Program-made: the position numbers and the translations under genes | Notes under the pieces: model-generated | Seen by the model: the letters and a program-made list of their open reading frames with translations, nothing else | What the model was told of the DNA's origin: nothing | Databases searched by the model: none | Shown: positions 1 to 64,000 of the stretch, piece by piece | Layout: every line of letters starts with the position of its first letter | Numbering within the stretch: position 1 is the stretch's first letter | Assembly (NCBI GenBank): GCA_951406725.2 | Contig: OX597843.1 | Coordinates: 6,014,001 to 6,078,000, forward strand | Length of the DNA: 64,000 nt | From: Octopus vulgaris | Lineage: Eukaryota | Direction of reading: 5' to 3'

Positions 1-255
1 TTTTAATATTCTCACAAAGAGTCTGAGGAACTTGCACAAAGTAGATGTAGCGGTTTTTAAATCAAAGCTGGACATCTTCCTGTCAAGAGTCCCAGATGAA
101 CCTACCTCACGACAAGAGGTGCAAATGAGAGTAGCTGTATCAAACTCCATTCTTCACCAAGTGCCACATATTAGACGAGGTTCTTCGCAATAACAGTGTA
201 GCACAAAACTGCGGTGCATTAGCATGGCCGCAGCTCTGAGCTGAAACTAGAGATT
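1..255 (+). mobile_element. 3' end of CR1-like LINE (ORF2 C-terminus plus 3' UTR), runs off window start
   Basis: Frame from nt 2 reads FNILTKSLRNLHKVDVAVFKSKLDIFLSRVPDEP...SNSILHQ...*, homologous to the C-terminus of the RT element at 31154-32470 (FNITPK...FKKSLDRFLQEIPDKP). It is followed by the tail GCGGTGC..GCATGGCC..hairpin..GAAAC. Confidence 0.8.
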
Positions 256-279
256 AAAAAAAGAATATATATATATATA

Positions 280-527
280 TTGCAGCGTGTAAGGTGTTTA
301 TAAGCCATTTACGAAACAAAATCCGTTAGATTCACTTCAACATTTAAATTTAATTTGTCAAAATATTTTCGTCGCTTTGAGACCGCGACCTGATCACTGA
401 CAAAGCTTCGTGCTTCAAAACTTTGTGTGTTTCTTGAATGGCTTATAAACACCTTCCACGCTGCAATTGCTTTCGTTCCAGCACACGATCTTAGATCAAG
501 TCACTCGCTATGCAAGTACATCTCCGT
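280..527. mobile_element. Penelope-like / retrozyme-like short element with ~40 bp inverted arms, inserted in TA/TG microsatellite
   Basis: 280-320 (TTGCAGCGTGTAAGGTGTTTATAAGCCATT..) is the near reverse complement of 425-466 and encloses a hammerhead-like motif. Family assignment is inference. Confidence 0.55.
354..404 (-). ncRNA. Minimal type-I hammerhead ribozyme-like motif, G3:C8 core variant
   Basis: Minus strand: TTTGTCA-GTGATCA-G-GTCGC ggtctcaaa GCGAC-GAAA-ATAT-TT-TGACAAA. 7 bp stem I, 5 bp stem II, palindromic stem III. Confidence 0.7.
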
Positions 528-600
528 GTATATACATATATATATGTGTGTGTGTGTGTTTGTGCCTGTGTGTGTGTGTGTGCGCGTGTGTGTGTGTATG

Positions 601-631
<31 letters not shown>

Positions 632-643
632 GCATATATATAT

Positions 644-1051
644 ACTCTTTTACTTGTTTCACTCATTTGACTGTGGCCATGCTGGAGCATCTCATTTCGT
701 CGTGCAAATCGACCCCAGGAATTATTCTTTGTAAGCCTAGTACGTATTCTATCTATCTCTTTTGCCGAACCTCTAAAGTTACGGGGACGTAAACATACCA
801 CCATCGGTTGTCATGTTGGGGGTACAAACACTGACATACAAACATATACACACACATACATACACACACACACATATATATATATATACATATATACGAC
901 GGGCTTCTTTCAGTTTCCGTCTACCAAATCCACTCCCAAGGCTTTGGTCGGCCCGAGGCTATAGTAAAAGACACTTGCCATAGCTGCCACGCAGTAGGAC
1001 TGAACCCGAAGCCATGTGGTTGGGAAGCAAGTTACTTACCACACACAGCCA
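644..1051 (-). mobile_element. SINE family A (tRNA head, CORE-like ACCTTGGGCAAGT, internal TA/TG microsatellite, CR1-type tail)
   Basis: Matches about 20 other copies in the window; ends in (AAAAGAGT)n-like tail. Confidence 0.9.
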
Positions 1052-1188
1052 TTTACATATATTTATCTACACATGCTGACATATATACATGCATACGCAC
1101 ACACGTATATAAAACATGATATATACATACTTACATAGACGTACACACATACACACACAATCATACATACACGCTCTCACACATGGTG

Positions 1189-1760
1189 CATGTGTGTGTC
1201 TATGTGAGCGTGTGTATGAGTGTGTGTGTATGCAAAAACGTGTGTGTGCGTCTATGTGAGCGTGTGTATGAGTGTGTGTGTGTATGCAAAAACGTGTGTG
1301 TGTGTGTCTATGTGAGCGTGTGTATGAGTGTGTGTGTATGCAAAAACGTGTGTGTGTGTGTCTATGTGAGCGTGTGTATGAGTGTGTGTGTGTATGCAAA
1401 AACGTGTGTGTGTGTCTATGTGAGCGTGTGTATGTGTATGCAAAAACGTGTGTGTGTGTCTATGTGAGCGTGTGTATGTGTATGCAAAAACGTGTGTGTG
1501 TGTCTATGTGAGCGTGTGTATGTGTATGCAAAACGTGTGTGTGTGTGTCTATGTGAGCGTGTGTATGAGTGTGTGTGTATGCAAAAACTTGTGTGTGTGT
1601 GTCTATGTGAGCGTGTGTATGAGTGTGTGTGTATGCAAAAACGTGTGTGTGTGTGTCTGTGTCTGCAAAAAACGTGTGTGTGTGTCTATGTGAGCGTGTG
1701 TATGCAAAAACGTGTGTGTGTGTGTCTATGTGAGCGTGTGTATGAGTGTGTGTGTGTCTA
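1189..1760. repeat. Compound minisatellite, ~45-55 bp unit (GT)nCTATGTGAGCGTGTGTATGAGT(GT)nATGCAAAAAC, about 11 copies
   Basis: Recurrent anchors CTATGTGAGCG and TGCAAAAAC separated by variable GT runs. Confidence 0.9.
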
Positions 1761-2524
1761 TGTGTATGTGCGTGTGAGTTTATGTGTGTCATTGTGTTTG
1801 TCTGTGGCTGTGTATTTGTGTGTGTACGTGTCCGTGTGTGAGTCTGTTGGTGTGTGGGTGTGTGTGTGGTGTGACTGTGTGTGTATATCTTTGTGCCTCT
1901 GTGTGTGTGTGTGTCTGAGTGTGTGTGTGTGTGCCTGTGTGTGTGTGTGTGTGTGTCTGTTTGTGTGTAGGTCGTGAATCGTTTGTTTAAGAAAAGGTAT
2001 GGGACAGGTGCTGGCGGTATTTGGAATGAAGGCGGTGGAGAAGCTTCTAGTGATGGTGGTGGTGGTGGTGGTGGTGGTAGCCGCGGCGGTCATTGTAATG
2101 GCGGCGTAGGCGGCAGCGGAAGTAAAGATTGTGGAAATAACAAGTAGAGGGGGAAAAGCCGTCGAAGATCAGCTGACGGAAGTGTGAAATTTTTCTGAGA
2201 AAACCTGGGTGAGATTTTGTGCCAGTGTGTGTGTGAATGTTTTATTAAACCAGCTACGTTGGCGGCCATTTTGCTGCTTGTTTTGCAAGCAGCAGGTGAC
2301 CCTAGGTAATTCTCACGCACACACCATATTCTCACCGACCATCCCGTCATTCATTAGAGTTGTAAGGCCGTGTTCATTCATAAATAAATAGGTGTGAGTG
2401 TGTGTGTGTATATATATGTATGTGTGTGTGTGAATATATATATATGACTGTGTGTGTGTATATGTGCGTATATATATATGAGTGTGTGTGTATTTATATA
2501 TGTGTGTATATATACATATATATT

Positions 2525-2898
2525 CTCTTTTACTTGTTTTAGTCATTTGACTGTGGCCATGCTGGAGCACCGCCTTTTAGTCGAGCAAATCGACCCCAGG
2601 ACTTATTTTTTGTAAGCCTAGTATATATTCTATCGGTCTCTTTTGCCGAACCACTAAGGTACGGGGACGTAAACACACCAGCATTGGTTGTCAAGCAATG
2701 GTGGGGGGACAAACACAGGCACACAAACATATACACACATACATATATATATACGACGGGCTTCTTTCAGTTTCCGTCTACCAAATCCACTGACAAGGCT
2801 TTGGTCGGCCCGAGGCTATAGCAGAAGACACTTGCCCAAGGTGCCAAGCAGTGGGACTGAACTCGAAACCATGTGGTTGGTAAACAAGCTACTTACCA
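2525..2898 (-). mobile_element. SINE A, 5' end truncated by SINE B
   Basis: Identity to other SINE A copies. Confidence 0.9.
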
Positions 2899-4157
2899 TC
2901 GATTACATCGACCCCAGTGCTCAACTAGTACTTATTTTGTCGACCTGGAATGGGTGAAAGGCAAAGTCGACCTCGGAGGGGATTTGAACTCAGAACATTA
3001 AGACAGACAGAACAGCACTGAACTTTTTGGTGAATGTTGAGTGACGCTTTTCGAAGAATCCGCGCTCATGTCTTTTCTATTCTAGACACAAGGCCCGAAA
3101 GTTTTGGGGGAGGAGCCAGTCGGTTTCATCGACCGCAATGCGCAACTGGTACTTTATTTATCGACCCCGGAAAGAATGTATGGCAAAGCTGACCTCGGCG
3201 GAATTTGAACTCAGAATGTAGCGGCAGACTAATTACCTATTTCTTTACTACCCACAAGGGGCTTAACTCAGAAGGAACAATCAAGGACAGACAAAGGGAT
3301 TAAGTCGATTATATCAACCCCAGTGCGTAACTGGTGCTTATTTAATCGACCCCGAAAGGATGAAAGGCAAAGTCGACCTCGGCGGAAATCGAACTCAGAA
3401 CGTTAAGACAGACGAAATATTGCTAAGCGTTTCGCACGCCGTGAAACGATTCTGCCAGCTCGCCGCCTTTATCCTCGCACTCGTCTGAGCCAAGCTAGCG
3501 CCTCTTAAGTTCACAAAATAATCTTTTCTACTCTAGGCACAAGGCCCGAAAATTTTGGGAAGGAGGCCAGTCGATTAGATCGACCCAGTACGCAAACTGG
3601 TACTTATTTAATCGACCCTGAAAGGATGAAAGGCAAAGTCGACCTCGGCGGAATTCGAACTCAGAACGTAAAGACAGACGAAATATCTCATTTCTTTACT
3701 GCTAACAAGGGGCTAAACACAGAGGGGACAAACAAGGACAGACATAGGGATTAAGTCGATTATATAGACCCCAGTGCGTAACTGGTACTTATTTAATCGA
3801 CCCCGAAATGATGAAAGGCAAAGTCGACCTCGGCGGAATTCGAACTCAGAACGTAAAGACAGACGAAATATCTCATTTCTTTACTGCTAACAAGGGGCTA
3901 AACACAGAGGGGACAAACAAGGACAGACATAGGTATTAAGTCGATTACATCGACCCCATTGCGGAACTGGTGCTTAATTTATCGACCCCGAAATGATGAA
4001 AGGCAAAGTCGACCTCGGCGGAATTCGAACTCAGAACGTAAAGACAGACGAAATACCGCTAGCGTTTCGCCCGGCGTGCTAACGATTCTGCCAGATCACC
4101 GCCTTTATCCGAGCTCACCTCTGAGCCAAGCAAGCGCCTTTTTAAGTTCACAAAATA
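2899..4157 (-). mobile_element. Cluster of SINE B units (tRNA-like head, central GAGGTCGACTTTGCCTTTCATCC domain, two alternative tails), tandemly duplicated
   Basis: Six body units. Block 3072-3520 is repeated as 3521-4157, including the same ~50 bp spacer (TGAGCCAAGC.AGCGCCT..TAAGTTCACAAAAT). Confidence 0.85.
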
Positions 4158-4444
4158 TTGACTATCAAAAGCTACCGACAAACATTGAGGTCAACAGGTT
4201 TACGTAACAGAATACAATAGGATTATAAAGCACACAAAAAAGAAGAAACGGTAGGGTTTGGTTCTCTCACACATTTTACAATGTACTGATAACTGTAACA
4301 AACTTCACACACCCACTCAGAAAATACCCGGAAAGATTCATGCACCCGGGTGACATAAAACCATTTATGTTCCTTCTGTATTTCAGAAACAGAATTACTA
4401 AGAAACAAGGTCGTGGCTGTCATCATTCGCCTTGAAGCCACTGC

Positions 4445-4476
<32 letters not shown>

Positions 4477-4486
4477 GTCTGTGTGT

Positions 4487-4874
4487 GGAGGCACACGGCC
4501 TAGCGTTTAGAGCAACGGACTCGCGGTCGAGGGATCGCGGTTTCGATTCCCATACCGGGCGTTGTGAGTGTTTATTGAGCGGAAACACCTAAAAGCTCCA
4601 CGAGGCTCCGGCAGGGGATGGTTGGTGATCCCTGCTGTACTCTTTCACCACAACTTTCTCTCACTCTTACTTGTTGTTTCTGTTGTACCTGTATTTCAAA
4701 GGGGCCGGCCTTGTCACTCTCTGTGTCACGCTGAATATCACCCCCGAGAACTACGTTAAGGGTGCACGTGTCTGTGGAGTGCTCAGCCACTTACACGTTA
4801 ATTTCACGAGCAGGCTGTTCCGTTGATTCGGATCAACCGGAACCCTCATCGTCGTAACCGACGGAGTGCTTCCC
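4487..4874 (+). mobile_element. SINE C (tRNA-Arg-like head, tail type 1 ending GGAGTGCTTCC)
   Basis: A-box-like CGGCCTAGCGTT (TGGCCYAGTGG in other copies) and B-box-like GTTTCGATTCC; flanked by direct repeat ATGTCTGTGTGT. Confidence 0.9.
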
Positions 4875-4886
4875 ATGTCTGTGTGT

Positions 4887-5180
4887 GGAGGCACATGGCC
4901 TAGTGGTTAGAGCAGCGGACTCGAGGTCTAGGGATCACGGGTTCGAATCTCAGACCGGGCGATGTGAGTGTTTATGAGCGAAAACACCTAAGCTCCACGC
5001 GGCTCCGGCAGAAGGTAATGGCGACCTTCTGCTGACTCTTTCGCCACAACTTTCTCTCGCTCTTTCCTCCTGCGTCTTGCAGCTCACCTGCAACGGATCG
5101 GCGTCCTGTCCAGGTGGGGAACCTATACGCCCAAGGAAACCAGGAAATCGGCCCTTATGAGCCAGAGAAGGAACAAACAA
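4887..5180 (+). mobile_element. SINE C variant with tail type 2
   Basis: Same head and body as SINE C up to CACAACTTTCTCTC, then an unrelated tail ending GAAGGAACAAACAA. Confidence 0.85.
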
Positions 5181-5449
5181 TGTCTGTGTGGAGGGGTGTG
5201 TATTTGTGCGTGGGCGTGTGCATATGTGCGTGTTCTACGCGTGTGCGTGTGTATCTGTTTGTGAGTGTGTGTGTGTGTGCCTGTGTGTGTGCATGTACTA
5301 CGTATATGTGTGTGTGTGCGTGTGGGGGGGTGCTACGCGTGGGTGGGTGCGTGTGTGCGCGTGTGTTTACCTGGACCAAAGCCGAATGCTCAAGGTAAAA
5401 AGGGACGAGCTAAGAGCGGACTAAACAACAATGAGGAGCTCATATAATC

Positions 5450-6287
5450 CGGGATATACTGTAGTCGAATAAAAGACAGGATGGTCACACCTGGAACGTC
5501 TTTTATCATAGGTCTAGTGAAGTGACCTGAGACGAAACAACGAGGAAGGATATATTAGATAATATAGTCCTCGGTACACTATGTCTGAATAAAAGACAGG
5601 ATGGTTACAGCTGGAACATTTTTGATCATAGGTGTGTCTGGATCAGGACTGACCCAGGGCTAAACAACGAGGACATATTAGATAATGTAGTCCTAGGTAC
5701 ACTATGCCTGAATAGAAGACAGGATGGTCACAGTTGGAACATCTTTGATCGGAGGTCAGCTGGATCAGGATTGACCTGCGGCTACACAACAGGTAAGAAC
5801 ACATTTTTTCTTTAGTCCTAGATACACTGTCTGAATAAAAGACGGGATGGTCACAGATGGAACGTCTGTGATCATAGGTCTGTCTGAATCAGGACTGACC
5901 CGGGGCTAAACAACAGAGAAGGACATTTTTTCTTTAGTCCTACATACACTGTCTGAATAAAAGACGGGGTGGTCACAGATGGAACGTCTGTGATCATAGG
6001 TCTGTCTGGATCAGGACTGACCCGGGGCTAAACAACAAAGAAGAACACATTTTTTCTTTAGTCCTAGATACACTGTCTGAATAAAAGACGGGGTGGTCAC
6101 AGATGGAACGTCTGTGATCATAGGTCTGTCTAAATCAGGACTGACCCGGGGCTAAACAACAGAGAAGGACACATTTTTTCTTTAGTCCTAGATACACTGT
6201 CAGAATAAAAGACGGGGTGGTCACAGATGGAACGCCTGTGATCATAGGTCTATCTGAATCAGGACTGACCCGGGGCTAAACAACAAC
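5450..6287 (+). repeat. Tandem array, 7 x ~120-124 bp
   Basis: GAATA(A/G)AAGAC anchor at ~5467, 5587, 5710, 5833, 5955, 6079, 6203; last four copies nearly identical; ends GGCTAAACAACAAC. Confidence 0.95.
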
Positions 6288-6690
6288 ATTAGCAACCAGC
6301 TGGAAGCATTTCCGAATATTCTAAAAATCTTGGAATGTCACAAAAGACGGAAGTACACCAGAGAAAGACAGGCAAAAGAGATCAAGTTACTTGTGGCTTT
6401 GTGAAGAATACCACAAACACACACACACGCACATACACAGATATGTATATATGTATATATATTCATAAAGACACAGAGAGAATACAAATTTATGTAATAC
6501 AGATTTTGATGTCGGCCATAAAATGGCGGTGTGATGTAGGAACTACGCTTCGAAAATCCTGAGACCCGTGTTCAACGTAGCGGTTTCGTTTCCCATGCGC
6601 GGAAATACATATATATATTCATTTACTTGTTTCAGTCATTTGACTGCGGCCGTGCTGGAGCACCGCCTTTACTCCACTCTATACGCTTTG

Positions 6691-7630
6691 CAACGTTTAT
6701 TTTTAAAAGTAGTGGTTTGCTGATTGCAGCCCTCCCGTGAAATCTGGCTTTGTACAGCTCCCAGTGAACAGTTTTTGTGGAAACTGGGTTCTCGAAGTGG
6801 TCATTAAGCTCTGCAGTAATTTTGGGAGCTATACTTTTGCGATCCTTTCTAACAATTCGCGTAAGAGCCCGACAGTCCCTATCTGAAAGTCTTAGTTTTC
6901 TTCCTGAGTTTTGTTTCGACGAAGAGGTTTTTCCCTCTTTCTCAAAGACTCATTACTTTCAAGACAGTACTTCTTGATACACCAAACATTTCGGTTGTTT
7001 TTGTTACGCTAGCGTCTGCCATAGGAGTACCAACAAATTGACCTCTTTGAAAGTTCAATAGATCTGTTATGTTAATGAATTTTACTTACCTTTTTCTATG
7101 CTAGCGCCTGCCATAGGAGCACCAACAAATTGACCTCTTTGAAAGTCGTATAGATGTATCATTTTAATGAATTTTACTTACCTTTTTTCTATGCTAGCGC
7201 CTGCCATAGGAGCACCAACAGATTGACCTCTTTGAAAGTCGGATAGATCTGTTATGTTAATGAATTTTACTTACCTTTTTCTATGCTAGCGCCTGCCATA
7301 GGAGCACCAACAAATTGACCTCTTTGAAAGTCGGATAGATCTATCATTTTAATGAATTTCACTTACCTTTTACTATGCTAGCGCCTGCCATACGAGCACC
7401 AACAAATTGACCTCTTTGAAAGTCGGATACATCTGTCATTTTAATGAATTTTACTTACCTTTTTCTAATGATATCTAAAAAGAAACTGCAATTTCAGGAA
7501 CACATATTTAGCAACACAATAATAATAAATCAAAAAACATAAAAATAAACAAGCTTTTGATGGTTTTATAAATATTTCAAATTTATGATGCTATGATGCT
7601 AGGTGTTTCCATTATTTTGTCCAACCTCTG
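6691..7630 (-). pseudogene. Tc1-family transposon 5' fragment (TIR plus decayed transposase N-terminus)
   Basis: TA-CAGAGGTTGGACAAAATAATGGAAACACC terminus. The minus strand decodes, with frameshifts, to MTDxSDFQRGQFVGA..ASVTKTTEMFGVSRSTV..EKEGKTSSSKQNSGRK..LSDRD..LTRIVRKD..APKITAELNDHFENPVSTKTVH.EL.KA.FHGRAAI.KPLL, typical of the Tc1 HTH region. Confidence 0.85.
7008..7467. repeat. Tandem array, 5 x ~92 bp, spanning the Tc1 transposase start codon region
   Basis: GCTAGCG at 7008, 7100, 7193, 7285, 7377. Confidence 0.95.
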
Positions 7631-7634
7631 TATG

Positions 7635-7675
<41 letters not shown>

Positions 7676-7779
7676 TTTACGGAAATTTATTCGCCCAAAA
7701 TACTTCTAGGTACTGAACCAATATTCCCTTGGATAAAAACCACCCCTTCATGAGGTTATATATATATATAAGTTGTCTC

Positions 7780-7828
<49 letters not shown>

Positions 7829-7831
<3 letters not shown>

Positions 7832-8256
7832 CGCAGGAGTGGCTGTGTGGTAAGTAGCTTGCTTACCAACCACATGGTTCCGGGTTCAGTCCACTGCGTG
7901 GCATCTTGGGCAAGTGTCTTCTGCTATAGCCCCGGGTCGACCAATGCCTTGTGAGTGGATTTGGTAGACGAAAACTGAAAGAAGCCTGTCGTATATATGT
8001 ATAAATATATATATATGTGTGTGTGTGTGTATGTGTGTGTGTTTGTGTGTCCGTGTTTGTCCCCCTAGCATTGCTTGACAACCGATGCTGGTATGTTTAC
8101 ATCCCCGTCACTTAGCGGTTCGGAAAAAAGAGACCGATAGAATAAGAAGTACTGGGCTTACAAAGAATAAGTCCCGGGGTCGATTTGCTCGACTAAAGGC
8201 GGTGCTCCAGCATGGCCGCAGTCAAATGACTGAAACAAGTAAAAGAGTAAAGAGTA
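7829..8256 (+). mobile_element. SINE A, full length, in (TA)n
   Basis: AGGCGCAGGAGTGGCTGTGTGG...GAAACAAGTAAAAGAGT. Confidence 0.92.
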
Positions 8257-8278
8257 TATCCAGTAACAAATTCTGAAA

Positions 8279-8641
8279 AGGGCAGCGGACGCGCGGTCGT
8301 AGGATCGCGGTTTCGATTCCCAGGCCGGGCATTGTGAGTGTTTATTGAGCGAAAACACCTAAAGCTCCACGAGGCTCCGGCAGGGGATGGTGATGATCCC
8401 TGCTGTACTCTTTCACCACAACTTTCTCTCACTCTTACTTCCTGTTTCTGTTGTACCTGTATTTCAAAGGGCCGGCCTTGTCACTCTCTGTGTCACGCTG
8501 AATATCCCCGAGAACTACGTTAAGGGTACACGTGTCTGTGGAGTGCTCAGCCACTTACACGTTAATTTCACGAGCAGGCTGTTCCGTTGATTCGGATCAA
8601 CCGGAACCCTCGTCGTCGTAACTGACGGAGTGCTTCCATCC
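8279..8641 (+). mobile_element. SINE C, 5'-truncated, tail type 1
   Basis: Identity to 10242-10626. Confidence 0.9.
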
Positions 8642-8992
8642 ATATACTTATAATCATTAAATAACACTTTGATTCAGTACCATAATTAAATAATATATGG
8701 ATGCCATACCGCGCACACATACACACAAATAATATGTATATATCTTGTAGTATAGCCTCGGAACGTGGCTATAATAGAAGACATTTGTGCAAAGCACATC
8801 ACATAGGGACTGAACCCGGAACCATGTGGCTAGGAAGCAAACTTCTTACCACACAGACACGCCTAAATATATATATAGAGAGAGAGGGGGGAGAATGAGA
8901 GAGAGAGAGAAAGAAAGCAAGAAAGAGATATAGGTAGGCAGATAGCGACAGAGAGACAGACAGACAGATAGATAGATTAGATAGATAGATAT

Positions 8993-9200
8993 GTTTCTTT
9001 ATTAGCCACACAGGGTTGCACACAGACAGAACAAATTACAAGGTAGAGCTTTTCTTTTGGGGGTAAAAAAAAAAAAATGGGGGTTGGTTTTCGATCAAAA
9101 GGGATCGTAAAAGGAAAGAAAGAGGACAAAAAAAGGGGAGGATTTTTTAAAAAAAGGGGGGAGAGGGAAAAAAAAGAAAAGGGGAGAGGAATAAAAAAAA
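8993..9200 (-). mobile_element. Probable LINE 3' UTR fragment within (GATA)n; end similar to SINE B tail
   Basis: Minus-strand end CCTTGTAATTTGTTCTGTCTGTGTGCAACCCTGTGTGGCTAATAAAGAAA aligns to SINE B tail CCTTGTTTGTTCCCTCTGTGTTTAGTTCCTTGTGGGTAATAAAGAAA. Confidence 0.5.
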
Positions 9201-9316
9201 GATAGATAGATAGATAGATAGTGAGAGAGAGATAAGTAGATAGATAGACAGAGAGAGAGAGGTAGATAGATAAATAGATAGGTAGAGAGAGAGAGAGAGA
9301 GAGGTAGGTAGGTAGG

Positions 9317-9347
<31 letters not shown>

Positions 9348-9399
9348 GCAGATAGACAGATAGATAGATAGATAGATAGATAGACAGAGAGAGAGGTAG

Positions 9400-9442
<43 letters not shown>

Positions 9443-9450
9443 TAGGTAGG

Positions 9451-9504
<54 letters not shown>

Positions 9505-9528
9505 TAGGTAGATAGACAGAGAGAGAGG

Positions 9529-9567
<39 letters not shown>

Positions 9568-9568
9568 G

Positions 9569-9628
<60 letters not shown>
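9200..9628. repeat. (GATA)n/(GA)n compound microsatellite
   Basis: Direct reading. Confidence 0.95.
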
Positions 9629-9638
9629 CACGTGTTTT

Positions 9639-9671
<33 letters not shown>

Positions 9672-9673
<2 letters not shown>

Positions 9674-9728
9674 TTTGATTTTTCCAGTTTCAGCTCATGA
9701 GCTGTGGCCATGCTGGGGCACCGCCATT
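9672..9728 (-). mobile_element. Isolated CR1-type 3' tail
   Basis: Minus: GGCGGTGCCCCAGCATGGCCACAGCTCATGAGCTGAAACTGG plus AAAATC repeats; matches the tail at 210-250. Confidence 0.7.
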
Positions 9729-9745
9729 TAAAAAAATGAAAGTGA

Positions 9746-9807
9746 TGCGTCGGCCGGGAGTCGAACCCGGATCAACTGCTTGGAAGGCAACCATGCTAAC
9801 CGTTACA
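9746..9807 (-). pseudogene. tRNA-Gly(TCC) pseudogene lacking 5' acceptor strand
   Basis: Minus: GTAACGGTTAGCATGGTTGCCTTCCAAGCAGTTGATCCGGGTTCGACTCCCGGCCGACGCA, then trailer and T-run; no CCA; first ~10 nt missing. Confidence 0.85.
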
Positions 9808-10241
9808 AAATAGCATTTATTTCTTTTATTTGTTGAGCTTCGGGGCATTCGGACGTCGTGTGTCGTCAACGCTGTTCGCTCAGTAAAACCGATTACTCTT
9901 CCCAGCGTCAGTGTAGGCGTCGTGCGGTGGCGTGTGGTGGCGTGTGGTGTCTTGTGGTCTGCTGTTGACTGACACAGGGTCACCGAGTAAAGCCCGAAAT
10001 TTACATATTTAACCTAGCTTCTTCAGCAGCTGGTTTCAGGAAGGTGTAGGCGGCGATGGAGTGCGATGGTACCGCAGTGGTGGGCTTGCTTCGTCTGTCA
10101 ACAAAGACACTAACTGTACCACGTGTCAACGAGAAGGAGGAGAGGGCAATCTCGTTGAGATTGTAATATATGCTAGAAATAGCAGCTCAATCTTCCTTAA
10201 CTAATACCCTACTGTTTTCTGCAAGCATTTGTACTCTTTCA

Positions 10242-10626
10242 GAGGCGCAATGGCCCAGTGGTTAGGGCAGCGGACTCGCGGTCGCAGGATCGCGGTTTCG
10301 ATTCCCAGACCGGGCGTTGTGAGTGTTTATTGAGCGAAAACACCTAAAGCTCCACGAGGCTCCGGCAGGGGGTGGTGGCGATCCCTGCTGTACTCTTTCA
10401 CCACATCTTTCTCTCACTCTTATTTCCTGTTTCTGTTGTACCTGTATTCCAAAGGGCCGGCCTTGTCACTCTCTGTGTCACGCTGAATATCCCCGAGAAC
10501 TACGTTAAGGGTACGCGTGTCTGTGGAGTGCTCAGCCACTTACACGTTAATTTCACGAGCAGGCTGTTCCGTTGATTCGGATCAACCGGAACCCTCGTCG
10601 TCGTAACCGACGGAGTGCTTCCATCC
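10242..10626 (+). mobile_element. SINE C, full length, with 32 bp target-site duplication
   Basis: ACTGTTTTCTGCAAGC(A/G)TTTGTACTCTTTCAG at 10211-10242 and 10627-10658. Confidence 0.93.
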
Positions 10627-11046
10627 ACTGTTTTCTGCAAGCGTTTGTACTCTTTCAGTTTTTTAATTCTTTCATATGCTTCAGATCAAAGGTTGTGGCC
10701 ATGCTGGGGCACCGCGGGTGTAATCACCTTTTCAATGACCCTTCTTATGCGATTGACTTTCGGTGAAGGAGGGAGTTCGATACTGCTACCCTCTTTCGAC
10801 TTTCTTGCCGTGATACAGGTTGATGTGGGACCTTGAATAGCAAGGGGTCAAGTTGCTTTTTGAAAAACATCTACTCCCTACTCCACGAAGATTCCTCGTG
10901 TGCTTCTACGTAGTACATAGACCCAGCAAAATAGTAGCTAAATTTCCTTCAATTTCAATCCCAAAGTTTGATATATATAGACGTACATGTGTGTGTGTAT
11001 ATATGTATACATGAATGCATTTATATATGTATCTATGTATGTGTGC

Positions 11047-11112
<66 letters not shown>

Positions 11113-11115
11113 ATG

Positions 11116-11280
11116 CGACGGGCTTCTTTCAGTTTCCGTCTACTAATTCCACTCACAAGGCTTTGGTCTGTCCGAGACTGCAGTAGAAGGCACTTGCCCA
11201 AGGTGCCACGCAGTGGGAATGAACCCGGAACCATGCGGTTGGTAAGCAAGCTACTTACCACACAGCCACTCCTACGCCTA
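11116..11280 (-). mobile_element. SINE A 5' half
   Basis: Identity to SINE A head. Confidence 0.85.
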
Positions 11281-11619
11281 CATAAGTATTTAAATCGATC
11301 GATAAAGAAAATAACACGAGATGGTCATCAGCTGGAATGTCTATGATCTCCAACAGTCTCTGTCCCATCAGCATTGAGTTGCGATTATACAGCGATAACA
11401 ACAACAACACCAACAACAAGAGAAGTCACAACAACAACAACAACGGTAGCAACAACAAAGACCGGTCTTCTTCTTCCTTCCGGAAGACAGGTGACTTGAC
11501 TCAGAAGGTGGTGTGACTGCTGGAATGAATTCAATTTGGTGAAAACGATACCACCGCCAGAAGTGGTAATGGTGGGGGTAGGGATGGTGGTGGTGGCTGA
11601 TGCTTGCGGCGGTGGTGGT

Positions 11620-11727
11620 TATATTATTATAATTATTGTTGTTGTTGTTGTTGTTATTATTATTATTATTAGTAGTAGTAGTAATAGTAGTAGTGTTGGT
11701 GGTGGGGGTGGTGAGGGGAGAGGGTTT

Positions 11728-11759
<32 letters not shown>

Positions 11760-11919
11760 GGTGGTGGTGGTGGTAGTAATAGTAGTACTAGTGTTGGTGA
11801 TGGTGATGGTGATGGTGGTAGTTATAGTAGTAGTGTTGGTGGTAGTGGTAGTATTAGTAGTAGTAGTAGTAGTAGCAGTGTTGGTGGTGGTGGTAGTAGT
11901 AGTAGTAGTGGTGGTGGTG

Positions 11920-11964
<45 letters not shown>

Positions 11965-12110
11965 TTGGTGCTGGTGGTGGCAGTAATAGTAGTAGTGTTG
12001 GTGGTAGTGGTAGTAGTAGTAGTAGTGATGATGGTGGTGGTGGTAGTAGTAGTAGTAGTAGTCGTTGTAGTAGTAGTGAGAATGGGGATAGTGGTGGTGG
12101 TGGTGGTAGT
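11620..12110. repeat. (GGT/AGT)n compound microsatellite
   Basis: Direct reading. Confidence 0.9.
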
Positions 12111-12152
12111 AATCGGTTGAATCGTTCAAAGAAAATATTAATTTCTGTTCAT

Positions 12153-12197
<45 letters not shown>

Positions 12198-12364
12198 CAC
12201 ATTCATATATGGCTGTGTGATTAGAGGCTTGCTTTCAAACCACAAGTTTTCAGGTTCAATCCCACTATGTAATACCTTGGGCATGTCTTTTCTTTTTTCT
12301 TTATAACCCCCGGTTGACCGAAGATTTGTGAGTGAATTTGGTAGAGAAAAACTGAAAGAAACCC

Positions 12365-12401
<37 letters not shown>

Positions 12402-12402
<1 letters not shown>

Positions 12403-12559
12403 CATTAATCAGTTTTATTTCAAGATTTCTTGCCAATAGAGAAAGAACCGGTTTCTAACCTAGATCCAAGACTCCTTCATTGAAATTTCAACATCAACAA
12501 CAGAGTATTTTTGTTTGTATGTAACAAAACATACAAATCAGTATACATACATACATACA

Positions 12560-12591
<32 letters not shown>

Positions 12592-12704
12592 AACAAAAAT
12601 ACTCTGTTGATGTTGTTGAAATTCCAATGAAGGAGCCTTTGATCTAGGTTAGAAACCGGTTCTTTCTCTATTGGCAAGAAATTTTTGAATAAACTGAATA
12701 ATGA
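12402..12704. repeat. ~115 bp inverted repeat made of two outward-facing retroelement 3' ends, each running into (CATA)n
   Basis: 12402-12522 is the near reverse complement of 12591-12704. The spacer contains AAAACATACAAATC, also in the 3' UTR of the R4-like element at 45445. Confidence 0.85.
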
Positions 12705-13320
12705 CATACATACATATAAACATACATGCATGCGTACATACATGCATACATACATACATCATACATACATACATCATACATACATACATACATACATATA
12801 TGCATACATGCATACATACATACACATACATACACACATACCTAGATAAATACATATATAAATACATACTTACATATACATACATATATGCATACATACA
12901 TGCATACATCCATACATATATCTATACATACAAACATAAATACTTACATATATAGATACATAAATACATATATACATACGTTGTTGACAAACAACGGCAG
13001 TAATTTTATTCAGCTGAATACACGTCATTGATTGGTCAAAATTACCGTAATACGACAACTTCAACGTGAAATATCTTCGTAAATATAAGCTTTTCACAAA
13101 AACGCTAAGAGTAAAAGATGTTTTATATGACACATTCTACCAGTGTCCGAAGTTTGAAAGTGTTTAGTTTACAAAAAGTTATTTTTTAAATCTGTCGGTC
13201 AAAAGGTAAAGATCAAACTTTAAACCTTTACAACTTTTAAAAAATAGATTTCTGGAAAGAGTGAAATAAACTCTAGCAATTCAGCTCGGAAAACTACATT
13301 CACGTATCAAATCATAAAAA

Positions 13321-13499
13321 TCTATATATATATAGGCGCAGGAGTGGCTGTGTGGTAAGTAGCTTGCTTACCAACCACATGGTTCCGGGTTCAGTCCCAC
13401 TGCGTGGCATCTTGGGCAAGTGTCTTCTGCTATAGCCCCGGGCCGACCAATGCCTTGTGAGTGGATTTGGTAGACGGAAACTGAAAGAAGCCTGCTGTA

Positions 13500-13548
<49 letters not shown>

Positions 13549-14371
13549 TTGTGTGTCTGTGTTTGTTCCCCTAGCATTGTTTGACAACCGATGATGGTGT
13601 GTTTACGTTCCCGTAACTTAGCGGTTCGGCAAAAGAGACCGATAAAATAAGTACTGGGCTTACAAAAGAATAAGTCCCGGGGTCGAGTTGCTCGATTAAA
13701 GGCGGTGCTCCAGCATGGCCGCAGTCAAATGACTGAAACAAGTAAAAGAGTAAAAGAGTATATAAAGCTGACGTTGTCTGTGTGTGGCAGGTTTGGTAGC
13801 CTTCAACTAACACTATCTCCTCCAAGACCCTGCGGCGCAAGTTGACCAAAATTGAGAGTATGATAGAAGAAGGCTTGCTCTTCCTTCCGTAGAAGAAAAA
13901 ATTCAAAACGGACCATGTTAACACCAAAAATTATTTACATCAAAAAGGTGCTGTTTTACTATGAAAATCCCTATTTTTTACGATTTATAAAGCTGAAGTT
14001 GTCTGTGTATGTCAGGTTTGGTAGCCTTCAACTAACACTATCTCCTCCAAGACCCTGCGGCGCAAGTTGACCAAAATTGAGAGTATGATAGAAGAAGGCT
14101 TGCTTTTCTTTCCGTAGAAGATAAAATTGATATCGGACCATGTTAACACCAAAAATTATTTACATTAAAAAGGTGCTTTTTTTTTTTGCTATGAAAACCC
14201 TATTTTTTACGATTTTTTGACTGCTATGTCGCCATTTCTCGGTGTATTTCAACCAGAAAAATGTTCAGTTAAAGAGAATAACAAGCTACAGAATGCACAA
14301 TTTTTACTTTTCAAAAATTCCGATTGTAAAGGGTCGAAACAAACCCGAGCAACGCCGGGCGATACTGCTAG
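13321..14371 (+). mobile_element. Non-autonomous Helitron family 1, with ~225 bp internal tandem duplication, interrupted by SINE A
   Basis: A|TCTATATA start, subterminal hairpin CCCGAGCAACGCCGGG, end CTAG|T; 13762-13985 duplicated at 13986-14213. Confidence 0.8.
13334..13760 (+). mobile_element. SINE A, full length, inserted in the Helitron 5' TA run
   Basis: Identity to SINE A. Confidence 0.92.
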
Positions 14372-14474
14372 TTCTTTCATTAACTTTGAATTTTCGAAAT
14401 TTAGCAGCCAAACTGAAAAGATCCCCAGTTTATACACATACATAAGAAGTCCTTGGGTGTAATTTAACGAACGT

Positions 14475-15037
14475 GGAGGCGCAATGGCCCAGTGGTTAGG
14501 GCAGCGGACTCGCGGTCATAGGATCGCGGTTTCGATTCCCAGACCGGGCGTTGTGAGTGTTTATTGAGCGAAAACACCTAAAAAAGCTCCACGAGGCTCT
14601 GGCAGGGGATGGTGGTGATCCCTGCTGTACTCTTTCACCACAACTTTCTCTCACTCTTACTTCCTGTTTCTGTTGTACCTGTATTTCAAAGGGCCGGCCT
14701 TGTCACTCTCTGTGTCACGCTGAATATCCCCGAGAACTACGTTAAGGGTGCACGTGTCTGTGGTGTGCTCAGCCACTTACACGTTAATTTCACGAGCAGG
14801 CTGTTCCGTTGATTGGGATCAACCGGAACCCTCATCGTCGTAACCGACGGAGTGCTTCCATTTCAAAGGGCCAGCCTTGTCACTCTCTGTGTCACGCTGA
14901 ATATCCCCGAGAACTACGTTAAGGGTGCACGTGTCTGTGGTGTGCTCAGCCACTTACACGTTAATTTCACGAGCAGGCTGTTCCGTTGATTCGGATCAAC
15001 CGGAACCCTCATCGTCGTAACCGACGGAGTGCTTCCA
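14475..15037 (+). mobile_element. SINE C with duplicated ~178 bp tail, 13 bp TSD
   Basis: TTTCAAAGGGCC...GTGCTTCCA occurs twice; TAATTTAACGAAC at 14460 and 15038. Confidence 0.92.
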
Positions 15038-15470
15038 TAATTTAACGAACATTAGGCTGCTATTTCTAGCACGTCCCTCTACCAAGCAGAAATCCTCCTA
15101 AGACGCCACATAGTCACGATATTCCGTCCGGTTTATTCTCCACTTCGTTACCTCTTTATAGAACTATACACTGTCCATTGTACACCTTATCTTGTGAGAT
15201 CATCAAAGTTTAGATCCCTGTCGCCGTTCGTTAGGAATTTTATTAATGAAATTCGGAAAAGATACGAATTTTTGTGGTTTCATAAAATTTCGTTATTTTT
15301 GTTTTTCTTTAACGTTTTATTATTTATTTTATGCTTTTGGGGGACAATACCTTTTCATTTTTTTAACTTACTGACCTCTTGAAAAAATGTATAAATTAAA
15401 TGTGTGCTTGTCTATGTGTGTTGTGTGTGTACGTGTGTGTGTTGTGCGTATGTGTGTATTATTATTATTA

Positions 15471-15526
<56 letters not shown>

Positions 15527-15528
<2 letters not shown>

Positions 15529-15943
15529 TCTTTTACTCTTTTACTTGTTTCAGCAGTCATTTGACTGCGGCCATGCTGGAGCACCACCTTTAGTCGAGCA
15601 AATCGACCCCGGGACTTATTCTTTGTAAGCCCAGTACTTATTCTATCGGTCTCTTTTTGCCGAACCGCTAAGTGACGGGGACGTAAACACACCAGCATCG
15701 GTTGTCAAGCGATGGTTGGGGGGACAAACACAGACACACAAACATACACACACACACACACACACACACATACATATACATATATACGACAGGCTTCTTT
15801 CCGTCTACCAAATCCACTCACAAGGCTTTGGTCGGCCCGAGGCTATAGCAGAAGACACTTGCCCAAGATGCCACGCAGTGGGACTGAACCCGGAACCATG
15901 TGGTTGGTAAGCAAGCTACTTACCACACAGCCACTCCTGCGCC

Positions 15944-15944
<1 letters not shown>
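15527..15944 (-). mobile_element. SINE A, full length, inserted in (ATT)n
   Basis: Identity to SINE A; ATT repeats on both sides. Confidence 0.92.
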
Positions 15945-16014
<70 letters not shown>

Positions 16015-16024
16015 ATTATTATTC

Positions 16025-16237
16025 ACGCGGCGTACTGGCAGAATCGTTAGCACGCTGGGCGAAATGCATAACAGCATTTCACTCCTCTCTATGTTCTGAG
16101 TTCAAATTCCACCGAGGTCGACTTTGCCTTTCATCCTTTCGGAAGTCAATAAATTAAGTACCAGTCAAGTACTGGGGTCGATGTGATCGACTTTCCTCCT
16201 CCCCAAAATTTCAAGCCTTGTGACTAAAGTACAAAGG
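16025..16237 (+). mobile_element. SINE B (tail type 1) between (ATT)n tracts
   Basis: CTGGCAGAATCGTTAGCAC head, GAGTTCAAATTCC B-box, central domain. Confidence 0.85.
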
Positions 16238-16267
16238 ATTATTATTATTATTATTATTATTATTATT

Positions 16268-16668
16268 GAGTGAGTGAGAGAGCAGTGCATGCCATCAAAG
16301 TGACACTGGGATAAAATATACGAAGCCCAATATACCCATCATGACTACCCGTCTGATAAGGGTACACCAGGCACATGCATCACAACCATATGTGCGCGAC
16401 ATGGTGATCTCATATCAAGATAAACAGCACATGACCTTGCAGGTGGGGCCCAGTTAGAATTTTCTTCAGGTCGAGTAACCCATCCCACTCAAAAGGTCCC
16501 CAAATAAGGGTTGTTTAAGGATGTTGAACGAAACACCCATGTTTCCAAAGGTGAATTATCCGAACCCCAAAGAATTCCTTTCAACACATGGCTACGATGC
16601 TCCCCCACGACCTCTGCTCGTGATCAGAGATGCACATATCGTCAGCCACAAAGGACATGCTCAACTGG
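16268..16668 (-). mobile_element. Unclassified interspersed element ending in (AAT)n; second fragment at 18685-18760 (+)
   Basis: ...CCCAGTGTCACTTTGATGGCATGCACTGCTCTCTCACTC then (AAT)n in both copies. Confidence 0.65.
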
Positions 16669-16983
16669 TCATTTTATCTCTGCTAGTCAGAAAAAAGAAA
16701 GAAAATTTTTGAAATTTCCCAAAATATACATTCAGAAGGTATTTTTCAGGTGAGAACTTTCGCTGAATAATTTTTCTTATTCTTTGAACAAAGTTTACAC
16801 TGAAATTATTTTGTGTTTAACTAAAAAAAGTATAACTTTGAAGAAATTGAGAAAAAATATTGCTCAAACCGAAATCTCTTTCGAGTTTAATTCCAAAATA
16901 CATAAATTTTAAGAAATTGTTACTCTTACTACGATATTCTACCTCAGAATTAATTATTCAGGAAATATCGGTGCCCCAAAATA

Positions 16984-17647
16984 ATGAATCACTACCGAAA
17001 AAGAAAGCTGAAGCAATCATTGCTGAATTTCCAATCTGATTCATCTAATGGAAGCACTCCGTCGGTTACGACGACGAGGGTTCCGGTTGATCCGAATCAA
17101 CGGAACAGCCTGCTCGTGAAATTAACGTGTAAGTGGCTGAGCACTCCACAGACACGTGTACCCTTAACGCAGTTCTCGGGGATATTCAGCGTGACACAGA
17201 GTGTGACAAGACCGGCCCTTTGAAGCACAGGTACAACAGAAACAGGAAGTAAGAGTGAGAGAAAGTTGTGGTGAAAGAGTACAGCAGGGATCACCACCAT
17301 CCCCTGCCGGAGCCTCGTGGAACTTTAGGTGTTTTCGCTCAATAAACACTCACAACACCCGGTCTGGATTCATCTAATAATGCTAAGCAGAAGAGAATTG
17401 CAAACGAAGTTTCGCAGCTCAAGAGAGGTCTTGCAAAGTCTTTGACACCTCATTGGATGCTCTCGGACAGGTCGACTGCCAACCAGTGCAGCCAGTTCTA
17501 GCAAAGTTTGATCCAAAAATTTATGGAAATTAGAGACGTGACTTCACATCAAGCTGGTATAGGGGTCGTTTATGGTTAGCGTATTCTCTTTCAAAGAAAT
17601 CCTTGTTTTTGTTTTGCTTGTCGGTACTTTAATACTTCTGCTCAAGC
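16984..17647 (+). pseudogene. Decayed hAT transposase N-terminus (TTF-type zinc finger), interrupted by SINE C
   Basis: QPVQPVLAKFDPKIYGN*RRDFTSSWYRGRLWLAYSLSKKS [frameshift] CFCFACRYF matches the PxQP...RxF...WY...WLxYS...CFxC pattern. Confidence 0.75.
17049..17367 (-). mobile_element. SINE C, 5'-truncated, 12 bp TSD
   Basis: GATTCATCTAAT at 17038 and 17367. Confidence 0.92.
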
Positions 17648-17674
17648 CGTTACTTGTTTTATTAAAAATGGATA

Positions 17675-18048
17675 TTTACTACCCACAAACGGATTAAGTC
17701 GATTATATCGACTCCAGTGCGTAACTGGTACTTATCTAATCGACCCCGAAAGGATGAAAGACAAAGTCGACCTCGGCGGAATTTGAACTCAGAACGTAAC
17801 GGCAGACGAAATACCTATTTCTTTATTCCCCACAAGGGGATAAACACAGAGAGGACAAACAAGGACAGACATAGGTATTAAGTCGATTACATCGACTCCA
17901 GTGCGTAACTGGTGCTTAATTTATCGACCCCGAAAGGATGAAAGGCAAAGTCGACCTCGGCGGAATTTGAACTCAGAACGTAACGGCAGACGAAATACCG
18001 CTAAGCATTTCGCCCGGCGTGCTAACGTTTCTGCCAGTTCGCCGCCTT
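17675..18048 (-). mobile_element. SINE B with two tandem body-tail units
   Basis: Identity to units at 3233-4105. Confidence 0.9.
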
Positions 18049-18420
18049 GTTTTGTCAATGCATGAAACAGCTGTAGGGCCCTTGAATCCCAAGCTATTGC
18101 AGTACATGGTTGTTACACTGAACAGGATATTTCTTAGGCCCCAACGATTAGGCGTCTTTCTGTCTCCTATTCGTTTCTTTTCTTTTTTTCTTTATTTCGA
18201 TAACTCCTTTCCGAGGCGGTGCCCCGATATCGAAGGCGTCTAATGACTGACTCAAGTGGAAGATAAACGGAATATTTCTATCGTATGGCACTTCTTATCT
18301 TGCACTTGTAGGGGCATCACCACAAATCGATCAGCCCGAGTATTTCCTTTCTTCCTTTCCTCCTTCCTTCCTTCCTTCCTTCCTTTCTTTATCTATTTTT
18401 TATCGTTTTTTTTTTAATTA

Positions 18421-18683
18421 TCTTTTTACTTGTTTCAGTCATTAGACTGCGGCCATGCTGGAGCACTGTCTTGAATTTTTAGTCAAATAAATCGACCCCA
18501 GGGCTTTTTTAAAAAACAAACTTGGTATTTATTCTAAATTTTACCGAACTGTTAAGTTACGTGGACGTAAACACACCAACACCAGTTGAGGGGACAAACA
18601 CAGAAATACACACACGCACATACACACATATATATGTATATACGACGGGTTTCTTCCAGTTTCCGTTTACTAAATCCACTCAC
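18421..18683 (-). mobile_element. Old partial SINE A
   Basis: Diverged match to SINE A 3' half. Confidence 0.75.
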
Positions 18684-18759
18684 ATGTCGTGATGGGTATA
18701 CTGGGCTTCGTATATTTTACCCCAGTGTCACTTTGATGGCATGCACTGCTCTCTCACTC

Positions 18760-19406
<647 letters not shown>

Positions 19407-19423
19407 TTCGAAATTTCCCCCAA

Positions 19424-19469
19424 GACACCTGATGAAGGCTGAAGGCTATATCAGCCGAAACACTGTGTT
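19424..19469 (+). ncRNA. Minimal hammerhead-like motif, canonical CUGAUGA core, stem III mutated
   Basis: GACAC-CTGATGA-A-GGCTGA aggctata TCAGCC-GAAA-CACT-GTGTT. Confidence 0.6.
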
Positions 19470-19771
19470 AACAACCAAACAAGATGAGGACAAACATCCG
19501 TCAAATGTAAACAATGTAAATAATCTTCTTCTTCTTCTTTTCTTATCTTTCTTTTTGTCGCTTTTCTTACTTTCTTCCTATTTTCATCCATTCATAAACG
19601 TCCATTTCTAAACACACACACACACACGCACACACACACGCGCGCACCCGGACCCGGACCCTTAAACACTTCCCGTCACCTTCTCAACATTTTTATTAAT
19701 GATTCATTATGAGTTTTTATCAACAAAATGCAAAGAATGTATTTACGTTTTCTTATCTACTTTTTGTTATC

Positions 19772-19871
<100 letters not shown>

Positions 19872-20057
19872 TCCTCAATGAATTACAATTTGTAATTAGA
19901 GTTGTTTGTTTTGTGAGTTTTAAAGACATTTTTGTTCCTGATTTTGTTTTTTTTTTTATTCTATTTAATGTTTTGTCGTTCTTGTGTTTTTTCCTGCCGT
20001 TTAGCCTGCGTTTTAAATGTATCCATAGATAGGTACACGAAGACATTTATTAAAAAT

Positions 20058-20218
20058 AGGCGCAAGAGTGGCTGTGTGGTAAGTAGCTTGCTAACCAGCC
20101 ACATGGTTCCGGGTTCAGTCCCACTGCGTGGAATCTTGGGCAAATGTCTTCTGCTATAGCCCCGGGCCGACCAATGCCTTGTGAGTGGATTTGGTAGACG
20201 GAAACTGAAAGAAGCCTG

Positions 20219-20308
<90 letters not shown>

Positions 20309-20670
20309 CGCAGGAGTGGCTGTGTGGTAAGTAGCTTGCTAACCAACCACATGGTTCCGGGTTCAGTCCCACTGCGTGGCATCTTGGGCAAATGTCTTCT
20401 GCTATAGCCTCGGGCCGACCAAAGCCTTGTGAGTGGATTTGGTAGACGGAAACTGAAAGAAGCCTTTCGTATATATGTATATATATATGTATGTGTATGT
20501 ATATGTTTGTGTGCCTGTGTTTGTCCCTCTAGCATTGCTTGATAACCGAGACCGATAGAATAAGTACTGGGCTTACAAAGAATAAGTCCCGGGTTCGATA
20601 TGCGCGACTAAAGGCGGTGCTCCAGCATGGCCGCAGTCAAATGAGTGAAACAAGTAAAAGAGAGTAAAGA
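20058..20670 (+). mobile_element. SINE A with duplicated 5' half around a (TA)n tract and an internal deletion
   Basis: Heads at 20058 and 20305. Confidence 0.9.
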
Positions 20671-20749
20671 GAGTTCGTCTCCTGCTATAGTTTTGATACA
20701 TGTATGTTTGTGTATGCATGTATATATATATACATATATATATATACAC

Positions 20750-20870
<121 letters not shown>

Positions 20871-20967
20871 ATCCAAACATGAAAACACAAAGAGAAAACA
20901 CAACAACGCGAGGACGTGGAACAAATATAGTATTATTGGACGCTCAGGAAAGAAGGAAAGAAGGAGG

Positions 20968-21002
20968 GTTTAACGTTTCGAGCGGAGCTCTTCGTCGGAA
21001 AC
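20968..21002 (-). ncRNA. Minimal hammerhead-like motif (CCGACGA core) in a ~200 bp PLE-like element (20865-21065)
   Basis: Minus: GTTT-CCGACGA-A-GAGC tcc GCTC-GAAA-CG-TT-AAAC; palindromic AACGTT. Confidence 0.65.
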
Positions 21003-21090
21003 ATAGGAGAAGGAAAGATCCAGAGAAGGGAAGACAGAGGGGAAAAAATCGCCAACGGTACACGTGTGTGTGTGTGTGTGTGTGTGTGTT

Positions 21091-21475
21091 CTTTACTCGT
21101 TTCAGTCATTTGACTGCGGCCATGCTGGAGCACCGCCTTTAGTCGAGCAAATCGAACCCAGGACTTATTCTTTGTAAGCTTAGTACTTATTCTGTCGGTC
21201 TCTTTTGCCGAACTGCAAACTTACGGGGACGTAACCACACCAGTATCGGTTGTCAAGCGATGTTGGGTGTGGGGGACAAACACAGACACACAGACATATA
21301 TATACATATATACGACGGGCTTCTTTCAGTTTCCGTCTACCAAATCCACTCACAAGGAATTGGTCGGCCGGAGGCAATATTAGAAGACACTTGCCCAACA
21401 TGCCATGCAGTGTGACTGAACCCGGAACCATGTGGTTGGTAAGCAAGCTACTTACCACACAGCCACTCCTATGCC
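21091..21475 (-). mobile_element. SINE A
   Basis: Identity to SINE A. Confidence 0.9.
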
Positions 21476-21514
<39 letters not shown>

Positions 21515-21597
21515 GCACATATATATATGTATGTGTGTGTGTGTGTGTGCGTGCGTGCGTGTGTATATATATATGTGTGTGTGTATACACATGGATA

Positions 21598-21810
21598 TAG
21601 GCGCAGGTGTAGCTCTATGGTAGGAAGGTATAGGAGCAAGCATGGTTGTGTGGTCAGAAGCTTGCTTTCCAATCACATGGTTTCGGGTTCTGTTCCACTG
21701 CGAGACACTTTGACCGAGTGTTGTCTACTGTGGCTTCGGCCAACCAAAGACTTGTGGGTGGATTTGGTAGAGGGAAACTGAAAGAAGACCGTCGCACATA
21801 TCTATCTATC

Positions 21811-21901
<91 letters not shown>

Positions 21902-22063
21902 CGCAGGAGTGGCTGTGTGGTAATGTAGCTTGCTAACCAACCACATGGTTGCGGGTTCAGTCCCACTGCGTGGCATCTTGGGCAAGTGTCTTCTGCTATA
22001 GCCCCGGGCCGACCAATGCCTTGTGAGTGGATTTGGTAGACGGAAACTGAAAGAAGCCTGTCG

Positions 22064-22097
<34 letters not shown>

Positions 22098-22300
22098 AGC
22101 GTTTGTGTGTCCATGTTTGTCCCCCTAGCATTGTTTGACAACCGATGCTGGTGTGGTTACGTCCCTGTCACTTAGCGGTTCAGCCAAAGAGACCGATAGA
22201 ATAAGTACTGGGCTTACAAAGAATAAGTCCCCGGGTCGATTTGCTCGACTAAAGGCGGTGCTCCAGCATGGCCGCAGTCAAATAACTGAAACAAGTAAAA
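21598..22300 (+). mobile_element. Old SINE A head followed by young full SINE A (21899-22300)
   Basis: Identity to SINE A. Confidence 0.85.
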
Positions 22301-22642
22301 AAAAAAAAAATGGGCGTTGAAAAGGTGGCTGAGGACTCCACAGACTCTCAAGGAACTACAGTGTGTTCTCAAGGAACACACTGGCAGTGCCCCAGTCTTT
22401 GGGCTGGAATGCAAAAAAATAAAATAAAAGAATACACGTAAAAGGTACATATTTAAACAAATATTCAAACCGGCATTTGTCACACTTTTGAACCGATAGC
22501 AACATTTGATATGAAGGTAATTGCTGATATTTACCTACTTCAGGTTATCAGTAAGTAGGTAAATATTTCACCGTATTATCTTTTTTGTATTGTTTTTGTT
22601 TTTGGTTTTTGTTTTTGTTTTTTTTTTTTTTATTCTTTTCGT

Positions 22643-23013
22643 CTCTTTTACTTGTTTCCGTCATGTGATTGTGGCAATGCAGGAGCACTGCCTTTAGTCG
22701 AGCAAATCGACCCCCAGGACTTATTCTTTGTAAGCCTAGTACTTACTCTATCGGTCTCTTTTGCCGAACCTCTAAGTTACGGGGACGTAAACACACCAGC
22801 GTCGGTTGTCAAGCGATGTTGGGGGACAAACACAGACACACAAACATATACACAGGCATACATACATATATATATTAATCAGCCGAAATTGCGAAGATGA
22901 TTCGGTTGTTGACTGATGACTGAGAGCTTCGAAAGTCCCGTCCGTGTTTTTTGTGTCGTCTTCTAAATGTTTCACGTTCTTGTCCCAGTTTGTGTATTTT
23001 TTTACTTTTACAC

Positions 23014-23064
<51 letters not shown>

Positions 23065-23190
23065 CATACGACGGGCTTCTTTCAGTTTCCGTCTACCAAA
23101 TCCACTCAAAGCTTTGGTCGGCCCGAGGCTATAGTAGAAGACACTTGCCCAAGGTGCCACGCAGTGGGACTGAACCCGGAACCATGTGAT
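22643..23190 (-). mobile_element. SINE A with a foreign ~135 bp insert (22875-23010) in its internal microsatellite
   Basis: SINE A halves separated by unrelated sequence flanked by TA repeats. Confidence 0.85.
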
Positions 23191-23535
23191 TTGTTAGCAA
23201 GCTTGCACGCTAATTTCACGAACAGGCTGTTTCGTTGTTCGGACCATCTGGAATGCTCATCGTCGCAACCGACGAAGTGCCAGTTGTGTTCTGCGCACCA
23301 CAAAGAAGTGATTCTGTCTTTGGTTTTTCAGTGATTCTTTTTTTTGAGATTGTAACCGTCCATCGAAATTTATATTAAGGCTCATCTCTCTTGGAAAGTG
23401 GCCCTACATCTGGAGGAGGGGAGGGGGAGTTCCCATTCCATTTTTGTTTTCTTTTTGCTCCCTTTTTTTGTTTTTGTTGTTTTTTTCTTCGTGTTCCTTC
23501 TGTGAGATGTTGCTGTCGAAGAGAAACTAACGACT

Positions 23536-23737
23536 TACTCTTTACTCTTTTACTTGTTTCAGTCATTTGACTGCGGCCATGCTGGAGCACCGCCTTTAGT
23601 CGAGCAAATCGACCCCGGGACTTAATTCTTTGTAAGCCCAGTACTTATTCTATCGGTCTCTTTTGCCGAACCGCTAAGTGACGGGGACGTAAACACACCA
23701 GCATCGGTTGTCAAGCAATGCTAGGGGGACAACACAG

Positions 23738-23793
<56 letters not shown>

Positions 23794-23954
23794 CAGGCTT
23801 CTTTCAGTTTCCGTCTACCAAATCCACTCACAAGGCATTGGTCGGCCCGAGGCTATAGCAGAAGACACTTGCCCAAAGTACCACGCAGTGGGACTGAACC
23901 CGGAACCATGTGGTTGGTAAGCAAGCTACTTACCACACAGCCACTCCTGCGCCT
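23536..23954 (-). mobile_element. SINE A, full length
   Basis: Identity to SINE A. Confidence 0.92.
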
Positions 23955-24028
23955 ATGTATTAAATTAAAACTTCAAATTTAACACACTCACCGGTAAAAC
24001 TTTCCACTTATTTCCTGTTTTTATTTTG

Positions 24029-24066
24029 CTAAAATTTTCGTTGCGTCTTGTAACCTTTTCAATAGT
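24029..24066 (-). ncRNA. Minimal hammerhead-like motif, U3:A8 core variant
   Basis: Minus: CTA-TTGAAAA-G-GTTAC aagac GCAAC-GAAA-AT-TT-TAG; short stem I and one mismatch in stem II. Confidence 0.45.
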
Positions 24067-24085
24067 CTTGACCCTTCGGATGATT

Positions 24086-24141
<56 letters not shown>

Positions 24142-24154
24142 TATTATTATTATT

Positions 24155-24363
24155 AAGGCGGCGAGTTGGCTGAGTCCTTAGCATGCCGGACAAAATGCTT
24201 AGCAGCATTTTGTCTGTCGCTTACGTCCTGAGTTCAAATTCCACCGAGGTCGAATTCACCTTTTCATCTACTCCGGGTTGATGAAAAGTAAGTACCAGGC
24301 GCGTACTGTACTAGGGTCGATCTAATCGACTACACCCTCCTCCAAATTTCAGGTCTCGTGCCT
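24155..24363 (+). mobile_element. SINE B, diverged
   Basis: AAGGCGGCGAGTTGGC head and central domain. Confidence 0.8.
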
Positions 24364-24401
24364 ATAATAATAATAATAATAATAATAATTTTTTTTTTTT
24401 T

Positions 24402-24805
24402 TTTACTTGTTTCAGTCATTTTGACTGCGGCCATGCTGGTGCACCGCCTTTAATCGAGCAACTCGACCCCGGGACTTGTTTTTTGTAAGTCCAGTACTTA
24501 TTCTATCGGTCGCTTTTGCCGAACCGCTAAGTGACGGGGACATAAACACACCAGCATCGGTTGTCAAACAATGCTAGGGGGACAAACACAGACACACAAA
24601 CATATACACACACATACACATATATATATATATATATATAGGACGGGCTTCTTTTCAGTTTCCGTCTACCAAATCCACTCACAAGGCTTTGGTCGGCCCG
24701 AGGCTATAGTAGAAGACACTTGCCCAAGGTGCCACGCAGTGGGACTGAACCCAGAACCATGTGGCTGGTAAACAAGCTACTTACCACACAGCCACTCCTG
24801 CGCCT
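24402..24805 (-). mobile_element. SINE A
   Basis: Identity to SINE A. Confidence 0.9.
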
Positions 24806-25120
24806 ATTTATTATTATTTTCCGATTCAATTGCATTTTATTCCATCTTCTGACCGGGTCTCAACCAGGGACCTAAGGCACGTACATAGTAGATGGAGAGA
24901 AACTTCCTGAGAACGTGGGAGGCTGAGGTCAACGCAATCTTTTGAGAATCGTAAATTGCTGTTTTCCCGAGGATTTGGTCAAACTATTTGTCGCTACTTT
25001 TCTTTATCATTCCTATTTAATTGCCACGTTCCAGATATCTTAACCTCAACCTCCTTCTATTTCGACACTTTTCCAAATTCTTTTGCTGAGAGGTTTCTAT
25101 CAGCAGGTATTGTCATAACA

Positions 25121-25357
25121 AAGGCGGCGAGCTGGTAGAAACGTTAGCACGCCGGGCGAAATGCGTAGCCGTATTTCGTCTGTCGTTACGTTGTGAGTTC
25201 AAATTCCGCCGAGGTCGACTTTGCCTTTCATCCTTTCGGAGTCGATTAAATAAGTACCAGTTACGCACTGGGATCAATATAATCGACTTAATCCGTTTGT
25301 CTGTCCTTGTTTGTTCCCTCTGTGTTTAGTTCCTTGTGGGTAATAAAGAAATAGGTA
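25121..25357 (+). mobile_element. SINE B (tail type 2) with 17 bp TSD
   Basis: AGGTATTGTCATA(A/T)CAA at 25105 and 25353. Confidence 0.9.
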
Positions 25358-25374
25358 TTGTCATATCAATTAAC

Positions 25375-25427
25375 AAGGCACCGGCCTCCTAAGCCGAGGA
25401 TTGCGGATCCAAGTCCCGTCGGAGGTA
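25375..25427 (+). pseudogene. tRNA-Arg(CCT) pseudogene lacking 5' ~20 nt
   Basis: AAGGCACCGGCCTCCTAAGCCGAGGATTGCGGATCCAAGTCCCGTCGGAGGTA: anticodon arm CCGGC-CTCCTAA-GCCGA, decayed T-loop. Confidence 0.75.
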
Positions 25428-25456
25428 AAGAATCGTTCTGTAAAAAGAATTTTTAT

Positions 25457-25868
25457 AGGCGCAGGAGTGGCTGTGTGGTAAGTAGCTTACTTACCAACCA
25501 CATGGTTCTGGGTTCAGTCCCACTGCGTGGCACCTTGGGCAAGTGTCTTCTACTATAGCCTCGAGCCGACCCAATCCTTGTGAGTGGATTTGGTAGACGG
25601 AAACTGAAAGAAGCCCGTCGTGTGTATATATATATATATGTGTGTGTGTGTGTGAGTGTGTGTGTGTATGTGTGTTTGTGTCTGTGTTTGTCCCCCCTTA
25701 CCATCGCTTGACAACCGATGTTGGTGTGTTTACATACCCGTAACTTAGCGGTTCGGTAAAAGAACCCGATAGAATAAGTACAAGGCTTACAAAGAATAAG
25801 CTCTGGGGTCGATTTGTTCAACTAAAGGCGGTGCTCCAGCATGGCCGTAGTCAAATGACTAAAACAAA
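25457..25868 (+). mobile_element. SINE A
   Basis: Identity to SINE A. Confidence 0.9.
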
Positions 25869-25879
25869 TAATACAAATA

Positions 25880-26408
25880 AATATAGTGTTGTATCTTCGG
25901 TGATGATGTCTGATCTGTTAGCCTTTTTTTTTTTGTGCCTGTCTGTAAGTATCCTATAATCCCAAAGGACGATAACATTCTCTCCCTTGGTGACTGATTC
26001 TGGAGGGCGTTCAAACCTCTTCTTGTGGTGCGGGACACCATTGTGATATCATATTATCCAGCGCAAGTATTAGCCAATCATGCCTGGCTTCATATTCTGC
26101 AGATTACCTTTCGTGGGAGACAGAGCTTGTGGGCTTCTCCTTCCTTTTTCCCTAATATTTATTGCATATTCTTTGGTTTTCATCCTCTTTCTTTACAATC
26201 CAGAAATCAAAAGGGCATAATGGCTCGATTAGTAAGCAGCTTTGATTATCCTTGATTATGTCTAGTCTGTTCTTTTTTTCTAGCTTCTAATCCGTTTGGA
26301 TAAGAAAATCCCACGAACATTTTGCATTTCTCCGACTCCAGCACTCGTTCGATCCGAGGGTGCCTCTTGCTTCAAGTCCCCATTTCCGACAAAGCTTCCA
26401 GTGTATTA
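25880..26408 (-). pseudogene. Two heavily decayed R4/Dong-type endonuclease fragments in tandem
   Basis: Minus, with frameshifts: IHWKLCRKWGLE...WDFLIQTD*KLE..NRLDIIKDNQSCLLIE..CPFD..IVKKE, and EYEARHD...PESVTKGENVIVLWDYRILTDR..ANRSDII. Confidence 0.7.
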
Positions 26409-26504
26409 TTATTGTTGCTGTTGTTGTGATAAATATTTACTTTTAATCTCCATGTTTATTTCAATCTCTCGCAAAGACACACCCACCGTCCTAGGGCGAG
26501 TGAA

Positions 26505-26513
26505 CTATTATTA

Positions 26514-26559
<46 letters not shown>

Positions 26560-26644
26560 CATTATTATTATTGTCATTATTATTATTATTATTATTATCA
26601 TTATTATCATTATTATTATTATTATTATCATCAACATTATTATT

Positions 26645-26688
<44 letters not shown>

Positions 26689-26774
26689 CATTATTATTAT
26701 TATCATTATTATTATTATTATTATTATCATCAACATTATTATTATTATCATTATTATTATCATTATTATTATCA

Positions 26775-26805
<31 letters not shown>

Positions 26806-26823
26806 TATTATTATTATCATCAA

Positions 26824-26899
<76 letters not shown>

Positions 26900-26900
26900 G
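26505..26900. repeat. (TAT/CAT)n compound microsatellite
   Basis: Direct reading; TCAACAT marker recurs at ~26631, 26730, 26820. Confidence 0.9.
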
Positions 26901-27204
26901 GTTAATGCTATTGATGGCTAATGTTAATATTATGATAATTATCTCTCATCATTACATCATTGGAATGCTAGGCAAGGCAGCATTTAAAGACAATTAGCCT
27001 AAAGATGAAGACACAACGGTGTCTTCTTGGCCTCGCATTCACGAATACTGGTCCAAGGAAAATCTAGTGCTTCCGGGTCACATTGGGATCGTTACACCAG
27101 TCAACAAGAACCCAACACTTCTGTGCTATGACGTCAAACTATAAAAGCGATGTCCGGGAGAGAGCCATTAATAGGTCATATTTATTTAACACATACATAC
27201 ATAA

Positions 27205-27354
<150 letters not shown>

Positions 27355-27545
27355 AAATATATACATATGTAGATATACATGCATGTATGTATATATACTT
27401 ATGTGTATACGTGTATGCGTGTGTCTTTACACAAACACGATAACGGCAGTTAAGTGAGATATTTGTAATAGATACATCGGTGAGACACACAGACATAAGT
27501 TTGTGTATATATATGAACATATCTACGCGTATATGCTTCCATACA

Positions 27546-27577
<32 letters not shown>

Positions 27578-27770
27578 ACTACATACTAGATAGATATTGC
27601 TATATGTATTTATGTATGTATGTGTGTCCATACATGTATATATGTATGTATGTATGTATGTATGCATAAGATGTTCGCATTCCTTATCAGATTTCCGCCA
27701 TAGTTTTGGGACGAATCATTGTATCGGAATTTTAAGTTGTTATCTCCCAAAGTATTTAAAAATGTATCAA

Positions 27771-28340
27771 AAAGCTAGCTTCCAAACCACATGGTTCTGT
27801 GTTCAGTCCCACTGCGTGACACCTTCGGCAAATCTTTTCTGCTATAACCTCGGGCCGACCAAATCCTTGTAAGTGAGTTTGGCCGATGGAAACTGAAAGA
27901 AGCCCGTCGTTTATATATATAGGCGCAGGAGTGGCTGTGTGGTAAGTAGCTTGCTAACCAACCACATGGTTCCGGGTTCAGTCCCACTGCGTGGCATCTT
28001 GGGCAAGTGTCTTCTGCTATAGCCCCGGGCCGACCAATGCCTTGTGAGTGGATTTGGTAGACGGAAACTGAAAGAAGCCTGTCGTATATATGTATATATA
28101 TGTATATATGTACGTGTGTGTGTATGTGTGTTTGTGTGTCTGTGTTTGTCCCCCTAGCATTGCTTGACAACCGATGCTGGTGTGTTTACGTCCCCGTCAC
28201 TTAACGGTTCGGCAAAAGAGACCGATAGAATAAGTACTGGGCTTACAAAGAATAAGTCCCGGGGTCGATTTGCTCGACTAAAGGCAGTGCTCCAGCATGG
28301 CCGCAGTCAAATGACTGAAGCAAGTAAAAGAGTAAAGAGT
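27771..28340 (+). mobile_element. Old SINE A head plus young full SINE A (27921-28340)
   Basis: Identity to SINE A. Confidence 0.88.
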
Positions 28341-28642
28341 ATATATATATATACATGGGGAAGTCAAAAATAATCCACACTTTCGTCACATACCTTTATT
28401 ATTGCCATAGTGCCTTCTGCGCATGCGTTCTTAAAGTTGGTACTGTTGTGGTCACGTGATCGGAGTTTGAGTCTAATCGTACTATTTTTCTCTCTGGCTT
28501 TTACAGTGCAAGCATTGCCTCTCCACTAGCAATATGCACCAGAGATGAACAAAGATCAGTGATCCGATTTCTCTGGTCGGAACATGTGTCAGGGGCTGAA
28601 ATACATCGGAGGTCCTTAGCACAATACAGGGTCAGTGCACTA

Positions 28643-28865
28643 CCTATTTCTTTACTACCCACAAAGGGCTAAACACAGAGAGGACAGACACACGGATTAA
28701 GTCGATTATATCGATCCCAGTGCGTAACTGGTACTTATTTAATCGACCTCGAAAGGATGAAAGGCAAAGTCAACCTCGGCGGAATTTGAACTCAGAACGT
28801 AACGGCAGACGAAATACGGCTACGCATATCGCCCGGCGTGCTAACGTATCTGCCAGCTCGCCGCG
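28643..28865 (-). mobile_element. SINE B nested in mariner
   Basis: Identity to SINE B. Confidence 0.9.
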
Positions 28866-29022
28866 TGAAAGTGTGTATGAGTGGCGGGAAAATGGTGAAG
28901 GGTGAGCAGGACGTCCTTCGACCTCCACCACTGGCGATAAGATTCAACATGTTCGATAGATGGTGATGGTGAATCGAGGAATTATCATCGATGAAGTAGC
29001 TTGTTCTCGGCAGATTAGTCTT

Positions 29023-29465
29023 CATCATTCATCATTGTTCGACCGTGGCATTACGGAGGTCCTGTTGCTGGACGCCTGTATCCCTGGAGATTACATCAGG
29101 GTAGGTATTGCGAGTAGATGGCTTCCAGAGGAGAAGAGTAGAAATTACCTCTTTTTCAGCTCTACAACAATGTCCAGCAAACTGGACTCTCCTACCTTTC
29201 ACAAAAGATGACACAGGTGGTAGTTTCCCATATATTTGTACTTTGGTTGGATGGCGCTTCCACGAGATATTTTGAACTCTCATAAGGAGGCGAGTGTAGG
29301 TTCCATCCAACCGCCTCTCAAGCTTCTTTGATAACGTCCAGGTTTCTGAGCCATAGAGTAGAATTGGTTCGACTGTGGCTTTGAAGATTTCAAGTTTGAA
29401 GTCTCTACTTAGATTTGATGACCAGATCTTATGCATGTCATTACAGGCTGATAAGGCCATACCCA
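29023..29465 (-). mobile_element. RTE-clade LINE, 5'-truncated, 11 bp TSD
   Basis: KIW.SNLSRDFKLEIFKATVEPILLYGSETWTL...QFAGHC; ATGATGA tail; AGATTAGTCTT at 29012 and 29466. Confidence 0.9.
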
Positions 29466-29598
29466 AGATTAGTCTTGGTTCTACCTATCAAATCATCCAC
29501 GATGAGCTCATCTTCCATAAAGTCTGTCTTCTTGTCTTGAGACAGCATTCGCCCGGCGTGCTATCGTTTCTGCCAGCTCGCCACCTTAAAAATGTATC

Positions 29599-29655
29599 AG
29601 GTTCTACCGAGACTCGAACTCGGATCGCTGGATTCAGAGTCCAGAGTGCTAACCA
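29599..29655 (-). pseudogene. tRNA-Gln(CTG) pseudogene lacking 5' 15 nt
   Basis: Minus: TGGTTAGCACTCTGGACTCTGAATCCAGCGATCCGAGTTCGAGTCTCGGTAGAACCT, then GATACA-TTTTT; no CCA. Confidence 0.88.
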
Positions 29656-29788
29656 GTCGTTTCCATATATCTGGCAGAGTGAATTGCGTCATGGTGTTGT
29701 GTTTCTCGCAGATGGTGCCCAACTGACCCTATTATACTGTGTGGTCAACAAAATAAAAAACAAACAATGCGCTTTAAAATTGCGCAGT

Positions 29789-29887
29789 GGAGGCGCAATG
29801 GCCGAGTGGTTAGGGCAGCGGACTCGCGGTCGGAGGATCGCAGTTTCGATTCCAAGACCGGGCGTTGTGTGTTTATTGAGCGAAAAA
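29789..29887 (+). mobile_element. SINE C head only
   Basis: tRNA-like head; possible flanking repeat AAATTGCG. Confidence 0.8.
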
Positions 29888-30146
29888 ATATAGAAATTGC
29901 GACAATTTACCCATCGTACTCTGTTTAGAGAGTTTATTCATAAGATTTTTCAATCTATTTTTCCTTTCTTCTCAGTGTTACCTGAGCGCTTCCACCTGCA
30001 GCCCTGTTTTTAATCTTCGATTTAACGAAATTACTTTTCAATTTAACAAAATTATAAAATTATCTTCAATTAAGTACCTACTTCCACTGAATCGTATCTA
30101 TATGTGTGTGTGTACGTGTGTATACATATATGTGTTTGTATATATA

Positions 30147-30240
<94 letters not shown>

Positions 30241-30242
<2 letters not shown>

Positions 30243-30667
30243 GAGTGGCTGTGTGGTAAGTAGCTTGCTTAGGAACCACATGGTTCAGGGTTCAGTTCCA
30301 CTGCGTGGCACCTTAAGCAAGTGTCTTCTACTATAGCCTCGGGCTGACCAAAGCCTTGAGTGGACTTGGTAGGCGGAAACTGAAAGAAGCCCATCGTATA
30401 TAGACACACACATATGTGTGTGTGTATGTGTATGTATGTGTGTGTTTGTGTGTGCGTGTGTATATGTTTGTGTGTCTGTGTTTGTCCCCCCAACATCGCT
30501 TGACAACCGATGCTGGTGTGTTTATCTTCCCGTAACTTAGCGGTTCGGCAAAGAAGACCGATAGAATAAGTACTAGGCTTACAAAGAATAAGTCCTGGGG
30601 TCGATTTGCTCGACTAAAGGCGATGCACCAGCCTGGCCACAGTCAAATGACTGAAATAAGTAAAAGA

Positions 30668-30669
<2 letters not shown>
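30241..30669 (+). mobile_element. SINE A
   Basis: Identity to SINE A. Confidence 0.9.
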
Positions 30670-30706
<37 letters not shown>

Positions 30707-31153
30707 TATGTATATATATATATATATATATACGTATGTATATATATATACGTGTGTGTGTGTGTGTGTGTGTGTATAGCTGTCTCGGAATCAGCCCTTC
30801 GTAAACATTATGGGCCGTATATTTTATACAACGTACATGTCTTAATATCTCAAGAGCGGATTTCTTTACTCAGCTGGGTCTAATTGTCTACATTCACAGT
30901 AAGATTATCAATCTTCCGGTACCTATGTACCGAGTTTCATATTTACTTAATATTGTTATGTGTGTATTCCGCCCTAACGAGGTACCTCAATTTAAGTGCC
31001 TAATACAACTGAGTCTTACCTATATATGCATATACATATACATATATATACATATATGTTATGTATACCTTATATATATATATGTATGTATGTATGTATG
31101 TATATGTAATTATATGTATATATATGGATATACGTATGTATGTATGTCAATAT

Positions 31154-32470
31154 TGCCTAACGCAGCTCCTGCATCACTTTGATGACATTTTAAGAGCTTT
31201 GGGAGAGGGCTCCAACACCGATGTCATCTACCTTGATTTCAGCAAGGCCTTCGACAGGGTTGATCACAAGATCCTATTGAAAAAACTATCCAACATTGGT
31301 GTCTCTGGAAAGTTACTGAAATGGATCAAGTGTTTCCTAACAGACAGATCTCAACATGTTGTAGTTGAAGGAGCAAAATCAAGCCCAGCCAAAGTCAGTA
31401 GTGGCGTTCCGCAAGGCACTGTGCTGGGCCCACTTCTTTTCATCATCTACATTAATGACATTAATGACATCATCAAGCACAGCAACATAAAAATCTTTGC
31501 AGATGATTCCAAGCTACAGAAGGTCATAAATGAGGCGAGTGACCGGACATGCCTTCAGTCAGATCTACTGGCTGTTATCCAATGGGCAGAAAAAAACAAT
31601 ATGCTGCTGAACGAGGATAAATTCGAGTTAATCCACTTTGGAAAAGAGGATGCCCTGAAACTTCCATACTCCCTTCCTTCAGGTGAAACTCTCGTGGCAT
31701 CCAACAACATCAGAGACTTAGGAGTAATTGTGGACAACAACATAAGCTGGGCCACCACTCATATAAACACCAAAGTTGACATGGCCCGCAGAATGTGTTC
31801 CTGGATTCTCAGAACTTTCCAGTCGAGAGATATCCACACCATTATCCTTCTCTTCTCCACTTTTGCCCGACCCCACCTTGAATACTGTTGTCCACTGTGG
31901 TCTCCCCACACAAAACAAAGTATCATAAAAGTTGAAGCACCTCAAAGGGCAATCACAAAATAGATAGATGGCATGACAGGCCTCGACTATTGGGGTCGAC
32001 TAGAAAAGCTAAAACTTTATTCTCTCCAACGTCGCCGTGAGCGCTACATATCTGCATGATGTGGAAAATACTCCACCAGCATTGCCCAAATGATGTTGGC
32101 ATCACCTTTAAGGTACATCCAAGGCTTGGGCCCCGTGCCATCCGCCCACAACAAAAATCGCACTCTCATCTCATAACAACAATACGGCACAATTATTTCA
32201 CCTGAATTGGCCCCGCTCTCTTTAACATTACACCAAAACACATTAAAACAGAAACGGACCCTATAGGGTTCAAGAAGTCTTTGGACAGATTCCTTCAAGA
32301 AATCCCGGATAAACCCCCTACACCCGGATATATCTCTGTAAACAATAACTCTCTACTTGAGTGGGCCATAGTGCCCAAATTCTGACTTGAAAGACTTCAC
32401 CAGGTGGTGCTATTAAGTTAGACATGGCCTGAGCCAATAATGGCCGAAACCTATCAAAGTATCAAAGTAT
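31154..32470 (+). mobile_element. CR1-like LINE, 5'-truncated, reverse transcriptase pseudogene
   Basis: CLTQLL, YLDFSKAFD, SGVPQGTVLGP, FADD, DLGV, RPHLEYC motifs. Frameshift at ~31960, then YWGRLEKLKLYSLQRRRERY with stops; (TATCAAAG)2 tail; lies in TA/TATG repeats. Confidence 0.95.
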
Positions 32471-32517
32471 ATATAAATATGTATGTATATATATGTATAT
32501 ATATATATCTATATGTA

Positions 32518-32561
<44 letters not shown>

Positions 32562-32699
32562 CATGTATGTATGTATGTAAGTATGTCTGTGTGTGTATGT
32601 ATGTATATATATGTATGTATGTATATGTATGAATGTATATATATGTATGTATATATCTATATGTATGTATATATGTGTGTGCATATGTATATATATATT

Positions 32700-32763
<64 letters not shown>

Positions 32764-32860
32764 TATACACACATATGTATGTGTGTGTGCATGTGTATAT
32801 ATATATATTCGTTCTTCACACGTTTATTACTTTTCTTATTCTGACTCATGTCCATTGTCC

Positions 32861-32899
32861 GGAAATCTTTCGTCGCACATCTGTGACCTCCTCGGTGCC
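32861..32899 (-). ncRNA. Degenerate minimal hammerhead-like motif (CCGAGGA core)
   Basis: Minus: GGCA-CCGAGGA-G-GTCAC agatgt GCGAC-GAAA-GATTTCC; stem I imperfect. Confidence 0.4.
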
Positions 32900-33922
32900 A
32901 CTTTCCGTCGCATTCACGATTGCCTGATCGCGGGTTCGATTCCCAGACCGGGCGCTGCGTTGTGTTCTTGAGCAAGCCACTTCACTTCACGTTGCTCTGC
33001 GTTCAAAATCGTCCTCGGCGGAGTTTGAACTCAGAACGTGAAGACCGACGAAATGCCGCTATTCATTTTGCCAGGCGTGCTAACGATACTGCCAGTTTGC
33101 TACTTCACACACACACACACACACACACACGCATGCACACACACGCGCGCGCGCACGCATGCATGCACACACACGAGCGCACATATTGGTGTGTGTGTAT
33201 GCATGCGTGTGTGTATGTGCGTATGTATATATACATGTATGTATATATGTATATATATATATAGACAGAGAAAGAGGGATAGAGAGAGGGAGGGAGATGG
33301 AGAGAGAGAAGGAGAGAGATAGAGAAGGTGAGAGAGAAATCGAGAGAGAGAAGGGGGGAGAGGGAAAGAGAGAAGGAGAGAGAGAGTGAAGGAGAGATTG
33401 AGTGAAGGAGAGAGAGAGAGAGAAGGTGAGAGAGAAATAGAGAGAGAGAGAAGGGGGAGAGGGAAAGAGAGAAGGAGAGAGTGAAGGAGAGAAAAAGAGT
33501 AAAGGAGAGGGAGAGAGTGATTAAAGGAGAGAGAGAGAGAGATCCGTGTATGATAACAACGATAACAACAACAATGACAAAAAAAACAACAACAACAATA
33601 GCCGTTACTTGGTGTACGGAAGTAGACGGATGTAGAACTCAAGCTGTGATATCGACTGTAGGAACAACACCAAAAACAAAAAAAAAATCAACCCACCATC
33701 GCCACCTCGCCATGACCATCACCACTGGCCACCCACGTACGACCTCATTGTTGGTGTAAAACACAACAAGATCTGGCGATCAGAGTACAAGTGTGTAGAA
33801 CGAAATGGTATTTCCGCTCTTGGAAGCCGCTCATTCTTTTGAAACCGCAAAAGAAATACATATCTACAAACATACATACATACATATACATACATATATA
33901 CATACATACATACATACATACA

Positions 33923-33958
<36 letters not shown>

Positions 33959-34184
33959 TATACATACATATATGGATATAGGTTATATGTACCTACCCGG
34001 GTGCTTGTACACAATAGGAAGACAAGGGCATCCCGTGTGTGTGTGGTGTGAGAGAGAGAGAGAGAAAGAGAGAGTGAGTGTGTGTGTGTGCGTGTGTTTC
34101 CCAACCACATAATTCTGGGTTCAGTCCCACTGCGTGGCACCTTGGGTGAGTGACTTCTACGATAGCCCCGGGCCAATGAATGCC

Positions 34185-34256
<72 letters not shown>

Positions 34257-34260
34257 CCTG

Positions 34261-34429
<169 letters not shown>

Positions 34430-34560
34430 TTAGAGATAAAACCACTATTAGGCAAATCATACAATGAAAAACTTAAGCCAGTACATAAGATTAATTAATT
34501 TATATTATTTTAAATATATATCAAAATTATTAAAAAAAGATAATACATACAATACATACA

Positions 34561-34592
<32 letters not shown>

Positions 34593-34999
34593 CAAACACA
34601 TATACATATACATATCAGTAAAGTCATGGAGTGAATAATCAGAAAGAAGCTGATGTTCCTAGAAGAAAATTACCTACCGAACATATATACATATAGATAA
34701 ATATACATATATATATACATATACATCTATCTATCTATACATCGACCGCGTAAAGGGGGTCTAGACGGAATTTGAACACGCAGTGTAAAGATTCGGAAGG
34801 AAAAGGAATTCACGAGACTCTCTAATCACTGCGATCGTTTCAGCGACTCATTGTGCATCTGTACCTCGCAGGTGGGATGCTTTTGATAAAACCTACTAGA
34901 GGGCATGTGAATAACATCTGGTAGCCGAATAATGTGAACGGGCTTTAAAGGTCATATTACAAGGTGTCTCTCCGAATATGAAAAGTATAAATTATACAT

Positions 35000-35118
<119 letters not shown>

Positions 35119-35395
35119 GGAGGCGCAATGGCCCAGTGGTTAGGGCTGCGGACTCGCGGTCGGAGGAGCGCGGTTTCGATTCCCAGACCGGGCTTTGTAT
35201 GTTTATTGATAAAAAAAACACCTAAAGCTCCACGAGGCTCCGGCAGGGGGTGGTGGCGACCCCTGTTGTACTCTTTCGCCACAACTTTCTCTCACTCTTT
35301 CTTCTGTTGGCCTGCTCGCTTCGCCAGCGGGGTGGCGTCATTTGAAGGCTAAAACAATGCGAAGCACATTGTAACCATCTGATAGCCTGGTCGAT

Positions 35396-35402
<7 letters not shown>
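35119..35402 (+). mobile_element. SINE C variant with tail type 3, in (TA)n
   Basis: Shared head and body to CACAACTTTCTCTCACTCTT, then an unrelated tail ending GGTCGATCACGTGA. Confidence 0.85.
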
Positions 35403-35428
<26 letters not shown>

Positions 35429-35587
35429 AATTAGAAAAAAAACACCTTTTGTCAATTAAAAATTAAAAATTAAATTACACCATCTAGAAAATTACATACA
35501 ATAGAAATATTAAATATAAGATTAAAAAATATAACAATGATTAAGTAATGCGCAAAATAATAAATAAAACGTATATATTTGGTAGAA

Positions 35588-35691
35588 TAACGACACGTGT
35601 TTCGTGGCTATATTTAAGATATGATTATAGTAAAGATATTAGTAGTAGTAGTAAAATCACTTTAATATAAATATAGCCACTCATAAGGTTA
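35588..35691 (-). ncRNA. Hammerhead-like motif with 13 bp stem II, ~50 nt loop, GUC site, G5U core mutation
   Basis: Minus: TAAC-CTTATGA-GTGGCTATATTTA...TAAATATAGCCAC-GAAAC-ACGT-GTC-GTTA, within an AT-rich element at ~35428-36890. Confidence 0.65.
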
Positions 35692-36167
35692 GAGATAACT
35701 ACAATAATAAAATAATTAATTAATAAATATACGTAAATAATCTTTTGAAATATAAATATATTCTTTAATATATATATGATACAAAATATACAATAAATGA
35801 AAACTAAATACACTTTAAACTATATATATTAAATCAAATTACTAATTGATATATTTATTTAATAAACATCCAAATAAAGTCTAATACCCATTAAGCAATT
35901 AATACACCCATTATGTAAACTAACTATATAATTAATATATAAATGTAGTATCTATAGATTTAATATATCACTCAAAAATATAGTTGACTAAAATATCAAT
36001 TAATATAAAAACTAATTTACTTAAATGTAATACTACTTGATAAATATACCACTTAATTATTAAATAATGTATTGTCTAACAAAATTAATTCTCAAATTAA
36101 ATTATGTGTAATACGTTAAATCCCTTTATAAATATAATAATAGAGCATTCTAAATAAATAGATATCA

Positions 36168-36565
36168 TCTTTATATATAAAAGTGAAGTTGTGTGTCTGT
36201 CCCCTACGATTTAGATTCCTAACTATTCCCACATTTTGCGGTGCAGTTTAACCAAAAGCGGGTATCTTATAGTCGTGATTCATATCGAGCCCTTCTGGGT
36301 ATTAGCGCGCGTCTACGATGAGTCTACGATTTAAAAAAAATTACCATCATTTTTTTTCCGTTTTAATGCATTTTTTTCGCTATTATATAAGGTAAGTAAC
36401 TCTCTAAAAATGTCTACGATGAGTCAACGATTTTTTAAAAAAATTACCATCATTTGTTTTCCATTTTTAATGCATTTTTTTGCTACTTTTTGGCTATAAC
36501 TCTCTAAAAATGCTTATATAGTTATTTCCCTTACAAACCCGAGCAACGCCGGGCGATACTGCTAG
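36168..36565 (+). mobile_element. Non-autonomous Helitron family 2
   Basis: A|TC start, hairpin CCCGAGCAACGCCGGG, CTAG|T end, no TSD. Confidence 0.85.
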
Positions 36566-36918
36566 TAATTAATAATCATCATAACTTATAACTATCAATA
36601 TATATATAAAAATAATAATATTTCAACAACAATCATAATAATGATAATAATAACAGTAATGATCAAACCCAATATAATTCAAAAGCCAAATAATATTTAT
36701 AAGCAAAAAACTGAAAGGCAGACGATTTCTGGTAGAGGAACGACACAGAACGTGACTTCACGCTCCGTGACGGCGGGGAGCCGGGAGTAGGGGAGGGATT
36801 ACGTTGCGAAGTTCGCGACTACGTGTAAACCTCTGGTTAACAGCTGTTGTGTGTGAAAAGAAATATAGCGTGACAGCGTGAGGAAGATACGTACATATAT
36901 ATATATATATACATATAT

Positions 36919-36950
<32 letters not shown>

Positions 36951-36970
36951 ATATATATGTCTATATATAA

Positions 36971-37019
<49 letters not shown>

Positions 37020-37042
37020 ATATATATATATGTATATATACA

Positions 37043-37094
<52 letters not shown>

Positions 37095-37109
37095 CATAAT
37101 TATACATAC

Positions 37110-37140
<31 letters not shown>

Positions 37141-37412
37141 CATATACATGTATGTATGTAAATACATGTATATATATATATGCATATATATACATATGTA
37201 TATGTATATATATATACATATATATACATATATACACATATATATATATACATATATATACATATATATATACACATATATATACATCAAAGGAAACAGC
37301 GGTTCTGATAATTGATTTTGTTACTGTTGTGGTTGTGTGGTGGTGGTAGTGACGGCAGTAGTAGCAGTCGTCGTCATGATTGTGATGGTGCTGGTGGTGG
37401 TTTTGTTGTTGT

Positions 37413-37829
<417 letters not shown>

Positions 37830-38034
37830 GAAAGATGGCCGCACCTTAAAAACCGGAAGTTATGAGTTTGTAATGTGTTGGGATTGTGCGAAAGGGCGAT
37901 GGGAAGCCGAGGAAGAGTTAGGTTTAGGTTAGCTATAGAGAGAGGGGGAGGGAGGGAGGGACTGAGGGGTGTCTTTTTGATGAGGAAGTGTTATGTAGTG
38001 AGAAGGATGGATATGTAGGTAGGTTGCATGGTGA

Positions 38035-38071
<37 letters not shown>

Positions 38072-38116
38072 CACGTGCACAAATGCTCAATTGACATACA
38101 TACATATGCATACATG

Positions 38117-38155
<39 letters not shown>

Positions 38156-38156
<1 letters not shown>

Positions 38157-38559
38157 TAGCAGTATCGCCCGGCGTTGCTCGGGTTTGTAAGGGAAATAAC
38201 TATATAAGCATTTTTAGAGAGTTATAGCCAAAAAATAACAAAAAAATGCATTAAAAATGGGAAAAAAATTATGGGAAATTTTTTTTTAAATCGTTGATTT
38301 ATCGTAAACATTTTTAGAGAGTTACTTCCCTTATATAATAGCGAAAAAAATGCATTAAAATGGAAAAAAAATGATGGTAAATTATTTTTAAAATCGTAGG
38401 CTCATCGTAGACGCGCGCTAATACCCAGAAGGGCTCGATATGAATCACGACTATAAGATACCTGGTTTTGGTTAAACTGCACCGCAAAATGTGGGAGTAG
38501 TTAGGAATCTAAATCGTAGGAGACAGACACTCACACAACTACAGTTTTATATATATAGA
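38156..38559 (-). mobile_element. Non-autonomous Helitron family 2, second copy
   Basis: Reverse complement closely matches 36168-36565 with the same termini. Confidence 0.85.
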
Positions 38560-38569
38560 TATATATATA

Positions 38570-38749
38570 TTCGTCTGCCGTTACGTTCTGGGTTCAAATT
38601 CCGCCGAGGAGTTAGGGCAGCGGACTCGCGGTCGGAGGATCGCAGTTTCGATTCCAAGACGGAAACTGAAAGAAGCCCGTCGTATGTGTGTGTGTGTGTG
38701 TGTGTTTGTCCCACCACCACCACCAACATCACTTGACAGACAGACAGAT

Positions 38750-38813
<64 letters not shown>

Positions 38814-39095
38814 CAGATGGAGATAGATAAACATACATACATACATACACACATACATACACATTCATGTATGTGTGTGTATGTGTTTCCTACCATCGCT
38901 TGACAACCGATGCTGGTGTGTTTACGTCCCTGTTACTTAGCGATTCGGCAAAAGAGACCGATAGAATAAGTACTGGGCTTACAAAGAATAAGTCCCGGGG
39001 TCGATTTGCCCCCGACTAAAGGCGGTGCTCCAGCATGGCCGCAGTCAAATGACTGAAACAAGTAAAAGAGTAAAAGAGTAAAAGAGTAAAAGAGA
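38570..39095 (+). mobile_element. Chimera of SINE B, SINE C and SINE A pieces
   Basis: B piece to GCCGAGG, C piece TTAGGGCAGCGG...CCAAGAC, then A from GGAAACTGAAAG to tail. Confidence 0.8.
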
Positions 39096-39362
39096 GAGAG
39101 AGACCTTCTTCTTTCCTTGCAATCTTCAAAACATTTTACAATACAAAGTATTTTTTTTTACACCAAACACCGCCATTTAATTAGCATTAATTATGCACCG
39201 TTTATTCTCCAGTCCTATTACGTCATCAACAACAACAAAAACGGTTCGCTTATTAAATATATGTGCCTCTTTGAGATTCCACAACAATGCAAATAATAAG
39301 CCGATAACCTTTAAAGACATTATTAGCACCACCTCCATCATCATCATCATCATCATCAACAA

Positions 39363-39402
<40 letters not shown>

Positions 39403-39564
39403 TTATTATTATTATTATTATTATTATCATCATTATTATTATGTAATGGTATGCACAAATGTGTTATATTTGTAATTAACGCCCTTGATAGCGAGTCACA
39501 AATATTACCAGCAGCGCCGCCGTCATAATCATTACGACCAACATTATTATAATTGTTGTTGTTA

Positions 39565-43709
<4,145 letters not shown>

Positions 43710-44014
43710 TGTAATAGTATGGACAAATTTGCTATATTTGGAAATAATGTCCTTGATAGCAAACCACAACTACTTTCTTAGTATATATATATACATATAT
43801 GCATATGTGTGTTTACACACACACACACACATGACGGACATTTCAAACAATCCTTCCTGCGCCCAAATACATCATATTTGTCTCATTATTACTCTTAGTT
43901 TGTTTGTTTTTTTTTGTTTTTGTTTTTTGGTGGGATGAGAGGTTTACGTTAAACCTGCTTTACACGCAAAACACTCACAGCAACACACACACACAGGCCC
44001 CATACACCATAACA

Positions 44015-44256
44015 CACACATACATACATACATACATACATACATACATACATACATACATACATACATACATACACACATTCATATATACGTACATACA
44101 TACATACATACATACATGCATGCATGCATACATACATACATATATACGTACATAGATACATACATACATCATACATCATACATACATATATACATACATA
44201 CATACATACCTACATACATACATACATCATACATCATACATACATACATACATACA

Positions 44257-44288
<32 letters not shown>

Positions 44289-44450
44289 CATACATACATA
44301 CACACATACACACATACATACATACATACATACACATACATACATACATACATACATACATACATACACATACATATATACATACATACATACATACCTA
44401 CATACATACATACATACATACATACATACATACATACACACATACATACA

Positions 44451-44484
<34 letters not shown>

Positions 44485-44636
44485 CATACATACATACATA
44501 CATACATACATACATACATACATACATCATACATCATACATACATACATATATACGTACATAGATACATACATACACACACACACATACATACATACATA
44601 CACACGCACACACACACATACATACACACATACATT

Positions 44637-44668
<32 letters not shown>

Positions 44669-44858
44669 CGTACACACATACATACATACATATATACATA
44701 CATATATACGTACATACACTCATACATACATACATACATACATGCATGCATGCATACATACATAGATACATACATATATACATACATATATACGTACATA
44801 CATACATACATACATACATACATACATACATACATACATACATACATACATACATACA

Positions 44859-44888
<30 letters not shown>
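44015..44888. repeat. (CATA)n microsatellite
   Basis: Direct reading. Confidence 0.95.
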
Positions 44889-44889
<1 letters not shown>

Positions 44890-45462
44890 GTTGTAGCTAG
44901 GACACTATAATGAAAGCCATCGGAAGGCTAACCGTAAGGACAAGGAAATATGAACCCACAATATAGTAGAAGCCACAGTCACTCATAATTAAAAGGTGTT
45001 CTGGTAGAATGTCCTAGTGAAGACCTCAATAAAATGGAAACACAACAGACCTGATATAATGATTTGGGATAGAAAAGAGAAACTGTGTACAGTTGTGGAA
45101 ATTAGCTGCCGAGCGGATGTTACCAGAAAGCTGAAGATCAGTGAAAAAGAGAACACCTATGCTGAACTATTGAGAAATCTGTACTTGCTCTATCCAGATT
45201 ACAATTTCAGGTTTATACCTGTAATTATTGAGGCATACTGGGATATGTAACACACTGCCTAAATACCTATACTGAGAAATTAGGCTTTTCAAACCCAGAA
45301 AGGAGAAAGCTAAATCGAAGGCTACAGATCCAATCCATCAGTGGAACTGTAAAAATCTGTAAAACTTTCCAGAAGTTCATCATTTAAATATATATGAGCA
45401 TATCAAGATATACATCTATATGCATGAGAAGACACACATAAAATAAAACATACAAATCTGCA
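44889..45462 (+). mobile_element. R4-clade-like non-LTR element (restriction-like endonuclease C-terminus), 5'-truncated, embedded in (CATA)n
   Basis: KHNRPDIMIWDRKEKLCTVVEISC..D....KISEKENTY..L....YPDY.FRFIPVII...GYV...LQIQSISGTVKICKTFQKFII*; PD-(D/E)xK-type motif. Confidence 0.82.
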
Positions 45463-45811
45463 TATATACATACATACATGCATGCATACATATATATACA
45501 TACATACATGCATGCATACATACATGCATACATATATGTATACATACATACATGCATACATATATGTATACATATGTACATACATGCATGCATACATACA
45601 TGCATACATATATGTATACATATATACATACATACATGCATGCATACATATACATACATACATGCATACATACATATATGCATACATATATACATACATA
45701 CATGCATACATATATACATACATACATGCATACATATATACATACATACATCATACATACATGCACACACATATATACATACACGCATATATACATACAT
45801 ACATACATGCA

Positions 45812-45856
<45 letters not shown>

Positions 45857-45878
45857 TTGCATACATGCATACATACAT

Positions 45879-46266
45879 AGGCGCAGGAATGGCTGTGTGG
45901 TAAGAAGCTTGCTTGCCAACCACATGGTTCCGGGTTCAGTCCCACTGCATGGCACCTTGGGCAAGTGTCTTCTACTATAGCTTCGGGCCGACCAAAGCCT
46001 TGTGAATGAATTTGGTAGACGGAAACTGAAAGAAGCCTGTCGTATATGTGTATGTGTGTTTGTGTGTGTGTGTGTGTCTATGTCTGTGTGTCTGTGTTTG
46101 TCCCCCACCATCGCTTGACAACCGATGTTGGTGTGTTTACGTCTCCGTAACTTAGCGTCCGATTGAATAAGTACCAGGCTTACAAAGAATAAGTCCTAGG
46201 GTCGATTTGTTCGACTAAAGGTGGTGCTGCAGCATGGCCGCAGTCAAATCACTGAAATAAGTAAAA
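45879..46266 (+). mobile_element. SINE A
   Basis: Identity to SINE A. Confidence 0.9.
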
Positions 46267-46899
46267 TAATAAAATAATACATACAAATATACATATACAT
46301 ATGTATATGTATGCATATATACATACATGCATACATACATGCATACATACATACGTACATACGTATATGCATGCATACATACATATATTCTCACATACAT
46401 ATATACATACATACCTGCATACATACATACCTATGTGCATACATACATACACACACAGATATACTCTCAAGAGACCACAAACATATACATACCTACATAC
46501 ACAGACACACACATTCACACATATGCATACACATACACACACACACACACATACGCAAACACGCATAGACTTGCGCAAACACACATACACACACAGACGC
46601 ATCGCAGCCCCCATCTTTTTTCCAGATTGCAGACGGCAAACTCCACGCCGCCACCCCGTTAATGACCACCTCACCCGACTCAAATGAGGCGGTGTAGTAC
46701 CCTCGTTTTTTTAGTCTGTAACGTAACCCGTTAATGTCAGTGGAAGACACACAGACAGCCACAAAGACAGACAGACAGACAAGCAGACATGGAGTGAGGA
46801 AAGAAGGGGGCAGAGATAGAGGGTGAGTGGAGGGGAAGATAATGCAAAGGACATTCCACATATTTATTGTTTTTGTAGTTGTTTTTGTTATAAGTTTTT

Positions 46900-47132
46900 T
46901 CATCATCATCATCACCACCGCTACAGTCATCGTCGCCGACGCCGCTGTCAGCATCACCACCTTTACCATCACCACCACCACTTCCACCATCACCACCACC
47001 ACCATCACCACCACCACCACCACCATCATCATCACCATCATCATCATCACCACCACCACTATCATCATCATCACCACCACCACCACTATCATCATCATCA
47101 TCATCACCACCACCACTATCATCATCATCATC

Positions 47133-47166
<34 letters not shown>

Positions 47167-47813
47167 CCACCACCACTATCATCATCATCATCACCACCAC
47201 CACCACCACTATCATCATTATCATCACCACCACCAATATCATCATCATCATCATCACCACCACCACCACTATCATCATCATCATCATCACCACCACCACT
47301 ATCATCATCATCATCATCGTCACCACCACCACTATAATCATCATCATCATCACCACCACCACTATTATCATCATCATCATCACCACCACCACCACCACCA
47401 CTATCATCATCATCATCATCACCACCACCACTATCATCATCATCATCATCATCATCACCACCACCACTATCATCATCATCATCATCACCACCTCCACCAC
47501 CACCACTATCATCATCATCATCATCATCATCACCACCACCACTATCATCATCATCATCATCACCACCACCACAATCATCATCATCATCATCATCACCACC
47601 ACCACTATCATCATCATCATCATCACCCAAACCACCACCACCACTATCATCATCATCATCATCATCACCACCACCATCATCATCATCATCATCACCACCA
47701 CCACTATCATCATCATCATCATCACCACCACCACTATTATCATCATCATCATCATCATCAACACCACCACTATCATCATCACCACCACCACCACTATCAT
47801 CATCATCATCATC

Positions 47814-47847
<34 letters not shown>

Positions 47848-48490
47848 TCACCACCACCACTATCATCATCATCACCACCACCACCACCACTATCATCATC
47901 ATCATCATCACCACAACCACCACCACCACTATCATCATCATCATCACCACCACCACCACCACCACTATCATCATCATCATCATCACCACCACCACCACCA
48001 CTATCATCATCATCATCATCACCACCACCACTATCATCATCATCATCATCACCACCACCACCACCACCACTATCATCATCATCATCATCACCACCACCAC
48101 TATTATCATCATCATCATCACCACCACCACCACCACCACTATCATCATCATCATATTAACCACCACCACTATCATCATCATCATCATCACCACCACCACT
48201 ATCATCATCATCATCATCACCACCACCACTATTATCATCATCATCATCATCATCATCACCACCACCACTATCATCATCATCACCACCACCACTATTATCA
48301 TCATCATCATCATCACCACCACCACCACCACCACTATCATCATCATCATCATCACCACCACCACTATTATCATCATCATCATCATCACCACCACCACCAC
48401 CACCACTATCATCATCATCATCACCACCACCACCACTATTATCATCATCATCATCACCACCACCACCACCACTATCATCATCATCATCAT

Positions 48491-48522
<32 letters not shown>

Positions 48523-49512
48523 TCACCACCACTATCATCATCATCATCATCACCACCACCACTATCATCATCATCATCATCACCACCACCACCACCACCA
48601 CTATCATCATCATCATCATCACCACCACCACTACTATTATCATCATCATCATCATCACCACCACCACCACTATCATCATCATCATCATCATCACCACCAC
48701 CACCACCACCACCACCACTATCATCATCATCATCATCACCACCACCACTACTATTATCATCATCATCATCATCATCACCACCACCACCACCACTATCATC
48801 ATCATCATCATCACCACCACCACTACTATTATCATCATCATCATCATCACCACCACCTACTATTATCATCATCATCATCATCACCACCACCACTATCATC
48901 ATCATCATCATCACCACCACCACTATCATCATCATCATCACCACCACTATCATCATCATCATCATCACCACCACCACTATCATCATCATCATCACCACCA
49001 CCACCACCACTATCATCATCATCATCATCACCACCACCACTACTATTATCATCATCATCATCATCACCACCACCACCACCACTATCATCATCATCATCAT
49101 CATCACCACCACCACCAACACTATCATCATCATCACCACCACCACCACCACCACTATCATCATCATCATCATCATCACCACCACCACTATCATCATCATC
49201 ATCACCACCACCACCACTATCATCATCATCATCATCACCACCACCACTATCATCATCATCACCACCACCACCACCACTATCATCATCATCATCATCACCA
49301 CCACCACTATCATCATCATCATCATCACCACCACCACCACCACCACTATCATCATCATCATCATCACCACCACCACCACCACCACTATCATCATCATCAT
49401 CATCACCACCACCACCACCACTACCATCATCATCATCACCACCACCACCACTATCATCACCATCATCATCACCACCACCACCACCACTATCATCATCATC
49501 ATCATCACCACC

Positions 49513-49546
<34 letters not shown>

Positions 49547-49590
49547 TCACCACCACCACCACCACTATCATCATCATCAACATCACCACC

Positions 49591-49651
<61 letters not shown>

Positions 49652-50223
49652 CCACCACCACCACTATCATCATCATCATCATCATCACCACCACCACCAC
49701 CACTATCATCATCATCATCATCATCACCACCACCACCACCACTATCATCATCATCATCATCACCACCACCACCACCTATCATCGTCATCATCATCATCAC
49801 CACCACCACTATCATCATCATCACCACCACCACCACCACCACTATCATCATCATCATCATCACCACCACCACCACCACCACTATCATCATCATCATCATC
49901 ACCACCACCACCACTATCATCATCATCATCATCACCACCACCACCACCACTATCATCGTCATCATCATCATCACCACCACCACTATCATCATCATCACCA
50001 CCACCACCACCACCACTATCATCATCATCATCATCACCACCACCACCACCACCACTATCATCATCATCACCACCACCACCACCACCACTATCATCATCAT
50101 CATCATCATCACCACCACCACTATCATCATCATCATCACCACCACCACTATCATCATCATCATCACCACCACCACCACTATTATCATCATCATCATCATC
50201 ACCACCACCACTATCATCATCAT

Positions 50224-50255
<32 letters not shown>

Positions 50256-51387
50256 CCACCACCACCACTATCATCATCATCATCATCATCACCACCACTA
50301 TCATCATCATCATCATCATCACCACCACCACTATCATCATCATCATCATCATCACCACCACCACTATCATCATCATCATCATCACCACCACCACTATCAT
50401 CATCATCATCACCACCACCACCACTATCATCATCATCATCATCATCACCACCACCACTATCATCATCATCATCATCATCACCACCACCACTATCATCATC
50501 ATCATCATCACCACCACCACCACTATCATCATCATCATCATCATCACCACCACCACTATCATCATCATCATCATCACCACCACCACCACTATCATCATCA
50601 TCATCATCATCACCACCACCACTATCATCATCATCATCATCACCACCACCACCACTATCATCATCATCATCATCATCACCACCACCACTATCATCATCAT
50701 CATCATCACCACCACCACCACTATCATCATCATCATCATCATCACCACCACCACTATCATCATCATCATCATCACCACCACCACCACTATCATCATCATC
50801 ATCATCATCACCACCACCACTATCATCATCATCATCATCATCACCACCACCACTATCATCATCATCATCAACATCACCACCACCACTATCATCATCATCA
50901 TCATCACCACCACCATCATCATCATCATCATCATCACCACCACCACTATCATCATCATCATCATCACCACCACCACTATCATCATCATCATCATCATCAC
51001 CACCACCACTATCATCATCATCATCATCATCATCACCACCACCACTATCATCATCATCATCACCACCACCACCACTATCATCATCATCATCATCATCACC
51101 ACCACCACTATCATCATCATCATCATCATCACCACCACCACTATCATCATCATCATCATCATCATCACCACCACCACTATCATCATCATCATCACCACCA
51201 CCACCACTATCATCATCATCATCATCACCACCACCACCCCCACTATCATCATCATCATCACCACCACCACCACTATCATCATCATCATCATCATCACCAC
51301 CACCACTATCATCATCATCATCACCACCACCACCACTATCATCATCATCATCAACATCACCACCACCACTATCATCATCATCATCAT

Positions 51388-51419
<32 letters not shown>

Positions 51420-52239
51420 TCACCACCACCACTATCATCATCATCATCATCACCACCACCACTATCATCATCATCATCATCATCACCACCACCACTATTA
51501 TCATCATCATCATCATCATCACCACCACCACTATCATCATCACCACCACCACCACTATCATCATCATCATCATCACCACCACCACTATCATCATCATCAT
51601 CACCACCACCACCACCACCACTATCATCATCATCATCACCACCACCACCACCACCACTATCATCATCATCATCATCATCACCACCACCACCACCACTATC
51701 ATCATCATCATCATCACCACCACCACCACCACCACTATCATCATCATCATCATCATCACCACCACCACCACCACTATCATCATCATCATCACCACCACCA
51801 CCACCACTATCATCATCATCACCACCACCACCACCACCACTATCATCATCATCATCATCATCACCACCACCACCACCACTATCATCATCATCATCATCAC
51901 CACCACCACTATCATCATCATCATCATCACCACCACCACTATCATCATCATCATCATCACCACCACCACCACCACTATTATCATCATCATCATCATCACC
52001 ACCACCACTATCATCATCACCACCACCACTATTATCATCATCATCATCATCACCACCACCACTATCATCATCATCATCATCACCACCACCACTATCATCA
52101 CCACCACCACCACCACCACTATTATCATCATCATCATCATCACCACCACCACCACTATCATCATCATCATCATCACCACCACCACTATCATCATCATCAT
52201 CATCATCACCACCACCACTATCATCATCATCATCATCAT

Positions 52240-52271
<32 letters not shown>

Positions 52272-55200
52272 CCACCACCACTATCATCATCATCATCATC
52301 ATCACCACCACCACTATCATCATCATCATGATCATCACCACCACCACTATTATCATCATCATCATCATCACCACCACCACTATCATCATCATCATCATCA
52401 CCACCACCACTATCATCACCACAACCACCACCACCACTATTATCATCATCATCATCATCACCACCACCACTATCATCATCATCATCATCATCACCACCAC
52501 CACTATCATCATCATCATCATCACCACCACCACTATCATCATCATCATCACCACCACCACCACTATCATCATCATCATCATCATCACCACCACCACTATC
52601 ATCATCATCATCATCATCACCACCACCACTATCATCATCATCATCATCATCACCACCACCACTATCATCATCATCATCATCATCACCACCACCACTATCA
52701 TCATCATCATCATCATCACCACCACCACTATCATCATCATCATCATCACCACCACCACTATCATCATCATCATCATCATCACCACCACCACTATCATCAT
52801 CATCATCATCACCACCACCACTATCATCATCATCATCATCATCACCACCACCACTATCATCATCATCATCATCATCACCACCACCACTATCATCTTCATC
52901 ATCATCATCACCACCACCACTATCATCATCATCATCACCACCACCACCACTATCATCATCATCATCATCATCACCACCACCACTATCATCATCATCATCA
53001 TCACCACCACCACTATCATCATCATCATCATCACCACCACCACTATTATCATCATCATCATCATCATCACCACCACCACTATCATCATCATCATCACCAC
53101 CACCACCACTATCATCATCATCATCATCACCACCACCACTATCATCATCATCATCATCACCACCACCACTATCATCATCATCATCATCATCATCATCACC
53201 ACCACCACTATCATCATCATCATCATCACCACCACCACCACTATCATCATCATCATCAACACCACCACCACTATCATCATCATCATCATCACCACCACTA
53301 TCATCATCATCACCACCACCACTATTATCATCATCATCATCATCATCACCACCACCACTATCATCATCATCATCACCACCACCACCACTATCATCATCAT
53401 CATCATCACCACCACCACCACTATCATCATCATCATCATCACCACCACCACTATCATCATCATCATCATCATCACCACCACCACTATCATCATCATCATC
53501 ACCACCACCACCACTATCATCATCATCATCATCACCACCACCACCACTATCATCATCATCATCATCACCACCACCACTATCATCATCATCATCATCACCA
53601 CCACCACTATTATCATCATCATCATCATCACCACCACCACTATCATCATCATCATCATCATCACCACCACCACTATCATCATCATCATCATCACCACCAC
53701 CACCACCACTATCATCATCATCATCACCACCACCACCACTATCATCATCATCATCATCACCACCACCACCACTATCATCATCATCATCATCATCATCACC
53801 ACCACCACTATCATCATCATCATCATCACCACCACCTACTATCATCATCATCATCATCATCATCACCACCACCACTATCATCATCATCATCATCACCACC
53901 ACCACTATCATCATCATCATCATCATCACCACCACCACTATCATCATCATCATCATCACCACCACCACCACCACTATTATCATCATCATCATCATCATCA
54001 CCACCACCACCTATCATCATCATCATCACCACCACCACCACTATCATCATCATCATCATCATCACCACCACCACTATCATCATCATCATTATCACCACCA
54101 CCACTATCATCATCATCATCATCACCACCACCACTATTATCATCATCATCATCATCATCACCACCACCACTATCATCATCATCATCATCACCACCACCAC
54201 TATCATCATCATCATCATCATCACCACCACCACTATCATCATCATCATCATCACCACCACCACCACTATCATCATCATCATCATCATCATCACCACCACC
54301 ACCACTATCATCATCATCATCACCACCACCACCACTATCATCATCATCATCACCACCACCACCACTATCATCATCATCACCACCACCACCACTATCATCA
54401 TCATCATCACCACCACCACCACTATCATCATCATCATCACCACCACCACCACTATCATCATCATCATCACCACCACCACCACTATCATCATCATCATCAT
54501 CATCATCACCACCACCACTATCATCATCATCATCATCACCACCACCACTACTATCATCATCATCATCATCATCACCACCACCACTATCATCATCATCATC
54601 ATCACCACCACCACTATCATCATCATCATCATCACCACCACCACTATTATCATCATCATCATCATCATCACCACCACCACTATCATCATCATCATCACCA
54701 CCACCACCACTATCATCATCATCATCATCATCACCACCACCACTATCATCATCATCATCATCACCACCACCACTATCATCATCATCATCATCATCACCAC
54801 CACCACCACTATCATCATCATCATCACCACCACCACCACTATCATCATCATCATCATCACCACCACCACTATCATCATCATCATCATCACCACCACCACT
54901 ATCATAATCATCATCATCACCACCACCACTATTATCATCATCATCATCATCATCACCACCACCACTATCATCATCATCATCACCACCACCACCACTATCA
55001 TCATCATCATCATCATCACCACCACCACTATCATCATCACCACCACCACCACTATCATCATCATCATCATCACCACCACCACTATCATCATCATCATCAT
55101 CATCACCACCACCACTATCATCATCATCACCACCACCACCACCACTATCATCATCATCATCACCACCACCACCACCACCACTATCATCATCATCATCATC

Positions 55201-56879
55201 ATCACCACCACCACCACCACTATCATCATCATCATCATCACCACCACCACCACCACTATCATCATCATCATCATCATCACCACCACCACTATCATCATCA
55301 TCACCACCACCACCACCACCACTATCATCATCATCACCACCACCACCACCACCACTATCATCATCATCATCATCATCACCACCACCACTATCATCATCAT
55401 CATCATCACCACCACCACTATCATCATCATCATCATCACCACCACCACTATCATCATCATCATCATCACCACCACCACTATTATCATCATCATCATCATC
55501 ACCACCACCACCACCACCACCACTATCATCATCATCATCATCACCACCACCACCACCACCACCATCATCATCATCACCACCACCACTATCATCACCACCA
55601 CCACCACCACCACTATTATCATCATCATCATCATCACCACCACCACCACTATCATCATCATCATCATCATCACCACCACCACTATCATCATCATCATCAT
55701 CATCACCACCACCACTATCATCATCATCATCATCATCACCACCACCACTATCATCATCATCATCATCATCACCACCACCACTATCATCATCATCATCATC
55801 ATCACCACCACCACTATCATCATCATCATGATCATCACCACCACCACTATCATCATCATCATCATCACCACCACCACTATCATCATCATCATCATCACCA
55901 CCACCACTATCATCACCACCACCACCACCACCACTATTATCATCATCATCATCATCACCACCACCACCACTATCATCATCATCATCATCATCACCACCAC
56001 CACTATCATCATCATCATCATCACCACCACCACTATCATCATCATCATCACCACCACCACCACTATCATCATCATCATCATCATCACCACCACCACTATC
56101 ATCATCATCATCATCATCACCACCACCACTATCATCATCATCATCATCATCATCACCACCACCACTATCATCATCATCATCATCACCACCACCACTCATC
56201 ATCATCATCATCATCACCACCACCACTATCATCATCATCATCATCACCACCACCACCACTATCATCATCATCATCATCATCACCACCACCACTATCATCA
56301 TCATCATCATCACCACCACCACTATCATCATCATCATCATCATCACCACCACCACTATCATCATCATCATCATCATCACCACCACCACTATCATCATCAT
56401 CATCATCATCACCACCACCACTATCATCATCATCATCACCACCACCACCACTATCATCATCATCATCATCATCACCACCACCACTATCATCATCATCATC
56501 ATCACCACCACCACTATCATCATCATCATCATCACCACCACCACTATTATCATCATCATCATCATCACCACCACCACCACTATCATCATCATCATCACCA
56601 CCACCACCACTAGATCATCATCATCATCATCACCACCACCCCACTATCATCATCATCATCATCACCACCACCACCACTATCATCATCATCATCATCATCA
56701 TCACCACCACCACTATCATCATCATCATCACCACCACCACCACTATCATCATCATCATCATCATCACCACCACCACTATCATCATCATCATCATCACCAC
56801 CACCACTATCATCATCATCACCACCACCACTATTATCATCATCATCATCATCATCACCACCACTATCATCATCATCATC

Positions 56880-56913
<34 letters not shown>

Positions 56914-58796
56914 CCACCACCACCACTATCATCATCATCATCATCACCACCACCACTATCATCATCATCATCATCATCATCACCACCACTATCATCATCA
57001 TCATCACCACCACCACCACTATCATCATCATCATCATCATCACCACCACCACCATCATCATCATCATCACCACCACCACTATCATCATCATCATCATCAC
57101 CACCACCACTATCATCATCATCATCATCATCACCACCACCACTATCATCATCATCATCATCATCACCACCACCACCACATCATCATCATCATCATCACCA
57201 CCACCACTATCATCATCATCATCATCACCACCACCACTATCATCATCATCATCATCACCACCACCACCACTATCATCATCATCATCATCATCACCACCAC
57301 CACTATCATCATCATCATCATCACCACCACCACTATCATCATCATCATCATCATCATCACCACCACCACTATCATCATCATCATCACCACCACCACCACT
57401 ATCATCATCATCATCATCATCACCACCACCACTATCATCATCATCATCATCACCACCACCACTATTATCATCATCATCATCATCATCACCACCACCACTA
57501 TCATCATCATCATCACCACCACCACCACTATCATCATCATCATCATCATCACCACCACCACTATCATCATCATCATCATCACCACCACCAATATCATCAT
57601 CATCATCATCACCACCACCACTATTATCATCATCATCATCATCATCACCACCACCACTATCATCATCATCATCATCACCACCACCACTATCATCATCATC
57701 ATCATCATCACCACCACCACTATCATCATCATCATCATCACCACCACCACCACTATCATCATCATCATCATCATCATCACCACCACCACCACTATCATCA
57801 TCATCATCACCACCACCACCACTATCATCATCATCATCACCACCACCACCACTATCATCATCATCATCACCACCACCACCACTATCATCATCATCATCAC
57901 CACCACCACTATCATCATCATCATCACCACCACCACCACTATCATCATCATCATCACCACCACCACCACTATCATCATCATCATCATCATCATCACCACC
58001 ACCACTATCATCATCATCATCATCACCACCACCACCACTATCATCATCATCATCATCATCACCACCACCACTATCATCATCATCATCATCACCACCACCA
58101 CTATCATCATCATCATCATCACCACCACCACTATTATCATCATCATCATCATCATCACCACCACCACTATCATCATCATCATCACCACCACCACCACTAT
58201 CATCATCATCATCATCATCACCACCACCACTATCATCATCATCATCATCACCACCACCACTATCATCATCATCATCATCATCATCACCACCACCACTATC
58301 ATCATCATCATCACCACCACCACCACTATCATCATCATCATCATCATCACCACCACTATCATCATCATCATCATCACCACCACCACTATCATCATCATCA
58401 TCATCACCACCACCACTATTATCATCATCATCATCATCATCACCACCACCACTATCATCATCATCATCACCACCACCACTATCATCATCATCATCATCAT
58501 CACCACCACCACTATCATCATCATCATCACCACCACCACTATCATCATCATCATCATCACCACCACCACTATCATCATCATCATCATCATCACCACCACC
58601 ACTATCATCATCATCACCACCACCACCACCACCACTATCATCATCATCATCACCACCACCACCACCACTATCATCATCATCATCATCATCACCACCACCA
58701 CCACCACTATCATCATCATCATCATCACCACCACCACCACCACCACTATCATCATCATCATCATCATCCACCACCACCACCATCATCATCATCATC

Positions 58797-58827
<31 letters not shown>

Positions 58828-59132
58828 CCACCACCACCACCACTATCATCATCATCATCATCATCACCACCACCACCACCACTATCATCATCATCATCAT
58901 CACCACCACCACTATCATCATCATCATCATCATCACCACCACCACTATCATCATCATCATCATCACCACCACCACTATTATCATCATCATCATCATCACC
59001 ACCACCACTATCATCATCACCACCACCACTATTATCATCATCATCATCATCACCACCACCACTATCATCATCATCATCATCACCACCACCACCACTATCA
59101 TCACCACCACCACCACCACCACCACTATCATC

Positions 59133-59164
<32 letters not shown>

Positions 59165-60256
59165 CATCACCACCACCACTATCATCATCATCATCATCAT
59201 CACCACCACCACTATCATCATCATCATGATCATCACCACCACCACTATCATCATCATCATCATCACCACCACCACTATCATCATCATCATCACCACCACC
59301 ACCACTATCATCATCATCATCATCATCACCACCACCACTATCATCATCATCATCATCATCACCACCACCACTATCATCATCATCATCATCATCATCACCA
59401 CCACCACTATCATCATCATCATCATCATCACCACCACCACTATCATCATCATCATCATCACCACCACCACTATCATCATCATCATCACCACCACCACCAC
59501 AATCATCATCATCATCACCACCACCACCACCACTACCATCATCATCATCATCACCACCACCACCACCACTATCATCATCATCATCACCACCACCACCACC
59601 ACTATCATCATCATCATCATCACCACCACCACTATCATCATCATCATCACCACCACCACCACCACTATCATCATCATCATCATCACCACCACCACCACTA
59701 CTATTATCATCATCATCACCACCACCACCACCACTATCATCATCATCATCATCACCACCACCACCACTATCATCATCATCATCATCACCACTATCATCAT
59801 CATCATCATCACCACCACCACCACCACTATCATCATCATCATCACCACCACCACCACTATCATCATCATCATCATCACCACCACCACCACTATCATCATC
59901 ATCATCATCACCACCACCACCACTATCATCATCATCATCATCACCACCACCACCACCACTATCATCATCATCATCACCACCACCACTATCATCATCATCA
60001 TCATCATCACCACCACCACTATCATCATCATCATCATCATCACCACCACTATCATCATCATCATCATCATCACCACCACTATCATCATCATCATCACCAC
60101 CACCACCACCACTATCATCATCATCATCATCACCACCACCACTATCATCATCATCATCATCACCACCACCACCACTATCATCATCATCATGATCATCACC
60201 ACCACTATCATCATCATCATCATCACCACCACCACCACTATCATCATCATCATCAT

Positions 60257-60288
<32 letters not shown>

Positions 60289-61352
60289 CCACCACCACTA
60301 TCATCATCATCATCATCACCACCACCACCACTATCATCATCATCATCATCACCACCACCACCACTATCATCATCATCATCATCACCACCACCACCACTAT
60401 CATCATCATCATCATCATCATCACCACCACTATCATCATCATCATCACCACCACCACCACCACTATCATCATCATCATCATCACCACCACCACCACCACT
60501 ATCATCATCATCATCACCACCACCACCACTATCATCATCATCATCATCACCACCACCACTATCATCATCATCATCATCACCACCACCACCACTATCATCA
60601 TCATCATCATCACCACCACCACTACTATCATCATCATCATCATCACCTCCACCACTACTATTATCATCATCATCATCACCACCACCACTACTATCATCAT
60701 CATCATCATCATCACCACCACCACTATCATCATCATCATCATCACCACCACCACTATCATCATCATCATCATCACCACCACCACTATCATCATCATCATC
60801 ACCACCACCACCACCACTATCATCATCATCATCATCACCACCACCACTATCATCATCATCATCATCACCACCACCACCACCACTATCATCATCATCACCA
60901 CCACCACCACTATCATCATCATCATCATCACCACCACCACCACCACTATCATCATCATCATCACCACCACCACTATCATCATCATCATCATCATCACCAC
61001 CACTATCATCATCATCATCATCACCACCACCACTATCATCATCATCATCATCATCACCACCACTATCATCATCATCATCATCATCACCACCACCACTATC
61101 ATCATCATCATCATCATCACCACCACCACTATCATCATCATCATCACCACCACCACCACTATCATCATCATCATCATCACCACCACCACCACCACTATCA
61201 TCATCATCATCATCACCACCACCACCACCACTATCATCATCATCATCACCACCACCACCACCACTATCATCATCATCATCATCACCACCACCACTACTAT
61301 TATCATCATCATCATCATCATCACCACCACCACTACTATTATCATCATCACC

Positions 61353-61386
<34 letters not shown>

Positions 61387-63396
61387 CCACCACCACCACT
61401 ATCATCATCATCATCATCACCACCACCACCACTATCATCATCATCATCATCACCACCACCACCACTATCATCATCATCATCATCACCACCACCACCACTA
61501 TCATCATCATCATGATCATCACCACCACTATCATCATCATCATCATCACCACCACCACTATCATCATCATCATCATGATCATCACCACCACTATCATCAT
61601 CATCATCATCACCACCACCACTATCATCATCATCATCATCACCACCACCACCACTATCATCATCATCATGATCATCACCACCACTATCATCATCATCATC
61701 ATCACCACCACCACTATCATCATCATCATCATCATCACCACCACCACTATCATCATCATCATCATCATCACCACCACCACCACCACTATCATCATCATCA
61801 TCATCACCACCACCACTATCATCATCATCATCACCACCACCACCACTATCATCATCATCATCATCATCACCACCACTATCATCATCATCATCATCATCAC
61901 CACCACCACCACCACTATCATCATCATCATCATCATCATCACCACCACTATCATCATCATCATCATCATCACCACCACCACCACTATCATCATCATCATC
62001 ATCATCACCACCACCACTATCATCATCATCATCACCACCACCACCACCACTATCATCATCATCCACCACCACTATCATCATCATCATCATCACCACCACC
62101 ACCACCACTATCATCATCATCATCACCACCACCACCACCACTATCATCATCATCACCACCACCACCACCACTATCATCATCATCATCATCACCACCACCA
62201 CCACCACTATCATCATCATCATCATCATCACCACCACCACCACCACTATCATCATCATCATCATCATCATCACCACCACTATCATCATCATCATCATCAT
62301 CACCACCACCACTATCATCATCATCATCATCATCACCACCACCACTATCATCATCATCACCACCACCACCACCACTATCATCATCATCATCATCACCACC
62401 ACTATCATCATCATCATCATCACCACCACCACCACCACTATCATCATCATCATCATCACCACCACCACCACCACTATCATCATCATCACCACCACCACCA
62501 CCACTATCATCATCATCATCATCACCACCACCACCACCACTATCATCATCATCATCATCACCACCACCACCACCACTATCATCATCATCATCACCACCAC
62601 CACCACCACCACTATCATCATCATCATCATCACCACCACCACCACTATCATCATCATCATCATCACCACCACCACCACAACTATCATCATCATCATCATC
62701 ATCACCACCACCACCACTATCATCATCATCATCATCATCACCACCACTATCATCATCATCATCACCACCACCACCACTATCATCATCATCATCATCATCA
62801 CCACCACTATCATCATCATCATCACCACCACCACCACTATCATCATCATCATCACCACCACCACCACCACCACTATCATCATCATCATCATCACCACCAC
62901 CACCACCACTATCATCATCATCATCACCACCACCACCACCACCACTATCATCATCATCATCATCACCACCACCACCACTATCATCATCATCATCATCACC
63001 ACCACCACCACAACTATCATCATCATCATCATCATCACCACCACCACCACCACTATCATCATCATCATCATCATCACCACCACTATCATCATCATCATCA
63101 CCACCACCACCACTATCATCATCATCACCACCACCACCACCACCACCATCATCATCACCACCACCACTACTATTATCATCATCATCATCATCACCACCAC
63201 CACCACTATCATCATCATCATCATCATCATCACCACCACTATCATCATCATCATCATCATCACCACCACCACCACCACTATCATCATCATCATCACCACC
63301 ACCACTATCATCATCATCATCATCACCACCACCACTATTATCATCATCATCATCATCACCACCACCACCACCACCACTATCATCATCACCACCACC

Positions 63397-63427
<31 letters not shown>

Positions 63428-63448
63428 CCACCACCACCACCACCACCG
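46900..63448. repeat. 16.5 kb compound satellite, unit about 27-36 bp: (ACC)3-6 ACT [ATT] (ATC)4-7
   Basis: Direct reading; plus strand almost devoid of G. Confidence 0.98.
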
Positions 63449-64000
63449 CCGACACCATCGTCTTTCATATCATTATTGTTATTATTATCGCGGGGCAGCG
63501 TGTTTTTTTGTTTATTTGTCTGTTTTGGGGTTGTTTTTTTTTACCTTTGTGTGCCTTGAACACACAAAAGAGCCCCACTCCCTGCCCTATTTTCCCCCCT
63601 ACTTTGCCGAATGTTAAATGTCAGAGGAACAGTTTTTCTGAATAGAAATTAGGGTTAAATACTCTTTTATCGCGTCCAGTCTCTGGAATGCGACCATGCT
63701 GCAGCATATCGCCTGCCCCCGTTCAAAGAGAGAAAGGAAGAGGGGGGAGCCGGGAGGTGGGCGACTAATCGACAGGGCTGTCTTCTTTTTTTGGTAATAT
63801 ATTTTAATAGGTTAATCAGAGGAAAAGAGATAGAATCTGTGGGCCCGGGCACCCCTCCCCTCCGAAACAGCGCCATACGGTTTCAGAGACTTTTATTTAG
63901 ACTAAGGGTGAGGAATAGACGGAATTATGAAACAAATTGAACAAAGACCTGGGGCCCCTGAATGCTTTGCTACAAAATGGACTCTGCTGAAGGCATATCA

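What the first reader, a model, noticed from the sequence alone, without database searches (positions are those of the whole stretch)
354..404. Natural G3:C8 swapped-core minimal hammerhead ribozyme candidate
Seen: the minus strand folds as 7 bp stem I / GUGAUCA / extra G / 5 bp stem II / GAAA / palindromic AAUAUU / UU / stem I. Established: the hammerhead core C3-U4-G5-A6-N7-G8-A9 has a tertiary C3:G8 pair whose G3:C8 double swap restores activity, and Penelope-like elements carry minimal hammerheads with palindromic stem III that can act as dimers. Inference: this is an intact natural compensatory variant that a CUGANGA pattern search would miss.
Basis: partly seen in the sequence, partly recalled or inferred. 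Interest (0 to 1): 0.85.

Follow-up and report, generated by a model that had tools for sequence, protein, structure and literature searches.

The report
Swapped-core hammerhead in octopus retrotransposon
This 51-base stretch is one of thousands of copies of a hammerhead-shaped RNA motif carried by an octopus Penelope-like jumping element, with two paired core letters swapped (G3:C8) relative to a sister element (C3:G8); it likely still cuts itself weakly, but cutting is untested.

Summary
Confirmed. Window 354-404 (minus strand) is a minimal type I hammerhead with G3:C8. The swap is the family state: 3534 pattern matches in the genome, 96 of the first 100 G3/C8. The family is the pLTR/tail of a Penelope-like element (RT + GIY-YIG), with the motif 92 nt before the start codon and again after the ORF. 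The youngest subfamily keeps all 42 core and stem positions while loop II changes. Sister families carry the motif at the same place with C3:G8 (family C, with compensatory stem changes) or mostly U3/G8 (family B), so the swap is natural. Against a need for cleavage: a G3:G8 sub-lineage also spread and RNA reads show no end pile-up. The window copy is a decayed insertion predicted to misfold. I found natural U3:A8 in print but no natural G3:C8; one key paper was not available. This scan noted G3:C8 before in phages and protist elements (unchecked notes). Verdict: new variant of a known kind; activity untested.

The parts
354..404 (-). Minimal type I hammerhead motif with G3:C8 core pair
398..404 (-). 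Stem I, 5' strand (7 nt)
391..397 (-). Core G3-U4-G5-A6-U7-C8-A9 (G3=397, C8=392; family has A7)
390..390 (-). Extra nucleotide between A9 and G10.1 (usual in PLE minimal hammerheads, where the consensus is non-G; here G)
371..389 (-). Stem II (5 bp, G10.1-C11.1 at the base) and 9-nt loop II, the only part that differs between subfamilies
361..370 (-). G12-A13-A14, palindromic A15.1..U16.1 (AAUAUU) and U17; predicted cut between 361 and 360
   Evidence: cut site by hammerhead numbering (inference)
354..360 (-). Stem I, 3' strand
279..417 (-). Direct arm: 3' part of the pLTR without the tail; holds the hammerhead and the first 10 codons of the ORF (ATG at 306-308)
   Evidence: 85-86% identity to full-length copies L376 and L377
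422..527 (+). Inverted arm: ORF start (ATG at 438-440, stop at codon 19) plus the ~56-nt tail
264..280 (.). (TA)n insertion target, left side; TA/TG repeats resume at 528

Best explanation
The motif is the hammerhead of an octopus Penelope-like retrotransposon (Neptune/Nematis type), in which the core pair has changed naturally from C3:G8 to G3:C8, and it likely still self-cleaves weakly as a dimer or with help from the element's protein. Shown: the motif sits in the pLTR, 92 nt before the ORF start; partial-tandem copies carry it at both ends of the ORF, about 4.3 kb apart; thousands of truncated copies, this one included, are pLTR-plus-tail insertions, often with an inverted arm. Inferred: two motifs on one tandem transcript pair through the AAUAUU palindrome to form stem III, and G3:C8 keeps the tertiary pair that places nucleotide 8 at the cut after U17. 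Most insertions were made from uncut RNA, since they span the cut site, so any cutting is slow or partial. This genomic copy is probably inactive.
For: Family state G3/C8 in 96 of the first 100 of 3534 matches and 103 of 127 copies not picked on positions 3 or 8. Continuity from motif to ATG to ORF in L323/L324. A 1025-aa open frame with an RT YVDD motif, a CX3CxxC linker and a GIY-YIG match above the Pfam cut-off. G3:C8 downstream of the ORF in 10 of 10 young loci L302-L311. Young versus older majority: 0 differences in 42 core and stem positions, 5 in 9 loop II positions. Family C (58% protein identity) has the motif at the same place with C3:G8, a G-C to A-U change in stem II and a U-A to C-G change in stem I. 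Family B shares stems I and II with G8 in 30 of 32 rows. A 41%-identical metagenome relative has a canonical C3:G8 motif. In young context both stems fold with probability near 1. In an engineered PLE hammerhead the C3G/G8C double mutant partly restores cleavage while single mutants abolish it (PMC11167929, passages).
Against: No cleavage was measured. RNA reads from three runs show both orientations and no place where many molecules begin or end (these reads mostly come from dispersed copies). A mismatched G3:G8 form is commoner than mutation predicts (38 of the first 100 non-C8 matches against about 15 expected) and is 10 of 22 cores in a set of long copies, so a predicted-dead master spread. 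The sisters are also non-standard: family B mostly U3 (23 of 32) and family C has C at position 9. The 42 invariant positions are not significantly more conserved than the flanks outside the motif (0 of 42 versus 9 of 154, p=0.21). The double-hammerhead dimer is 4 to 6 kcal/mol above the predicted dimer minimum, and stem III adds no stability in the model. Cleavage was not needed for insertion in vitro in the anole element.
Confidence: 0.64

Rival explanations
1. It is a true hammerhead descendant, but it no longer cuts at a useful rate. The fold is kept for another job in the element's 5' UTR (protein binding, splicing or translation control), or merely drifts slowly.
For: G3:G8 sub-lineage spread. 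Family B mostly U3/G8 and family C with C9. No read-end pile-up. Insertions span the cut site; none of 30 loci picked on the sequence 3' of the cut begins cleanly at it. Cleavage is dispensable for insertion in vitro in another PLE.
Against: Two transversions that together restore the Watson-Crick 3:8 pair, fixed in both old and young subfamilies, are hard to explain without selection on the active-site geometry. The unpaired core letters U4, G5, A6, A9, G12-A14 and a non-G at 17 are all kept (125 of 127 U17).
Confidence: 0.32
2. The hammerhead shape is a chance match inside a repeat.
For: Folding z-score only -1.78; no Rfam hammerhead hit.
Against: 0 descriptor hits in 150 x 39 kb shuffles; same position and alignable sequence as a C3:G8 motif in a sister element, with compensatory stem changes.
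Confidence: 0.02
3. The 279-527 element is a MITE with terminal inverted repeats, and the motif is incidental.
For: 40-nt inverted repeat at 279-318 and 428-467.
Against: The inverted arm varies in length from copy to copy, carries a tail on one side only, is absent in many copies, and matches the ORF start of an RT element.
Confidence: 0.01

Closest known systems
Minimal type I hammerheads in pLTRs of Penelope-like elements (Cervera and de la Pena 2014, PMC4209133)
   Same: Type I layout, extra nucleotide after A9, G10.1-C11.1, short palindrome in place of stem III, non-G at 17, location in both pLTRs, thousands of dispersed single copies.
   Different: Core pair G3:C8. The paper reports C3:G8 and U3:A8, and all rows of the supplementary alignment part that I read begin with C3 or U3. 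The extra nucleotide is G where their consensus is non-G. Stem I is longer (7 bp).
Natural U3:A8 hammerheads (Perreault et al. 2011, PMC3088659; Schistosoma Cercyon elements in PMC4209133)
   Same: Natural covariation of the tertiary 3:8 pair. A U3:A8 PLE family is also present in this genome.
   Different: U3:A8 is two transitions and keeps a purine at 8; G3:C8 is two transversions and puts a pyrimidine at the general-acid position.
Engineered C3G/G8C rescue mutants, including the anole Poseidon element PAc (Frangieh et al. 2024, PMC11167929; review PMC8495972)
   Same: Same core pair, in a PLE hammerhead close to the ORF start; tail lies in the ORF's first codons.
   Different: Those are laboratory mutants with partial activity; this one is fixed in a natural, recently multiplied family. 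PAc is Poseidon-clade and its ORF starts inside stem II; here the ATG is 92 nt downstream of G3.
Neptune/Nematis-type EN+ Penelope-like elements (Craig et al. 2021, PMC8557442)
   Same: [quoted passage not shown]
   Different: Tail about 56 nt (30-40 nt in the paper). Clade (Neptune or Nematis) not settled by a tree.

Membership tests
Minimal type I hammerhead of PLEs | Core U4 G5 A6 N7, A9, G12 A13 A14, A15.1-U16.1, non-G at 17 | tested here: met
Minimal type I hammerhead of PLEs | Literal C3 and G8 (CUGANGA) | tested here: not met
   G3 and C8 in 96 of 100
Minimal type I hammerhead of PLEs | Watson-Crick pairing potential between positions 3 and 8, with covariation across relatives | tested here: met
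   G:C here, C:G in family C and L412; mismatch G:G in a minority lineage
Minimal type I hammerhead of PLEs | Stems I and II with compensatory changes | tested here: met
   one compensatory pair in each stem between families A and C; within family A only one U-A to U-G change is common (13 of 127)
Minimal type I hammerhead of PLEs | Palindromic stem III region that allows a dimer | tested here: met
   AAUAUU; the dimer is possible but not the predicted minimum-energy form
Minimal type I hammerhead of PLEs | Site-specific self-cleavage after position 17 | not testable with these tools
   RNA reads show no end pile-up, which neither proves nor excludes slow cleavage
Rfam hammerhead families | Match to a covariance model | tested here: not met
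   no hammerhead among 58 matches at E<=10 in 1-2000
EN+ Penelope-like element | One ORF with RT and C-terminal GIY-YIG | tested here: met
   1025-aa frame, GIY-YIG 25.4 bits over cut-off 22.6; Pfam RVT_1 did not match, RT read from motifs and from a weak match (E 2e-8) to another PLE RT
EN+ Penelope-like element | pLTRs, partial tandems, inverted truncated copies, one-sided tail | tested here: met
   (L376)
Neptune or Nematis clade | CX2-5CxxC linker before the endonuclease | tested here: met
   seen in P0001; definition from PMC8557442 passages
Neptune or Nematis clade | Placement in an RT tree with reference elements | not tested
   no named reference PLE proteins were fetched
Non-LTR retrozyme | Short non-coding units in head-to-tail tandem arrays | tested here: not met
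   copies are dispersed fragments of a coding element

The most novel reading that the evidence does not exclude
A recently active animal retrotransposon family runs on a working hammerhead with an inverted G3:C8 active-site pair. With its sisters (C3:G8 with C9; U3/G8) and its own G3:G8 sub-lineage it forms a natural series that traces how the core pair was swapped, and it points to a class of hammerheads that CUGANGA-based genome surveys have missed across animals, protists and phages.
Probability: 0.45. Interest if true: 0.75.

Novelty: new variant of a known kind. Interest (0 to 1): 0.6.

Why it matters
G3:C8 has served as a laboratory proof of the 3:8 tertiary pair and rescues activity only in part; I found no report of it in nature. 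A family that fixed it and then made thousands of copies shows that the swap is viable in a natural element and that standard descriptors undercount hammerheads. The genome also supplies paired, wobble and mismatched versions of one motif in related elements. That makes an open question testable: whether PLE hammerheads need to cut at all for the element to spread.

Tried and rejected
Rfam scan: no hammerhead, only microsatellite-driven miRNA hits. Pattern was mis-built (wrong letters after GAAA) and gave 5 unrelated matches against 2 in the control; not used. PF26215 is not in the Pfam copy. The first GIY-YIG screen found a different PLE family with a U3:A8 hammerhead and no DNA similarity to this one. 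Synonymous-change test on the first 30 codons was inconclusive (3 synonymous against 10 non-synonymous common variants, most of the latter CpG decay). The tree of 26 endonuclease regions did not settle whether G3:G8 is an ancestral intermediate or a reversion: 3 changes needed, base unresolved; G3:G8 copies look slightly older (4.3% against 2.7% downstream divergence), but the samples were picked differently. RNA reads gave no strand bias and no end pile-up; no variant row was listed at positions 3 or 8, but 59 rows were not shown. A comparison of the motif across the four organisms that hold the repeat was not obtained. The autonomous parent of family B was not found. No wholly intact full-length family A copy was seen: L376 and L377 have stops, L303 is 5'-truncated. 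Lunse et al. 2017, Martick and Scott 2006 and Przybilski and Hammann 2007 were not held.

Full report
Observation. RNAfold returns both stems, but the energy alone is unremarkable (z -1.78, 14 of 200 shuffles as good). A descriptor asking for the core, both stems and a palindrome found no hit with any Watson-Crick 3:8 pair in 150 approximate dinucleotide shuffles of the first 39 kb, and exactly this hit in the real sequence. Rfam listed no hammerhead among 58 matches in 1-2000.

The swap is the family state. The stretch 279-527 is one copy of a dispersed repeat in a 2.8-Gb genome. A protein labelled Octopus vulgaris matches this genome at 100%, so the animal is an octopus. A 23-letter pattern with positions 3, 7 and 8 left free has 3534 exact matches; 96 of the first 100 listed are G3/C8. 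Among 127 copies not picked on those positions, 103 are G3:C8, 20 G3:G8 and 4 other; 122 have A7 and 125 have U17. The window's U7 is a minor state. Four coded organisms hold the repeat.

What the repeat is. Most copies are about 150 or 205 nt. They start near one point about 13-15 nt before stem I (43 of 137 alignments) and end either before or after a tail of about 56 nt. Many have an inverted arm of variable length, with the tail on one side only. That is the insertion pattern described for Penelope-like elements (PMC8557442, passages). Nine loci extend further 5' through a CATA-rich tract. Following it led to an ORF with an RT YVDD motif, a CX3CxxC linker and a GIY-YIG domain. A young subfamily, 86% identical in protein, has open frames of up to 1025 aa (GIY-YIG above the Pfam cut-off, RVT_1 not matched). 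All 10 young loci L302-L311 carry the G3:C8 motif behind the ORF. In L323 and L324 the motif runs straight into the ATG and the ORF. In L376 two motifs flank the ORF 4261 nt apart, G3 lying 92 nt before the ATG. So the repeat is the pLTR and tail of a Neptune/Nematis-type element, and the tail is the start of the ORF, as in the anole element (PMC11167929, first part of main text). I saw no wholly intact full-length copy of this family.

Evidence that the swap is natural and kept. Young and older majorities differ at 0 of 42 core and stem positions and at 5 of 9 loop II positions (p=5e-5, though the loop changes may be few events, and 0 of 42 is not significantly below the 9 of 154 outside the motif, p=0.21). 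Family C, 58% identical in RT/endonuclease and 35% in the N-terminus, with 1312-aa open frames, has the motif in its 5' UTR with C3:G8, an A-U pair for G-C in stem II and a C-G pair for U-A in stem I; it also has C at position 9. Family B, old and without a located ORF, shares stems I and II and the downstream sequence and has G8 in 30 of 32 rows, with U3 in 23 and C3 in 7 (the query was a U3 copy). A metagenome relative at 41% protein identity has a canonical C3:G8 motif. G8 is therefore the ancestral state and G3:C8 is derived (inference from these three outgroups).

How it likely works. Shown: position, copy structure, conservation and homology. Inferred: on a tandem transcript two motifs pair through AAUAUU to complete stem III, and G3:C8 keeps the tertiary pair. 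In the anole element single C3G or G8C changes abolish cleavage, the double change partly restores it, cleavage needs the protein, and insertion does not need cleavage. PLE minimal hammerheads cut poorly and only as multimers (PMC4209133, parts 1-2 of 4). In the young context both stems form with probability near 1. I put weak, dimer- or protein-dependent cleavage at 0.64.

Results against. A G3:G8 mismatch form is commoner than mutation explains: 38 of the first 100 of 426 non-C8 matches (my count of the listing), against 24 of 156 C-to-G among background changes. It makes up 10 of 22 cores in 30 long-copy loci, mostly on contig C16. A tree of 26 endonuclease regions needs 3 changes and does not say whether G3:G8 is ancestral or reverted. 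So a predicted-dead master also spread. RNA reads from three runs (1651, 1274 and 1218 laid) come in both orientations with no end pile-up. The double-hammerhead dimer is 4 to 6 kcal/mol above the predicted minimum. The window copy itself is probably inactive: its inverted arm outcompetes stem I (probability about 0.01), U7 makes the core self-complementary, the ORF start has a stop at codon 19, and no second motif lies in the window.

Comparison with what is known. Natural covariation to U3:A8 is in print (PMC3088659, section 8; PMC4209133), and this genome has such a family. G3:C8 appeared only as an engineered variant in what I read (PMC11167929; PMC8495972, one passage; PMC3884650, passages). 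Searches for a natural case; passages of PMC6765202, PMC10085705, PMC6155905 and PMC6962438; part 1 of 5 of the 2026 retrozyme preprint; part 2 of 3 of one supplement of PMC4209133 (its other file was not searchable). None showed one. Limits: the form 'G3:C8' with a colon cannot be searched, and Lunse et al. 2017, the largest survey of PLE hammerhead variants, was not held, so it may already list this state. Hammerhead numbering is from my own knowledge. This scan's earlier notes describe G3:C8 cores in phages and, with an extra core letter, in protist PLEs; they are unchecked and I did not test them.

Verdict. A real PLE hammerhead motif with a natural G3:C8 swap, fixed in a high-copy and recently active family: a new variant of a known kind. 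By the literal CUGANGA rule it is not a member of the described consensus; by homology and layout it is the same motif. Activity is untested. Interest 0.6.

Noticed in passing
L404 (minus strand, 2159 and 6757 on that strand); L405-L411: Family C, a very young PLE with 1312-aa open frames, has a hammerhead with C in place of A9 in all 50 motif matches (overlapping loci), and U or C at position 17 by subfamily.
   Followed up: partly
L155:560-880 and L346-L375: Family B, an old sister repeat (2027 candidates), has mostly U3 with G8 (23 of 32), a wobble core pair, and a non-palindromic GGAC in the stem III region.
   Followed up: partly
G000 contig C16 (L257, L259, L264, L266, L271, L273, L274, L278, L279): Long copies of the older subfamily cluster on one contig, and many carry the mismatched G3:G8 core.
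   Followed up: partly
L056, L060, L157, L164, L165, L166, L171, L222, L229; about 13-15 nt before stem I: A branch-point-like CTAAC, a pyrimidine tract and AG lie just before the point where many short copies begin. It may be a splice acceptor, as in Drosophila virilis Penelope, or a transcription start.
   Followed up: partly
L098, L100, L101, L104, L109, L115, L122, L129, L134: A separate, abundant PLE family with 781-aa frames carries U3:A8 minimal hammerheads with a CAUG palindrome.
   Followed up: partly
L037, L127, L312, L305, L396: Other canonical CUGANGA minimal-hammerhead matches, from unrelated dispersed repeats.
   Followed up: no
window 46968-63439: A 16.5-kb array of ATC/ACC triplets (period 33, about 508 copies) with near-total C-over-G skew.
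   Followed up: no
window 39543-43710: A 4.2-kb (ATT)n tract.
   Followed up: no
window 31013-31960 (+) and 29035-29484 (-): Open frames that look like LINE reverse-transcriptase fragments.
   Followed up: no
window 3569-4055, 5565-6286, 7008-7467, 13761-14215, 14683-15038: Tandem duplications with periods of 92-246 nt.
   Followed up: no

Follow-up and report, generated by a model that had tools for sequence, protein, structure and literature searches.

A decayed R4/Dong-like endonuclease remnant between CATA repeats of Octopus vulgaris and its possible preference for a tetranucleotide target

The CATA-flanked copy and its repeat surroundings

The window, that is, the whole stretch of 64,000 nucleotides analysed here (Octopus vulgaris contig OX597843.1, positions 6,014,001 to 6,078,000), is repeat-saturated animal DNA in which no long coding gene is evident among the listed open reading frames (ORFs). 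On its plus strand, positions 44889-45387 hold what is left of an R4/Dong-like non-LTR retrotransposon, a decayed, 5′-truncated C-terminal fragment with its restriction-like endonuclease (RLE). This ORF end, which covers the end of a zinc-knuckle helix and the RLE domain, is broken by three in-frame stops (44951, 44990 and 45005) and by two frameshifts, near 44907 and near 45234, and closes with a terminal TAA at 45385-45387. It is followed by a 3′ UTR of 73 nt (45388-45460, plus strand), whose last ~20 nt, with a motif at 45445-45458, recur at 12523-12545. The copy is a real element, and a dead one.

On its 5′ side, the copy abuts a plus-strand (CATA)n tract of 875 bp with 88% matches (44014-44888), the putative target, which agrees with the ~870 bp adjoining the truncation point that a preliminary description of this DNA had reported. 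The tract closes with 92 bp (44797-44888) of perfect (CATA)23, and no perfect CATA run on either strand of the window is longer. Homology to relatives begins at 44890, the first codon past CATA, within an 'HD-VVAK' stretch after the zinc knuckle, and because this onset falls exactly at the CATA junction, the truncation point is real and exact to about 2 nt. Downstream, a degenerate CATA/CATG/TA tract (45461-45879, plus strand), representing tail and/or target, shares unit and strand with the 5′ flank, its CATA purity reaching only 33-65% with CATG and TA mixed in. A common octopus SINE (45880-46046, plus strand, 93% to the copy at 13337) stands at the end of this tract and appears to have been inserted later than the element. 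The sequence directly upstream of the 5′ tract (43773-44013) has no second copy within the window except for simple repeat.

Two Dong-like fragments in the same window serve as controls, and (AAT)n is found at the 5′ junction of both. The first, a 3′ fragment at 18832-19267 (plus strand), lies between (AAT)24 and (AAT)34, as the TAA context described for it beforehand implied; it belongs to a different subclade, and the three best protein matches of its 18890-19060 part come from Octopus bimaculoides (75-87% identity). The second (24813-26505, minus strand) is an older remnant that SINEs interrupt and whose 5′ side carries (AAT)n. Upstream of 18832, the (AAT)24 forms the tail of a different repeat (18687-18760, 96% to 16271-16344), whose family, seen at 18687-18831 and 16238-16344 (minus strand), ends in (AAT)n, the Dong-like fragment having been inserted in that tail. 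The two divergent Dong-like copies have in common a UTR stem-loop (19195-19226, plus strand; about 24858-24888, minus strand) with a loop starting in UGG, about 45 nt before the TAA tail, which none of 2000 shuffles equalled; when the two UTRs were compared under three scoring schemes, 0-2 of 2000 shuffles were as good. This stem-loop is a candidate RT recognition signal.

Other repeats of the window include a 16.5-kb array of CAT/CAC triplet blocks (46968-63439; 87% matches at a period of about 33), whose plus strand is nearly free of G, and a 4.2-kb (ATT)n array (39543-43710) with zero GC over 3 kb. Either side of the latter, a 62-bp unique stretch follows a (TAT)n run (39443-39504 and 43711-43772, 81% identical), which suggests a local tandem duplication. 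Minisatellites occupy 5565-6286 and 7008-7467, the first with 5.8 copies of a 124-bp unit and the second with 5 copies of a 92-bp unit, and a 360-bp repeat with an internal 103-bp duplication forms an inverted pair (36167-36521 and 38200-38560; 1.7 kb apart, 91% identical), a related element being present at 13761-14370. A weak, partial tRNA match at 9754-9808 (minus strand), just above the Rfam gathering score and the sole Rfam match at that score, is probably a pseudogene or a SINE head.

The labels SINE, CR1-like and PLE used for other repeats of the window come from a reading of the sequence. A fairly intact CR1-like RT fragment (31148-32460) has a short TATCAAAG tandem tail and TATG/TA repeats on both sides, and a decayed coding-like stretch on the minus strand (29030-29540), read by eye, resembles the C-terminus of an RTE-type LINE. 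Directly after (AAT)34(ATG)13, the stretch 19407-19522 contains a canonical minimal type-I hammerhead with its core at 19429 and a 6-bp helix II, and is probably a Penelope-like 3′ end. Short elements edged by TA-rich repeats at 20863-21065 (minus strand) and 22870-23010 (plus strand) carry hammerhead-like cores, a CCGACGA variant at 20998 and CTGATGA near 22915, and are possibly further Penelope-like (PLE) ends. Tract flanks were also compared all against all (378 pairs), but low-complexity pairs dominated the outcome, which was set aside.

Endonuclease identity and clade placement

Translated with X at the three stops and across the two frameshifts, the 44889-45387 fragment is identical to its nearest relative, P0002, at 99 of 165 positions (60%), and shows 47% identity to P0163; the 76 residues free of stops matched 228 cluster representatives at E up to 0.001. 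The fragment preserves a PD-(D/E)xK motif in the form RPD-x12-E...K, aligned with all relatives shown. A structure model of P0002 (pLDDT 93.4) was used in a fold search, in which the top four PDB matches were R2 proteins (TM 0.63-0.72; RLE domain E 2e-6, TM 0.71), a result that belongs to this relative and not to the window fragment itself. Within the PDB, matches came from the fold search only; a profile of the relatives' alignment (A2) had none among PDB sequences at E<0.5. Pfam returned nothing relevant on the window fragments (one non-significant match among four queries), and in the five full-length relatives scanned, all with a single ORF, RVT_1 was present and the APE family absent in every case. 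The motif, the fold match of P0002 and the relatives with RT and without APE make the RLE assignment solid and support the R4-like, RLE-type call of the preliminary description.

Phylogenetically, the CATA-flanked fragment and the TAA-flanked fragment at 18832 part ways. In a C-terminal tree of 50 rows hand-picked from 286 proteins plus the two window fragments, the former falls in a 23-row group (support 100/100) and the latter in a separate 12-row group (100/99), and a longer 28-row tree agrees on separate subclades (SH-aLRT 100). Both trees are midpoint-rooted and contain no named R4, NeSL, HERO or CRE reference, and the window fragments fill only 28-35% of tree columns where flagged. The two trees support the earlier proposal of a lineage distinct from TAA-targeting Dong. 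The RT motif also differs, being mostly FVDD in the CATA-side relatives versus YMDD in Dong. Protein P0154 scores 279 bits against a partial, 571-aa relative of the Dong fragment versus 76-96 bits against R2, and has 30% identity to a relative of the Dong fragment.

At their N-terminus, six of eight aligned full-length relatives have a W...G[YF]-x-x-R...LW block, in which Pfam reports no Myb. R4/Dong clade members are described with a divergent SANT/Myb-like N-terminal region without zinc fingers (PMC7998251) and with a 5′ HDV-like ribozyme (PMC3774820). Judged by its sequence, the CATA-flanked element likely belongs to the R4/Dong clade, where it is probably a sister lineage of Dong. Dong in the strict sense is ruled out by flanks of CATA, not TAA, and by the separate, supported subclade; identity with Waldo is likewise ruled out, as an RLE domain is present and the relatives have no APE family.

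The fold-back at 12.4-12.7 kb

With at most one mismatch, the 14-nt tail motif occurs in the window only at 12526 and 45445 (0.05 matches expected; none of 100 shuffles reached two), and in both places it is followed by CATA. The recurrence at 12526 of the UTR motif with (CATA)n, which had been pointed out before, is thereby upheld and extends to 20 of 23 identical nt between 12523-12545 (plus strand) and 45442-45464. This 23-nt tail match is the sole link between the two loci.

At 12.4-12.7 kb, the homology of 12523-12545 stops exactly where an inverted arm begins (12400-12522, minus strand), which consists of 6 nt of CATA phase and a 115-bp segment. On the other side, a perfect (CATA)11 (12546-12589, plus strand) separates the motif from the direct arm, a second copy of the 115-bp segment (12590-12704, plus strand) that may be an R4-like 3′ terminus or a Penelope-like end. 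The outer flank of the inverted arm is a (CATA)4 (12386-12401, minus strand), which runs on into the (TG)n tail of an older SINE, and that of the direct arm is a degenerate (CATA)n (12705-12979, plus strand). As the segment copies (12400-12516 minus, 12590-12706 plus; 91-92% identical) are inverted arms only 60 nt apart, they form one fold-back locus and stem from one event, and two independent insertions were rejected. The CATA-sense tails of the arms point outward, and all outer and inner segment ends touch CATA in the same sense.

According to the preliminary description, the motif-bearing element continues into a 115-bp terminal segment that ends in (CATA)n in two copies. The CATA at the segment ends stands, while the two copies turn out to be the inverted arms; likewise, the continuation is seen at 12.5 kb and not beside the ORF-bearing copy, where the segment is absent, its two matches in the window both lying at 12.4-12.7 kb. 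Through the 23-nt link, the segment can be assigned, with somewhat better than even odds, to the terminus of the CATA-flanked element's family. The RNA fold is unusual neither in the segment (z -0.6) nor in the UTR, the z values for the two ranging from -0.55 to -1.3. A likeness of the segment to the Dong UTR stem-loop, perceived by eye, is unproven, at least 381 of 2000 shuffles being as good under three scoring schemes; against the two Dong UTRs separately, 390 and 1488 of 2000 shuffles were as good.

A less favoured origin of the segment, though one to be taken seriously, is a separate Penelope-like (pLTR) end that was inserted in the CATA tail of the R4-like copy or read through from it. 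The fold-back would then be PLE-made and silent on the RLE element, so that this origin competes only with the account of the fold-back and is compatible with CATA targeting. PMC8557442 describes inverted 5′-truncated duplicates as a usual trait of PLEs that is not seen in non-LTR TPRT, and precisely this hallmark, an inverted 5′-truncated copy next to a direct one, is present at 12.4-12.7 kb. In PLE remnants, minimal hammerheads are also described as pairs on opposite strands, spaced 100-700 bp (PMC4209133). In the 115-bp segment, 12624-12656 are laid out like a hammerhead: helix II has 5 bp and GAA is followed by a palindrome, an arrangement found in 18 of 5000 shuffles by a criterion chosen after seeing the sequence, and the window does contain a canonical minimal hammerhead, at 19429. 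However, 793 of 5000 shuffles contain the relaxed hammerhead pattern by itself. In each arm, two positions of the core (U4, G5) are substituted and the G10.1-C11.1 pair is missing, and neither arm has the intact CUGANGA...GAAA core of the minimal hammerhead. Rfam found no hammerhead in the segment, its below-threshold matches reflecting hairpin and simple repeats, and it likewise missed the canonical one at 19429, so this test is insensitive. No GIY-YIG ORF is linked to the segment within the window. An origin from PLEs also has to accommodate the R4-like tail motif inside the fold-back, which ends exactly at the arm junction, and the zero matches of two segment motifs and the tail motif in part of the PMC8557442 supplement. 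The arms, 92% complementary, and the TA readable on both outer sides would also fit a MITE-like DNA element whose terminal inverted repeats measure 115 bp and which duplicated a TA, but this is very improbable, as the spacer consists of an R4-like tail and (CATA)11, a TA is trivial inside TATG/CATA, and the window has only one such structure.

The case for a CATA preference

The reading preferred here is that of a dead RLE copy of the R4/Dong clade, from a subclade apart from TAA-targeting Dong, which preferred to insert in (CATA)n; its probability is put at roughly 0.55. Of the RLE-type lineage with tetranucleotide specificity suggested initially, the RLE is confirmed, the distinct lineage is supported, and the specificity, which comes from one 5′ junction in a microsatellite-saturated genome, is plausible but unproven, at about the same odds. 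Because a truncated copy cannot have its own tail as 5′ flank, the CATA on that side is informative on the target. Informative 5′ junctions in (CATA)n number one of one, since the 5′ end of the 12.5-kb copy joins the inverted arm, not the target, and no target site duplication is readable inside a microsatellite. In a prokaryotic contig collection, a 26-nt pattern taken from the 115-bp segment had no match, and for P0002 none of 162 pattern hits was confirmed.

By analogy with R2 and Dong, the protein would bind its own RNA at the 3′ end, the RLE would nick a CATA tract on the TATG strand, and reverse transcription would be primed by the ...TATG-3′OH released in this way. Synthesis would stop after about 570 nt, leaving CATA on both sides, and both tracts would later expand and decay. 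On the simplest reading of the fold-back, a single event would have joined two 5′-truncated cDNAs of the same RNA end head to head, or a single cDNA would have folded back on itself; the RNA end would have read motif, internal CATA and 115-bp end, and a TATG|CATA junction would have offered the same primer on both strands. The segment missing at 45.4 kb may reflect priming at, or deletion between, CATA tracts.

The strongest competitor holds that the element has no true endonuclease specificity. It would have a general microsatellite bias and an encoded (CATA)n tail, inserting loosely in TA-rich simple repeats, perhaps helped by pairing between RNA tail and DNA; the CATA 5′ flank would be luck, or a short target duplication that later expanded. 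Microsatellites are indeed frequent neighbours. One is found at the 5′ end of all five hand-delimited LINE/PLE fragments, including the APE-type CR1-like one beside (TATG)4, and 5.7% of window sites have a perfect SSR of some kind, 16 bp or longer, just before them. A CATA tract precedes one of 12 full-head SINE copies (about 8%); among 65 SINE-type blast hits, many of whose ends are not true element ends, only one has a CATA-rich 5′ flank, and that hit sits inside the element's own 3′ tract. Moreover, the element seems older than the pure CATA run at its junction, and because the element is old, this run is most simply explained by later expansion; 875 bp is thus probably not the tract size at insertion. 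On the other hand, the match in unit and strand to the 3′ tract, taken as a perfect same-strand CATA stretch of 16 bp or more on the 5′ side, holds for just 0.13-0.55% of window positions, depending on the mask, and the two Dong controls show strict unit matching. A coincidental CATA 5′ junction thus has a chance of about 0.2% to 8%, on one junction, and a mere bias is judged distinctly less probable than a CATA preference.

Finally, an upstream element that was lost or goes unrecognised could have left the 5′ tract as its tail, brought next to the copy by tandem insertion or inter-CATA deletion so that the junction is not the primary insertion site; although the (AAT)24 before the 18832 Dong fragment is such a tail of another repeat, this is improbable, given that 43773-44013 has no counterpart elsewhere in the window and that the tract is preceded by neither the motif nor the 115-bp end; an insertion in the CATA tail of another element would, besides, still count as CATA targeting. 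A much bolder extension of the preferred reading is doubtful: an undescribed R4-clade subclade whose RLE was retargeted from TAA to ACAY-type tetranucleotides, converging on Waldo, with a copy of the target in its own 3′ UTR, with two-strand priming at TATG|CATA that yields Penelope-like fold-backs, and as a source of the long CATA tracts of octopus. Fold-back insertions of the Penelope-like kind are not thought to be made by non-LTR elements.

Comparison with known systems

R4-Dong elements are found among molluscs almost only in cephalopods (PMC10294476), and a full-length Dong consensus has been reported for O. bimaculoides (PMC9115989); supplementary files 1-4 of the latter work, in the case of files 3 and 4 parts of them, gave no matches to the motifs. 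In O. vulgaris, Dong-R4 comprises 51 consensus families and 92.7 Mb, of which five families with 1,129 insertions were recently active (PMC13282606); the word 'target' is not present in the main text of that study. In the literature covered, which lies outside Repbase Reports and the Zenodo O. vulgaris library, there was no report of an RLE element that targets CATA or ACAY. The Zenodo library probably holds the family of the CATA-flanked element.

If the preference is real, the octopus hosts two related RLE lineages with different microsatellite targets, TAA and CATA, the latter matching the target of an unrelated APE lineage. As a natural pair, the two would allow a test of what determines RLE specificity, be it the Myb-like domain, the endonuclease or RNA pairing, a question also relevant to R2-type gene-insertion tools. 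The advance is incremental, repeat-target switching being well documented in RLE elements and the CATA-flanked copy being dead.

RLE elements that target microsatellites are already known. Rex6 prefers TA repeats. Togen targets (TG)n, and some HERO families are microsatellite-specific, with no tetranucleotide target described in the part of the source at hand (PMC4640811). Togen and HERO thus combine an RLE with microsatellite targets, as is seen here, but they are NeSL/HERO-related, not Dong-related. R2 proteins (R2Bm, R2Tg and turtle R2 structures) have the same RLE fold (TM 0.62-0.72), and TPRT is assumed for the CATA-flanked element by analogy with them; in contrast, R2 targets 28S rDNA, and its sequence similarity is far lower (76-96 bits). 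Penelope-like elements resemble the 12.4-12.7 kb locus in the inverted 5′-truncated duplicate and the microsatellite flanks, whereas this locus has a broken hammerhead core and no linked GIY-YIG ORF, and its fold-back contains the tail of an RLE element.

The closest parallels in target are Waldo and Dong, for which ACAY and TAA targets, respectively, are established (PMC3812793), in keeping with the background given in the preliminary description. The ACAY target of Waldo (WaldoAg1/2, WaldoFs1) is of the same repeat class as (CATA)n; however, Waldo encodes an APE and the CATA-flanked element an RLE, and any shared target would therefore be convergent. Dong itself is grouped with APE elements in PMC3812793, whereas PMC7998251 describes R4/Dong as REL-endonuclease elements that insert in rDNA or microsatellites, with TAA used in most insects, molluscs and cnidarians. 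Dong (B. mori Dong, DongAg, DongBg and the octopus 'LINE/Dong-R4') likewise has a C-terminal zinc knuckle and RLE, 5′ truncation and a microsatellite site, and relatives of the CATA element resemble it in having a single ORF of about 1,130 aa with RT. Unlike Dong, which is flanked by TAA, the present element is flanked by CATA and falls in another subclade, and its 73-nt UTR is without the stem-loop motif common to the two Dong copies of the window. By analogy, the CATA-flanked element would nevertheless work like Dong.
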